Assembly: GCF_000026545.1 (NCBI RefSeq)
Contig: NC_011601.1
Source: Escherichia coli O127:H6 str. E2348/69
GTDB lineage: Bacteria > Pseudomonadota > Gammaproteobacteria > Enterobacterales > Enterobacteriaceae
Direction: 5' to 3' (one strand)
Length of the DNA: 64,000 nt
This document shows positions 1 to 64,000 of this stretch, piece by piece. The translations under genes were made by a program, and so were the position numbers. Every line of letters begins with the position of its first letter. Within the stretch, counting starts at the first letter, position 1. Under the pieces are notes generated by a model. It was not told the DNA's origin and made no database searches. It worked only from the letters and a program-made list of their open reading frames with translations.

Positions 1-126
1 TTTTTACCCTGAAATTTCATGTTGCAGGGCGGCAGCAAAATGGAGTGTCCCCAGAAGCTTATATCAATAAGTCGCTGGGGGCCTAATTGCAGCTAACGGC
101 CTGCATCATGAAAAACGGCAGGTAAA

Positions 127-558
127 TTATTTGCCGCGCACCAAAGGCAAGTTTTCGCCAGCCCAGCCAGCGACGCCTTCTTTCAGTACGAATACTTGCG
201 CAAAACCAGCTTTCGTCAGCGCGTTTGCAGGCTCCTGGCACTGCATGCCAGAACCATCTACCACGATAACCGGTTTGTCTTTGTGCTTCTCAAGCTCACC
301 AACATTGTTGGCTTTGATTTCGCTCGGCAACAGGTTGATAGAACCTGCGATATGGCCTTTACGGAAGTCATCACGCTGACGTAAATCCACAACCACAGCG
401 TCTTCTTTGTTGATCAGACGCGTAGCTTCACCACGAGTAATCACCTTCACTTTCGAGGTCAGGCTCTTAAACGTAGTCACAAGAACCGCCACCAGTAACG
501 CGATCCAGGCGATACTCAGTATGGGATGACGGCCAACAAATTGCATAATTTCTTGCAT
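127..558 (-). CDS. yibN: Rhodanese-domain inner membrane protein YibN
   Basis: ORF 127..570 trimmed to the internal Met (MQEIMQF...), 143 aa; recognised YibN sequence; synteny upstream of gpmI. Confidence 0.85.
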
Positions 559-802
559 GGGGGGTAACAACTCCCGACGTAGTGATTAAAAAAACCAGGA
601 AAGGAGTATACCTGCGCAGTGCGGCAAATACAGCCAGCGCGTTAACTGGAATGCAATTTTGCGGGGCGCTACGAAAAAAAAGCGTAAATCTGGCATCTGC
701 TTGCCGCGAGCGGTCGTATATTTTGATCTTCAGGGGCTATTTTATCGATTCAGCTGTAGTAAAATTACGCAAATTTTGACTCTTGAGTATGAGGTTGTCG
801 CA

Positions 803-2347
803 ATGTCGGTTTCTAAAAAACCTATGGTACTGGTGATTCTGGATGGCTATGGCTATCGCGAAGAACAGCAGGATAACGCCATTTTTAGTGCTAAAACCCC
901 GGTAATGGATGCACTGTGGGCCAATCGTCCGCATACCCTGATCGACGCTTCCGGTTTGGAAGTCGGTCTGCCTGACCGTCAGATGGGTAACTCCGAAGTA
1001 GGCCACGTTAACCTGGGTGCCGGCCGCATCGTGTATCAGGACCTGACTCGTCTGGACGTTGAAATCAAAGATCGCGCTTTCTTTGCTAATCCGGTGTTGA
1101 CTGGTGCAGTAGATAAAGCGAAAAACGCAGGCAAAGCAGTACACATTATGGGTCTGCTCTCCGCAGGTGGTGTACACAGCCACGAAGATCACATCATGGC
1201 GATGGTAGAACTGGCAGCTGAACGCGGCGCAGAAAAAATCTACCTACACGCATTCCTTGACGGTCGCGACACTCCGCCGCGCAGTGCTGAATCCTCGCTG
1301 AAAAAATTCGAAGAGAAATTTACCGCGCTGGGTAAAGGCCGCGTAGCGTCCATCATTGGTCGTTACTACGCGATGGACCGCGATAACCGTTGGGATCGCG
1401 TTGAAAAAGCTTATGACCTGCTGACTCTGGCGCAAGGTGAGTTCCAGGCCGATACCGCCGTTGCCGGTTTGCAGGCTGCTTATGCTCGCGACGAAAACGA
1501 CGAGTTCGTGAAAGCGACCGTTATTCGTGCAGAAGGTCAGCCAGATGCGGCAATGGAAGACGGCGATGCACTGATTTTCATGAACTTCCGTGCTGACCGC
1601 GCGCGTGAAATCACTCGTGCATTCGTAAATGCCGATTTTGACGGCTTCGCGCGTAAGAAAGTGGTTAACGTCGATTTCGTGATGCTGACCGAATACGCTG
1701 CCGACATCAAAACCGCAGTGGCTTACCCACCCGCTTCCCTGGTTAACACCTTCGGCGAATGGATGGCGAAAAACGACAAAACTCAGCTGCGTATTTCCGA
1801 AACCGAAAAATATGCCCACGTTACTTTCTTCTTCAACGGTGGCGTAGAAGAGTCGTTCAAAGGCGAAGATCGCATTCTGATCAACTCACCGAAAGTGGCT
1901 ACCTACGATCTGCAACCGGAAATGAGCTCCGCAGAGCTGACCGAAAAACTGGTTGCGGCAATCAAGAGCGGCAAATACGACACCATTATTTGTAACTATC
2001 CGAACGGCGACATGGTAGGTCACACCGGAGTGATGGAAGCGGCGGTTAAAGCGGTTGAAGCGCTGGATCACTGCGTGGAAGAAGTCGCGAAAGCGGTTGA
2101 GTCCGTGGGTGGACAACTGCTGATCACCGCTGACCACGGTAACGCTGAACAGATGCGCGATCCGGCAACGGGTCAGGCACACACAGCACACACCAACCTG
2201 CCAGTTCCGCTGATTTACGTTGGTGATAAGAACGTGAAAGCGGTTGAAGGCGGCAAACTTTCTGACATCGCGCCGACCATGTTGTCGCTGATGGGTATGG
2301 AAATCCCGCAAGAGATGACTGGTAAGCCGCTGTTCATCGTGGAATAA
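803..2347 (+). CDS. gpmI: 2,3-bisphosphoglycerate-independent phosphoglycerate mutase
   Basis: ORF 659..2347 trimmed to ATG at 803 ([19 protein letters not shown]...), 514 aa; recognised iPGM sequence. Confidence 0.93.
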
Positions 2348-2380
2348 TCCCTCCCCATGAGGGGAAAGGCGATTAATACC

Positions 2381-3640
2381 ATGACACGGGCCGTGAAACC
2401 GCGCAGGTTTGCAATCAGGCCCATCATCTACGCCAGCGTTCTGAGCGCTGGCGTATTGTTGTGCGCCTTTTCCGCCCACGCGGATGAGCGTGACCAACTC
2501 AAATCCATTCAGGCCGATATCGCCGCGAAAGAGCGCGCGGTACGCCAAAAGCAACAACAACGCGCAAGCCTGCTCGCACAATTGAAAAAGCAGGAAGAAG
2601 CGATCTCTGAAGCCACTCGCAAACTGCGCGAAACGCAAAATACGCTCAATCAACTGAATAAACAGATTGATGAGATGAACGCGTCGATTGCCAAACTGGA
2701 GCAGCAAAAAGCCGCCCAGGAGCGCAGCCTCGCCGCGCAACTGGATGCCGCGTTTCGTCAGGGTGAACATACCGGTATTCAGCTGATTCTCAGCGGTGAA
2801 GAAAGCCAGCGTGGGCAGCGGTTACAGGCTTATTTCGGCTATCTCAACCAGGCGCGACAAGAAACCATTGCTCAGTTGAAACAAACGCGTGAAGAAGTCG
2901 CTATGCAGCGTGCCGAACTGGAAGAGAAACAAAGCGAGCAACAAACGCTTTTATATGAGCAGCGCGCCCAACAGGCGAAGCTGACCCAGGCGTTGAGCGA
3001 GCGTAAAAAGACGCTGGCAGGGCTGGAGTCTTCCATCCAGCAAGGTCAGCAACAGTTGAGCGAGCTGCGCGCCAACGAATCCCGCCTGCGTAACAGCATT
3101 GCCCGTGCGGAAGCTGCGGCGAAAGCGCGTGCTGAACGTGAAGCCCGCGAAGCCCAGGCGGTTCGCGACCGCCAGAAAGAAGCGACGCGCAAAGGCACCA
3201 CCTACAAGCCGACCGAAAGCGAAAAATCGCTGATGTCCCGTACCGGTGGTCTGGGCGCACCGCGCGGTCAGGCATTCTGGCCAGTTCGCGGGCCGACGCT
3301 GCATCGCTATGGCGAACAGCTACAGGGTGAATTACGCTGGAAAGGGATGGTGATTGGTGCCTCTGAAGGTACTGAAGTTAAAGCGATTGCCGACGGCCGG
3401 GTGATTCTGGCTGACTGGCTGCAAGGCTACGGTCTGGTGGTGGTGGTTGAGCATGGTAAAGGCGACATGAGTCTTTACGGCTATAATCAGAGCGCACTGG
3501 TGAGCGTTGGTTCGCAGGTTCGCGCGGGCCAGCCAATTGCACTGGTGGGCAGCAGTGGCGGTCAGGGTCGGCCTTCACTCTATTTCGAAATTCGCCGCCA
3601 GGGTCAGGCGGTCAATCCACAGCCGTGGTTGGGAAGATAA
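2381..3640 (+). CDS. envC: Murein hydrolase activator EnvC (coiled-coil plus LytM domain)
   Basis: ORF 2357..3640; signal peptide, long Q/A/E-rich coiled coil, C-terminal LytM-like domain; start trimmed to MTRAVKPRRF. Confidence 0.88.
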   Translation: MTRAVKPRRFAIRPIIYASVLSAGVLLCAFSAHADERDQLKSIQADIAAKERAVRQKQQQRASLLAQLKKQEEAISEATRKLRETQNTLNQLNKQIDEMNASIAKLEQQKAAQERSLAAQLDAAFRQGEHTGIQLILSGEESQRGQRLQAYFGYLNQARQETIAQLKQTREEVAMQRAELEEKQSEQQTLLYEQRAQQAKLTQALSERKKTLAGLESSIQQGQQQLSELRANESRLRNSIARAEAAAKARAEREAREAQAVRDRQKEATRKGTTYKPTESEKSLMSRTGGLGAPRGQAFWPVRGPTLHRYGEQLQGELRWKGMVIGASEGTEVKAIADGRVILADWLQGYGLVVVVEHGKGDMSLYGYNQSALVSVGSQVRAGQPIALVGSSGGQGRPSLYFEIRRQGQAVNPQPWLGR

Positions 3641-3643
3641 GTT

Positions 3644-4603
3644 TTGTTTCCATTTCGTCGTAACGTTCTTGCATTTGCCGCTCTGTTGGCGCTCTCCTCC
3701 CCCGTAATTGCTGGCAAACTTGCCATCGTCATTGATGATTTTGGGTATCGCCCGCACAACGAAAACCAGGTGCTGGCGATGCCTTCCGCTATCTCCGTTG
3801 CGGTATTACCCGATTCACCACACGCCAGAGAGATGGCGACCAAAGCACATAACAGCGGTCACGAAGTGTTGATTCATCTACCGATGGCACCACTGAGTAA
3901 ACAGCCGCTGGAGAAAAATACGCTACGCCCGGAGATGAGCAGCGACGAAATTGAGCGCATTATTCGTAGTGCGGTCAATAACGTGCCCTATGCCGTGGGG
4001 ATCAATAACCACATGGGCAGCAAGATGACCTCTAACCTGTTTGGTATGCAGAAAGTGATGCAGGCGCTGGAGCGTTACAATCTTTACTTCCTCGACAGCG
4101 TAACCATCGGTAATACCCAGGCGATGCGCGCCGCGCAAGGCACTGGCGTGAAGGTGATCAAACGGAAGGTGTTCCTCGACGATTCGCAGAACGAAGCGGA
4201 CATCCGTGTGCAATTTAATCGCGCAATTGATCTGGCGCGTCGCAACGGTTCAACCATTGCCATTGGGCATCCTCACCCTTCAACGGTACGCGTGCTACAA
4301 CAGATGGTTTATAACCTGCCGCCAGACATTACGCTGGTGAAAGCCAGCAGCTTGTTGAATGAACCGCAGGTTGATACGTCTACACCGCCGAAAAACACTG
4401 TGCCCGACACACCGCGTAATCCATTCCGTGGCGTGAAGCTGTGCAAACCGAAGAAGCCGCTGGAACCTGTTTATGCTAATCGCTTCTTTGAAGTATTAAG
4501 CGAAAGCATCAGCCAGAGCACGCTGATCGTTTACTTCCAGCATCAGTGGCAAGGCTGGGGCAAACAGCCCGAAGCGGCAAAACTTAACGCTAGCGCAAAT
4601 TAA
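3644..4603 (+). CDS. yibQ: Divergent polysaccharide deacetylase family protein YibQ
   Basis: 319-aa ORF directly downstream of envC with signal peptide; synteny. Confidence 0.82.
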   Translation: MFPFRRNVLAFAALLALSSPVIAGKLAIVIDDFGYRPHNENQVLAMPSAISVAVLPDSPHAREMATKAHNSGHEVLIHLPMAPLSKQPLEKNTLRPEMSSDEIERIIRSAVNNVPYAVGINNHMGSKMTSNLFGMQKVMQALERYNLYFLDSVTIGNTQAMRAAQGTGVKVIKRKVFLDDSQNEADIRVQFNRAIDLARRNGSTIAIGHPHPSTVRVLQQMVYNLPPDITLVKASSLLNEPQVDTSTPPKNTVPDTPRNPFRGVKLCKPKKPLEPVYANRFFEVLSESISQSTLIVYFQHQWQGWGKQPEAAKLNASAN

Positions 4604-5624
4604 AGGCGCTACGCGTAATGCGATGGTGCGACCGCGTTTTGTCGCGCCATTGCCATAAGCGGAAAGACCACAGTAACGCCTGGTAACCCACCTTCACGCT
4701 GCGCACATTAGTAATCAGGCGCTTATACATACCGGAAGTAAATATCTCAGCAATCATCCGTTGGCGGGTAATAATATCCGGCTCTTTGCGCACCGCATGG
4801 CAAACACGCAATGCTTCGTAAGTTATTTGCTGATGAAATTCCGGATAAATCGTAATTTTGTCGGCATAATTTCGATTTAATTTCTCCAGCAGGCGGGTAA
4901 TCTTAATATAGTGACGTTGATAATTAAGGTTTTTATTCCCTTGTCTATGCAACCGACTCACTGACGTATTATGCAGATAATATTTATATAATGATTGCTC
5001 GGTATATCGCGCACGCAGCGCGTTAAACATAAATTCTGTTGTCCAGACAATATCCTGATGATGTAATCCGGCAATAAATTTAATGTTATTTTTAACAATA
5101 ACATCGCGGCGATAAACCCCCATCCAGACCACGTGTGTCCAACGGCGGGAAGAAAGCCCCATCCGCAGCCAGTCCGGACCGGTTAATACACCGGTTGAGC
5201 GAAGGCGATCGGTAGGGATGGATTGCCAGGTTTCACCCGTTTCACGAAAACACCAATCAGCGTTGCACTGCGCCACGTCGAGGTCGTCCTCTAACGCCAT
5301 GGTCATCAGCGTTTCGTACATGGTGGGATAGACCTCATCGTCAGCATCGACAAAAGCGACATATTTTCCCGTTGCTACTTCAATCCCACGATTACGCGCC
5401 ACCGATGCGCCAGCATTCGCCTGATGCAACAAACGAACGTGCGGATAGTTTTCTGCGTAATGCTTTGCTATTTCAACAGAATTATCCGTTGAACCATCGT
5501 TAATAATAATGATTTCCAGAGCAGTCCATGTTTGCGTAATTAAAGATTCCATACAAGTGCGGAAATCATCGCCCGCATTATATAACGGAATAATAACACT
5601 AAGTTTATTGGTGCTGTTCATCAT
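4590..5624 (-). CDS. waaH: Family 2 glycosyltransferase WaaH (YibD)
   Basis: 344-aa ORF; N-terminal GT2 signature (LSVIIPLYNAGDDF ... FVDADDEV); synteny. Confidence 0.85.
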   Translation of the reverse strand: MMNSTNKLSVIIPLYNAGDDFRTCMESLITQTWTALEIIIINDGSTDNSVEIAKHYAENYPHVRLLHQANAGASVARNRGIEVATGKYVAFVDADDEVYPTMYETLMTMALEDDLDVAQCNADWCFRETGETWQSIPTDRLRSTGVLTGPDWLRMGLSSRRWTHVVWMGVYRRDVIVKNNIKFIAGLHHQDIVWTTEFMFNALRARYTEQSLYKYYLHNTSVSRLHRQGNKNLNYQRHYIKITRLLEKLNRNYADKITIYPEFHQQITYEALRVCHAVRKEPDIITRQRMIAEIFTSGMYKRLITNVRSVKVGYQALLWSFRLWQWRDKTRSHHRITRSAFNLR

Positions 5625-5831
5625 AAATTACCGACGACCTCTGAAGTTATCCTGACGTTTTACAGGCTTTGTATTAAGAAACTATTAAGCCTGTGAGATA
5701 TTATTTTTACCGGTGAGAGAGTCACTTCAGGGTAGAGAGATAATGAGAGCAGCTATATAAGAGATCAGCGCAATTACGAACTCTTGATTACACTGACAGG
5801 ATTTTACATATTTAACGGATTATCCTCAGGC

Positions 5832-5853
5832 AAAAGGGCTGGAATACCAGCCC
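5832..5853 (-). terminator. Putative intrinsic terminator downstream of tdh
   Basis: Hairpin GGGCTGG-AATA-CCAGCCC 10 nt past the tdh stop, with an A-run on the plus strand giving a U-tract on the minus-strand transcript. Confidence 0.5.
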
Positions 5854-5862
5854 TTGTTCGTG

Positions 5863-6888
5863 TTAATCCCAGCTCAGAATAACTTTCCCGGACTGGCCCG
5901 AACGCATAGCGTCAAAGCCCTTCTGGAAATCATCGATAGAGAAACGATGGGTAATGATCGGCGAGAGATCGAGGCCAGACTGAATCAGCGCCGCCATCTT
6001 GTACCAGGTTTCAAACATCTCACGACCGTAAATACCTTTAATGAACAAGCCTTTAAAGATTACTTTGGTCCAGTCGATAGACATATCGGACGGTGGAATA
6101 CCCAGCATCGCAATACGACCACCGTGGTTCATGGTGTCGAGCATGGTACGAAACGCTGGCGGCGCACCGGACATTTCCAGACCGACATCAAAGCCTTCGG
6201 TCATGCCCAGTTCTGTCATCACATCATTAAGGTTTTCTTTAGCGACGTTAACCGCACGGGTGATACCCATTTTGCGTGCCAGCTCAAGGCGGTATTCGTT
6301 AACATCAGTGATCACCACATTGCGTGCACCAACGTGTTTCGCCACCGCCGCAGCCATAATACCTATCGGACCTGCACCAGAGACCAGCACATCCTCGCCA
6401 ACCAGATCGAACGACAGCGCGGTATGCACAGCGTTACCGAAGGGATCAAAAATGGAAGCCAGGTCGTCGGAGATATTGTCCGGGATTTTGAAGGCGTTGA
6501 ACGCCGGAATCACCAGATACTCGGCAAAGCAGCCCGGACGGTTAACACCGACGCCGATCGTGTTGCGGCACAGATGGGTACGACCGCCACGACAGTTGCG
6601 ACAGTGACCGCAGGTGATATGGCCTTCGCCAGAAACGCGATCGCCAATCTTGAAGCCTTTCACTTCCTGACCAATACCTACCACTTCACCGACATATTCA
6701 TGGCCCACGACCATCGGCACCGGGATGGTTTTTTGCGACCACTCATCCCAGTTATAGATGTGAACGTCAGTCCCGCAGATGGCTGTTTTACGGATTTTAA
6801 TCAGCAGATCGTTATGCCCGAGTTCCGGTACAGGAACGTCAGTCATCCAGATGCCCTCTTCCGCTTTCAGTTTGGATAACGCTTTCAT
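5863..6888 (-). CDS. tdh: L-threonine 3-dehydrogenase
   Basis: 341-aa ORF; zinc-dependent alcohol dehydrogenase family motifs ([13 protein letters not shown]); recognised Tdh sequence. Confidence 0.95.
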
Positions 6889-6897
6889 CTCACACCC

Positions 6898-8094
6898 TCA
6901 GGCGATAACGCCCAGTTGTTTACCAATACGCGTGAATGCTTCTACTGCACGCGTAATTTGCTCAGGGGTATGCGCCGCAGACATCTGGGTACGAATACGC
7001 GCCTGACCTTTAGGAACGACCGGATAGAAGAAACCGGTGACGTAAATGCCCTCTTTTTGCAGCTCACGGGCAAATTTCTGCGCCACTACCGCATCGCCAA
7101 GCATGACGGGAATAATGGCGTGATCGGCTCCCGCCAGGGTAAAGCCCGCCGCCGACATTTGCTCACGGAACTGACGCGCGTTCGCCCACAGACGGTCACG
7201 CAGCTCGCTACCCGCTTCAACCATCTCCAGCACTTTGATGGACGCGGCGACAATCGCCGGTGCCAACGAGTTGGAGAACAGGTACGGACGAGAACGCTGG
7301 CGCAGCCACTCAACCACTTCTTTGCGCGCCGCCGTGTAGCCGCCAGAAGCGCCACCCAGCGCTTTACCGAGCGTGCCGGTGATAATATCGACCCGGCCCA
7401 TCACATCGCAGTATTCATGGGAACCACGACCGTTTTCACCGACAAAACCGACCGCGTGGGAGTCGTCTACCATCACCAGGGCATCGTATTTATCTGCGAG
7501 ATCGCAAACACCTTTCAGGTTGGCAATCACGCCGTCCATCGAGAACACACCATCGGTGGCAATCAGCACATGACGCGCACCGGCTTCACGCGCTTCTTTC
7601 AGACGTGCTTCCAGCTCCTGCATATCGTTGTTGGCATAACGATAGCGTTTAGCTTTGCACAGACGCACACCATCAATAATAGACGCGTGGTTCAGTGCGT
7701 CGGAGATAATGGCGTCTTCCGCGCCTAACAGCGTTTCGAACAGGCCACCGTTAGCATCAAAGCAGGAAGAGTAGAGAATGGCATCTTCCATCCCCAGGAA
7801 GGCCGCCAGTTTTTGTTCAAGCTCTTTATGGCTGTCCTGAGTGCCGCAAATAAAACGCACCGAAGCCATGCCGAAACCGTGAGAATCCATTCCCGCCTTT
7901 GCCGCCGCAATCAGATCCGGATGATTCGCCAGTCCGAGATAGTTGTTGGCACAAAAGTTAATGACGTGGCTTCCATCAGCCACAGTGATATCTGCTTGCT
8001 GCGCAGACGTAATAATGCGCTCTTCTTTAAACAACCCTTCCGCCCGTGCGGTTTCCAGATCGTTGGTTAACTGCTGATAAAATTCTCCACGCAT
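6898..8094 (-). CDS. kbl: 2-amino-3-ketobutyrate CoA ligase (glycine C-acetyltransferase)
   Basis: 398-aa ORF 9 bp upstream of tdh in the same orientation; PLP-dependent aminotransferase class II pattern; recognised Kbl. Confidence 0.95.
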
Positions 8095-8307
8095 TGCGAT
8101 TCTCCAGACAGGGCAAATTCCAGCACATATTACCCAAACTTATAGGTCGCGACGAGATGACGCGTTAACACTTCTGCAAAATTCAGGATAAATAACGTCC
8201 AGCCCCCTCACTTTTGGTGAATGGCTGAAGCCAACGTCATGTAGTGATATGATAGAAGTATTCGTGTCTGAGATTGTCTCTGACTCCATAATTCGAAGGT
8301 TACAGTT

Positions 8308-9240
8308 ATGATCATCGTTACCGGCGGCGCGGGCTTTATCGGCAGCAACATCGTTAAGGCCCTGAATGATAAAGGCATCACCGATATTCTGGTGGTGGAC
8401 AACCTGAAAGACGGCACCAAGTTTGTGAACCTGGTGGATCTGAATATCGCGGACTATATGGATAAGGAAGACTTCCTGATCCAGATTATGGCTGGCGAAG
8501 AGTTCGGCGATGTCGAAGCGATTTTCCACGAAGGCGCATGCTCTTCCACCACCGAGTGGGATGGCAAGTATATGATGGATAACAACTATCAATACTCCAA
8601 AGAGCTGCTGCACTACTGCCTGGAGCGCGAAATCCCGTTCCTGTATGCATCTTCCGCAGCCACTTACGGCGGACGCACCTCCGACTTTATTGAATCCCGT
8701 GAATACGAAAAACCGCTGAACGTCTACGGTTATTCGAAGTTCCTGTTTGATGAATATGTTCGCCAAATCCTGCCAGAAGCAAACTCACAGATTGTTGGCT
8801 TCCGCTATTTCAACGTTTATGGGCCGCGTGAAGGCCATAAAGGCAGCATGGCGAGCGTCGCTTTCCATCTCAACACCCAGCTTAATAACGGTGAATCACC
8901 GAAGCTGTTCGAAGGTAGCGAGAACTTTAAACGCGACTTCGTCTATGTGGGCGACGTGGCAGATGTAAACCTGTGGTTCCTGGAAAATGGCGTTTCCGGC
9001 ATCTTCAACCTCGGTACTGGTCGTGCGGAATCCTTCCAGGCTGTAGCAGATGCTACGCTTGCTTATCACAAGAAAGGCCAAATCGAATACATTCCGTTCC
9101 CGGATAAACTGAAAGGCCGCTACCAGGCATTCACGCAGGCAGATCTGACGAATCTGCGCGCGGCGGGTTACGATAAACCGTTCAAAACCGTTGCCGAAGG
9201 TGTAACGGAATACATGGCTTGGCTGAATCGTGACGCATAA
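8308..9240 (+). CDS. hldD: ADP-L-glycero-D-manno-heptose 6-epimerase
   Basis: 310-aa ORF; N-terminal Rossmann GGAGFIGS; recognised HldD/RfaD sequence. Confidence 0.95.
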
Positions 9241-9249
9241 GAGCTCTGC

Positions 9250-10296
9250 ATGAAAATACTGGTGATCGGCCCGTCTTGGGTTGGCGACATGATGATGTCG
9301 CAAAGTCTCTATCGCACGCTCCAGGCGCGCTATCCCCAGGCGATAATCGACGTGATGGCACCGGCCTGGTGCCGTCCGTTATTATCGCGGATGCCGGAAG
9401 TTAACGAAGCCATCCCTATGCCCCTCGGTCACGGGGCGCTGGAAATCGGCGAACGCCGCAAGCTGGGTCATAGTCTGCGCGAAAAACGCTACGACCGTGC
9501 CTACGTCTTACCCAACTCCTTCAAATCCGCGTTAGTGCCTTTCTTCGCGGGGATCCCTCATCGCACCGGCTGGCGCGGTGAAATGCGCTACGGTTTACTC
9601 AACGATGTGCGCGTGCTCGATAAAGAAGCCTGGCCGCTAATGGTGGAACGCTATGTTGCGCTGGCCTATGACAAAGGCGTAATGCGTACCGCACAAGATC
9701 TACCAAAACCGCTGTTATGGCCGCAGTTGCAGGTGAGCGAAGGTGAAAAATCATATACCTGTAATCAATTTTCGCTTTCATCAGAACGTCCGATGATTGG
9801 TTTTTGCCCGGGGGCGGAGTTTGGTCCGGCAAAACGCTGGCCACACTACCACTATGCTGAGCTGGCAAAGCAGCTGATTGATGAAGGTTATCAGGTGGTT
9901 CTGTTTGGCTCGGCGAAAGATCATGAAGCGGGCAATGAGATTCTTGCCGCTTTGAATACCGAGCAGCAGGCATGGTGCCGGAACCTGGCGGGGGAAACAC
10001 AGCTTGATCAAGCAGTTATCCTGATTGCAGCCTGTAAAGCCATTGTCACTAACGATTCTGGCCTGATGCACGTTGCGGCGGCGCTCAATCGTCCGCTGGT
10101 TGCCCTGTATGGTCCGAGTAGCCCGGACTTCACACCGCCGCTATCCCATAAAGCGCGTGTGATCCGCCTGATTACCGGCTATCACAAAGTGCGTAAAGGT
10201 GACGCTGCGGAGGGTTATCACCAGAGCTTGATCGACATTACTCCCCAGCGCGTACTGGAAGAACTCAACGCGCTATTGTTACAAGAGGAAGCCTGA
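9250..10296 (+). CDS. waaF: LPS heptosyltransferase II
   Basis: 348-aa ORF; GT9 heptosyltransferase; recognised WaaF. Confidence 0.95.
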   Translation: MKILVIGPSWVGDMMMSQSLYRTLQARYPQAIIDVMAPAWCRPLLSRMPEVNEAIPMPLGHGALEIGERRKLGHSLREKRYDRAYVLPNSFKSALVPFFAGIPHRTGWRGEMRYGLLNDVRVLDKEAWPLMVERYVALAYDKGVMRTAQDLPKPLLWPQLQVSEGEKSYTCNQFSLSSERPMIGFCPGAEFGPAKRWPHYHYAELAKQLIDEGYQVVLFGSAKDHEAGNEILAALNTEQQAWCRNLAGETQLDQAVILIAACKAIVTNDSGLMHVAAALNRPLVALYGPSSPDFTPPLSHKARVIRLITGYHKVRKGDAAEGYHQSLIDITPQRVLEELNALLLQEEA

Positions 10297-10299
10297 CGG

Positions 10300-11259
10300 A
10301 TGCGGGTTTTGATCGTTAAAACATCGTCGATGGGCGATGTTCTCCATACGTTGCCCGCACTCACTGATGCCCAGCAGGCAATCCCGGGGATTAAGTTTGA
10401 CTGGGTGGTGGAAGAAGGGTTCGCACAGATTCCTTCCTGGCACGCCGCCGTTGAGCGAGTTATTCCTGTGGCAATACGTCGCTGGCGTAAAGCCTGGTTC
10501 TCGGCCCCCATAAAAGCTGAACGGAAAGCGTTTCGTGAAGCGCTACAAGCAGAGAACTATGACGCAATTATCGACGCTCAGGGGCTGGTAAAAAGCGCGG
10601 CGCTGGTGACGCGTCTGGCGCATGGCGTAAAGCATGGAATGGACTGGCAAACCGCTCGCGAACCTTTAGCCAGCCTGTTTTACAATCGTAAGCATCATAT
10701 TGCAAAACAGCAGCACGCCGTAGAACGCACCCGCGAACTGTTTGCCAAAAGTCTGGGCTATAGCAAACCGCAAACCCAGGGCGATTATGCTATCGCACAG
10801 CATTTCCTGACGAACCTGCCTACAGATGCTGGCGAATATGCCGTATTTCTTCATGCAACAACCCGAGATGATAAACACTGGCCGGAAGAACACTGGCGAG
10901 AATTGATTGGTTTACTGGCTGATTCAGGAATACGGATTAAACTTCCGTGGGGCGCGCCGCATGAGGAAGAACGGGCGAAACGACTGGCGGAAGGATTTGC
11001 TTATGTTGAAGTATTGCCGAAGATGAGTCTGGAAGGCGTTGCCCGCGTACTGGCCGGGGCTAAATTTGTAGTGTCGGTGGATACGGGGTTAAGCCATTTA
11101 ACGGCGGCACTGGATAGACCCAATATCACGGTTTATGGACCTACCGATCCGGGATTAATTGGTGGGTATGGGAAGAATCAGATGGTTTGTAGGGCTCCGG
11201 ATAAAGATCTTGCTCATCTGGCTGCAGAAACAGTATTTAAAAAAATCAATCCTGATTAA
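10300..11259 (+). CDS. waaC: LPS heptosyltransferase I
   Basis: 319-aa ORF; GT9; recognised WaaC. Confidence 0.95.
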   Translation: MRVLIVKTSSMGDVLHTLPALTDAQQAIPGIKFDWVVEEGFAQIPSWHAAVERVIPVAIRRWRKAWFSAPIKAERKAFREALQAENYDAIIDAQGLVKSAALVTRLAHGVKHGMDWQTAREPLASLFYNRKHHIAKQQHAVERTRELFAKSLGYSKPQTQGDYAIAQHFLTNLPTDAGEYAVFLHATTRDDKHWPEEHWRELIGLLADSGIRIKLPWGAPHEEERAKRLAEGFAYVEVLPKMSLEGVARVLAGAKFVVSVDTGLSHLTAALDRPNITVYGPTDPGLIGGYGKNQMVCRAPDKDLAHLAAETVFKKINPD

Positions 11260-11292
11260 CACGTTCTATATTATTAAGATGGTGGAGAAGCA

Positions 11293-12510
11293 ATGTTAAC
11301 AGCCTCGCTGGCGCTGCGTAATAAAGAGAATTGGAAACCATACTGGAATAGAGTGTTGGTATTCCTTTTTATTGCGACCTTTTTCCTTGATGGTATTACC
11401 CGTTATAAACATATCATATCTGTACTAATGATTATTACGGTAATTTATCAAGTTTTCCGTGCTCCAGGGACATTCAAAGAGCTCTACAAAAATAATCTTT
11501 TTTATAGTGTCTTGGCTCTGTCACTCATTCTTTTATATGCCACTTTCATATCACCAGATCTGAAAATAAGTTTTAAAGAATTCAGTAACACGGTGCTAAA
11601 AGGATTTTTGGCATATAGTTTACTTATACCCGTATTATTAAAAGATGAAGATAATGAAAGCATCGGTAAAGTTGTACTATACTCATTAGTTACCGGGCTT
11701 GGGTTACGTTGTCTTGTTGAAATTATTTCTTATATTCAGGATTATAATAAAGGAATAATGCCATTTTCGACCTATGAACATCGTAGTATTTCCGACTCAA
11801 TGGTGTTTCTATTTCCAGCATTATTAAACCTTTGGCTTATCAAGAAAACCTCTTATAAAATAATATTCATAATTTTTAGCGCAGTTTTCTTGTTTCTGCT
11901 ATTAGGAACGCTCTCTCGTGGTGCATGGCTGGCAGTATTCATAGTGACTCTACTATGGTTAATCTTAAATCGTCAGTGGAAATTATTGATGCTGACCTCT
12001 ATCGTTATTTCTGTTGCAGCAACTTGCGTATTTACCTTTAAAGGTGATCATACCGATGAAGATAGGCTTATTTATAAACTTCAACAGACCGACAGTTCTT
12101 ATCGCTATACCAATGGTACACAAGGTACAGCATGGACATTAATTATGGAGAACCCGCTTAAGGGATATGGCTATGGCGATGATATTTACCATGCAATATA
12201 CAATAAGCGTGTCGTAGATTTTCCATCATGGACTTTCAGACAATCCATTGGACCACACAACATTATTTTATCAATTTGGTTTGCAGCAGGTTTAGCTGGG
12301 CTACTCGCTTTACTTTATCTGTATGGCTCTATTATCAAAGAAACAGCTAACGCAACATTTAAAAAAGTGGTGGTCACTCCTTATAATGGTCAATTACTGC
12401 TATTTTTAACTCTTGTTGGTTTTTATATTATCCGAGGTAATTTCGAGGAAGTTGATCTCAAACCAATTGGCTTGATTGTTGGTTTGCTGTTAGCTATGCG
12501 GAATAAATAA
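11293..12510 (+). CDS. waaL: O-antigen ligase
   Basis: 405-aa polytopic membrane protein in an AT-rich segment; position after waaC. Confidence 0.85.
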   Translation: MLTASLALRNKENWKPYWNRVLVFLFIATFFLDGITRYKHIISVLMIITVIYQVFRAPGTFKELYKNNLFYSVLALSLILLYATFISPDLKISFKEFSNTVLKGFLAYSLLIPVLLKDEDNESIGKVVLYSLVTGLGLRCLVEIISYIQDYNKGIMPFSTYEHRSISDSMVFLFPALLNLWLIKKTSYKIIFIIFSAVFLFLLLGTLSRGAWLAVFIVTLLWLILNRQWKLLMLTSIVISVAATCVFTFKGDHTDEDRLIYKLQQTDSSYRYTNGTQGTAWTLIMENPLKGYGYGDDIYHAIYNKRVVDFPSWTFRQSIGPHNIILSIWFAAGLAGLLALLYLYGSIIKETANATFKKVVVTPYNGQLLLFLTLVGFYIIRGNFEEVDLKPIGLIVGLLLAMRNK

Positions 12511-12515
12511 AAAAA

Positions 12516-12544
12516 AGCCTGCCTGACATTGAGTTCAGGCAGGC
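12516..12544. terminator. Bidirectional intrinsic terminator between convergent waaL and waaU
   Basis: 11-bp perfect stem AGCCTGCCTGA / TCAGGCAGGCT with an A-run upstream. Confidence 0.6.
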
Positions 12545-12563
12545 TCTTCAAATCAAATAATTT

Positions 12564-13706
12564 TTAACCAAACCAGTCTTGCATTTGTGCCTCAAAACAC
12601 TGAGTTACATGTTCCCAGCTATATTTTGAAAAAACGAATTTCTGGGCATTTTCGGCAATTTGTGCTTTATTACTGTCTGCTAAGACCCGGTTGATATCAG
12701 AGAGAATGCTTTCAGACGTCATAGGTTCTGCAAGGTGATATCCTGTTATTCCTTCCAGAACAAACTCGTTTATCCCACCTTTTTGACTTGCAAGAACAGG
12801 TTTACCAGCCGCCATCGCTTCAACTGCTACCATGCAAAAAGCTTCTTCTACCTGGGAAGGAACAACAACTAAATCTGCTAAGCGGTAATATTTATGCATC
12901 TGCTCCGGTGGCTGCCCACCCGCCATAATACATTGCGCGCCAATAGCTTTCGCTTCATCCAGAACCTTATTCTGATATTCAGCTTTTTCACCTTTTTTAC
13001 TGGCAAAAGGATCACCAACAATAACCAATTTAAGATTGTCTCGATCCTTACACAGCTTATTGAAAGCATCCATAAGCATCAGACAGCCTTTATCTGGCGA
13101 TATCCTTCCTGCAAATAATAACACCGTATCATTCGCATCTATGTTAAATTTCTTCCTTAAATTTTCAGTATTATCATGTGAATACGATTCAGAGCAAAAA
13201 CCATTAGGCACAATAGCGATATCTGCATCAGGCATTTTTTCCGAATAGAAATCGAACAGAAACTGGCTAGGAACAATTATCTTTGCATTTTTGTCTAACT
13301 GCCCTGGTTCAAAAGCATTGTGAAGGTGCATGACTAGCTGCGCTTGAGGGCTTCTGCCACGAATCTGTTTATACAGCTTCATACTATTGTGGATAACAAT
13401 AACTGAGTCTTTCGGATCAGCATTTTTAGGTTGAGTATTTAAAATGCGCTGAGAATACGGCACAGGATCAAGTCGAGTCCACTTTTGGAAAAGTCGTTTA
13501 TAGACTCGACTAAAACCAATGTAGTGAATATCACAATTATCATTTACTTTTGTGTAGATAGGGTAGCCGTCGTTTCGAATACATGCGATAGTTGCTGGAA
13601 TCGAAAGTCTTTTGGCGACCTGATAAATCCATGTTTCAACCGCTGCAGCTCCTTTTGGCGGTATAGAAAATATTGGTGTGACGGTAAATATTATCTTTTT
13701 AATCAT
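12564..13706 (-). CDS. waaU: LPS core glycosyltransferase (GT4 family), WaaU/WaaK-like
   Basis: 380-aa ORF with GT4 C-terminal motif (EAFCMVAVEAMAAGKPVL); position in waa cluster; exact start uncertain. Confidence 0.72.
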   Translation of the reverse strand: MIKKIIFTVTPIFSIPPKGAAAVETWIYQVAKRLSIPATIACIRNDGYPIYTKVNDNCDIHYIGFSRVYKRLFQKWTRLDPVPYSQRILNTQPKNADPKDSVIVIHNSMKLYKQIRGRSPQAQLVMHLHNAFEPGQLDKNAKIIVPSQFLFDFYSEKMPDADIAIVPNGFCSESYSHDNTENLRKKFNIDANDTVLLFAGRISPDKGCLMLMDAFNKLCKDRDNLKLVIVGDPFASKKGEKAEYQNKVLDEAKAIGAQCIMAGGQPPEQMHKYYRLADLVVVPSQVEEAFCMVAVEAMAAGKPVLASQKGGINEFVLEGITGYHLAEPMTSESILSDINRVLADSNKAQIAENAQKFVFSKYSWEHVTQCFEAQMQDWFG

Positions 13707-13793
13707 TATTAGCCAACTCCAATATTTTGATAATACGAAATAAAGACATAGAAAATACTAGATTATTTTTTAGCAAACCCAAGATTATAAAAT

Positions 13794-14567
13794 TTATGAC
13801 AGTTCCATAAATGGAATGATATCATATTGAATTGCTGTATCATCCGACAAATTATAAATATTAATATCATCTACATTATCACGCATAAAACGGAAAAATG
13901 GCAAGATTTTGAATAAATCCTTACTCAATTCCGAGGGCATGGGATTATTATTTTCGTCATAGACACGAGAGCAGTTACCCGTTAAATCAAGACCAGAACA
14001 AATAATCCGTGCATACTTAAGTGAATATGCTATTTGAATTGCAGCGAAGGCAATAGTATGGCATGAGCAATAACCAAGACTAATGTCCTTGCAAAATCCA
14101 ACCAGACGACCTTTTTTAGACAACGGTACAGAGATCAGCAGTTCTTTGTGAATCTGGCTCAAAATATTAAATTTAATCTTCTTTATCAAACCGCCTTTTT
14201 CTCGGCGGTAAAAAGATCGTAATACGAGGCAGTTCTGGAGGATATAAAGTTTGTCTTCTTTGGAAGCGTGTTCATAAACGTCAACGTTTACTATGGTATA
14301 ACGACTTCTCTGGCTAAATTTATAAAAATCATCACGACGCTGATGTAAAAAGCGGACATCTGTAAGTACATATATAAAAGGAACGATATTATGACTTAAC
14401 AAATATTGCGCAGAACCATTGACAGCAATAATATCCTTTGTTCGTAATGCTGACAAAGGTGTTTTTTGCGATGTAGGGCCAGAAAGAAAAATAATAACAT
14501 CATCAGATGTTTTATTTTCAATCAGGTTTTCAACATCTTTTTTGTCAATGTATCTAATATTCTTCAT
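13794..14567 (-). CDS. waaZ: LPS core biosynthesis protein WaaZ
   Basis: 257-aa ORF in the AT-rich central waa block; position between waaU and waaY. Confidence 0.72.
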   Translation of the reverse strand: MKNIRYIDKKDVENLIENKTSDDVIIFLSGPTSQKTPLSALRTKDIIAVNGSAQYLLSHNIVPFIYVLTDVRFLHQRRDDFYKFSQRSRYTIVNVDVYEHASKEDKLYILQNCLVLRSFYRREKGGLIKKIKFNILSQIHKELLISVPLSKKGRLVGFCKDISLGYCSCHTIAFAAIQIAYSLKYARIICSGLDLTGNCSRVYDENNNPMPSELSKDLFKILPFFRFMRDNVDDINIYNLSDDTAIQYDIIPFMELS

Positions 14568-14640
14568 GATAAACCTGTGAAATAAATAACTCCGTTTAAA
14601 ACTGTCCTGGTGAAGACATGTAATTGTGGGTATTTCTATT

Positions 14641-15339
14641 TTAGCGCGCTGGTTTCCCTTTCAAACGCCGCATAAAATTGCGCATTTTTTTACGATATAC
14701 TAAAAGATAATAGCCTAGATCTTTAATCTCATTTTTAATACCGTAATGACGCTCTAAGTCAATACGATCTTTCGCTTTACGCTGCGCTGAAGCACGTTTT
14801 CCGGAGAGATCAATAATTCGAACCTCACCATTTTTTATAATGAAGTTACCACGATGGGGGTCGCCAGAAACCATGCCATGTTGATGTAAGGAATTAATTG
14901 ATTGCTGAATTTTATTTTTTAGCACATCATCAATATCAGGTATATCACACAACTCTATGCCATCAATATACTCGATGATCATGATATAAGTATGGACAAA
15001 TCGTAAGGTTTTCCGTTCAGCTAATAAATAAAAATCATTGAGTGTATTTAACCCTTCATTTCTTACTTTTTGGGTTTGCTCAAAAAGGCGTTCGTAATAA
15101 TCACCTTTTAACAGAGACTTAAAGAAACGCTCGTTACGCTTAACTTTCGGAGAAAAAACCTTAAGAATCAATTTACCGTAATCGGTATCAATAAGCATAA
15201 CTTTTGTATCATCAATAGAACGAAAAACCTTGATGATATTTATATTATAAGACAAGAAGTCATTTAATACATTGAGATAGTTTGAATTGTTTTCATCGGT
15301 AAAAACAACCAAGTCTTTGATCTTGCTCTTCTGAATCAT
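14641..15339 (-). CDS. waaY: LPS core heptose(II) kinase WaaY
   Basis: 232-aa ORF with kinase-like motifs (HGMVSGDPHRGNFI); position. Confidence 0.8.
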   Translation of the reverse strand: MIQKSKIKDLVVFTDENNSNYLNVLNDFLSYNINIIKVFRSIDDTKVMLIDTDYGKLILKVFSPKVKRNERFFKSLLKGDYYERLFEQTQKVRNEGLNTLNDFYLLAERKTLRFVHTYIMIIEYIDGIELCDIPDIDDVLKNKIQQSINSLHQHGMVSGDPHRGNFIIKNGEVRIIDLSGKRASAQRKAKDRIDLERHYGIKNEIKDLGYYLLVYRKKMRNFMRRLKGKPAR

Positions 15340-15356
15340 AATAAACCAGTTAAATG

Positions 15357-16373
15357 TTATTTAGGGTAATATTTTCGGCAAAGATAACAGACTCCTGCTA
15401 TAATTCCTGAGATATATTTATGCTGTACTAAAAGATGTTTATATCTTTTTTTAAATTCAATAATTGATTTTGCATCTCGTGGAGAGTCATCTTTCCATGG
15501 TGAATTTTCTAAAGCTATTTTATAGTATTTTACCGATGGATAAATTGCCCATTTGTGCCACGGTTTAGTTGCACCTGTATAGTGAATAAGCAGAGTACTT
15601 TCTGTAATCAGCTTTTTATAGTTTTGATGTGTTTTGTCTTTTAATTCACTTTTAATTGTATAAATTGTATTATATCCACGAGGCAAAAATATTGTCATCC
15701 CTTTCAGTAAGACATTCATAACATCCTGATCAGGGTATTTATACACATTATCTTTACTCATAAGAATAGACAACGCTTTTTCTGTTAGTTTTGCGTTAGC
15801 CCATTTTTTTAAATCTAAATAAACGACACCAGAATTAAAGTACTGCCCAAGTAATTCAGGATCAGACAACCTGGATGCCGCCTTTTCCTGCATTGGGTCA
15901 ACATCTTTAACAACAGCTGCAACCGCTCCGTTTAAATCCAGATGCAATAGTTGGCTAATATCGCCTTTACAAACAACATCTGCATCAAGATAAAGCAAAC
16001 GATCAAGTGTTAAACCCAATAATTGAAATGCAAATAAACGGAAGTACATTGCTCTTGACCAGACCTGTGTACAAGGCAAGCACTGGAGCTTATCAGTGTT
16101 AATTCTATATAATGTGATTCTTAATTGGTATTGCTCTGCAAGCTTTGCAACTTTTTGAAAAAAAGCATCATTATAAACATCAGCAATAATATAAAAATCA
16201 AGATTAATATGTCGATTATTTAGGACAATTGATGTAATGGAAACACCTACACCATCAAGATAATTAGCATCGACACCATAGGCAACATTTAAACATTCAG
16301 AAGTATTTATATTACCCAGCCGAAAATCCCAGGCTTTAACTTTATCTATCTCTATGGCAGAAAATGAGTCCAC
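15357..16373 (-). CDS. waaJ: GT8 LPS alpha-1,2-glucosyltransferase (WaaJ/WaaR)
   Basis: 338-aa GT8 family ORF (DxD-type YLDAD motif); position. Confidence 0.8.
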   Translation of the reverse strand: MDSFSAIEIDKVKAWDFRLGNINTSECLNVAYGVDANYLDGVGVSITSIVLNNRHINLDFYIIADVYNDAFFQKVAKLAEQYQLRITLYRINTDKLQCLPCTQVWSRAMYFRLFAFQLLGLTLDRLLYLDADVVCKGDISQLLHLDLNGAVAAVVKDVDPMQEKAASRLSDPELLGQYFNSGVVYLDLKKWANAKLTEKALSILMSKDNVYKYPDQDVMNVLLKGMTIFLPRGYNTIYTIKSELKDKTHQNYKKLITESTLLIHYTGATKPWHKWAIYPSVKYYKIALENSPWKDDSPRDAKSIIEFKKRYKHLLVQHKYISGIIAGVCYLCRKYYPK

Positions 16374-16412
16374 AATGCTACCCTTATATCATTACTTTAT
16401 TGTTTCTCAGTT

Positions 16413-17432
16413 TTAATGCTTTATCTTTTCAATAAAATAAAAAAGATAGTTGCTAAATCCTTTTAGATATCTATGTTTTTTAAGCATATGTTTTGCGCTA
16501 TATCTTAATTGATTGCTATTGTTCGGTTTCAGCAACGCCGTATTCTTCCATGGCGAAGCATTTTTTGCCTCCATAAAGGCTTGTGATACAGGATAATCCC
16601 AGGCCCAATCATGCCAGGGCTTGGTTGGCCCGATATAATGGATAAAAATAGTATTGTTGGTTACTGGGTTTATAAAGCTTTCTTTTAGTTGATAATTTAA
16701 GCTAAACTGGGTGTTATATTTAATATCAGCGAAAATAAGTTTATCTGCCAGCAACATATTTAATACATCCTGATCAGGATGTGTTATTTTTTTGATTATT
16801 CCTGGCTCATTTAGCATTGCAATGGCTCGTGCAGAAACCTGCTGAGCCGCCCATTTGGCAGTATTAATCAATAAAAAACCGGAGTTAAAGTAACCTTTAG
16901 CAATTCCCGCAACACCTAACGAATGGGCGCGTTTTTCCCACCAGTCAGCTTGTCCTTCTGTAACAACCATTGCGACTTTATCGTCAGGAAATGAGAATTT
17001 AATTAGTGGCTCAATAGTCCCCTGACAAATGATATCTGCATCCAGATAAAGGACTTTAGCCACCTTACTAATAAAGTAATCAGCAATAACAAAACGAAAA
17101 TATATTGCATGGGTCCAGTTCTTTGTGCTAGGCAATGAGCGCAGTCGATCACCATTAATCAGATATATTTTAATTCTGGTTTTATACTGTAATGCCAGGG
17201 CATCAAAATACTTACGATCATTATCACAAAAATAATCAGTAAAAATGTGGAAACACAACCGACTTCCTTCATTATACTTTAATATTGAAGCAATCGAAAT
17301 TCCGCAACCAAATAGAAAGTTTTTGTCAGTTCCATAAGCGATGTCCAGACAAAGATTTTCTGTTTCTACTTTATGATTATAATCAATAACTGAATTTAGA
17401 TACTCAGTTTCCTGGAAAAATACCTGCTGCAT
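16413..17432 (-). CDS. waaO: GT8 LPS alpha-1,3-glucosyltransferase (WaaO/WaaI)
   Basis: 339-aa GT8 family ORF, paralogous to the adjacent waaJ; position. Confidence 0.8.
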   Translation of the reverse strand: MQQVFFQETEYLNSVIDYNHKVETENLCLDIAYGTDKNFLFGCGISIASILKYNEGSRLCFHIFTDYFCDNDRKYFDALALQYKTRIKIYLINGDRLRSLPSTKNWTHAIYFRFVIADYFISKVAKVLYLDADIICQGTIEPLIKFSFPDDKVAMVVTEGQADWWEKRAHSLGVAGIAKGYFNSGFLLINTAKWAAQQVSARAIAMLNEPGIIKKITHPDQDVLNMLLADKLIFADIKYNTQFSLNYQLKESFINPVTNNTIFIHYIGPTKPWHDWAWDYPVSQAFMEAKNASPWKNTALLKPNNSNQLRYSAKHMLKKHRYLKGFSNYLFYFIEKIKH

Positions 17433-18511
17433 TATTTCCTCCGGGAAATAGCAGAAATAATTATATTATGTAATCTATCATAATACTTAGATTGATAAAA
17501 CTTATCGATCGACGCAGGAATTTTTTCATGTTCGATATGAATTTCACCTGCTATATATTTATTTAGAAGAGTAACAAAACCAGCAATATCTCCCGGTTGA
17601 TACAAATGGCCATTGACATCAGGTTGAATAATGTCACCAGGACCGGAGACACAATCGGCACTGATACACGGAATCCCCCATGACATTGATTCAAGTAAGG
17701 TCATTGGAAAACCTTCAAAAGATGAGGTTAATAACAATGCACTGACTTTCTTAATATCCTGACGCACTACCTCCCATGGATGTTTTTGCCAACCATGCCA
17801 GACAATTCGATTATCAATCTTCAATTCTCTACCATATGCCTGGCATTTTTCAAAATCAGAACCATCACCCAGTACATGGAGTTTCCAGTCACCTTGCGCT
17901 TGTGATAAACCATCAAGCAGGTCTTTAACCCTCTTCTGGCCCTCGAATTTCATACGCCCAACATAAATGAACGTTGCCGTTTCACCTTCCTCAGGCCCAG
18001 GAATGACTGTGTCTTTAGCTTCGACTGGATTAAAAATAACATTTATCGTCGATTCTGGTACACCCCGATTAATCATTTGCTGTTTAATGCCAGAGCTGAT
18101 GGCTAAATGATAGTCTGCACAGGTGATATATTCAGCATGTTTTTTGTGATCTAAAGAAAAATGCGGCCATGAAAATACTGGCACATCAATTCCTGATTTT
18201 TTACGTGCTTTGGCCGCATACAAACACGAGATAACGTCAATACAAATAACAACATCTGGCTGATAATCTTGAAGCCATTTGCTTAAAGCATGAATATGTT
18301 TCGCCCGACGCAAAAAACCTAAGCGAATATTGGAAAATGAACACGAGTACTTAATACCTTCCAGCCATCCCTTATCCATTTTATCATTACGACAAAAGAA
18401 AAACATTTCACTATAGATATGTTGTTGCCTGAAGGTAGTAATAACATCACGAATGACCGTTTCCATGCCGCCAAATCCAGAAACAGCTTCGCCGATAAAT
18501 GCTATTTTCAT
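17432..18511 (-). CDS. waaB: LPS alpha-1,6-galactosyltransferase WaaB
   Basis: ORF 17432..18541 trimmed to MKIAFIGEA (359 aa); GT4 family. Confidence 0.85.
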   Translation of the reverse strand: MKIAFIGEAVSGFGGMETVIRDVITTFRQQHIYSEMFFFCRNDKMDKGWLEGIKYSCSFSNIRLGFLRRAKHIHALSKWLQDYQPDVVICIDVISCLYAAKARKKSGIDVPVFSWPHFSLDHKKHAEYITCADYHLAISSGIKQQMINRGVPESTINVIFNPVEAKDTVIPGPEEGETATFIYVGRMKFEGQKRVKDLLDGLSQAQGDWKLHVLGDGSDFEKCQAYGRELKIDNRIVWHGWQKHPWEVVRQDIKKVSALLLTSSFEGFPMTLLESMSWGIPCISADCVSGPGDIIQPDVNGHLYQPGDIAGFVTLLNKYIAGEIHIEHEKIPASIDKFYQSKYYDRLHNIIISAISRRK

Positions 18512-18554
18512 TGAAACTCTCATTAATTGAGTAAAACTCACTGTTTTAACGGTT

Positions 18555-19490
18555 TTATTTTTCTATAAAATCATAAACAATTGTTGACATCATTTTATCA
18601 GGGCTGAATTTATATAAACTATCATAATCCATTGGTTTAACAGATGAATTAATAAAATACTCTAACTTATCCCAATCATCATGACCTATTATAAAAAAGC
18701 GAGACTCACTATAGATTTCCGAACCAAGTACATTTATATTATTAGTAATTAATTTTTTATTGAAAAATAGTGCCTCAAGTATACGAAGAGTCCAGCCAGA
18801 TTGGTTTTCTTTAGTTATATCAACAATTATATTAGCATTTAATGTTCTTCTAATATTCTCTTCATACGGTATTTGTTTTTCAATCAAATACTTTGAAGTC
18901 GGAGATGATGTTTTATCTTTGACAACATTAAAATCTAACTTACATCCTAGTGTTGTTAATCTATCGGCTAATTCATTAATTATTTGAAGACGTCCTTTAT
19001 CACGACCAAGAAAAAAACATATTGGCTGACTGTTATTTTTGTCAGATAAACTATAATTTCTAATTTCATCCATTCCTATAGGAAAAAATTGTTCTATTGC
19101 CTTGATCTTTTCATTCCCTATAAATCTATGCTCAAAATCATAGATAATATCAAAATAATTAGTGTTATCAAAAATAAAATTTTCACTGACAGTATTTCTT
19201 AGAAGTAATACTTTATGACAATTAATATTTTTTAATATTTGCTTGTTAATATTTTTATTAATGACACTGTCATTAAATATAATGATATCATCCTTTTTTA
19301 CAGCATTTAGGTGATGTTTGATAAATAATCGTCCCAACCATGCATTATCCATCCCTAATTTCGAAATTTTCTTATTAACCCAGTTGTATTTTTTTGGTGT
19401 TGTTATATTTTTTATCTTGTGCTTTTTTTTCAAGTACTGGATCATTTTTAATTCATAATCTGCAACCCAGTTTATAAAATAAATAGTCAT
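18555..19490 (-). CDS. waaS: LPS core biosynthesis protein WaaS
   Basis: 311-aa AT-rich ORF between waaB and waaP; K-12-type core marker gene. Confidence 0.72.
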
Positions 19491-19526
19491 AATGAAGTTA
19501 GTTCCAGTACATACTGATTAATATTT

Positions 19527-20324
19527 TTATAATCCTTTGCGTTGTGTTCGCTCTTTAATATGCTCGGCCTTAACACTTGCCATGTTCAATAAATTCCGTT
19601 CAAAAGATAATATCTCACGTAAAGGCATCCCAAAATAAACCTTCATAAATCGCCAGATATCTCTCTGCGTCAGCCCAATATTCATTGATGAAAAATACAA
19701 ACCAATCAAATCTTTATCCCGCCAACGACGCGGTACTTTTGCACGTATCTGCGCCCGGTGCAGGTCAATTACTGAAATTTTTAACTCCTCTTCCTTACCG
19801 GAAAAAGGCAAATGCAGCAGGAAATGACAGATATAACAGTCACGGTGGTTAATGCCCGCAGCATGCATATCGCGCACCATCGTCGCTACACGCTTAATAA
19901 GCATACGCTTTACGCGAACATCTGGTGGGTTGGTTGCCCAGTCAGCACAGTAATCCTCCAGACTAATGGTTGGTGTCAGATCTTCGGTAATAATAAACGA
20001 GGTTCTGGTCAGCGGATTAATACCTTTTTCGCCAAATGCCACCCCATACATAGTATCAACGCCGACATCCCGCAGTCGATGAATCGCATTCCATTCGCGG
20101 TCTGCGCCTAATACTGGCATCCGCAATGAGAGTAAATTTTTGATTATCTCTTTCAGGGTCGTGCCGCGATGCCATTTGAGAAAATAGCTTTTGCCCGCCA
20201 TTTCAAAGCGCAGAGTACGGCGAGTTTCCAGTTCACGAAATACCTCACCCTGCAAAGTTTTAACTTCCTCAAAAGGATCTTTTCCGCGCCATAACGTGGC
20301 AAACGGCTCTTTAAGTTCAACCAT
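19527..20324 (-). CDS. waaP: LPS core heptose(I) kinase WaaP
   Basis: ORF 19527..20333 trimmed to MVELKEPF (265 aa); kinase motifs ([15 protein letters not shown]); recognised WaaP. Confidence 0.9.
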
Positions 20325-21441
20325 CCAGACCACCCGTTATGATATCCGCCGCTTTTTCTGGCAGACTGTATAAATCTTGTGTATCAGCATAATGTCGCGC
20401 ATTTTCCGCCCAGGCCTGGCGCAATGAAAATTGCGTTAACGCTTTGCGTAAAATCTCATTCAATGTTTCCTGGCGGAATGGCTCAGCAATAGCCTCGCCG
20501 CAATTGGCGTCGACAATATAATGCGCATAGCCACAAACGGCTGTTGTTAGTACCGGTAATCCTGCAGTAATCGCTTCCAGCAGCACAATTCCCGCCGCTT
20601 CCTGGTAGGCAGGATGCAGTAATAAATCCGCCGCCGCCATTAATTCCGAGACATCGTTGCGCCCCGAGAAGAAGTGAACATTACTGCGCACGCCGCGTTT
20701 TTCTGCCAGCGCCTCAAATTTTCGCGGTTTATCCTGCCCAACAACATATAGTAATGTGTTGTGGCGCAGCGAATCCGGTAACGAAGCAAGTGCTTCAATG
20801 GAACGATCGACACCTTTACGCGTGAAGTCTGAACCGACCTGCAACAATAAATATTGTTGTTCGGTTATTCCATTCTTCTTACGGAAGATTTCACGGCTAT
20901 TCGCTGGTTGCTGGCTATATTTACGATCAGGATAAATCCCCGGAGGCAGAATATGAAAACGCTCCGCTTCAGTCTGATAATGTTTCTGGAAATCGGCGAT
21001 TTGCTTATCTGTCAGCATCAGCAGCTGTGCCGGCTTGCCCTGTTCGAAGGTTGCCCGCTCAAAGGCGGCATAATGGCGATAACGTGACGTCAGGCGATAG
21101 AAAAAGCCTTTCTCCTGCGCTACTTTCTCGGCATAACAAACATCAGCGGCATAATAAACGTCCAGCCCCGGCATTTTATTAAATCCAACGACTCTATCGA
21201 CGGGGTGTTCACGTAAATGTTTTTGCACCCAGGCAAAATATTCCGCATTGCGCCCGTGATTGGTATGCGATTTAACCGGCACTTTGATCAGTTCAAATAC
21301 ATCAGGGCATTCGCCTTCCCACGACTGGGTATAAACCCGAACATGATGACCTCGGGCGGCGACTGTCTGAGCAATACGCATAAAATCGCGCTGCAAACCG
21401 CCAAAGGGAAAATATTTATATAAACAAAAAGCAACGATCAT
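20317..21441 (-). CDS. waaG: LPS glucosyltransferase I WaaG
   Basis: 374-aa GT4 ORF; recognised WaaG. Confidence 0.95.
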
Positions 21442-22496
21442 AACGACGTACCTGTCGTGGAAGAGGGAAGTAATTTATCGACAGCTGCAATGACATCTGC
21501 CGCCGGAATAACCGAAAGATACATCTCATTTCGGTCACGCTGATCGCGCGTTGGCATTTCCCGGTAATCTCCCGCCCAGAATTGAATCATGTTATTTGAC
21601 CAGGGACGCCAGAAAATATGGTCCGTCGCACCAAACAGCGATATCAGCGGCGTATTAACTGCAGCGGCAATATGCGCCGGTGCGGAATCAACGCCAATAA
21701 ACAGCTGCGCATGATCGATTAACGCACCAAGTTCCGGGAAGGTCACCTTTCCGGCCAGCGCCGTTACTGGTGGCGTCTGGCATCCCTGCGCAATTTCATT
21801 GACGCAGGCCAGATCGTCTTTATCTGGGCCGGACGTCAGAACGACTTCATAACCACGAGCATGTAAGGCATCAATCACAGCGGAAAACTTGGCGTTGTCC
21901 CAGCATTTGAAGATTTGCCGCGCCGTAGGTTGGATAACCACATAATTTTGTCCAACACCAGCGTGATCAAGTTCGCGACGCATACGTTTCCAGCTTGCAG
22001 GCGGGTAACTCATGGTTGTCTGCTTCACCAACGATTCAAGTCCCAATGGCGTCAGCACGGATAAGTTACTTTCCACCACATTTCCACCCTGCAACGGCAC
22101 CAAATGAGTGAAACTATTACGCCAAAAAGCAGACTGCCGATGATGATAATCCTGGGAAATTTTCACACGGGCATTTAATAAGCGAACCAGTATAGCAACC
22201 ATCCATTGATCGGTAAGATTAACGATAAGGTCATACTTATTGGCACGTAATACCTTGATGAGATGAAAAAAGTTGGCAATTTTTTCTGAGGCTTTTGCTT
22301 TTTTATTTTTTATGCCGTAGAGCGCGTTAATCTCTGGATTTTCAGACAGGATCGGGATGGTGTCCTGATAAAGCAGCACATCGATTTTTGCGTCAGGGTA
22401 ATTTTTTTTCAGCGAACTAATGACGGGAGTAGTTAATAACATATCCCCATGAAAACGCATCTTAATGAGCAAAATTCTTCGAAATGGCTTATCCAC
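21438..22496 (-). CDS. waaQ: LPS heptosyltransferase III WaaQ
   Basis: 352-aa GT9 ORF; first gene of the waaQ operon. Confidence 0.9.
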   Translation of the reverse strand: MDKPFRRILLIKMRFHGDMLLTTPVISSLKKNYPDAKIDVLLYQDTIPILSENPEINALYGIKNKKAKASEKIANFFHLIKVLRANKYDLIVNLTDQWMVAILVRLLNARVKISQDYHHRQSAFWRNSFTHLVPLQGGNVVESNLSVLTPLGLESLVKQTTMSYPPASWKRMRRELDHAGVGQNYVVIQPTARQIFKCWDNAKFSAVIDALHARGYEVVLTSGPDKDDLACVNEIAQGCQTPPVTALAGKVTFPELGALIDHAQLFIGVDSAPAHIAAAVNTPLISLFGATDHIFWRPWSNNMIQFWAGDYREMPTRDQRDRNEMYLSVIPAADVIAAVDKLLPSSTTGTSL

Positions 22497-22545
22497 AAGT
22501 AACTCTTTTTGTTGAGATTATCCGATTAAGGTGAAGCAGAAAAAG

Positions 22546-22557
22546 CACGCTACCGCC
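22546..22557 (-). promoter_or_regulatory. ops element (RfaH recruitment site) in the waaQ leader
   Basis: Plus strand reads CACGCTACCGCC, so the non-template strand of the waaQ transcript reads GGCGGTAGCGTG, ~50 nt upstream of the waaQ start. Confidence 0.8.
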
Positions 22558-22909
22558 CCAGGCTCAACAGCTACCTGAATACTGATACCGCACTGATATT
22601 GACGCGCTAGTGTATCACTTCTTTCGCGGCAATCCGACCCGAATGATTTTTAAGCACATTGTTGATTTTCAATAAAGAAATCAATCAAATAAAATCATTA
22701 GCAACCATATTCTTTTTACTGTTGCTCTGCGATTCCTTCCTGCACGTACTGCAGAAATCAATGAATCGCATAAAAATACAAAAAAAGTATAGATGTTCAG
22801 CAAGAATTGGCGGGTAAATTGCTATTTAAGTCAAAAACGGGAAAAGTAATGGTAAAGCCACAGCTAAATACATAGAATCCCCAGCACATCCATAAGTCAG
22901 CTATTTACT

Positions 22910-24674
<1,765 letters not shown>

Positions 24675-24712
24675 CGTTTATGCCGGATGGTATGCCATCC
24701 GGCGCGCATCAA

Positions 24713-25522
24713 TTACTTCTGGCACTGCCGACAATAAAACGTTGCCCGCTGCGCATGTTTAGTCGCCACAATCGGCGTACCGCACACCCGACACGGCTCA
24801 CCTTTTCGCCCGTAAACCTGCAATTCCTGAGCGAAATAGCCCGGTTTACCATCACTTTGCAGAAAATCTTTCAGCGTTGTACCGCCCTGCTCAATCGAAC
24901 GCAGCAACACCGCTTTAATCACCCGAGCTAACAATTCACACTCCGCCAGCGACAGTGATGACGCCAGCCGATCCGGATGGATCCCCGCCGCAAACAGCGA
25001 TTCGCTGGCATAGATATTCCCTACGCCTACCACCAGCTTGTTATCCATCAGCCACGGTTTAATCGCCGTTTTTTTCTTCGCGCACTTCTGATGCAGGTAC
25101 TCACCGTTGAAATCGTCACTAAGCGGCTCCGGTCCAAGATGGGCCAGCACGTTGTGCCCTTCCAGCTCTTTGGTCCATAGCCAGGCACCAAAGCGGCGCG
25201 GATCGGTGTAGCGCAGCACTTTGCCGTTGCTCATCACCAAATCCACATGGTCATGCTTTTCAGGGGGAAGTTCTTCTGGAAGGATGCGCAGGCTGCCAGA
25301 CATCCCCAAATGAATGATAATCCAGCCCTCAGGCAGCTCCAGCAGCAGATATTTAGCCCGGCGCTGCACGCTAAGCACTGGTTGGTCGCTTAAACGGTAG
25401 ATCTCTTCTGAAACCGGCCAGCGCAAGCGTCCGTTGCGCACCACCGCATGAAGAATGGTTGCACCAACGAGATGCGGTTCTATGCCGCGACGGCTGGTTT
25501 CAACTTCGGGTAATTCAGGCAT
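24713..25522 (-). CDS. mutM: Formamidopyrimidine-DNA glycosylase
   Basis: 269-aa ORF starting MPELPEVE; C-terminal zinc finger CRVCGTPI...CRQCQ. Confidence 0.95.
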
Positions 25523-25572
25523 AGCATCTCCAGGAATGAACAGATGCAGTCAATATGGGGGCAAGCAGATAA

Positions 25573-25603
25573 CAAAAAACCCCGCCGGGGCGAGGTTTTT
25601 TGT
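25573..25603 (-). terminator. Putative intrinsic terminator of rpmB-rpmG
   Basis: GC-rich hairpin (CCCCGCCGGGG) followed by a T/U-run on the minus-strand transcript, just downstream of rpmG. Confidence 0.5.
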
Positions 25604-25619
25604 TACATCAAAGCGAGAA

Positions 25620-25790
<171 letters not shown>

Positions 25791-25807
25791 TTATTTCCTC
25801 TAAGTAC

Positions 25808-26065
<258 letters not shown>

Positions 26066-26260
26066 TTAGCTCGAGCTTCGTATGGGGTATTGGCGCCTCG
26101 TCAGGCTTTACAGCCCGGTCATCGCAGTTCTATGTGAACTCTCGATTGCCAGGCCCAAATGCCAAACCCGAGATTCTCAAAGGTGGCGTAGTATACGCTG
26201 ACTCAGCGATGTGCTCAAGTCCCGAACAGACAAAGATCCCGAAGGATCGCGCATAGCGGG

Positions 26261-26935
26261 TTAAATCCAGCCGCGTTCGGCAAAAGAAACATACTCTCCA
26301 CGCCCAATCACGATATGGTCGAGCACGCGTAAATCCATGAACTGACAACTCTTTATTATCCGTTCAGTAATGAGTTTATCCGCTTTACTGGGTTCAGCAC
26401 AACCCGAAGGGTGATTATGCGCAAGGATCAGCGCCGAGGCGTTTATTTTTATCGCTTCGCGGATAATTTCCCGAGGATGGACTTCAACATGGTTTAGCGT
26501 GCCGGAAAAAAGACGGCTATGCGTTATAACTCTGTGTTGGGAGTCGAGAAAGATCACCATAAAGATCTCCCGCTCCTCGCCCGTGAGCTGGCTTTGTAAA
26601 AATTCCCTCGTCATCTCCGGGCTGAGTAAAGGGCTTTCTTCACGCATCCGTACGTTGTAGTAACGCCGCGCCAGTTCGGCAATCCCCTTTAACTGGGCGA
26701 ATTTCGCCACGCCAATTCCATGAACGCCACTAAATTGCTCATATTCAGAGGTTAACAAGCCATAAAGAGAGCCGAAATTCTCCAGCATCTCTTTTGCCAG
26801 GGTTAATACATCTTTACCGCGCGTTCCGGTACGCAGAAATAGCGCCAGCAGCTCGACATCCGTTAAGGCGCTAATACCAAACTTCAGCATTTTTTCGCGC
26901 GGCATCAACAGCTGTGCATTGTTTTTCACCTTCAC
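26261..26935 (-). CDS. yicR: UPF0758 / RadC-like JAMM protein YicR
   Basis: 224-aa ORF with JAMM-like HNHPSG motif; synteny. Confidence 0.88.
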
Positions 26936-27100
26936 CTCCTTTGTGGTGCTCGCATCCTGTCATAGCCGTTCCTTTAAATCGACGGCCAGTTTTCAATCCT
27001 GGAAAGCGCCTCGCAAAGTGAATCTCAGGTGAAGGCACGACAACAAAAGTATTGTGATAAAATCGCCAACTTCTGGTGTCACCCAACAGGAAAAATCATC

Positions 27101-28321
27101 ATGAGCCTGGCCGGTAAAAAAATCGTTCTCGGCGTTAGCGGCGGTATTGCTGCCTATAAAACCCCTGAACTGGTGCGTCGTTTGCGCGATCGCGGGGCCG
27201 ATGTCCGCGTAGCCATGACCGAAGCGGCAAAAGCCTTTATCACCCCACTTAGCTTGCAGGCGGTTTCTGGTTATCCCGTTTCCGACAGTCTGCTGGACCC
27301 GGCAGCCGAAGCCGCTATGGGCCATATTGAGCTGGGAAAATGGGCTGATTTAGTGATTCTCGCCCCTGCCACGGCAGATTTAATTGCCCGTGTTGCAGCC
27401 GGAATGGCGAATGACCTGGTATCGACGATTTGTCTGGCTACACCTGCGCCTGTAGCCGTGCTCCCCGCCATGAACCAGCAGATGTACCGTGCCGCTGCCA
27501 CGCAGCATAATTTAGAGGTGCTTGCCTCGCGTGGTTTGCTCATCTGGGGGCCAGACAGCGGCAGTCAGGCTTGTGGTGATATCGGCCCAGGGCGAATGCT
27601 CGATCCGTTAACCATTGTGGATATGGCGGTAGCGCATTTTTCGCCCGTCAACGACCTGAAACATCTGAACATTATGATTACCGCCGGTCCGACGCGTGAA
27701 CCGCTCGATCCCGTGCGTTATATCTCTAATCACAGCTCCGGCAAGATGGGTTTTGCTATCGCCGCCGCCGCAGCCCGTCGTGGCGCGAACGTCACGCTGG
27801 TATCAGGTCCGGTTTCACTACCGACGCCACCGTTTGTTAACCGTGTTGATGTGATGACCGCGCTGGAAATGGAAGCCGCCGTGAATGCTTCTGTACAGCA
27901 GCAAAATATTTTTATCGGTTGCGCCGCCGTGGCGGATTATCGCGCAGCTACCGTGGCCCCAGAAAAAATCAAAAAGCAGGCCACGCAGGGTGATGAATTA
28001 ACAATAAAAATGGTTAAAAACCCCGATATCGTCGCAGGCGTTGCCGCACTAAAAGACCATCGACCCTACGTCGTTGGATTTGCCGCCGAAACAAATAATG
28101 TGGAAGAATACGCCCGGCAAAAACGTATCCGTAAAAACCTTGATCTGATCTGCGCGAACGATGTTTCCCAGCCAACTCAAGGATTTAACAGCGACAACAA
28201 CGCATTACACCTTTTCTGGCAGGACGGAGATAAAGTCTTACCGCTTGAGCGCAAAGAGCTCCTTGGCCAATTATTACTCGACGAGATCGTGACCCGTTAT
28301 GATGAAAAAAATCGACGTTAA
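27101..28321 (+). CDS. dfp: Bifunctional phosphopantothenoylcysteine decarboxylase / synthetase
   Basis: ORF 27029..28321 trimmed to ATG 27101 ([20 protein letters not shown]), 406 aa. Confidence 0.95.
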
Positions 28322-28757
28322 GATTCTGGACCCGCGCGTTGGGAAGGAATTTCCGCTCCCGACTTATGCCACCTCTGGCTCTGCCGGACTTGACCTGCGT
28401 GCCTGTCTCGACGACGCCGTAGAACTGGCTCCGGGTGACACTACGCTAGTTCCGACCGGGCTGGCGATTCATATTGCCGATCCTTCACTGGCGGCAATGA
28501 TGCTGCCGCGCTCCGGATTGGGACATAAGCACGGTATCGTGCTTGGTAACCTGGTAGGATTGATCGATTCTGACTATCAGGGCCAGTTGATGATTTCCGT
28601 GTGGAACCGTGGTCAGGACAGCTTCACCATTCAACCTGGCGAACGCATCGCCCAGATGATTTTTGTTCCGGTAGTACAGGCTGAATTTAATCTGGTGGAA
28701 GATTTCGACGCCACCGACCGCGGTGAAGGCGGCTTTGGTCACTCTGGTCGTCAGTAA
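28299..28757 (+). CDS. dut: dUTP diphosphatase
   Basis: 152-aa [18 protein letters not shown]...; overlaps the dfp 3' end. Confidence 0.95.
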
Positions 28758-28863
28758 CACATACGCATCCGAATAACGTCATAACATAGCCGCAAACATT
28801 TCGTTTGCGGTCATAGCGTGGGTGCCGCCTGGCAAGTGCTTATTTTCAGGGGTATTTTGTAAC

Positions 28864-29460
28864 ATGGCAGAAAAACAAACTGCGAAAAGGAACCGTCGCG
28901 AGGAAATACTTCAGTCTCTGGCGCTGATGCTGGAATCCAGCGATGGAAGCCAACGTATCACGACGGCAAAACTGGCCGCCTCTGTCGGCGTTTCCGAAGC
29001 GGCACTGTATCGCCACTTCCCCAGTAAGACCCGCATGTTCGATAGCCTGATTGAGTTTATCGAAGATAGCCTGATTACTCGCATCAATCTGATTCTGAAA
29101 GATGAGAAGGACACCACAGCGCGCCTGCGTCTGATCGTGTTGTTGCTCCTCGGTTTTGGTGAGCGTAATCCTGGCCTGACTCGCATCCTCACTGGTCATG
29201 CGCTAATGTTCGAACAGGATCGTCTGCAAGGGCGCATCAACCAGCTGTTCGAGCGTATTGAAGCGCAGTTGCGTCAGGTATTGCGTGAAAAGAGAATGCG
29301 TGAGGGTGAAGGTTACACCACCGATGAAACCCTGCTGGCAAGCCAGTTGCTGGCATTTTGTGAAGGTATGCTGTCACGATTTGTCCGCAGCGAGTTTAAA
29401 TACCGCCCGACGGATGATTTTGACGCCCGCTGGCCGCTAATTGCCGCACAGTTGCAGTAA
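28864..29460 (+). CDS. slmA: Nucleoid occlusion factor SlmA (TetR family)
   Basis: ORF 28822..29460 trimmed to ATG 28864 ([16 protein letters not shown]...), 198 aa. Confidence 0.93.
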
Positions 29461-29503
29461 TTCTCCCAAACGTTCAGGCAGAAACGTCTGCCTGACGCTT
29501 TTC

Positions 29504-30463
29504 TTACCATACCACCAGCATTCGCTTTACACCCTCCCTCGCCTGTTTAAAACCCTCATCCTCAGGATTGATTTGCAATAACCAGTTTATTCTTCCCTGC
29601 AAAGCATAAAGATACGCCGTTGCCTGTGCATGAAGATCGCCAGAAGAATCAAGCTCACCACGACGACTAAGATGCGAAATGACGCCATATTTTTGGCACA
29701 AATGTACTTCCTGACGCAGTGCCCTCCGCACTTCGCGGGCGAGTTGTGGTTTGTGATTAACAACAATCCCGGTTACTTGCTGGCGCTTACAGGCCGCGAC
29801 CAGGCAGCTTTTGCGTTGATTGAGGTTCAGGCCCAGCTCCGCTAACAATCCGCACACTTTATTTTTAACCAGGCGGGCATTGAAGTGACCGGAAAAGGTC
29901 ATGTCATCGCAGTAGCGGGTGTAGGTAATTCCCCGAGCCTGACACCATTCCCCTATGCGCTCATCAAAACGGCACATCACAAGATTGGAAATGGCAGGCG
30001 AAGTTGGTGCCCCCTGCGGTAACGCGTCGTTATAGCAACAAAGCCAGGTCAGCATGCTTACCACATTGCGTGGCAACTGGGCCTGGCGAAACACACGCCA
30101 GACCTGTAACCAGCTAATGCTATCGAAAAAGTTTTCGATATCGAGTTTCAGGATCTGCGGCTGTTGGCAGTGAGGCTGCGCATTGCTGACGATTGGGCAA
30201 CCCGGCCGGTAGGCGGTAGCAAAAGGGGAAAGAGGGAATTGTGAAAGGACGTTCTTAAGAATGTTGCGCTGTACGGTTTTGAGCAAGTAATTAGGGGCTA
30301 ACACCACCCGCTGACCGCCGTGACGCTTAGAAAGAATAATCCGTCGGTAATGGCGTGCGGCATGATTACTGAGCGCATACAGCCGCTGTATTTCTTTATC
30401 GGCGCTCCAGCCCGGCGAGCCGAACAAATCAAGCGCCAGAAGGGTTATCCGGGTAGCATCCAT
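29504..30463 (-). CDS. Retron-type reverse transcriptase
   Basis: 319 aa from ATG (ORF track gives 323 aa from an upstream GTG); RT motifs YCDDMTFSG (YxDD) and QGAPTSPAISNL; retron-typical VTG motif (QVTGIVVN); between slmA and pyrE, where K-12 has only a short intergenic palindrome. Confidence 0.85.
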   Translation of the reverse strand: MDATRITLLALDLFGSPGWSADKEIQRLYALSNHAARHYRRIILSKRHGGQRVVLAPNYLLKTVQRNILKNVLSQFPLSPFATAYRPGCPIVSNAQPHCQQPQILKLDIENFFDSISWLQVWRVFRQAQLPRNVVSMLTWLCCYNDALPQGAPTSPAISNLVMCRFDERIGEWCQARGITYTRYCDDMTFSGHFNARLVKNKVCGLLAELGLNLNQRKSCLVAACKRQQVTGIVVNHKPQLAREVRRALRQEVHLCQKYGVISHLSRRGELDSSGDLHAQATAYLYALQGRINWLLQINPEDEGFKQAREGVKRMLVVW

Positions 30464-30469
30464 TCCACT

Positions 30470-30755
30470 CTCCACATCACGGCGACCAAAAGAGGCACCA
30501 ACAGCGGCAATACCCTCAAACTATCCCGAAGGCGCGTAACTGTACTGAGCGCGTCAGCGCGACGTACGCGAAGCGTACTTAAGTACAATGGAGCGACTTT
30601 GGGTATCTGGACAAACTACTGGCGTTAAGTCGGCGACTCGCCGACCCTCCCGGCACAAAAGGCCGGAAACGCTATTGCCACTGCTGGCGAAAGCAGATTA
30701 ACACGATATCTTAAACCGCATCACGCTGCGCACAGTAAAAACCTGCGCAGCGCAT
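30470..30755 (-). ncRNA. Putative retron msr/msd template RNA (boundaries approximate)
   Basis: ~290 bp non-coding region directly upstream of the RT on the same strand, dense in perfect hairpins/palindromes (GTACGCGAAGCGTAC, GTCGGCGACTCGCCGAC, CGCTGCGCA...TGCGCAGCG). Confidence 0.5.
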
Positions 30756-30759
30756 ATTT

Positions 30760-31401
30760 TTAAACGCCGAACTCTTCGCGATAGGCCTTAACCGCCGCCA
30801 GATGTTCCGCCATTTCCGGCTTCTCTTCAAGGTAAGCAATCAGGTCTTTCAGGGTGATGATAGAGATCACTTTGCAGTTGTAATCACGCTCAACTTCCTG
30901 AATCGCCGAAATCTCGCCGCGCCCGCGCTCCTGACGATCGAGCGAAATCAATACGCCAGCAAGCGTCGCGCCATTGGCCTGAATAATTTCCATCGACTCG
31001 CGAATCGCCGTTCCGGCGGTGATCACATCATCCACCAGCATTACGCGTCCTTGTAATGCGCTACCGACCAGATTGCCGCCTTCACCGTGATCTTTTGCTT
31101 CTTTGCGGTTAAAGCAGTACGGCAGGTCCAGGTCATGATGCTCCGCCAGCGCTACAGCGGTAGTAGTGGCAATTGGGATCCCTTTGTAAGCAGGGCCAAA
31201 CAGCAGATCGAACTCAATGCCGGAATCCACTAACGCTTCAGCGTAAAAACGGCCTAACAGTGCCAGATCGCGCCCGGTATTAAACAGCCCGGCGTTGAAG
31301 AAATAGGGGCTTTTGCGCCCGGACTTCAGCGTAAACTCGCCAAACTTTAACACCTGCTTGCTAAGCGCAAATTCAATAAACTGGCGCTGATATGGTTTCA
31401 T
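30760..31401 (-). CDS. pyrE: Orotate phosphoribosyltransferase
   Basis: ORF 30760..31416 trimmed to [11 protein letters not shown] (213 aa); PRPP-binding motif [13 protein letters not shown]. Confidence 0.95.
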
Positions 31402-31466
31402 GCCTTCGCTCCTCATCTTACTTTTCTACAGACAAAAAAAAGGCGACTCATCAGTCGCCTTAAAAA

Positions 31467-32183
31467 TCAGTTTGCCAGCGCCGCCTTCTGCGTCGCTACA
31501 ATGGATTCGATTCCCCCTCGGGCCAGCGCCAACAAGGTGAGTAGCTCTTCATGGGTAAACGGCTCGCCTTCTGCCGTTCCCTGAACTTCAATGATGCGCC
31601 CGTCTTCGGTCATCACCACGTTCATGTCCGTTTCAGCGGCAGAGTCTTCAACGTATTCCAGATCGCAAACCGCTTCGCCGTTCACAATACCAACAGAAAC
31701 CGCGGCTACCATCCCTTTCATCGGGTTGGTTTTCAGCTTGCCATTTTCAACCAGTTTATTCAGGGCATCGGCCAGTGCAACACAAGCACCGGTAATCGAA
31801 GCGGTACGCGTGCCACCATCAGCCTGAAGCACGTCGCAGTCCAGCGTAATGGTGAACTCACCCAGCGCTTTCAAATCTACTGCCGCGCGAAGAGCACGGG
31901 CGATCAGACGCTGGATTTCCATTGTGCGTCCCCCCTGCTTACCTTTCGCCGCTTCACGGGCATTACGGGTATGAGTAGAACGCGGCAGCATACCGTATTC
32001 TGCGGTGATCCAGCCCTGGCCCTGACCTTTCAGGAAGCGCGGCACGCCTTCTTCAATAGAGGCGGTACACAACACTTTGGTATCGCCAAATTCGACCAGC
32101 ACCGAGCCTTCTGCATGTTTTGTATAGTTACGAGTCAGGGTAACGGGACGCACCTGATTATTGCTACGGCCTGCTGGACGCAT
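31467..32183 (-). CDS. rph: Ribonuclease PH (full length)
   Basis: ORF 31467..32207 trimmed to [15 protein letters not shown] (238 aa); C-terminus intact. Confidence 0.95.
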
Positions 32184-32309
32184 ATTGAAATCTCCGGCTT
32201 GAAACAAATGTGGCTGCGCATTATACGGACTTCCGGCGGTTATTCCTATCCTGACAAGGCATCGATGGCTATAATCCTTCCACCTCTCCTTTTATAAACA
32301 GGAACGTCT

Positions 32310-33173
32310 ATGATCCGCAGTATGACCGCCTACGCCCGGCGTGAAATCAAGGGTGAATGGGGGAGCGCAACCTGGGAAATGCGCTCGGTAAACCAGCGTT
32401 ATCTGGAAACTTACTTTCGTCTGCCGGAGCAGTTCCGTAGCCTTGAACCTGTCGTTCGTGAGCGTATTCGTTCTCGCCTGACGCGCGGTAAAGTGGAATG
32501 TACCCTGCGCTATGAGCCCGATGTCAGCGCGCAAGGTGAGCTGATCCTCAACGAAAAACTGGCTAAACAGCTGGTAACTGCCGCGAACTGGGTAAAAATG
32601 CAGAGTGACGAAGGGGAAATCAACCCGGTTGATATTCTCCGCTGGCCAGGCGTGATGGCGGCCCAGGAACAGGATCTCGACGCGATTGCCGCTGAAATTC
32701 TCGCGGCGCTGGATGGTACGCTGGACGACTTTATCATCGCGCGCGAAACCGAAGGTCAGGCGCTGAAAGCATTGATCGAGCAGCGTCTGGAAGGCGTGAC
32801 CGCCGAAGTGGTCAAAGTCCGCGCCCACATGCCGGAAATCCTGCAATGGCAGCGTGAGCGTCTGGTGGCTAAGCTGGAAGACGCCCAGGTGCAACTGGAA
32901 AACAACCGTCTGGAGCAGGAGTTGGTTCTGCTGGCACAACGAATTGACGTTGCCGAAGAGTTGGACCGCCTCGAAGCGCATGTTAAAGAGACCTACAACA
33001 TTCTGAAGAAAAAAGAAGCCGTTGGTCGTCGTCTGGACTTTATGATGCAGGAGTTCAACCGCGAGTCGAACACCCTGGCCTCGAAGTCTATCAATGCCGA
33101 AGTGACTAACTCCGCCATTGAGCTGAAAGTGTTGATCGAGCAGATGCGCGAGCAGATTCAGAATATTGAATGA
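32310..33173 (+). CDS. yicC: YicC family stress-induced protein
   Basis: 287-aa ORF; synteny with rph. Confidence 0.9.
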   Translation: MIRSMTAYARREIKGEWGSATWEMRSVNQRYLETYFRLPEQFRSLEPVVRERIRSRLTRGKVECTLRYEPDVSAQGELILNEKLAKQLVTAANWVKMQSDEGEINPVDILRWPGVMAAQEQDLDAIAAEILAALDGTLDDFIIARETEGQALKALIEQRLEGVTAEVVKVRAHMPEILQWQRERLVAKLEDAQVQLENNRLEQELVLLAQRIDVAEELDRLEAHVKETYNILKKKEAVGRRLDFMMQEFNRESNTLASKSINAEVTNSAIELKVLIEQMREQIQNIE

Positions 33174-33212
33174 TTTTGCATGCTGTCGCATGAAATTGCA
33201 AAAATCCATCAT

Positions 33213-33237
33213 AGCCCGCATTTTGCGGGCTTTTTTA
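33213..33237 (+). terminator. Intrinsic terminator of yicC
   Basis: Hairpin AGCCCGC-ATTTT-GCGGGCT followed by a T-run, 40 nt past the yicC stop. Confidence 0.65.
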
Positions 33238-33281
33238 TTTTCATACTGTCGCATATGATTGCATAGCATCGCGCAAAACAT

Positions 33282-33300
33282 TTGTACCCAAGACTGTACC
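33282..33300. repeat. attL core (left copy of the 19-bp direct repeat)
   Basis: TTGTACCCAAGACTGTACC, identical to 44406..44424; 61 bp upstream of the integrase start. Confidence 0.75.
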
Positions 33301-33360
33301 TTTAATAATTTATCCAATTCATTTTGGGTACAAAATGATAGTCAATATTCAGGTGAAACT

Positions 33361-34620
33361 ATGGCAAAGCTGACAGATATCCAAATCAAGTCATGGATTA
33401 AGGCAGGAGAACGCTTCGAGGGGCGCTCTGACGGCAACGGGCTATACCTTCGCTATCGAGTGGGGGATAAAGTGCCTGTATGGCGTTTTCGATATCAGTT
33501 CGCTGGGAAATCACGGGTAATGCTTATTGGATCTTATAGCGAAATATCCCTTTCCAAAGCACGGGAAATAGCCAAGGAATTATCCGCACGTGTAGCCCTG
33601 GGCTTCGATGTCGCCGGGGAAAAGAAAGCGCGAAAAGCGGCTGCTATAGAAAAGATGGAGCGGGAGAAAAACGCGCTTCGCGTGTCAGAGCTAGCAACCG
33701 AGTATTTCGAACGGCAGATTTTGGGACGCTGGAAACATCCCGATCTTCTGCGCCGGAGAATCGATAAGGATATCAACCCACATATTGGCAACATGAAGAT
33801 AGAGGACGTAAAACCCCGTCATATTGATGCGATGCTACAGAGCGTTGTTGATCGTGGCGCTCCAACCGTAGCTAATGACGTTCTGCGCTGGACTAAACGC
33901 ATATTCGATTATGCTATCAAGCGTCATGCACTGGAATTAAACCCAGCTGGAGCATTTGATCTGTCAGACGCTGGCGGGCAGGAAAGTAGCCGTATGCGCT
34001 GGCTGACCCGTGAAGAACTTATACGTTTTTTCCAAGCTATGCGCACTGCAAAAGGATTCAGCCGCGAGAACGAGCTGACCATGAAGCTAATCCTCTGCCT
34101 GTGTTGTCGCAAAATGGAGCTGTGCGGTGCTCAGTGGGATGAATTCGACCTTGATGAAGCAGTGTGGCATCTACCAGCAGAACGCGTTAAAAACGGCGAC
34201 GCTATTGATATACCACTACCTCCACCTGCGGTTGGTTGGTTGAGAGAGCTTCGCACTATCGCGGGCAGTGGGAGTAAATGGGTTCTCCCCGCGCGGAAGA
34301 TGCAACACCGCATGATTCCCCACATTCAGGAAAGCACACTCCCAGTGGCGCTGGCAAAAGTACGCCGCGAAATGCCAGAAGTACCAAACTTCACAATTCA
34401 CGATTTCAGGCGTACCGCCCGCACCCATTTAGCGGCGTTGGGTGTCGATCCCGTAGTCGCAGAACGTTGCCTGAATCACCGCATTAAAGGCGTTGAGGGT
34501 ATCTACAACCGCCACCAGTACTTTGAAGAACGACGGGCAGCCCTGGAACTGTGGGCGGGGCTTCTGGTTTCGCTTGAACGAGGGGAAAACTACAATGTTA
34601 TTCCTTTATCTAAAATATAA
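33361..34620 (+). CDS. int: Tyrosine-type site-specific integrase (P4-like)
   Basis: ORF 33259..34620 trimmed to MAKLTDIQIKSW (419 aa); catalytic region HDFRRTARTHL and C-terminal Tyr region (GIYNRHQY). Confidence 0.9.
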   Translation: MAKLTDIQIKSWIKAGERFEGRSDGNGLYLRYRVGDKVPVWRFRYQFAGKSRVMLIGSYSEISLSKAREIAKELSARVALGFDVAGEKKARKAAAIEKMEREKNALRVSELATEYFERQILGRWKHPDLLRRRIDKDINPHIGNMKIEDVKPRHIDAMLQSVVDRGAPTVANDVLRWTKRIFDYAIKRHALELNPAGAFDLSDAGGQESSRMRWLTREELIRFFQAMRTAKGFSRENELTMKLILCLCCRKMELCGAQWDEFDLDEAVWHLPAERVKNGDAIDIPLPPPAVGWLRELRTIAGSGSKWVLPARKMQHRMIPHIQESTLPVALAKVRREMPEVPNFTIHDFRRTARTHLAALGVDPVVAERCLNHRIKGVEGIYNRHQYFEERRAALELWAGLLVSLERGENYNVIPLSKI

Positions 34621-34636
34621 AAGTTTTGTTTGAAGG

Positions 34637-34739
34637 TATTCACCCTATTCACCTTTTTAATTAACTTCATGATTTTAAATAATAAAAAAGGGTGAATACT
34701 TACAGTAAAACTAATCACCTTAGTATTCACCTGTTCACC
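34637..34739. repeat. Cluster of five TATTCACC/TGTTCACC 8-mers (putative recombinase arm-type or regulator sites)
   Basis: TATTCACC at 34637, 34646 and 34724; TGTTCACC at 34732; inverted copy GGTGAATA at 34691; directly downstream of int. Confidence 0.5.
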
Positions 34740-34817
34740 TTCTAAAGCTGCTGTGGCTGCTCCCCTTGCCCGAAAACACGCCAGCCACCAGCGTTAAAAA
34801 AAACTACAAAAATCATC

Positions 34818-34839
34818 ATCGTACAGATCTGTACGATGA
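34818..34839. promoter_or_regulatory. Perfect 22-bp palindrome, putative operator
   Basis: CATCGTACAGATCTGTACGATG in the non-coding region between int and the cargo operon. Confidence 0.4.
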
Positions 34840-35123
34840 CGCCAGCACTCACCCTACAAAACAACCTAACTTATTGATTTCAAAAGTAGAGAAAATCTGC
34901 TTTATGCCACTAGCTCGCACCCGTCCCCAAAAAGAAAAAGCCCGCGCTGGAGACGCACGGGCTTTTGGGTACCGATAACCATGTTTGGAATCAACTCATT
35001 GAGTTCTGACCTCAATTTGCATGTTATCACAAGAAAAACACATTGTAATAATTGCAACAACGAATATCATCATTGCATATAATGAAACATAAATATCCGA
35101 TAGAACATACTGAGGTCTGACCG

Positions 35124-35675
35124 ATGCAAGATATTACAAACATCGCAGTGACTGGCGAAGATGGCGTGGTGACGTATGCCGACGGCAGTAAAGAGGAGTT
35201 CCAGTGCAGCGGAACCGTTGCGACCATCATTGCAAGTCTTGCAACGACACTCGAGAAAGAACGCAAAATGCGCATCGCCACCGGCGACCGCCTGCGCCGC
35301 ATGTACACCCGCGACAGTGATATGATTTCCCGCGGTTTGAATGGCACGTCTGCTACTTCCACGGCACCGACAGCAATGAATGCTGAGTTCATGCGTCTGG
35401 TACGTGCCGTAGCGCCGAAATACGATTCAGCACTGCCCGACGCCGACCCGCGCATCGTTGCGCTCGATGTGCTGCGCTACGCCCCTGCTGAGGCGTTCAG
35501 CGCCGTACACCCTACCCCAATGTCAGAAATCCAGCTGGATCAGGCTATCGATATACTCGAGCAGGTTGGCGACTACATGAAAGCAAACAATATCGCTCCG
35601 AAAATAATTTCTACAGGAGACGCAATCCGCAGCATCAATGCTGACAACGCCACCTTCTGGGGCAAAAAACACTAA
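35124..35675 (+). CDS. Hypothetical protein (island cargo, operon gene 1)
   Basis: 183-aa ORF with no recognised domain; first of four co-directional, tightly spaced ORFs. Confidence 0.6.
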   Translation: MQDITNIAVTGEDGVVTYADGSKEEFQCSGTVATIIASLATTLEKERKMRIATGDRLRRMYTRDSDMISRGLNGTSATSTAPTAMNAEFMRLVRAVAPKYDSALPDADPRIVALDVLRYAPAEAFSAVHPTPMSEIQLDQAIDILEQVGDYMKANNIAPKIISTGDAIRSINADNATFWGKKH

Positions 35676-35688
35676 AGAGATATGAAGC

Positions 35689-35877
35689 ATGTCTATCTAT
35701 GACCCGAAATTAGCCGCAGGCAACCCACAGCGCGCCCACCGCCCAATGCTGACCCGTCAGGATCTTGAAACGGCAAAGGCACGCAATAACTTCGATCGCC
35801 AGAGTCGCAACCTGCAGCAACTCAACGAATCAAATGCACGGTTCTGGAGTGAACAGAATGAGAAAGCCAAACGTTAA
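35689..35877 (+). CDS. Hypothetical small protein (operon gene 2)
   Basis: 62-aa ORF 14 bp after gene 1. Confidence 0.45.
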   Translation: MSIYDPKLAAGNPQRAHRPMLTRQDLETAKARNNFDRQSRNLQQLNESNARFWSEQNEKAKR

Positions 35878-36034
35878 GCCGGTCCTGCTGTCCGCCGAGC
35901 AGATGCAGGCCATACGCAACATTCAGGAACGTGAACGCCAGCGCTCCAATCTCGGCGTCGCTCCCACCGTTCACCAGATTGCCCGCGGCCTCATGGCTAA
36001 GGCTCTGGCCTCACTGGCAAGCGAGGGCGCGTAA
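35858..36034 (+). CDS. Hypothetical small protein (operon gene 3; start uncertain)
   Basis: ORF track gives 35765..36034; trimmed to ATG 35858, which has GGAG 9 nt upstream; stop overlaps the next start (TAATG). Confidence 0.35.
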   Translation: MRKPNVKPVLLSAEQMQAIRNIQERERQRSNLGVAPTVHQIARGLMAKALASLASEGA

Positions 36035-36765
36035 TGGGCGCCATTCACCAGATATATGAGCAGGAAATGTTCTATAACTGGATAGGCGATGGTAAACGAT
36101 GTGTAGCATTCCACGAAGCGGGCCATGCAGTAGCCGCATGGCTTATTCGCTTAGATATGCAGGTTATCGCCATTATGGATGAATCCGGCTACGTTGCTGG
36201 CGAACATGTACATGAAGCCCAGTGTTTGGGCGTTGTTAAACACGGCATAATCCACAGCCACGATCTCAGGCGTTTGCGGGAGAGTAAATCTGGTGTAGTT
36301 GGGCACGATGGCAAAGTTATCCCTTTCATACGCTACTACGCGGAAGGTATAAAGCGCGATGCAACAAAGGCCGCTTTTGTAGCCCTCGCTGGACCAGTAA
36401 GCGAAGCCATTTACGAAAATAACGAAATTTTCAATATAAAGTATTCACTCCCTCACCGCTATGACATGGCTAACGTAAATGACATGCTCGATTTAATATG
36501 TGCCACGGATAAGCGAATTAACAGGAAGTTAATGCTTTCTAAACTTGTTGAAAAGACCAAATTCCTCATGACTCAATACTGGCCGGAAGTAGGAAAAATA
36601 GCGCATTTGCTTGAGCGGGATAACATTGTTAATGGCCGCGATGTTAGCTCGCTAATCGGCCTCAACGTCATTGACCGGGCAACGCCATTTTTGGTATCTG
36701 ACTTGAGCAGTACATTTGCTCATCTCCCGTACTCGTCCCTGCCTCCGAATGAATTAGCAACTTGA
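36034..36765 (+). CDS. FtsH-like (M41-type) zinc metallopeptidase-domain protein lacking ATPase and membrane modules
   Basis: 243 aa; HEAGH zinc-binding motif (AFHEAGHAVAAW) and downstream LAGPVSEAIY segment resembling the FtsH protease domain; no Walker motifs. Confidence 0.65.
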   Translation: MGAIHQIYEQEMFYNWIGDGKRCVAFHEAGHAVAAWLIRLDMQVIAIMDESGYVAGEHVHEAQCLGVVKHGIIHSHDLRRLRESKSGVVGHDGKVIPFIRYYAEGIKRDATKAAFVALAGPVSEAIYENNEIFNIKYSLPHRYDMANVNDMLDLICATDKRINRKLMLSKLVEKTKFLMTQYWPEVGKIAHLLERDNIVNGRDVSSLIGLNVIDRATPFLVSDLSSTFAHLPYSSLPPNELAT

Positions 36766-36776
36766 AGACAGTAAAG

Positions 36777-36803
36777 TAGCCATGCATTTAACACGCATGG
36801 CTA
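36777..36803. terminator. Hairpin between convergent cargo operons (putative bidirectional terminator)
   Basis: 9-bp perfect stem TAGCCATGC / GCATGGCTA with a 9-nt loop, between the stops at 36765 (+) and 36813 (-). Confidence 0.45.
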
Positions 36804-36812
36804 TGTGAACAT

Positions 36813-38036
36813 TTAAGAATTAGAGCGCTTAGGCGATCGCGTAAATTGCACTAAAGCCCCTTTATGATCGTTAGCCTGCACATCACGATGCTCAACCAAC
36901 ATAGATTTTAATTTTGCCAGATGCACAACAGCAGCCTTCTTGCCAGTCAGGTACCCCTCGGGCAAACCAGCAATCATTTCCACATCAATAGCAGATAAAC
37001 CTGCGAATGCAGCAAGCCGTTCAACTGAAATGATTCCAGACGATGCCAGCAATTCAATAGTACGTTTCAACAAACGTGGTTTTTCAGGCTCACGATAATC
37101 ATCTCCCGGCTCTGATTTCGCTCCCCAACGTGCTGAACGACGCTTATAAAGATTTTGTTTCTCTTCTTCCGTAATAATATGCAGCACATGTAAACGCATG
37201 ATACTTGCCGCAACGGAAATACCATAGCGTTGTTTAATTAAAAGCAAGCTATCTAATGTTACCGGGGTCCTAATTTCTTCGGCAAATGTCTCAGCAGGAA
37301 GCAGCAGTGCTCCCGCAAATTTATGAGCCTGACTTTCCTTCAGCTTATAACGTTCGGCTTCGAGTTCGTTGCCAACATAGCGGTGAAGGATCAGATGACC
37401 AATTTCGTGAGCAAGGTCAAATCTGCTACGAAAAGCATTACCTTTATCTGAAGAGAGGAGAACAAAAGGAACACCTAAAGTCTCACTCCAGGCAGAAAGC
37501 CCTTCAATCTGCGCAACGCCTGTTTCTTCTCTAATAACGATAATACCATTACTCTCTGCGGCTAAAGCAAGATCCGGTATTTCCTTTGTACCAAGATTCC
37601 AAAGAGCACGGCACTCATTAGCAGCGTCTTCAATATCTGCATCACTAATTTCATCAATGTTTGTAAAGCTACGACGCGGTAGTTTTAGCTCCGGCAGATC
37701 TACAAACTCAGTCAGCTTAGTAACTAACTCATTAGCCCAATGGATTCGAGTTTCTAACATTGCTCGTGCAGCTACATGAGCTGATGCATTGCTTCTGAAC
37801 AGAGGCTTTGACATCCCCTTCAACAGAGGGCGCGTAAACCATTCAGGTGTAACATTTACGACAGTGGCCAGACGTTCTAAAGCCTCAGACTCTGGAGCCT
37901 GTTGACCGGAACGCCATTTGCTAATGGTTGCTGGTGATACACCCACCATAGTAGCTAATTGAGTTTGTGATAGCCGCCGGGCGGCTAGTACCTGTGCTAA
38001 CCTGCCCGGTTGAAATTCGGCGACGCCTCGGCTCAT
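36813..38036 (-). CDS. Fused HTH-XRE / ImmA-IrrE-type (M78-like) zinc metallopeptidase protein
   Basis: 407 aa; N-terminal XRE helix-turn-helix (LSQTQLATMVGVSPATISKWRSG); central HExxH motif (LAHEIGHLILH); start overlaps the upstream gene stop by 4 bp. Confidence 0.8.
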   Translation of the reverse strand: MSRGVAEFQPGRLAQVLAARRLSQTQLATMVGVSPATISKWRSGQQAPESEALERLATVVNVTPEWFTRPLLKGMSKPLFRSNASAHVAARAMLETRIHWANELVTKLTEFVDLPELKLPRRSFTNIDEISDADIEDAANECRALWNLGTKEIPDLALAAESNGIIVIREETGVAQIEGLSAWSETLGVPFVLLSSDKGNAFRSRFDLAHEIGHLILHRYVGNELEAERYKLKESQAHKFAGALLLPAETFAEEIRTPVTLDSLLLIKQRYGISVAASIMRLHVLHIITEEEKQNLYKRRSARWGAKSEPGDDYREPEKPRLLKRTIELLASSGIISVERLAAFAGLSAIDVEMIAGLPEGYLTGKKAAVVHLAKLKSMLVEHRDVQANDHKGALVQFTRSPKRSNS

Positions 38037-38680
38037 ACATTATCTTCCTCGGTTCCATCTTTTCTGATAATGCCCCTTTTGAGCCCAGGGAATGCATTAT
38101 CTTCTTGGGACGGAACTACATCATATCGGGTTAAAAAAAGTTCAAGTGGCTCATGAAAAACCCAGCGCTTCCCATCAGAACTTGGTACAACAAGCTCTAT
38201 AGACATCGGAGCTTCAGGCTGAATCTGCAACGAACCGGAAAAACGGCATACTACGAACAGTGTAGCTTTTGGCACATCAGAACCATCGGAGAATAAATCC
38301 GGTTGCACCATTTTTTCCACAAACACGTTCTCAGAAATGAGTTCTTGCTTACGTTTGCTACGGAATAATCTCTTCCACTGGTTATCATTGTAGCTTTCAC
38401 GAACAATCGTGAATATACCACTATGGCCTTCTACAATACGGTTACCACGCAGCTTTCCAGGATTACAACCGTTGGCCTCAAACACCTCATAAATAGTTTC
38501 ATTCAGGTTTAAATGACGATCATAACCAAGCGCGGTCGATCTGTGATCTAGCTTCTTCTTTTGAGCATAATCGTAAGAACGCTTTGATGCCGCGTAAATC
38601 GCGTCAGAAAGGGCCATGAAGAGTTGTTTTGAAACATTCTGAACGATGAGATCTGCCACTTTGGATTTTTTCACGACCAT
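38033..38680 (-). CDS. Hypothetical protein, co-operonic with the HTH-peptidase gene
   Basis: 215-aa ORF; AGGAA just upstream of the ATG; no recognised domain. Confidence 0.65.
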   Translation of the reverse strand: MVVKKSKVADLIVQNVSKQLFMALSDAIYAASKRSYDYAQKKKLDHRSTALGYDRHLNLNETIYEVFEANGCNPGKLRGNRIVEGHSGIFTIVRESYNDNQWKRLFRSKRKQELISENVFVEKMVQPDLFSDGSDVPKATLFVVCRFSGSLQIQPEAPMSIELVVPSSDGKRWVFHEPLELFLTRYDVVPSQEDNAFPGLKRGIIRKDGTEEDNV

Positions 38681-39209
38681 TTCCTATCACTGTCACTGAT
38701 AGCCGTGATTTTATATCAGTATTTTTTCGTGTGTCCATAACGCAATCAATTATTTTTTCCTTTGTCAGCAAGAATTATATAAAAAGCACTATCATGACAG
38801 GATTTGGGCCACTAACCTTTCACAGACTCTTGAAGTCCTAGAAAAAAGCAATGGCACAAGGTGTCCTTGCCGGGAGAAAAATCATCTGGCTACCAGCAAC
38901 CTTATAGATTCCAGATCAACGTAATATCAAAGTAAAACGTCCATTTCCGGTACCATATTTGGTCATTACGACGGGGGAAACTTATACCCACTGCTGCCCC
39001 ATCGTCAGCGCCGACAGGGACCTATGCCGCAAGGTATAAGGCAAAATTGGCATTTTCGCTATTCCCCCTGCCCGTATTTTTTGGCTTACTGGAATTTCTC
39101 TATCTAACACAATGAACTTGAGGCTATTCCGACAGGGAGAAAAGCGATCTACGCCTGACCGCCTGCCTCAGCAATCATCCAGGCAAGTACGTGTGTAAGG
39201 CTAACGCGA

Positions 39210-39890
39210 ATGAGTGATTTTTATTCCCCTCTACCAAGCTATGATCTTGTCCGGGCAGCGGAGATGCTGACTGATAAGGGGGCAAATTGTACCGGTAACG
39301 ATTTATTGGAACTATGGAACCAAGGCGTTATCGAGTTGTGTTTTTCTCTGCCGGACTACATTGCTTGTGAAGATGTTAATTTTCCCGGGCATGGTCACAG
39401 CATTTTGTTATCCGTGGATCCGATTAGCTTCAACCTTTTCTGGCTAAATGTTGATTACCCACCGAACTTAAATGCTAACTTTTCTGTGAAAGAATATGGC
39501 TCAGATAGTGAATTCCATGAGCAGTCCCTATGGATACCAACAGAACCGCACTACAACACTCACCATGATAACGGGGAAGGGCTTTGCGAAGCGTTAAGGA
39601 ATACTTATGGCCGGGAAAATTTACGAATACCAGGTGTCGAATTGCAAAAGGTTTGGCGCTTTTTGATCGGTCAGCCTTATGAAAAAAAGCCAACGCCTGA
39701 GCGTATCACCGCTAAGCAATGCCGCTTTATCGTCGCATTACTCAGATCGTATAACCTGACTGACGATGATTTTAAGGGGAGCATTAGGGACCTGAGAATT
39801 AAGATATCTAACCGGATCCCTTCAATCGGTGATCCTGAAATCGATGATAATACCCTTACTGACTGGCTGAAGAAGGGAGGGGTTCGGTAG
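39210..39890 (+). CDS. Hypothetical protein (island cargo, orphan)
   Basis: 226-aa ORF with no recognised domain; divergent from the 38680 operon. Confidence 0.6.
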   Translation: MSDFYSPLPSYDLVRAAEMLTDKGANCTGNDLLELWNQGVIELCFSLPDYIACEDVNFPGHGHSILLSVDPISFNLFWLNVDYPPNLNANFSVKEYGSDSEFHEQSLWIPTEPHYNTHHDNGEGLCEALRNTYGRENLRIPGVELQKVWRFLIGQPYEKKPTPERITAKQCRFIVALLRSYNLTDDDFKGSIRDLRIKISNRIPSIGDPEIDDNTLTDWLKKGGVR

Positions 39891-39992
39891 CTGAGTTTTC
39901 ATAACTCCGATGAGTTTTCAATAACTCCCCCACCCGTAACCACCTACCCCGTAGCCTTGCGATTACCTTCTCACTCAATAGCAGGTAATCGC

Positions 39993-40205
39993 ATGAAATC
40001 GCAAACTTTCACCTTTCCTACCAATGGCAACGCACGAGCCAAACAAGTGGCGCACTATCTTGGAGTGCATATCAGCACCGTATGGCGCTATGCAAAACGT
40101 CCTGATTTTCCAAAACCCCACCAGTTAACCGACGGCGTGACCGTCTTTGACGCCGCAGCTATTCGCCAATGGAACAAGCAAAAAACCGGGGGTGAGAATG
40201 CTTAA
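39993..40205 (+). CDS. alpA: AlpA-family phage transcriptional regulator / excisionase-like protein
   Basis: ORF 39957..40205 trimmed to MKSQTFTF (70 aa); HTH segment AKQVAHYLGVHISTVWRYAKRPDFPKP typical of AlpA/Vis. Confidence 0.7.
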   Translation: MKSQTFTFPTNGNARAKQVAHYLGVHISTVWRYAKRPDFPKPHQLTDGVTVFDAAAIRQWNKQKTGGENA

Positions 40206-40259
40206 CGCGACCGTGAGCACACCCTGCACGACAGCCGTTCGATCTCCATTGTTGGCGGG

Positions 40260-40454
40260 TCAGGCTTTCGGCTCAATACCCAGCCGCTGGAGTTCTTTGC
40301 GCCCCAAGGTTTTCATCCAATTAGCTAAACTCATACCTGCATCTCGTGCGGCGGCCTCGAATTGCTCTTTCAATTCTGGGGCGATCCTCACTTGGAAAGC
40401 TGGTGCCTTTCCCCTGCCTTTGGGCTGTTTATCACGCTGTATTACTGTTGACAT
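40260..40454 (-). CDS. Putative ribbon-helix-helix DNA-binding protein
   Basis: ORF 40260..40547 trimmed to MSTVIQRD (64 aa); beta-strand plus two-helix pattern (FQVRIAPELKEQFEAAARDAGMSLANWM). Confidence 0.45.
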   Translation of the reverse strand: MSTVIQRDKQPKGRGKAPAFQVRIAPELKEQFEAAARDAGMSLANWMKTLGRKELQRLGIEPKA

Positions 40455-40588
40455 GTATGTACCTATTAAACTAAGATTCAAATCAATAGGTACGCACCTT
40501 AACATGTTAAGGTCAGAAAAGACAACGCCCCGTAGTGCTCGCAACACATACGGGGCGTCTAACCAACAACGTTACGGAGACTAACGCT

Positions 40589-40789
40589 ATGGCTAAGCCG
40601 CAGTGTACCCAAACTCACCCCAAATATCAGTATCGTTTTATGGCGCTCGATCGCGCTGACCGCCAGGCAAAACCCTGCAAAATCATTGTTGAGGCCACCA
40701 GCGAGCATGAAGCACGTAAGGTGTTGGCACCTCACTACATCCTGTCACTGTCCGCCGTTTTGCCAGTTCAGGAGGTGAGCCATGTTTAA
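40589..40789 (+). CDS. Hypothetical protein (replication-module operon)
   Basis: ORF 40535..40789 trimmed to ATG 40589, which follows GGAGA; 66 aa. Confidence 0.4.
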   Translation: MAKPQCTQTHPKYQYRFMALDRADRQAKPCKIIVEATSEHEARKVLAPHYILSLSAVLPVQEVSHV

Positions 40790-40976
40790 TGTCATTGTCA
40801 CGGTCACCTATCACTTTTCGGGAACGATCCGTCGTTTTGCTATTCCGGAACGTTTCAATAATCGTGAGCTCGCAGAGAAAGCGGCGCAGCAGTTAACCCA
40901 TACCAGCTATCTGGATGATGGAGTGAGCAGAATTGTGACCCACGCGGCGGAAGTAGTGGAGGTGCGCCATGTATGA
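40782..40976 (+). CDS. Hypothetical protein (replication-module operon)
   Basis: 64-aa ORF whose start overlaps the upstream stop. Confidence 0.4.
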   Translation: MFNVIVTVTYHFSGTIRRFAIPERFNNRELAEKAAQQLTHTSYLDDGVSRIVTHAAEVVEVRHV

Positions 40977-41157
40977 CGCCTACCTGAACCCAAAGGACGC
41001 ACTCCGTCCGATCGCCGTTGCACTCGAGGCTGCGCAGTTTATCGCGCTTGACCCGGAGAATACCGATTTAGCCCATGAGCTGATCGCCTGGGCACTTGAA
41101 ACAGCCGCGCGTGCCTCAGCTGCGCAACGTAACACCCCGGAGGTGGACAATGCTTAA
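40969..41157 (+). CDS. Hypothetical protein (replication-module operon)
   Basis: 62-aa ORF whose start overlaps the upstream stop. Confidence 0.4.
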   Translation: MYDAYLNPKDALRPIAVALEAAQFIALDPENTDLAHELIAWALETAARASAAQRNTPEVDNA

Positions 41158-41458
41158 TCTCAATACATGGAATCTTTTCACGCTGCCGCTGAACGGTGGC
41201 GCAGCTGAGACAGCGCCGGACGATCTGCGTCTGCTGGCCGCTGTGGGGGACGAGGCTCGCAACAACTACCTGCGCGGTGTAAGCGCCATCGGCAATCTGA
41301 TCTTCTGGGCATGTGATAACCCCAACTACACCGACCATCAAGCTGACCTGCCAGCGCTGGGCGCATTCCTGAAACATACCGCTGATATGGCGCGCGCTGC
41401 CGAATTCATGGCAGGACATCTGGACTCACTGGCTGACGGCAAAGAGGGAGGCAAATAA
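41150..41458 (+). CDS. Hypothetical protein (replication-module operon)
   Basis: ORF 41096..41458 trimmed to ATG 41150, which follows GGAGGTGG; 102 aa. Confidence 0.45.
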   Translation: MLNLNTWNLFTLPLNGGAAETAPDDLRLLAAVGDEARNNYLRGVSAIGNLIFWACDNPNYTDHQADLPALGAFLKHTADMARAAEFMAGHLDSLADGKEGGK

Positions 41459-41679
41459 TGCCACGCAAACATCGCTCATCAAGCAACCTGATCAAATTAA
41501 TGGAACGCCAGAAAGGTATAGGGCGCGACGATATCCAGATCGCAGATAATCGCCCTACATTCATGCCGTACGAGCCGAACGGAACCTACGCTACAAACCG
41601 CCATACCCGCCGTATGCTACGCAAGCTCCACGGCATCCAGGCAAAAAGAATGTGTGATCTGAAAGGAGGTCAGAAATGA
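41458..41679 (+). CDS. Hypothetical protein (replication-module operon)
   Basis: 73-aa ORF; stop overlaps the primase start. Confidence 0.45.
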   Translation: MPRKHRSSSNLIKLMERQKGIGRDDIQIADNRPTFMPYEPNGTYATNRHTRRMLRKLHGIQAKRMCDLKGGQK

Positions 41680-44090
41680 GTGGATTCGATCACCTGATGG
41701 AGCAGGGGCAGAAACGCACCCCTGCTCGTTTTACTGCAAATAGCTTTTCTGACCTGTGCAACGCTATTCTATCGCATCGTGTGCAAATTTCCATCACACA
41801 GGAAATGACGGATGAAGAACGGCGCAAAGAAAAGCAGAAACTGTACTGGTTCTCGGCAACTACCCAGCAGGACGGGCAGCGACGTAAACCCGAAAACATG
41901 GCACCGTGTGCTTTCGGTATGCTGGACATTGACGGCAGCACTCCCGGTGCAATCACAGCACTTGTACAGGTGTTCCGGCGATACTCAATGCTGGTGTACC
42001 AGACGGCCAGCTATACGACGGATGAACCTCGTCTGCGTATTGTGTGCGAGCTTTCCCGAGCGGTTGAATCTGACTACCGCCGAGCGACAGGCGAATCCAT
42101 AGAAACTTTGTTGATGCAGGAGGCTGGATTCTCATTCGCCAGCCTGGCGGATAAGAAAGCACGCTGGGAGAACGGCAGCGATTATGTTGTCTTTGACCGC
42201 AATGTATACGGCGCTCAAAGCTATTGCTACTGTCCACACACTGGAGCGAAAGCCCAGAATTACGCGGGCGCGGTAATCGACGTAGGGGCGTTACCGGAAC
42301 CCGCCCAGCCACCAGCGAAGGCGGCCAAAAGCAAGGCAAAGAAACAGCGCCAGCGTGACGCCGCGGCGGTAATAGATGCTGATTTTGACGATCTGAGCGC
42401 CGGACCGGATAACTTCCTTATCGCCGACCTGCGCAGCGCACTCTGGTTTCCCTCCATGCTGCAAAAGGCATGGGACAATGGGGCGTGGATTGAGCAGGGC
42501 TACCGCCTTGCATCTCTCAAAGGCACCGATTTTGAGGACGACGCGCGGCAACTGTGGGTCGAGTGGTCATTGACCGCAGCGGATGGCTGGCCTGATGAAG
42601 AACTTGATGAAGTCGCGGCACAACGCTGGAATGGTCTCGCCCCTGACAAAACCAGCTATAAAGCTATTTTTACTGATGCTCAGGCGCAGGGGTGGAATAA
42701 TCCGGGCAAATGGCGAGCAAAGGCCGCGTACATTGAGAAAATGGCCCCCAGCACACGCGGTGAACTGCTGGCGCAATATTACGGCAACGTATGCCTGAAA
42801 GCTGATGGCAACATGGTTTATCACTATACCGGGCAGGTGTGGGAGCACATCGCCGATGCCGAGTTGCGCCGCCAGCTTTCGCAGATTTTCAAAGATAACG
42901 GGGTCCCCTTTACACCGTACGAGGTTAAAAGCGCGATTGAGGCTATGGGAATGCTTCTGCCTTTAATGGGAGAAACTCCTCGTAACCTGATTGGCTTTGC
43001 CAACGGCGTTTATGATCTCGAGGCGCAGCGATTCCGCCCCCACTGCCCAGACGATTGGCTGACCAGCCATAACGGCGTTGAATACACGCAGCCGGTTAAA
43101 GGCGAAACCCTGAAAAACAATGCCCCAAACTTCTGGCGCTGGCTGCATCATTCCGCAGGGGGCGACTTCGACAAAATGGAGAGAATCAAAGCCGCTCTGT
43201 ATATGGTGCTGGCAAACCGCTACGACTGGCAACTGTTCATCGAGGTTACCGGTGCTGGTGGCAGTGGTAAAAGCGTGTTCACGGGTATTGCACGTATGCT
43301 GACGGGCGAACTACACGCCACCAGCGGCACAATGGAGGACATGGACACCGCGCGCGAACGCGCATCTTTTGTCGGCAAAAGCCTGATCACCCTACCCGAC
43401 CAAGCAACATATACGGGTTCCGGGCCGGGTATCAAGGCTATAACGGGCGGCGACGTGGTAAGGATCGACCCAAAGCACGAAAAGCCATTCCATACGGTTA
43501 TTCGCGCCGTTGTCATCGCAACAAACAACGAACCTATGCGTTTCACCGAACGACAAGGCGGGATATCGCGGCGCCGGGTTATTTTCCCGTTTAACCATGA
43601 AGTGCCGGAGGCGGAACGTGATCCCCATCTGCTCGATAAAATTAAAGCCGAACTGCCGGTAATCGTCCGTGGTCTGCTGATTGACTTCGAACAGCCAGGC
43701 AAAGCCAAATCGCTACTTATCGCGCAGCGTGATTCAGCGGAAGCGCTGCAGGTGAAGAACGATAACGACCCGATGTATGGCTTTTGCTCTTACCTGCTAG
43801 GTTTGCCGAATCCCGAGGGCATGTACATGGGCGATGGGCGCATGGCGCGAGAGCCACGCATCTACCTCTATCATGCTTATCTGGCCTATCTGGAAGCCTA
43901 CGGTTATCAGAGAACCCCCACCCTACCGAAGTTCAGCGGAGATTTACGGGACACGCTCAAAGCCTTTGGTATTACTCTGGACAGTAAAAAGAGTAAAAAG
44001 GGCAAAAGATATAACGTCAATTTGTCTGACAGGGCACAAGAATGGCTGGGAGAAGACGAACTCTCAGCTGTGCCCGACACATTGCAGTAA
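41676..44090 (+). CDS. P4 alpha-like primase-helicase
   Basis: 804 aa; Walker A GAGGSGKS in the C-terminal half (SF3/D5-type helicase); last gene of a translationally coupled operon. Confidence 0.85.
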   Translation: MSGFDHLMEQGQKRTPARFTANSFSDLCNAILSHRVQISITQEMTDEERRKEKQKLYWFSATTQQDGQRRKPENMAPCAFGMLDIDGSTPGAITALVQVFRRYSMLVYQTASYTTDEPRLRIVCELSRAVESDYRRATGESIETLLMQEAGFSFASLADKKARWENGSDYVVFDRNVYGAQSYCYCPHTGAKAQNYAGAVIDVGALPEPAQPPAKAAKSKAKKQRQRDAAAVIDADFDDLSAGPDNFLIADLRSALWFPSMLQKAWDNGAWIEQGYRLASLKGTDFEDDARQLWVEWSLTAADGWPDEELDEVAAQRWNGLAPDKTSYKAIFTDAQAQGWNNPGKWRAKAAYIEKMAPSTRGELLAQYYGNVCLKADGNMVYHYTGQVWEHIADAELRRQLSQIFKDNGVPFTPYEVKSAIEAMGMLLPLMGETPRNLIGFANGVYDLEAQRFRPHCPDDWLTSHNGVEYTQPVKGETLKNNAPNFWRWLHHSAGGDFDKMERIKAALYMVLANRYDWQLFIEVTGAGGSGKSVFTGIARMLTGELHATSGTMEDMDTARERASFVGKSLITLPDQATYTGSGPGIKAITGGDVVRIDPKHEKPFHTVIRAVVIATNNEPMRFTERQGGISRRRVIFPFNHEVPEAERDPHLLDKIKAELPVIVRGLLIDFEQPGKAKSLLIAQRDSAEALQVKNDNDPMYGFCSYLLGLPNPEGMYMGDGRMAREPRIYLYHAYLAYLEAYGYQRTPTLPKFSGDLRDTLKAFGITLDSKKSKKGKRYNVNLSDRAQEWLGEDELSAVPDTLQ

Positions 44091-44108
44091 CTTGTAAAAA
44101 ATCACCAA

Positions 44109-44133
44109 GAACCCCGTAAATCGGGGTTTTTGT
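44109..44133 (+). terminator. Intrinsic terminator after the primase gene
   Basis: Hairpin ACCCCG-TAAAT-CGGGGT followed by TTTTT, 20 nt past the stop. Confidence 0.6.
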
Positions 44134-44150
44134 CTATTTATTAGTCTGAA

Positions 44151-44255
44151 AGGGTGAACAGGTGCGCATACCTTAACAAAGCTGTTCACTCTAATAATTT
44201 TCTTTAATATCAGTACACTACCCGCAATAAGTGAACAGATGGACGGGGTGAACAC
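44151..44255. repeat. Cluster of GTGAACA motifs near the right island end
   Basis: GGTGAACA at 44153 and 44248, GTGAACAG at 44231, inverted copy TGTTCAC at 44183; related to the left-end TGTTCACC/TATTCACC cluster. Confidence 0.45.
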
Positions 44256-44405
44256 TTCACACCTATAGCGCGAAATATTTTAATATTTGCAGTTGAATTG
44301 CAATCCTTGAAAACAGAAACGCGTAGCAAAACGTAGAGTGCTGAAAAAATTTTGTTGGGGAGCAGTTCAAACTGCATGAGCAATTTTCAAGCACTCCTCT
44401 TTGTC

Positions 44406-44424
44406 TTGTACCCAAGACTGTACC
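44406..44424. repeat. attR core (right copy of the 19-bp direct repeat)
   Basis: TTGTACCCAAGACTGTACC, identical to 33282..33300. Confidence 0.75.
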
Positions 44425-44655
44425 CAATAGAAAAAATAGAAAATAAAAACTCAGCAATAGCAGCGATTGGTTACACTACTCAACATTCAGATTCAACTCG
44501 TAACGCCAATTCTTACTTTTCAGCCTTCACAAATGCCGCCCACTCAAACAGAGCGGCATTTTTCTTCCCCGCAACTTCAATTCTGTTTTGCGTGCCTGCT
44601 CCAGATTTTGCGATGTTTTTTTGCCCAGCGCAGTGAGAACGTGAGATACTCACAA

Positions 44656-44671
44656 CTGTATATAAACACAG
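44656..44671 (+). promoter_or_regulatory. LexA (SOS) box in the dinD promoter
   Basis: CTGTATATAAACACAG matches CTGT-N8-ACAG, ~45 bp upstream of dinD. Confidence 0.75.
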
Positions 44672-44716
44672 TTGTAGACTTACTTTCCTTGCAATCGATA
44701 TCACATGGAGTGGGCA

Positions 44717-45541
44717 ATGAACGAACATCATCAACCTTTTGAAGAGATAAAGCTGATTAATGCAAACGGAGCAGAACAATGGTCAGCAAGACAACTTGGG
44801 AAACTACTGGGTTATTCAGAGTATCGTCACTTTATACCTGTATTAACGCGCGCCAAAGAAGCTTGTCTGAATAGTGGTCACACAATTGATGACCATTTCG
44901 AGGAGATCCTCGATATGATCAAAATTGGCTCAAATGCCAAAAGAGCATTAAAAGACATCGTACTCTCCCGCTATGCCTGTTACCTGGTAGTACAAAACGG
45001 CGACCCTGCGAAACCGGTTATTGCGGCAGGGCAAACTTATTTTGCTATCCAGACCCGACGGCAGGAGCTGGCTGACGATGAAGCTTTCAGGCAACTTCGT
45101 GAAGACGAAAAGCGTCTTTTTCTGAGAAATGAGTTGAAAGAACATAACAAACAATTAGTTGAGGCAGCGCAGCAAGCTGGGGTAGCGACAGCTATCGATT
45201 TCGCCATATTTCAGAATCATGGTTACCGGGGGCTGTATGGTGGATTAGATCAGAAAGCCATCCATCAGCGGAAGGGGCTGAAAAAGAGTCAGAAGATCCT
45301 GGATCATATGGGTTCAACAGAACTGGCGGCTAATCTCTTTCGAGCTACCCAAACAGAAGAAAAACTCAAGCGGGATGGCGTGAATTCAAAACAGCAAGCT
45401 AACACCACACACTTTGACGTGGGTCGCAAGGTGAGGCAAACCATTCAGGAACTTGGCGGAACCATGCCTGAGGAGTTGCCGACCCCGCAGGTCAACATCA
45501 AGCAGTTGGAAAACAGTGTAAAAATTACAGAGAAGAAATAG
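44717..45541 (+). CDS. dinD: DNA damage-inducible protein D
   Basis: ORF 44705..45541 trimmed to MNEHHQPFEE (274 aa); LexA box upstream. Confidence 0.85.
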   Translation: MNEHHQPFEEIKLINANGAEQWSARQLGKLLGYSEYRHFIPVLTRAKEACLNSGHTIDDHFEEILDMIKIGSNAKRALKDIVLSRYACYLVVQNGDPAKPVIAAGQTYFAIQTRRQELADDEAFRQLREDEKRLFLRNELKEHNKQLVEAAQQAGVATAIDFAIFQNHGYRGLYGGLDQKAIHQRKGLKKSQKILDHMGSTELAANLFRATQTEEKLKRDGVNSKQQANTTHFDVGRKVRQTIQELGGTMPEELPTPQVNIKQLENSVKITEKK

Positions 45542-45832
45542 CAGAAACTAAAAACTCTTTTTGTTGATTGAGATACCCGATGCGTAAGCCAAAGTCCAGG
45601 TGCGGTGAACACAATGGCTAAACATTGCACCTTTCTTTTCCACCCCTCAATTTTAACCTATTTTTTCTTATGCATTCTCTCAGACAAGAAGTCAGAAGAA
45701 TGCATCTACGCTACAGAAAATAGCGATTTCACATAACTACAAGTTATCAATTTCCTCTCACCTTAAAAAATCTCAATCGTGACAATACGCACAAATCGCT
45801 ACCCTGCCAGACAGATTTTTAGGGAGAGAACC

Positions 45833-48224
<2,392 letters not shown>

Positions 48225-48225
48225 G

Positions 48226-48265
<40 letters not shown>

Positions 48266-48266
48266 T

Positions 48267-49013
<747 letters not shown>

Positions 49014-49067
49014 ACCTGATTTCAGTATCATGCCCAGTCATTTCTTCACCTGTGGAGCTTTTTAAGT

Positions 49068-49343
49068 ATGGCACGCGTAACTGTTCAGGACGCTGTAGAG
49101 AAAATTGGTAACCGTTTTGACCTGGTACTGGTCGCCGCGCGTCGCGCTCGTCAGATGCAGGTAGGCGGAAAGGATCCGCTGGTACCGGAAGAAAACGATA
49201 AAACCACTGTAATCGCGCTGCGCGAAATCGAAGAAGGTCTGATCAACAACCAGATCCTCGACGTTCGCGAACGCCAGGAACAGCAAGAGCAGGAAGCCGC
49301 TGAATTACAAGCCGTTACCGCTATTGCTGAAGGTCGTCGTTAA
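49068..49343 (+). CDS. rpoZ: RNA polymerase omega subunit
   Basis: 91-aa [24 protein letters not shown]... Confidence 0.95.
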
Positions 49344-49361
49344 TCACAAAGCGGGTCGCCC

Positions 49362-51470
49362 TTGTATCTGTTTGAAAGCCTGAATCAACTGATTCAAACC
49401 TACCTGCCGGAAGACCAAATCAAGCGTCTGCGGCAGGCGTATCTCGTTGCACGTGATGCTCACGAGGGGCAAACACGTTCAAGCGGTGAACCCTATATCA
49501 CGCACCCGGTGGCGGTTGCCTGCATTCTGGCCGAGATGAAACTCGACTATGAAACGCTTATGGCGGCGCTGCTGCATGACGTGATTGAAGATACTCCCGC
49601 CACCTACCAGGACATGGAACAGCTTTTTGGTAAAAGCGTCGCCGAGCTGGTAGAGGGGGTGTCGAAACTTGATAAACTCAAGTTCCGCGATAAGAAAGAG
49701 GCGCAGGCCGAAAACTTTCGCAAGATGATTATGGCGATGGTGCAGGATATCCGCGTCATCCTCATCAAACTTGCCGACCGTACCCACAACATGCGCACGC
49801 TGGGCTCACTTCGCCCGGACAAACGTCGCCGCATCGCACGTGAAACTCTCGAAATTTACAGCCCGCTGGCGCACCGTTTAGGTATCCACCACATTAAAAC
49901 CGAACTCGAAGAGCTGGGTTTTGAGGCGCTGTATCCCAACCGTTATCGCGTAATCAAAGAAGTGGTGAAAGCCGCGCGCGGCAACCGTAAAGAGATGATC
50001 CAGAAGATTCTTTCTGAAATCGAAGGGCGTTTGCAGGAAGCGGGAATACCGTGCCGCGTCAGTGGTCGCGAAAAGCATCTTTATTCGATTTACTGCAAAA
50101 TGGTGCTCAAAGAGCAGCGTTTTCACTCAATCATGGACATCTACGCTTTCCGCGTGATCGTCAATGATTCTGACACCTGTTATCGCGTGCTGGGCCAGAT
50201 GCACAGCCTGTACAAGCCGCGTCCGGGCCGCGTGAAAGACTATATCGCCATTCCAAAAGCGAACGGCTATCAGTCTTTGCACACCTCGATGATTGGCCCG
50301 CACGGCGTGCCGGTTGAGGTCCAGATCCGTACCGAAGATATGGATCAGATGGCGGAGATGGGTGTTGCCGCGCACTGGGCTTATAAAGAGCACGGCGAAA
50401 CCAGCACTACCGCGCAAATACGCGCCCAGCGCTGGATGCAAAGCCTGCTGGAGCTGCAACAGAGTGCCGGTAGCTCGTTTGAATTTATCGAGAGCGTTAA
50501 ATCCGATCTCTTCCCGGATGAGATTTACGTTTTCACACCAGAAGGGCGCATTGTCGAACTGCCTGCCGGTGCAACGCCCGTCGACTTCGCTTATGCGGTG
50601 CATACCGATATCGGTCATGCCTGCGTGGGCGCACGCGTCGACCGCCAGCCTTACCCGCTGTCGCAGCCGCTTACCAGCGGTCAAACCGTTGAAATTATTA
50701 CCGCACCGGGCGCTCGCCCGAATGCCGCGTGGCTGAACTTTGTCGTTAGCTCGAAAGCGCGCGCCAAAATTCGTCAATTGCTGAAAAACCTCAAGCGTGA
50801 TGATTCTGTAAGCCTGGGCCGTCGTCTGCTCAACCATGCGTTGGGTGGCAGCCGCAAGCTCAATGAAATCCCGCAGGAAAATATTCAGCGCGAGCTGGAC
50901 CGCATGAAGCTGGCAACGCTTGACGATCTGCTGGCTGAAATCGGCCTTGGTAACGCAATGAGCGTGGTGGTCGCGAAAAATCTGCAACATGGGGACGCCT
51001 CCATTCCACCGGCAACCCAAAGTCACGGACATCTGCCCATTAAAGGTGCCGATGGCGTGCTGATCACCTTTGCGAAATGCTGCCGCCCTATTCCTGGCGA
51101 CCCGATTATCGCCCACGTCAGCCCCGGTAAAGGTCTGGTGATCCACCATGAATCCTGCCGTAACATCCGTGGCTACCAGAAAGAGCCAGAGAAGTTTATG
51201 GCTGTGGAATGGGATAAAGAGACGGCGCAGGAGTTCATCACCGAAATCAAGGTGGAGATGTTCAATCATCAGGGTGCGCTGGCAAACCTGACGGCGGCAA
51301 TTAACACCACGACCTCGAATATTCAAAGTTTGAATACGGAAGAGAAAGATGGTCGCGTCTACAGCGCCTTTATTCGTCTGACCGCTCGTGACCGTGTGCA
51401 TCTGGCGAATATCATGCGCAAAATCCGCGTGATGCCAGACGTGATTAAAGTCACCCGAAACCGAAATTAA
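49362..51470 (+). CDS. spoT: Bifunctional (p)ppGpp synthetase / hydrolase SpoT
   Basis: 702-aa ORF; HD domain (HDVIEDT), RelA/SpoT synthetase, TGS and ACT regions. Confidence 0.95.
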   Translation: MYLFESLNQLIQTYLPEDQIKRLRQAYLVARDAHEGQTRSSGEPYITHPVAVACILAEMKLDYETLMAALLHDVIEDTPATYQDMEQLFGKSVAELVEGVSKLDKLKFRDKKEAQAENFRKMIMAMVQDIRVILIKLADRTHNMRTLGSLRPDKRRRIARETLEIYSPLAHRLGIHHIKTELEELGFEALYPNRYRVIKEVVKAARGNRKEMIQKILSEIEGRLQEAGIPCRVSGREKHLYSIYCKMVLKEQRFHSIMDIYAFRVIVNDSDTCYRVLGQMHSLYKPRPGRVKDYIAIPKANGYQSLHTSMIGPHGVPVEVQIRTEDMDQMAEMGVAAHWAYKEHGETSTTAQIRAQRWMQSLLELQQSAGSSFEFIESVKSDLFPDEIYVFTPEGRIVELPAGATPVDFAYAVHTDIGHACVGARVDRQPYPLSQPLTSGQTVEIITAPGARPNAAWLNFVVSSKARAKIRQLLKNLKRDDSVSLGRRLLNHALGGSRKLNEIPQENIQRELDRMKLATLDDLLAEIGLGNAMSVVVAKNLQHGDASIPPATQSHGHLPIKGADGVLITFAKCCRPIPGDPIIAHVSPGKGLVIHHESCRNIRGYQKEPEKFMAVEWDKETAQEFITEIKVEMFNHQGALANLTAAINTTTSNIQSLNTEEKDGRVYSAFIRLTARDRVHLANIMRKIRVMPDVIKVTRNRN

Positions 51471-51476
51471 TGTTTT

Positions 51477-52166
51477 ATGAACCCAACACGTTATGCACGC
51501 ATCTGCGAAATGCTCGCCAGGCGGCAGCCTGATCTGACCGTCTGCATGGAGCAGGTCCACAAACCTCATAACGTTTCTGCGATTATTCGTACCGCAGATG
51601 CCGTTGGCGTACATGAAGTTCATGCTGTCTGGCCTGGCAGCCGGATGCGCACCATGGCTTCGGCAGCTGCGGGTAGTAACAGCTGGGTACAGGTGAAAAC
51701 GCACCGCACCATTGGCGATGCCGTCGCTCATCTGAAAGGCCAGGGCATGCAGATTCTGACAACCCATCTTTCTGATAACGCTGTTGATTTCCGCGAAATT
51801 GATTACACTCGCCCGACCTGTATTTTGATGGGACAGGAGAAAACGGGCATCACGCAGGAAGCGTTGGCCCTGGCGGATCAGGATATCATCATTCCGATGA
51901 TCGGCATGGTGCAGTCGCTGAATGTTTCCGTTGCCTCAGCCCTCATTCTTTACGAAGCCCAGCGCCAGCGGCAAAATGCGGGCATGTACCTGCGTGAAAA
52001 CAGCATGTTGCCGGAAACCGAGCAACAACGCCTGCTGTTTGAAGGTGGCTATCCGGTGCTGGCGAAAGTCGCAAAACGCAAAGGTCTGCCCTACCCCCAC
52101 GTTAATCAGCAAGGCGAGATTGAAGCCGATGCTGACTGGTGGTCCACCATGCAGGCCGCAGGGTAA
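51477..52166 (+). CDS. trmH: tRNA (guanosine18-2'-O)-methyltransferase TrmH
   Basis: 229-aa SpoU-family methyltransferase ORF. Confidence 0.9.
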   Translation: MNPTRYARICEMLARRQPDLTVCMEQVHKPHNVSAIIRTADAVGVHEVHAVWPGSRMRTMASAAAGSNSWVQVKTHRTIGDAVAHLKGQGMQILTTHLSDNAVDFREIDYTRPTCILMGQEKTGITQEALALADQDIIIPMIGMVQSLNVSVASALILYEAQRQRQNAGMYLRENSMLPETEQQRLLFEGGYPVLAKVAKRKGLPYPHVNQQGEIEADADWWSTMQAAG

Positions 52167-52171
52167 GCGCG

Positions 52172-54253
52172 ATGAAAGGTCGCCTGTTAGATGCTGTCCC
52201 GCTCAGTTCCCTAACGGGCGTTGGCGCAGCGCTTAGTAACAAGCTGGCGAAAATCAACCTGCATACCGTACAGGATTTGCTCTTACACCTTCCTCTGCGC
52301 TACGAAGATCGCACACATCTCTACCCCATCGGTGAACTACTGCCGGGTGTTTATGCCACGGTGGAAGGCGAAGTGCTGAACTGCAATATCTCCTTCGGCA
52401 GTCGGCGGATGATGACCTGCCAGATCAGCGACGGTTCCGGCATTCTCACTATGCGCTTTTTCAACTTCAATGCGGCAATGAAAAATAGCCTGGCGACAGG
52501 CCGCCGCGTGCTGGCCTATGGCGAAGCAAAGCGCGGCAAATATGGTGCGGAGATGATCCACCCGGAATACCGCGTACAGGGCGATCTCAGCACGCCAGAG
52601 TTACAGGAAACGCTCACACCGGTTTATCCAACTACGGAAGGCGTAAAGCAGGCTACGCTGCGTAAATTAACCGACCAGGCGCTGGATCTGCTCGACACAT
52701 GCGCCATTGAAGAACTCCTGCCGCCGGAACTGTCACAAGGAATGATGACGCTACCGGAAGCGTTGCGCACTTTGCACCGCCCGCCGCCGACGCTACAGCT
52801 TAGCGATCTCGAAACCGGGCAGCATCCGGCACAACGCCGTCTGATTCTGGAAGAACTACTGGCGCACAACCTCAGCATGTTGGCGTTACGTGCCGGTGCA
52901 CAACGTTTTCATGCTCAGCCGCTGAGCGCCAATGACGCGCTGAAAAATAAACTCCTCGCCGCCTTACCGTTCAAGCCAACGGGCGCACAGGCACGCGTAG
53001 TGGCGGAGATCGAGCGCGATATGGCGCTGGATGTGCCGATGATGCGCCTGGTGCAGGGCGATGTAGGTTCCGGTAAAACGCTGGTCGCCGCCCTCGCCGC
53101 GTTGCGTGCGGTTGCCCACGGCAAACAGGTGGCCCTGATGGCACCAACCGAATTACTCGCCGAGCAGCACGCCAATAACTTCCGTAACTGGTTTGCACCA
53201 CTCGGTATCGAAGTAGGCTGGCTCGCCGGAAAACAGAAAGGTAAAGCACGACTGGCTCAGCAAGAAGCCATCGCCAGCGGTCAGGTGCAGATGATTGTTG
53301 GTACGCACGCCATTTTCCAGGAACAGGTGCAGTTTAACGGCCTGGCGCTGGTGATTATCGACGAACAGCATCGTTTTGGCGTGCATCAGCGTCTGGCGTT
53401 ATGGGAGAAAGGTCAGCAGCAGGGCTTCCATCCGCATCAGTTGATCATGACCGCCACGCCCATCCCCCGCACGCTGGCGATGACTGCGTATGCCGATCTC
53501 GATACCTCGGTGATAGATGAGCTGCCACCAGGCCGCACGCCAGTGACTACGGTCGCTATTCCTGATACCCGCCGTATCGATATCATTGACCGCGTGCGCC
53601 ACGCCTGTATGACTGAAGGGCGTCAGGCGTACTGGGTTTGTACGTTGATTGAAGAGTCGGAATTACTGGAAGCGCAGGCGGCGGAAGCGACCTGGGAAGA
53701 GTTGAAACTGGCGCTACCAGAGTTGAATGTTGGCCTGGTACACGGACGGATGAAACCCGCAGAGAAACAGGCGGTGATGACATCGTTTAAACAAGGCGAG
53801 CTACACCTGCTGGTTGCCACTACTGTCATTGAAGTCGGTGTTGATGTACCCAATGCCAGTCTGATGATTATCGAAAACCCGGAGCGTCTGGGTCTGGCGC
53901 AGTTGCACCAGTTACGTGGCCGCGTGGGCCGTGGCGCGGTGGCTTCTCACTGCGTGCTGCTCTACAAAACGCCGCTCTCCAAAACCGCGCAAATCCGCCT
54001 GCAGGTACTACGCGACAGCAACGATGGTTTTGTGATTGCACAGAAAGATCTGGAAATTCGCGGCCCTGGCGAATTGTTAGGTACACGTCAGACGGGTAAT
54101 GCTGAATTTAAAGTGGCGGATTTACTGCGCGATCAGGCGATGATCCCGGAAGTTCAGCGCCTGGCGCGACATATTCACGAACGTTACCCACAACAGGCAA
54201 AAGCCCTGATAGAACGCTGGATGCCGGAAACGGAACGTTACTCGAATGCGTAA
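52172..54253 (+). CDS. recG: ATP-dependent DNA helicase RecG
   Basis: ORF 52139..54253 trimmed to MKGRLLDAVPLSS (693 aa); Walker A GDVGSGKT and DEQH motif. Confidence 0.95.
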   Translation: MKGRLLDAVPLSSLTGVGAALSNKLAKINLHTVQDLLLHLPLRYEDRTHLYPIGELLPGVYATVEGEVLNCNISFGSRRMMTCQISDGSGILTMRFFNFNAAMKNSLATGRRVLAYGEAKRGKYGAEMIHPEYRVQGDLSTPELQETLTPVYPTTEGVKQATLRKLTDQALDLLDTCAIEELLPPELSQGMMTLPEALRTLHRPPPTLQLSDLETGQHPAQRRLILEELLAHNLSMLALRAGAQRFHAQPLSANDALKNKLLAALPFKPTGAQARVVAEIERDMALDVPMMRLVQGDVGSGKTLVAALAALRAVAHGKQVALMAPTELLAEQHANNFRNWFAPLGIEVGWLAGKQKGKARLAQQEAIASGQVQMIVGTHAIFQEQVQFNGLALVIIDEQHRFGVHQRLALWEKGQQQGFHPHQLIMTATPIPRTLAMTAYADLDTSVIDELPPGRTPVTTVAIPDTRRIDIIDRVRHACMTEGRQAYWVCTLIEESELLEAQAAEATWEELKLALPELNVGLVHGRMKPAEKQAVMTSFKQGELHLLVATTVIEVGVDVPNASLMIIENPERLGLAQLHQLRGRVGRGAVASHCVLLYKTPLSKTAQIRLQVLRDSNDGFVIAQKDLEIRGPGELLGTRQTGNAEFKVADLLRDQAMIPEVQRLARHIHERYPQQAKALIERWMPETERYSNA

Positions 54254-54286
54254 AAAGCGGCGGTGAGAAGACCGCCGCTTCATCGG

Positions 54287-55492
54287 TTAACCGGCAAAAA
54301 TCGGCAACATCAAATACAGCTTAATCACCAGCGCATTGACGATATCGATAAAGAACGCACCGACCATCGGCACGACCAGGAACGCCATGTGCGACGGGCC
54401 AAAGCGTTCAGTGATCGCCTGCATGTTGGCGATTGCTGTTGGCGTTGCACCGAGGCCAAAACCACAGTGACCCGCAGCCAGCACTGCCGCATCGTAGTTT
54501 TTGCCCATCATGCGCCAGGTAACGAAGATGGCATACAACGCCATGAAGATGGTCTGTACCACCAGAATCGCCAGCATCGGCAACGCCAGCGAAGCCAGCT
54601 CCCACAGTTTCAGCCCCATCAGCGCCATCGCCAGGAACAACGACAGGCTTACGTTACCCAGCACGGATACCGCACGCTCAAAGACGCGGTAAAAGCCCAT
54701 CATTGACAGACCGTTGCTCAGAATCACGCCAACAAATAGTACACAGACGAAGGTCGGTAGTTCAAAAGCAGTACCAGCCAAAAGTTGCGCAACAATTTTC
54801 CCCACCGTCAGGCAGATAGCAATCAGCGCGATAGTTTCAATCAGCACCAGCGAGGTGATCATGCGGCCCACATCCGGCTTTTCGAACGCCGTCGGAACTT
54901 CCTGGTCATCCGGAATACCGTTCGGTGTGGTGGAGTGTTTCACCAGATAGCGCGCCACCGGACCGCCAATCAAGCCGCCCAGCACCAAACCGAACGTTGC
55001 ACAGGCCATCGCCACTTCTGTCGCGTTGGTGAAACCATAACGTTCAATGAACAATTTACTCCATGCAGCACCCGTACCGTGACCGCCGGAAAGCGTAATA
55101 GAACCGGCCAGCAGCCCCATCAGCGGATCAAGCCCTAACAGGCTAGCCATACCAATGCCAATGGCATTTTGCATCACCAACAGGCCAACAACCACAATCA
55201 GGAAAACCCCCACCACACGCCCACCAGCTCGCAGACTGGCAAGGTTGGCGTTCAGGCCAATGGTGGCGAAGAAAGCCAGCATCAACGGATCGCGCAGGGA
55301 CATATCAAAGTTGACTTCCCAGCCCATGCTTTTTTTCAGTATCAGCAGCGCCAGCGCCACTAATAAACCACCCGCAACAGGTTCCGGTATGGTGTATTTT
55401 TTCAAAAAGGAGACGGAATGGACCAACTTGCGCCCGAGCAGCAACGTCAGCGTTGCGGCAACAAGCGTTGCTAAAGTATCGAGATGAAACAT
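54287..55492 (-). CDS. gltS: Sodium/glutamate symporter
   Basis: 401-aa polytopic membrane protein; recognised GltS. Confidence 0.9.
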   Translation of the reverse strand: MFHLDTLATLVAATLTLLLGRKLVHSVSFLKKYTIPEPVAGGLLVALALLILKKSMGWEVNFDMSLRDPLMLAFFATIGLNANLASLRAGGRVVGVFLIVVVGLLVMQNAIGIGMASLLGLDPLMGLLAGSITLSGGHGTGAAWSKLFIERYGFTNATEVAMACATFGLVLGGLIGGPVARYLVKHSTTPNGIPDDQEVPTAFEKPDVGRMITSLVLIETIALIAICLTVGKIVAQLLAGTAFELPTFVCVLFVGVILSNGLSMMGFYRVFERAVSVLGNVSLSLFLAMALMGLKLWELASLALPMLAILVVQTIFMALYAIFVTWRMMGKNYDAAVLAAGHCGFGLGATPTAIANMQAITERFGPSHMAFLVVPMVGAFFIDIVNALVIKLYLMLPIFAG

Positions 55493-55762
55493 AGTTACTC
55501 CTTTGTGTCCGCATCACTCTTTCATACTCGTCATACTTCATCGCGCATTTGCAGTAAGGCGAAATATGACGAGTATCGAGTCATGCTTTCCTGGTTCGAA
55601 TTCTTAGCTGAAACTAGAAAAATGGCATGGATTTTAAGCAGAAAACAACTAAAAGTTATATAAAAAAGTACATTTATCTCATTTAAATATTTAGATGAGG
55701 ATGTGGCAAACGTTTGCTTTTCTCTTTCGGTCAGCTAAAATGCCCGCTTTGCTACCACGGGA

Positions 55763-57163
55763 TTGTTTTCGATGTCTGTTTCCACCCTCGAGTCAGAAAA
55801 TGCGCAACCGGTTGCGCAGACTCAAAACAGCGAACTGATTTACCGTCTTGAAGATCGTCCGCCGCTTCCTCAAACCCTGTTTGCCGCCTGTCAGCATTTG
55901 CTGGCGATGTTCGTTGCGGTGATCACGCCAGCGCTATTAATCTGCCAGGCGCTGGGTTTACCGGCACAAGACACGCAACACATTATTAGTATGTCGCTGT
56001 TTGCCTCCGGTGTGGCATCGATTATTCAAATTAAGGCCTGGGGTCCGGTTGGCTCCGGGTTGTTGTCTATTCAGGGCACCAGCTTCAACTTTGTTGCTCC
56101 GCTGATTATGGGCGGCACAGCGCTGAAGACCGGTGGTGCTGATGTTCCTACCATGATGGCAGCTTTGTTCGGCACGTTGATGCTGGCAAGTTGTACCGAG
56201 ATGGTGATCTCCCGCGTTCTGCATCTGGCGCGCCGCATTATTACGCCGCTGGTTTCTGGCGTTGTGGTGATGATTATCGGCCTGTCGCTAATTCAGGTTG
56301 GGCTGACCTCCATTGGCGGCGGTTACGCAGCCATGAGCGATAACACCTTCGGCGCACCGAAAAATCTGCTGCTGGCAGGCGTGGTCTTAGCCTTAATTAT
56401 CCTGCTTAACCGTCAACGTAACCCTTACTTACGCGTGGCCTCACTGGTGATTGCGATGGCGGCCGGATATGCGCTGGCGTGGTTTATGGGCATGTTGCCA
56501 GAAAGCAACGAACCGATGACACAAGAACTGATTATGGTGCCAACGCCGCTCTATTATGGTCTTGGCATTGAATGGAGTCTGCTGCTGCCGCTGATGCTGG
56601 TCTTTATGATCACTTCGCTGGAAACCATTGGCGATATCACGGCGACCTCTGACGTTTCCGAACAGCCAGTTTCCGGTCCGCTGTACATGAAACGTCTGAA
56701 AGGCGGCGTGCTGGCAAACGGCCTGAACTCGTTTGTCTCGGCGGTATTTAATACCTTCCCGAACTCCTGCTTCGGACAGAACAACGGGGTGATCCAGTTA
56801 ACCGGTGTTGCCAGCCGCTATGTCGGTTTTGTCGTCGCGCTGATGTTGATCGTGCTGGGTCTGTTCCCGGCAGTGAGCGGTTTTGTACAACACATTCCAG
56901 AACCGGTTCTGGGCGGCGCAACGCTTGTAATGTTTGGCACCATCGCCGCCTCCGGTGTGCGTATCGTTTCTCGTGAGCCGCTGAACCGCCGGGCGATTCT
57001 GATTATCGCGCTGTCGCTGGCGGTCGGTCTGGGCGTGTCTCAGCAGCCGCTGATTTTGCAGTTTGCTCCTGAATGGCTGAAAAACCTGCTCTCCTCCGGG
57101 ATTGCCGCGGGCGGTATTACTGCCATCGTGCTGAATCTGATTTTCCCACCAGAAAAACAGTAA
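55763..57163 (+). CDS. xanP: Xanthine permease (NCS2 family)
   Basis: 466-aa membrane transporter ORF; recognised XanP/YicE. Confidence 0.85.
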
Positions 57164-57283
57164 TTCACTGGCGGCGGTAAGATAATTACCGCCGCAGTCT
57201 CACCTCTTTCACCATTCCCGCCTTGAGGATTGCGCGTAAATCGTGCATAACTCCCTTATGTGCATTTCACGGGATGGAAGACC

Positions 57284-58993
57284 ATGAAATTTATTGGGAA
57301 GCTGCTTCTCTACATTCTCATCGCTCTGTTAGTGGTGATCGCTGGCCTCTATTTTCTTCTGCAAACTCGCTGGGGAGCAGAACATATCAGCGCATGGGTT
57401 TCCGAGAATAGCGACTATCATCTGGCCTTCGGGGCGATGGATCACCGTTTTTCCGCGCCATCTCATATCGTGCTGGAGAACGTCACGTTTGGCCGTGATG
57501 GCCAGCCCGCGACCCTGGTGGCAAAAAGTGTCGACATTGCGCTAAGCAGTCGGCAACTGACCGAACCACGCCATGTCGATACCATCCTGCTGGAAAACGG
57601 GACGCTGAATCTCACCGACCAGACCGCGCCGCTACCGTTCAAAGCCGATCGTCTGCAACTGCGTGATATGGCGTTTAATAGCCCGAATAGCGAATGGAAA
57701 CTGAGCGCGCAGCGGGTAAATGGCGGCGTGGTTCCGTGGTCACCAGAAGCCGGTAAAGTGCTGGGTACGAAGGCACAGATTCAGTTTAGTGCCGGATCGC
57801 TTTCGCTCAATGATGTTCCTGCCACCAATGTACTGATTGAAGGCAGTATTGATAACGATCGCGTTACGCTGACTAACCTGGGTGCCGACATCGCCCGCGG
57901 GACATTAACCGGAAACGCGCAGCGTAACGCTGACGGCAGCTGGCAAGTGGAAAACCTGCGCATGGCGGATATCCGTCTACAAAGCGAAAAATCGCTAACC
58001 GACTTCTTTGCACCATTACGCTCTGTCCCGTCGTTGCAGATTGGTCGCCTGGAAGTCATCGACGCTCGTTTGCAAGGTCCGGACTGGGCGGTGGCCGACC
58101 TCGATCTCAGCTTGCGCAACATGACCTTCAGTAAAGATGACTGGCAGACACAGGAAGGTAAACTGTCGATGAACGCCAGCGAGTTTATTTATGGCTCGCT
58201 GCATTTATTTGATCCGATTATAAACGCGGAATTTTCCCCGCAGGGCGTAGCACTGCGCCAGTTCACCAGCCGCTGGGAAGGGGGTATGGTCAGAACGTCA
58301 GGAAACTGGCAACGCGACGGGAAAACGCTGATCCTCGATGATGCGGCAATTGCCGGACTGGAATATACCTTGCCCAAAAACTGGCAACAGTTGTGGATGG
58401 AAACGACACCCGGTTGGTTAAACAGCCTGCAACTGAAGAGATTTAGCGCCAGCCGCAATCTGATCATTGATATCGACCCTGACTTCCCGTGGCAGCTCAC
58501 CGCGCTCGATGGTTACGGTGCCAATCTGACGCTGGTTACCGATCATAAATGGGGCGTCTGGAGTGGCTCGGCGAATCTGAATGCCGCCGCCGCAACGTTT
58601 AATCGTGTTGATGTCCGTCGTCCGTCGCTGGCGCTAACTGCCAACAGCAGCACGGTGAATATCAGCGAACTGAGTGCATTTACTGAAAAAGGCATTCTGG
58701 AAGCCACCGCCAGTGTTTCACAAACGCCACAACGTCAGACCCATATCAGCCTGAATGGACGCGGTGTGCCGGTGAATATTTTGCAACATTGGGGATGGCC
58801 TGAATTACCGTTGACTGGCGACGGCAATATTCAGCTTACCGCCAGTGGCGATCTTCAGGTCAATGTCCCGCTGAAACCTACGGTTAGCGGGCAATTGCAT
58901 GCCGTGAATGCCGCAAAGCAGCAAGTGACTCAAACCATGAATGCGGGCGTAGTTTCCAGTGGTGAAGTTACGTCGACGGAGCCGGTGCAGTAA
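57284..58993 (+). CDS. yicH: AsmA-family protein YicH
   Basis: ORF 57260..58993 trimmed to MKFIGKLLLYIL (569 aa); N-terminal TM anchor. Confidence 0.85.
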   Translation: MKFIGKLLLYILIALLVVIAGLYFLLQTRWGAEHISAWVSENSDYHLAFGAMDHRFSAPSHIVLENVTFGRDGQPATLVAKSVDIALSSRQLTEPRHVDTILLENGTLNLTDQTAPLPFKADRLQLRDMAFNSPNSEWKLSAQRVNGGVVPWSPEAGKVLGTKAQIQFSAGSLSLNDVPATNVLIEGSIDNDRVTLTNLGADIARGTLTGNAQRNADGSWQVENLRMADIRLQSEKSLTDFFAPLRSVPSLQIGRLEVIDARLQGPDWAVADLDLSLRNMTFSKDDWQTQEGKLSMNASEFIYGSLHLFDPIINAEFSPQGVALRQFTSRWEGGMVRTSGNWQRDGKTLILDDAAIAGLEYTLPKNWQQLWMETTPGWLNSLQLKRFSASRNLIIDIDPDFPWQLTALDGYGANLTLVTDHKWGVWSGSANLNAAAATFNRVDVRRPSLALTANSSTVNISELSAFTEKGILEATASVSQTPQRQTHISLNGRGVPVNILQHWGWPELPLTGDGNIQLTASGDLQVNVPLKPTVSGQLHAVNAAKQQVTQTMNAGVVSSGEVTSTEPVQ

Positions 58994-59036
58994 AAATAAG
59001 GACGCTAGCGGATATCAGCGCTAGCGTTCCCCGTTA

Positions 59037-59717
59037 TTAGCGCAAAATTCCATACTCACTGCACAATAACCATTTCACCGGTTCATCTTCTTCTATCGCC
59101 GGAAAACGTCCTCCCGGCTCAAGAAAATAATTATCGTGTTGGTCATCATTTACCATCGAGATTTCCCAGCCGAGAACAAACGCTTTTTCCGCCCAGAAGC
59201 GATGATACAGACGCGGCGGCAGGCAAATGCCCTGCCCCGGCTTTAGCACCAGCGTTTCACCAGGTTTCATGGTACGCCGCTGACCATCAACACTCACGGT
59301 AATGACTCGTTGATCATCACAGAGATTGGCTTCGTTGGCCCAGGCCAACTGCATGCATAAGTCTCCACCGCCCCGATTGAGGATATCTTCCATTTTGTGG
59401 GTGTGAAAATGCCAGGGAGTCTGCTGATCTTGTTGGATCTGCAACATTTTCTCAGCATACGGTTTTGGATATGCCGCCGACCCCAGCGCGCCGTTGCGCA
59501 TCGTTAGCAGTGTTAGTCCCGTTTGGTTGAAATCACCACGACCAAAATCGGTGATATCCCAACCGAGCTGTAAGTCGACCACTTCTTGCCAGTTATCCCG
59601 TTCCCGCTGCAGCCAGTCATCCACCGTAAAATAGGCGAACTCTGGCAAACAAACGCGGAAGGTCTGCGCAATGGCATGTGCTTTATCAATAACATAATTA
59701 ATTTGTGAACGTTTCAT
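59037..59717 (-). CDS. Cupin-superfamily sugar isomerase-like protein (frz-like cluster)
   Basis: ORF 59037..59756 trimmed to MKRSQINYV; cupin-like His/Glu pattern (WHFHTHKMED); last gene of the minus-strand cluster. Confidence 0.55.
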   Translation of the reverse strand: MKRSQINYVIDKAHAIAQTFRVCLPEFAYFTVDDWLQRERDNWQEVVDLQLGWDITDFGRGDFNQTGLTLLTMRNGALGSAAYPKPYAEKMLQIQQDQQTPWHFHTHKMEDILNRGGGDLCMQLAWANEANLCDDQRVITVSVDGQRRTMKPGETLVLKPGQGICLPPRLYHRFWAEKAFVLGWEISMVNDDQHDNYFLEPGGRFPAIEEDEPVKWLLCSEYGILR

Positions 59718-60630
59718 TGGCTTCTCCGTTGCGCATAGCAAGCCAGGCAGCGCCACGCATTCCGCTACTGTCGCCGTGCTGTGCTTTTACAATGGGAGTG
59801 GTGAATTGATCGGTGAAAACCAGTGGAGCGACTTCTGCGTTCAGATCGGTGATAAGCAGTTCCACATTCGAAAGCCCGCCGCCGATCACAATCACGCCAG
59901 GGTCAACAACGTTAACGATGGTTGCCAGCGTGCGGGCAAGCTGTTGGCGAAAACGTGCCACCTGCTGCATGGCACAAGCATCACCACGTTGTGCCAGGGT
60001 GACAATCGCCGCAGGAGTGAGCAAGTTACCAGTCATCTGTTGATAGCGTTCACTAAAACCGCTGCCGGAAACAAACGACTCCACGCAGTTGTGTTTGCCG
60101 CAATAGCAACTGACTGATGGACCATCTTCCTGCTCCGTATAGCCTGGCAACGTGATATGACCGCATTCGGCAGCATTTCCCCAGGCCCCTATAAACGGTC
60201 GTTGCTTGATGGCAATGCCACCGCCGCAGCCCGTACCAAGCGTAATACCAAATACCACGTCATAATCTTGCCCGGCACCGTCGCAAGCTTCTGATAGCGC
60301 GAAACAGTTACCATCATTGGCTATCACCACCGGTTGCCCAAGCAATTGCTGCAAATCAGCCTGTAACGCATGACCGTTAATCACCTGAATATTCGCGTTT
60401 TTAATCAGGCCAGTGAGTGGCGAGATACTGCCGGGTAAGGCGATCCCTGTCAGCATCGGTCGTTGAACGTCCCGCCTAATCTGCTCGATAAGCGCCACAA
60501 CGCATGAGACAAATTGTTGATATGTCGACTTTTGCGTCGGGCAGCGGTAACGGCGAATCTCCCAGCCATGCGCATCCATGACAACGGCGGCGATTTTGGT
60601 CCCACCAATATCCAACCCCAGATAGTGCAT
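59698..60630 (-). CDS. ROK-family sugar kinase (frz-like cluster)
   Basis: ORF 59698..60663 trimmed to MHYLGLDIGGTKIAAVV; ROK signature including the Cys-rich CYCGKHNC segment. Confidence 0.65.
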   Translation of the reverse strand: MHYLGLDIGGTKIAAVVMDAHGWEIRRYRCPTQKSTYQQFVSCVVALIEQIRRDVQRPMLTGIALPGSISPLTGLIKNANIQVINGHALQADLQQLLGQPVVIANDGNCFALSEACDGAGQDYDVVFGITLGTGCGGGIAIKQRPFIGAWGNAAECGHITLPGYTEQEDGPSVSCYCGKHNCVESFVSGSGFSERYQQMTGNLLTPAAIVTLAQRGDACAMQQVARFRQQLARTLATIVNVVDPGVIVIGGGLSNVELLITDLNAEVAPLVFTDQFTTPIVKAQHGDSSGMRGAAWLAMRNGEANETFTN

Positions 60631-60677
60631 ATCTCGTTCCTTGTTGCGTAAAAGGCGGGTCACCCCGCCCTTCTGGC

Positions 60678-61538
60678 TTAGTACAGTGATGCTTTACCGA
60701 ACGAACCGAACAGTTTCATTTTGTGGCGAATGACTTCCCGCGCCGCGTTAATCGCATCCGGATAGATGACGTTCGGGTCCCACCAGCTCTCTTTAGCGAG
60801 AATTTCACGCACTTTCTGGAAATAGGCGTATTTCATATCGCTGGAGATATTGATTTTGCCGACGCCGAGCGTAACTGATTCAGCAATCTCCGCGTCCGGG
60901 TTTGCCGAACCACCGTGTAGTACCAGCGGAATATCAATACGTCCGGCAATGTCGCGCAAAATGTCCATTTGCAGCTTCGGCTGCATCCCTTTAGGATAGA
61001 TGCCATGCGCTGTACCAATCGCCACAGCCAGTGTGTCAGCACCTGTACGAGCAATAAAATCGGCGGCCTGCGCCGGATCTGTGTAGGTCACTTGTGAAAC
61101 ACCACCTTCTACCGACGTTCCTGTTTGTCCGATGGTTCCCAGTTCACCCTCAACCGACACGCCAACCGCGTGAGCGAGGCGAACCACTTCTGCGGTCAGC
61201 GCCACGTTTTCTTCATACGGCAGCAGCGAACCGTCGATCATTACTGAGGTAAATCCGCAGCGAATCGCACGCAAAACATGCTCTACAGAGGCACCATGAT
61301 CGAGGTGCAGTACAAACGGGACCGGACTACGCTGGGTAATTTCGCGAACGTGAGCGAAAAAGGCATCGCCCACAAAATCATGTTCGCTGGGATGGATGGC
61401 AATAATCGCCGGAGTATTTGTCGCTTCTGCTTCATCCACGACTGCGCGAAGGAAACAGTTATCCGCCACATTAAATGCGCCAATGGCAAAGCCGTGCTGG
61501 CGGGTAGGTTGCAGTAATTCTTTCATCGAAACTAACAT
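60678..61538 (-). CDS. Class II ketose-bisphosphate aldolase family protein
   Basis: 286 aa; FBA-II/tagatose-bisphosphate aldolase motifs (HLDHG, LHGGSANP). Confidence 0.75.
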   Translation of the reverse strand: MLVSMKELLQPTRQHGFAIGAFNVADNCFLRAVVDEAEATNTPAIIAIHPSEHDFVGDAFFAHVREITQRSPVPFVLHLDHGASVEHVLRAIRCGFTSVMIDGSLLPYEENVALTAEVVRLAHAVGVSVEGELGTIGQTGTSVEGGVSQVTYTDPAQAADFIARTGADTLAVAIGTAHGIYPKGMQPKLQMDILRDIAGRIDIPLVLHGGSANPDAEIAESVTLGVGKINISSDMKYAYFQKVREILAKESWWDPNVIYPDAINAAREVIRHKMKLFGSFGKASLY

Positions 61539-61618
61539 GTTAAATCTCCAGTTTCAGCGTGTAGTCCGCCCTGCCGGTGCGTTATTGCACTGGCATAAAG
61601 GCCATGACAGAAAATGAA

Positions 61619-62470
61619 TCAGGCTTTGCCAATAGCGCCGCTCGCCTGTAAATACGGTGTAATCGCTTCTTCGAAGGCCAGTTCCATAGCTTTCAGCGCG
61701 TCCACCAGTTCAATGGATATATCGTGACAGAGGGTATGCAGGAGCGCGGATTTCCCCCGTTCAAAAATGGCCGCCCCCACGTTGATTTTTGCTACCCCCA
61801 GAGTCGTACAGAGCTGGAGCTGATCGAACGGCGTACCGCTACCGCCATGTAATGCCAGAGGCACGCTCGAGCAGTGGAAAATCTCCGCCAGACGCTGAAA
61901 ATCAATAGCAGGTACAACACCAGGCGCGTACATGCCGTGCGCCGTGCCTACCGAGACGGCCAGTAGATCAATGCCTGTCTGCGCGATAAACGGTTCCACA
62001 TCAGTGGGTTGCGTCATCAGGTCTGCATTGGCGGCCTGGTCGTAACGCGGCGCATCTGCCAGATGGCCCAGTTCGCCTTCCACGCAGAGCTGCGCGCTGG
62101 CGGCGAGTTCCACCACCGCCCTGGTCTGGCGCACGTTTTCCTCCAGGGGAAAAGCAGAAGCATCAATCATTAATCCGCTGAAACCAGCACGAAACGCCTG
62201 ACGAATACAGTCCGGATTTTTGCCATGATCAAGCGCCAGAGTGACCGGTACTGAGGCAGATTCCGCGAGCGTTTTAACCACTGCCGCCGCGACGGGTGCA
62301 GGAAAATGCGCCAGATGCCCCTGATAGAGATTGAGAATGATCGGAGCGCGATTCTTCTCCGCCACGCGGATAGCTGCGTGAGCACTTTCCAGATTCATAC
62401 AGTTGATCGCCAGCAAGGCGTAATGTTCATGCCAGGCTTTCATCACCATACTTTTCATATCGGCAAACAT
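61619..62470 (-). CDS. Class II ketose-bisphosphate aldolase family protein (second copy)
   Basis: 283 aa; paralogous to the adjacent aldolase (LDHG, LHGGSGTP). Confidence 0.7.
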   Translation of the reverse strand: MFADMKSMVMKAWHEHYALLAINCMNLESAHAAIRVAEKNRAPIILNLYQGHLAHFPAPVAAAVVKTLAESASVPVTLALDHGKNPDCIRQAFRAGFSGLMIDASAFPLEENVRQTRAVVELAASAQLCVEGELGHLADAPRYDQAANADLMTQPTDVEPFIAQTGIDLLAVSVGTAHGMYAPGVVPAIDFQRLAEIFHCSSVPLALHGGSGTPFDQLQLCTTLGVAKINVGAAIFERGKSALLHTLCHDISIELVDALKAMELAFEEAITPYLQASGAIGKA

Positions 62471-62481
62471 AGGGCCTCCGG

Positions 62482-63573
62482 TTATTCGAGGGTGAAAGTG
62501 ATCTCTTCATCTTTCAGCTTTTGATCGCTCAGTTCGTCAAACTCTTCGTCGCGTTCCGTTACCGGTTTCTTCCAGAGTGAAAGCATCACGCCACAAATCA
62601 CCGTGCCTATACCCAGCGCCAGGCAAAACAGCAGAGGATGGGTGAACAGAGGCACAACAAACATGCCGCCATGCGGAACCGGACTCTCCACGCCCCACAC
62701 CATGATTAAGCCGCCCGCGACCGCCGATGCCACCACACAAGATCCCACTACTCGCAGCAGGTCACGCGCGGCGATCGGAATGACTCCTTCAGTGATCATG
62801 CAGATCCCCATCGGAAACGCGGCTTTCAGCGCCTCGCGCTCCGCACGGGTGTATTTATGGCGTGTCAGTAAGAACGAAAGTGTGATGCCAAACGGAGGGA
62901 TGATTGAGCCGACAAATTTCACGGCTTCTGGTCCGTAGACGCCACTGACCAGCAAGCCATCGGAAAACAGCGACATGGTTTTGTTGACCGGACCACCGAA
63001 ATCGAAGGTTGCCATCGCGCCAAGTATGGCCCCCATCAGGAAGCGCGATCCGCCCTGCATCGACTCGAGCAAATGAATCAGTGCTTCTTGTAACCAGGCG
63101 ATGGGTTTACCAATCAGCGTCATCATTAACAGCCCACCGATAATGGTGCTTAATACCGGCAACACCATGATTGGCATGAGTCCTTGCATCGACTGCGGCA
63201 GGCGGATATAGCGTTTAAGTAGCAAAATGGTGTAGCCCACCAGGAAACCACCCAACATACCGCCAATAAATCCGGTATGGATTTGCCCGCAGAGAAAGCC
63301 GACAATCAGGCCTGGGGCAAATCCGGGACGATCGGCAATAGAATAGGCAATTGCCGCGCTAATCAGCGGCACAATCAGCCCCATTCCCCAGCCGCCAATC
63401 TGATTAAGCATCCACGGGATTGTTCCTGTTTTTTCACCAACATCTGTACCGCCAAGAACTTGCCCCAACGCAATACATATCCCGGCGGCCACAATAAGGG
63501 GTATCATCCACGAGATGCCGGTTAATAAATGTTTTTTAATTTCCTGTGAAACCGGAATTTTATTGTCTTTCAT
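62482..63573 (-). CDS. PTS fructose-family EIIC component
   Basis: 363-aa polytopic membrane ORF with PTS EIIC fructose-subfamily character. Confidence 0.8.
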   Translation of the reverse strand: MKDNKIPVSQEIKKHLLTGISWMIPLIVAAGICIALGQVLGGTDVGEKTGTIPWMLNQIGGWGMGLIVPLISAAIAYSIADRPGFAPGLIVGFLCGQIHTGFIGGMLGGFLVGYTILLLKRYIRLPQSMQGLMPIMVLPVLSTIIGGLLMMTLIGKPIAWLQEALIHLLESMQGGSRFLMGAILGAMATFDFGGPVNKTMSLFSDGLLVSGVYGPEAVKFVGSIIPPFGITLSFLLTRHKYTRAEREALKAAFPMGICMITEGVIPIAARDLLRVVGSCVVASAVAGGLIMVWGVESPVPHGGMFVVPLFTHPLLFCLALGIGTVICGVMLSLWKKPVTERDEEFDELSDQKLKDEEITFTLE

Positions 63574-63597
63574 ATTAAGATCCCTCCAGTATAAGGA

Positions 63598-63912
63598 TCA
63601 TTTGTTTCCCAGTGATTTTTCGACCTTTTCAAGAAATTGAACGGGCGATTTAATGACGATCTCTGTCTTTACTCGCACAATACGTTTATTGGTGAAGCGT
63701 TCTTCTCCTTTTATTTTCACATCTACAGCAAGAATCACGACGTCAGCAGCAGAGATATCTGCCGCCTGTAATTCATTTTCTGTACCAATGGTTCCCTGGG
63801 TTTCAACTTTAATGGTATGACCCAGAGCTTTTGCTCCTTTGATTAACTTTTCACGAGCAATATAGGTATGAGCAATACCCGCCGTACAGGCGGCAACACA
63901 GACAATATTCAT
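63598..63912 (-). CDS. PTS fructose-family EIIB component
   Basis: 104-aa ORF with the EIIB active-site cysteine context (VCVAACTAGIAHTYIA). Confidence 0.8.
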   Translation of the reverse strand: MNIVCVAACTAGIAHTYIAREKLIKGAKALGHTIKVETQGTIGTENELQAADISAADVVILAVDVKIKGEERFTNKRIVRVKTEIVIKSPVQFLEKVEKSLGNK

Positions 63913-64000
63913 GACATACTCCCTGTTATTTAGCAGACATCGGATTGTGCATACTGACTAAAGAGATCAATGATTTTTTGCGGACTCGTCTCAACTAACA

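Follow-up and report, generated by a model that had tools for sequence, protein, structure and literature searches.

The 3' part of the frz operon between yicH and yicI in Escherichia coli E2348/69

The 64,000-nucleotide stretch of DNA analyzed here (the window) ends in a gene cluster that is almost certainly best explained as the 3' part of the eight-gene frz operon in the yicI/yicH interval of the EPEC strain E2348/69 (phylogroup B2). The presence of frz in this genome is already known, and the finding is in that sense an ordinary one.

Identity and location of the cluster

From position 59037 to 64000, the window is 100% identical to the genome of E2348/69, a strain of ST15 which, on the phylogroup check that had been proposed for this DNA, belongs to B2. 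The frz genes run in the order PRD-type regulator, EIIA, EIIB, EIIC, aldolase, aldolase, ROK kinase and cupin isomerase; the window holds, on the minus strand, the complete genes for cupin isomerase, ROK kinase, both aldolases, EIIC and EIIB, together with the final 71 nt of EIIA. Reading frames are intact for the frz gene products and family membership could be assigned for each, with the six genes listed on the minus strand in the first-pass annotation all being present where it had placed them and showing strong family matches. That annotation had also considered EIIA and the regulator to be out of view, which is correct for the regulator, located past position 64000, but not for EIIA, whose last 22 codons and stop lie within 63930-64000. 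In the complete genome, the sequence beyond 64000 carries EIIA, followed by the regulator and then yicI. As judged by annotation, Pfam and NCBIfam, E2348/69 contains all members of what we take to be the defining frz set, i.e. a PTS activator, fructose-subfamily EIIA, EIIB and EIIC, two class II ketose-bisphosphate aldolases, a ROK kinase and a cupin protein.

The placement between yicH and yicI and the absence of the cluster from K-12, both claimed earlier, were borne out by the complete genomes: the gap between yicH and yicI is 7281 bp in E2348/69, filled by the cluster, vs. 52 bp in K-12 MG1655, where none of the frz genes is found. The conserved left flank is yicH (57284..58993, plus strand), annotated in RefSeq, on the identical sequence of E2348/69, as coding for an AsmA-family protein, and its DNA is 97.2% identical to K-12 yicH. 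Directly 3' of the last frz gene, a terminator scan picked up a terminator-like hairpin followed by a T-run (59002..59027, minus strand), comprising 9 pairs, 6 of which are G-C, with the tail CCTTATTTTT; an alignment of the junction with K-12 showed this hairpin to be missing at the empty site.

Two published PCR assays match without mismatch. The 'frz orf4' primers (PMC10675333) lie at 62865-62884 on the plus strand and 63410-63429 on the minus strand, yielding an in-silico product of 565 bp, as published, while those of PMC6238794 lie in the regulator gene, a short way beyond position 64000, and produce the published 843 bp exactly. The frz operon was first described in the avian ExPEC strain BEN2908 (Rouquet et al. 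2009, J Bacteriol 191:4427, as cited in PMC12928451), where it constitutes GR27 and occupies the same site from yicH to yicI (PMC12928451), spanning 7283 bp vs. 7281 bp in E2348/69. A comparison published in 2026 gives 100% coverage and 99.49% identity between the two frz regions (PMC12928451), with a few dozen substitutions separating the copy of an avian ExPEC from that of an EPEC; near-identity to the BEN2908 operon rests on this published comparison and the two primer pairs. The same paper lists K-12, EHEC, ETEC and EAEC strains as lacking frz (PMC12928451).

One could argue instead that the cluster represents another fructose-like PTS, such as frv, frw or fry of K-12, or a gat/aga tagatose-bisphosphate pathway, given that the EII components match PRK10478 (262.8 bits, cut-off 426), PRK10474 (108.1 bits, cut-off 135) and PRK09913 (90.6 bits, cut-off 151), and the aldolases match the GatY and KbaY models. 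All of these matches, however, fall short of their equivalog cut-offs, K-12 carries no homologue at yicH/yicI, and both the exact frz primers and the near-identity to BEN2908 speak for frz. We consider this reading refuted, with next to no probability left to it; another PTS locus or another genomic place is ruled out by the primers, the BEN2908 comparison and the yicH/yicI flanks.

PTS components

The EIIC gene (62482..63573, minus strand; 363 aa; Pfam PTS_EIIC), which is the 'frz orf4' of the PCR assay, scores 311.6 bits against the fructose-type IIC model TIGR01427 (cut-off 157.55). The EIIB gene (63598..63912, minus strand; 104 aa) encodes another fructose-family component (TIGR00829, 100 bits against a cut-off of 76.85; Pfam PTS_IIB, E 4e-19), in which the motif AACTAGIAHT contains the candidate phospho-Cys. 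For EIIA, only the 3' end is in the window (63930..64000, minus strand), with 63930-63998 translating to LVETSPQKIIDLFSQYAQSDVC*, the same as the C-terminus of the E2348/69 protein; the full protein scores 128.7 bits against TIGR00848 (cut-off 103.5) and harbors the motif 'AIPHG'. Fructose-family EIIA, EIIB and EIIC domains are shared with K-12 frv, frw, fry and FruA/FruB. In contrast to these systems, whose equivalog cut-offs are all missed and whose location differs, frz is accompanied by two class II aldolases, a ROK kinase and a cupin isomerase, and its regulator is of the PRD type rather than FruR/Cra.

Two dissimilar class II aldolases

The promoter-distal aldolase (60678..61538, minus strand; 286 aa) is a class II ketose-bisphosphate aldolase (Pfam PF01116 F_bP_aldolase, E 9e-91), passing the cut-offs of TIGR00167 (259 bits vs. 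215.6) and of NCBIfam NF006042 (525.7 bits vs. 405), an uncharacterized subfamily. The promoter-proximal aldolase (61619..62470, minus strand; 283 aa; PF01116, E 2e-74) is divergent, remaining under every NCBIfam cut-off, with the match ending at residues 215-238 in 17 of 20 models, and sharing only 33% identity with its neighbor. Both lineages keep the catalytic and metal motifs LDHG, VEGELG, GTAHG and LHGGS without variation; the distal enzyme has in addition an invariant KIN, within 'KINISSD', where the proximal enzyme reads 'KINVGAA', a difference that holds in orthologues down to 49% identity. Both proteins are thus PF01116 members with intact catalytic residues, from which we would predict that both are active. 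Their solved relatives include AgaY (1gvf) and KbaY (8q57). A PTS likewise stands beside a small class II (type B) ketose-bisphosphate aldolase in the GatYZ, KbaYZ/AgaYZ and D-tagatose PTS pathways. GatZ and KbaZ, the aldolase partners in the Gat and Kba pathways, belong to another family; unlike GatYZ and KbaYZ, the frz pair consists of two PF01116 proteins with full catalytic motifs. Frz further differs from the Gat, Kba and tagatose pathways in its PTS family and in lacking a PfkB-type kinase.

ROK kinase and cupin isomerase

The ROK-family sugar kinase (59698..60630, minus strand; 310 aa; Pfam PF00480, E 1e-73) displays the DIGGTK and CxCGxxxC motifs and carries no N-terminal DNA-binding domain. 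Neither of its nearest NCBIfam models, the fructokinase PRK09557 (318.8 bits, cut-off 443) and NagK (246 bits), is matched above cut-off; its best solved relatives are the NagK structures 7p7i, 2ap1 and 4db3. The gene overlaps by 20 nt with the last gene of the operon (59037..59717, minus strand), encoding a cupin-fold sugar isomerase of the D-lyxose/D-mannose type of 226 aa that matches Pfam PF07385 (Lyx_isomer) over its full length (E 4e-87). The longest-ORF starts of the isomerase (59756) and the kinase (60663) are probably too long; the RefSeq starts at 59717 and 60630 fit the alignments to solved homologues.

The isomerase is a full-length homologue of the D-lyxose isomerase Z5688 of E. 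coli O157:H7 (3kmh and 3mpb, E 4e-64), sharing the cupin fold and the metal-binding His/Glu motifs, with HFH..E and LYH being aligned; Z5688 is a paralogue residing at a different locus. Since the frz protein misses the NCBIfam D-lyxose/D-mannose isomerase equivalog NF051472 (272 bits vs. a cut-off of 350), its substrate preference may differ from that of Z5688.

The regulator

The regulator, past the window end, is a 517-aa protein; by Pfam, it carries two DNA-binding domains at its N-terminus, HTH_11 and Mga, and also contains two PRDs plus an EIIB(Gat)-like domain that has a conserved Cys. These features are shared with the PRD activators of the MtlR/LicR/ManR type. Such activators typically have a C-terminal EIIA-like domain, whereas the frz regulator is predicted from its length and Pfam matches to have none. 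In a distant metagenomic relative the regulator is longer, at 653 aa. The RefSeq name, a BglG/SacY-type RNA antiterminator, does not fit this protein, which has HTH_11 and Mga domains rather than a CAT domain at its N-terminus; the GlcT and LicT models cover only the PRD region (residues 191-411), below cut-off. In E2348/69 merely 26 bp separate the regulator gene from EIIA, leaving no room for a RAT/terminator element, and upstream of the regulator gene a simple sigma-70 scan returned no promoter. Regulators with PRDs are, as a family, switched by phosphorylation, and we surmise that this one would be a DNA-binding activator of the MtlR/LicR type, with its activity set by PTS phosphorylation, rather than an RNA antiterminator.

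Distribution and origin

Among complete E. coli genomes, frz is found in about 30%, with the site being empty in about 70%; many strains of phylogroup B2 are among the carriers. The same gene order occurs in Klebsiella aerogenes, Salmonella serovar Ituri, Brenneria, Pantoea and a low-GC metagenomic organism, and the module behaves as a functional unit; its conserved core comprises the regulator, the PTS and the two dissimilar aldolases, which are always present alongside the PTS, including in Pantoea with its minimal version.

Frz is usually described as a horizontally acquired islet that was inserted between yicH and yicI in an ancestor of ExPEC/B2. This description accords with the restriction of frz to about 30% of complete genomes and the clean 52-bp empty site in the remainder, with a GC mosaic in which regulator, EIIA and EIIB have values of 0.41-0.44 vs. 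0.50-0.56 for the other genes and the flanks, and with the placement of related operons at sites unconnected to this one, in the parC/parE region of Pantoea and within a nif cluster in Brenneria. The site itself, however, is occupied elsewhere: Klebsiella aerogenes and one enterobacterial contig have the operon in the interval from yicI to yicH, a second contig has it next to yicH, and Salmonella serovar Ituri has it next to yicJI. The GC dip of regulator, EIIA and EIIB recurs in all Enterobacteriaceae copies and is by that token old. Divergence also tracks the flanks, as evidenced by: 1) protein identities between E. coli and Klebsiella of 65-94% for frz vs. 70-94% for yicH, yicI, yicJ and xanP; and 2) identities in the distant carrier Ecol_545 of 95.5-99.5% for frz vs. 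96.3-97.8% for the flanks. The junctions show no integrase, direct repeats or tRNA, the operon was found on no genuine plasmid, and strain HS-02 keeps a frameshifted 266-bp stub of the regulator between yicH and yicI, which we read as a deletion in progress. Acquisition as an islet is accordingly unlikely in our estimation, if still to be taken seriously. Because of the same yicJI/yicH site in other genera, the flank-like rate of divergence and the deletion stub in one strain, frz looks ancestral, as far as sequence comparison can tell, and lost in K-12-like lineages rather than recently inserted. The first-pass annotation, in speaking of an extraintestinal frz islet, had the operon right, but the host is an intestinal EPEC, and a foreign insertion is probably not what the locus represents. 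Frz tracks lineage rather than pathotype.

Reported phenotypes and a working model

In the literature, frz is credited with better fitness when oxygen and nutrients are restricted and with favoring the ON position of the type 1 fimbrial switch, which in the mutant is biased to OFF; late stationary survival under oxygen restriction is also affected. The searchable literature names no substrate, and one review states that the functions of frz are not clearly known. In our working model, the fructose-family PTS (with the EIIA His in 'AIPHG', the EIIB Cys and EIIC) would import and phosphorylate a ketose- or mannose-related sugar, and the product would be cleaved to triose units by the two class II metal-dependent aldolases, either directly or after a second phosphorylation, while an unphosphorylated aldose or ketose would be handled by the D-lyxose/D-mannose-type isomerase and by the ROK kinase, whose nearest relatives are manno/fructokinase and NagK. 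Counting against this model, the operon encodes no PfkB-type 1-phosphoketokinase, which leaves no assigned enzyme for converting the PTS product into the aldolase substrate. The characterized relatives of the isomerase and the ROK kinase use free sugars, which would not be supplied by a PTS alone, and this too goes against the model.

The pleiotropic nature of these phenotypes, together with the lack of a named growth substrate and the domain set of the regulator, from a family generally known as phosphorylation-controlled switches, would also be compatible with Frz being mainly a sensor/regulator that signals the presence of a sugar or the phosphorylation state of the PTS and controls fim and other targets, carbon flux being unimportant. 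Against this, the four enzyme genes are intact and their catalytic residues are conserved across genera down to 49% identity, implying selection on catalysis; both aldolases stay with the PTS in the minimal Pantoea version; and in the work of Rouquet in 2009 the activator and the metabolic enzymes reportedly both contributed to the phenotypes. We deem a mainly sensory role rather improbable.

A more specific version of the catabolic model, which we put forward as a long shot, postulates that frz is a previously undescribed catabolic route for an unusual ketose, possibly with more than 6 carbons, and an ancestral enterobacterial trait of the yicJI/yicH site that was retained in B2 and lost elsewhere, as opposed to a virulence islet gained from outside. 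In this scheme, the PTS would yield a ketose-1-phosphate that the aldolases, comparable to YdjI with its ketose-1-phosphate substrate, would cleave directly into DHAP and a free aldose of the mannose/lyxose type, with the cupin isomerase and the ROK kinase passing the latter to glycolysis; a distant relative of the operon includes a mannose-6-phosphate isomerase, which would likewise feed the aldose into glycolysis. If true, this would explain both the free-sugar enzymes in a PTS operon and the missing 1-phosphoketokinase.

Implications

Recognizing frz in this DNA matters little in itself, the operon being published, the genome being among the best studied of E. coli and the strain already being tabulated in the 2026 paper. 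Frz has been in PCR use since 2009 as a virulence marker for avian and extraintestinal strains; here it resides in an intestinal pathogen and is therefore better viewed as a marker of lineage (B2). The comparisons of site and divergence suggest a metabolic module of long standing in enterobacteria, since lost by most E. coli, and the core of a PTS and two aldolases narrows the search for its substrate and provides concrete enzymes to assay.

Gene content and identity of the cluster

Analysis of the window revealed that 59037-64000 is 100% identical to the E2348/69 chromosome and that, beyond yicH (end at 58993), it is occupied by intact ORFs on the minus strand. Reading from the window end, these comprise the 3' end of a PTS EIIA gene (63930-64000, the last 22 codons and stop), EIIB (63598-63912; PTS_IIB, with TIGR00829 above its cut-off), EIIC (62482-63573; TIGR01427 at 311.6 bits vs. 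a cut-off of 157.55), a promoter-proximal class II aldolase (61619-62470; PF01116, E 2e-74), a promoter-distal class II aldolase (60678-61538; PF01116, E 9e-91), a ROK kinase (59698-60630; PF00480, E 1e-73) and a cupin-fold isomerase of D-lyxose/D-mannose type (59037-59717; PF07385, E 4e-87), with families assigned by Pfam and NCBIfam profile matches. The first-pass annotation had listed EIIB, EIIC, two class II aldolases, a ROK kinase and a cupin protein on this strand, and both the ORFs and the profiles agree with it; its statement that the cluster runs past the window end also stands, but EIIA is not wholly out of view, as 71 nt of its tail are visible. Sequence beyond 64000, where it had advised looking, holds in the complete E2348/69 genome the rest of EIIA and a 517-aa regulator, followed by 294 bp of non-coding DNA, yicI, yicJ, selC and the LEE island. 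All eight genes lie on one strand, with overlaps or gaps of 11-80 bp, and fill a yicH-yicI interval of 7281 bp; the corresponding interval in K-12 MG1655 measures 52 bp, and no homologues of the eight genes were found in that region of MG1655, bearing out the claim that K-12 has no such cluster.

These genes are the already known frz operon, known even for E2348/69. The 'frz orf4' primers used in APEC typing, with a published product of 565 bp (PMC10675333), find mismatch-free sites in the window at 62865-62884 and 63410-63429, and the resulting 565-bp product falls within EIIC, fourth in the gene order of the operon. A second published pair, with a product of 843 bp (PMC6238794), has no match anywhere in the window, an apparent failure of the identification that was dismissed once both sites were found, perfectly matched and 843 bp apart as published, in the regulator gene ~1 kb past the window end. 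In addition to these two primer pairs, we relied, as a third independent line, on the published comparison with BEN2908 from 2026, in which the 7227-bp frz operon lies in genomic region GR27, between yicH and yicI (PMC12928451), and the E2348/69 region is given in a supplementary table at 100% coverage and 99.49% identity (PMC12928451). Typing in that study assigns E2348/69 to ST15 and phylogroup B2 (PMC12928451), which answers the call for phylogroup typing. The observation made in the first pass is thus confirmed and, given the primer products, the BEN2908 comparison and the typing, its interpretation as frz between yicH and yicI is supported in all testable respects.

A terminator-like hairpin with a T-run (59002-59027, minus strand) sits in the 43-bp spacer after yicH. 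Within the 294 bp that separate yicI from the regulator gene, we noticed a second terminator-like hairpin, its tail rich in T, some 100 nt ahead of the regulator start (16048-16066 in L001, the E2348/69 region carrying the whole operon), a candidate insulator, and an ATCAC-N6-GTGAT inverted repeat (L001 16111-16126), a candidate operator. A promoter scan upstream of the regulator gene gave no sigma-70-like site, with overall counts at or below shuffle expectation, and an Rfam scan of the whole window found no RNA element within or adjoining frz.

Distribution in E. coli

Of 5426 complete E. coli genomes, 1605 carry the segment 59037-64000 at one chromosomal position with >=95% identity. The yicH-yicI site has two states, a K-12-type empty junction (3817 complete genomes) and a frz-filled one (~1606), which together account for 5423/5426. 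Carriers include ST131, ST95, ST73-type and Nissle-derived strains, with poultry, dog, human and environmental sources. Published comparisons place the frz region at 99.46-100% in APEC O1, IMT5155, RS218, IHE3034, UTI89, CFT073, 78-Pyelo, LF82 and NRG857c, and at 98.14% in SCU-397, a phylogroup D commensal, and report its absence from K-12 and every EHEC, ETEC and EAEC strain tested (PMC12928451). Among plasmid records we found no genuine plasmid with the operon; the sole '100%' match, NZ_CP134663.1, is a 4.9-Mb record filed as a plasmid and is evidently a chromosome with the whole operon. The other match, a 607-bp fragment on a 93-kb conjugative E. coli plasmid (NZ_MN335640.1, 86250-86856), covers part of the frz regulator gene at 98.2% identity.

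Other features of the window

Elsewhere in the window, a 319-aa reverse transcriptase (29504-30463, minus strand; PADLOC RT_Ec107-like, retron, 434 bits) lies between slmA and pyrE, adjoined by non-coding DNA (30464-30759) in which no Rfam RNA reached the gathering threshold; this pyrE-ttk/slmA site is exactly the one reported for retron Ec107. An integrative island between yicC and dinD (33361-44636) comprises a tyrosine integrase, an Icd-like gene, a DNA primase and an int-alpA sRNA (39117-39184; Rfam, 39.4 bits), and its minus-strand cargo pair (36813-38036 and 38033-38680; PADLOC RmrA 416 bits and RmrT 56 bits) is by these matches a RosmerTA-type defence or toxin-antitoxin pair. The waa cluster fills 4590-24187, and the JUMPstart (ops-containing) element upstream of its rfaQ-side LPS core operon (22546-22584, minus strand; Rfam, 55.2 bits) is ordinary there.

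Regulation and proposed pathway

By NCBIfam, EIIA, EIIB and EIIC belong to the fructose family and fall below the equivalog cut-offs for FruA, for MngA and for the fructose-like systems of K-12; the N-terminal Cys motif of EIIB and the 'AIPHG' His motif of EIIA are present. The regulator, named an antiterminator in RefSeq, harbors DNA-binding domains of the HTH_11 and Mga families, together with two PRDs and an EIIB-like domain that contains 'LLVCSTGIGTS', an arrangement shared with MtlR/LicR-type activators; Pfam detected no CAT domain in it, and only 26 bp separate its gene from that of EIIA. On this domain architecture and spacing, we reject the RefSeq name and predict that the regulator is an activator of MtlR/LicR type.

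The aldolases share no more than 33% identity. The reading of one of them as a degenerate, non-catalytic partner like GatZ/KbaZ was rejected, because both retain their full catalytic and metal motifs: LDHG, VEGELG, GTAHG, LHGGS and KIN are kept in both aldolases and in all orthologues examined. The proximal aldolase has a lineage-specific 'KINVGAA' in place of 'KINISSD', and its C-terminal part is unmatched by most of the standard NCBIfam models. The closest relatives of the ROK kinase are manno/fructokinase and NagK, and the isomerase is homologous along its full length (E 4e-64) to the D-lyxose isomerase of E. coli O157:H7, whose structure is solved. The operon lacks a PfkB-type kinase for the step from the PTS product to the aldolase substrate. 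We surmise that frz would be a substrate-inducible PTS pathway ending in retro-aldol cleavage to triose phosphates, with the kinase and isomerase probably acting on a branch with a free aldose or ketose. Our literature search for the frz substrate found no paper naming one, and that for the same gene combination elsewhere gave nothing relevant; phenotypes reported for frz are a fim switch biased ON, growth in serum and in the gut, and survival in late stationary phase when oxygen is restricted.

Origin of the operon

Orthologues of the divergent proximal aldolase are found throughout Enterobacterales. In Klebsiella aerogenes the complete set of eight follows yicJ-yicI with its gene order unchanged, and three extra genes intervene before yicH-xanP; one enterobacterial contig carries frz, minus the kinase, between yicJ-yicI and yicH-xanP-gltS, and in another (L013) frz adjoins yicH-xanP...recG-trmH-spoT. 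Salmonella serovar Ituri has its eight genes immediately upstream of yicJ-yicI-yicH (L012, 6481-17868), that is, upstream and not downstream of yicJ-yicI, so that the yicJI linkage is kept in a different order. Pantoea has the regulator, PTS and two aldolases only, at a different site; Brenneria has seven genes, without the isomerase, amid a nif gene cluster (L008, 4673-16858); and a low-GC metagenomic organism (0.34) has the same set as Pantoea together with the isomerase, the kinase and a type I mannose-6-phosphate isomerase. Judging from gene content across these copies, the invariable core is the regulator, the PTS and two dissimilar aldolases. The predicted accessory enzymes all point to free sugars of mannose/fructose type.

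The regulator, EIIA and EIIB genes (L001 13562-15944, i.e. from window 63598 onwards and beyond) have a GC of 0.41-0.44 and a GC3 of 0.33-0.41, vs. 0.50-0.56 for the remaining operon genes and flanks, which might be read as recent foreign origin. We rejected that reading because the same dip recurs in the Klebsiella, Salmonella and two other Enterobacteriaceae copies, all of those from this family; in Pantoea and Brenneria the dip is faint at most. A recent insertion of frz in B2, which we consider unlikely, is also disfavored by protein identities between E. coli and Klebsiella (65-94% for frz genes, 70-94% for yicH, yicI, yicJ and xanP) and by divergence from E2348/69, where frz genes differ by 0.5-4.5% and flanks by 2.2-3.7% in the distant carrier Ecol_545, and by <1% and 0.1-1.9%, respectively, in an ST95 strain. 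Nor do the junctions show any integrase, tRNA or direct repeats, and at the right junction the hairpin that borders yicI in the empty site persists. In E. coli HS-02 (NZ_CP172818.1; L015 4001-4561), all that separates yicH from yicI is a 266-bp 5' stub of the frz regulator gene, frameshifted, plus the region upstream of that gene, which is a remnant of frz deletion caught midway. On the strength of these identities, the GC dip, the divergence, the junctions and the HS-02 stub, we favor the view that frz has probably long resided beside yicJI/yicH and disappeared from the lineages that gave rise to K-12-like strains. Rather than a new discovery, this picture of an ancestral operon since lost is a refinement of the published view of frz.
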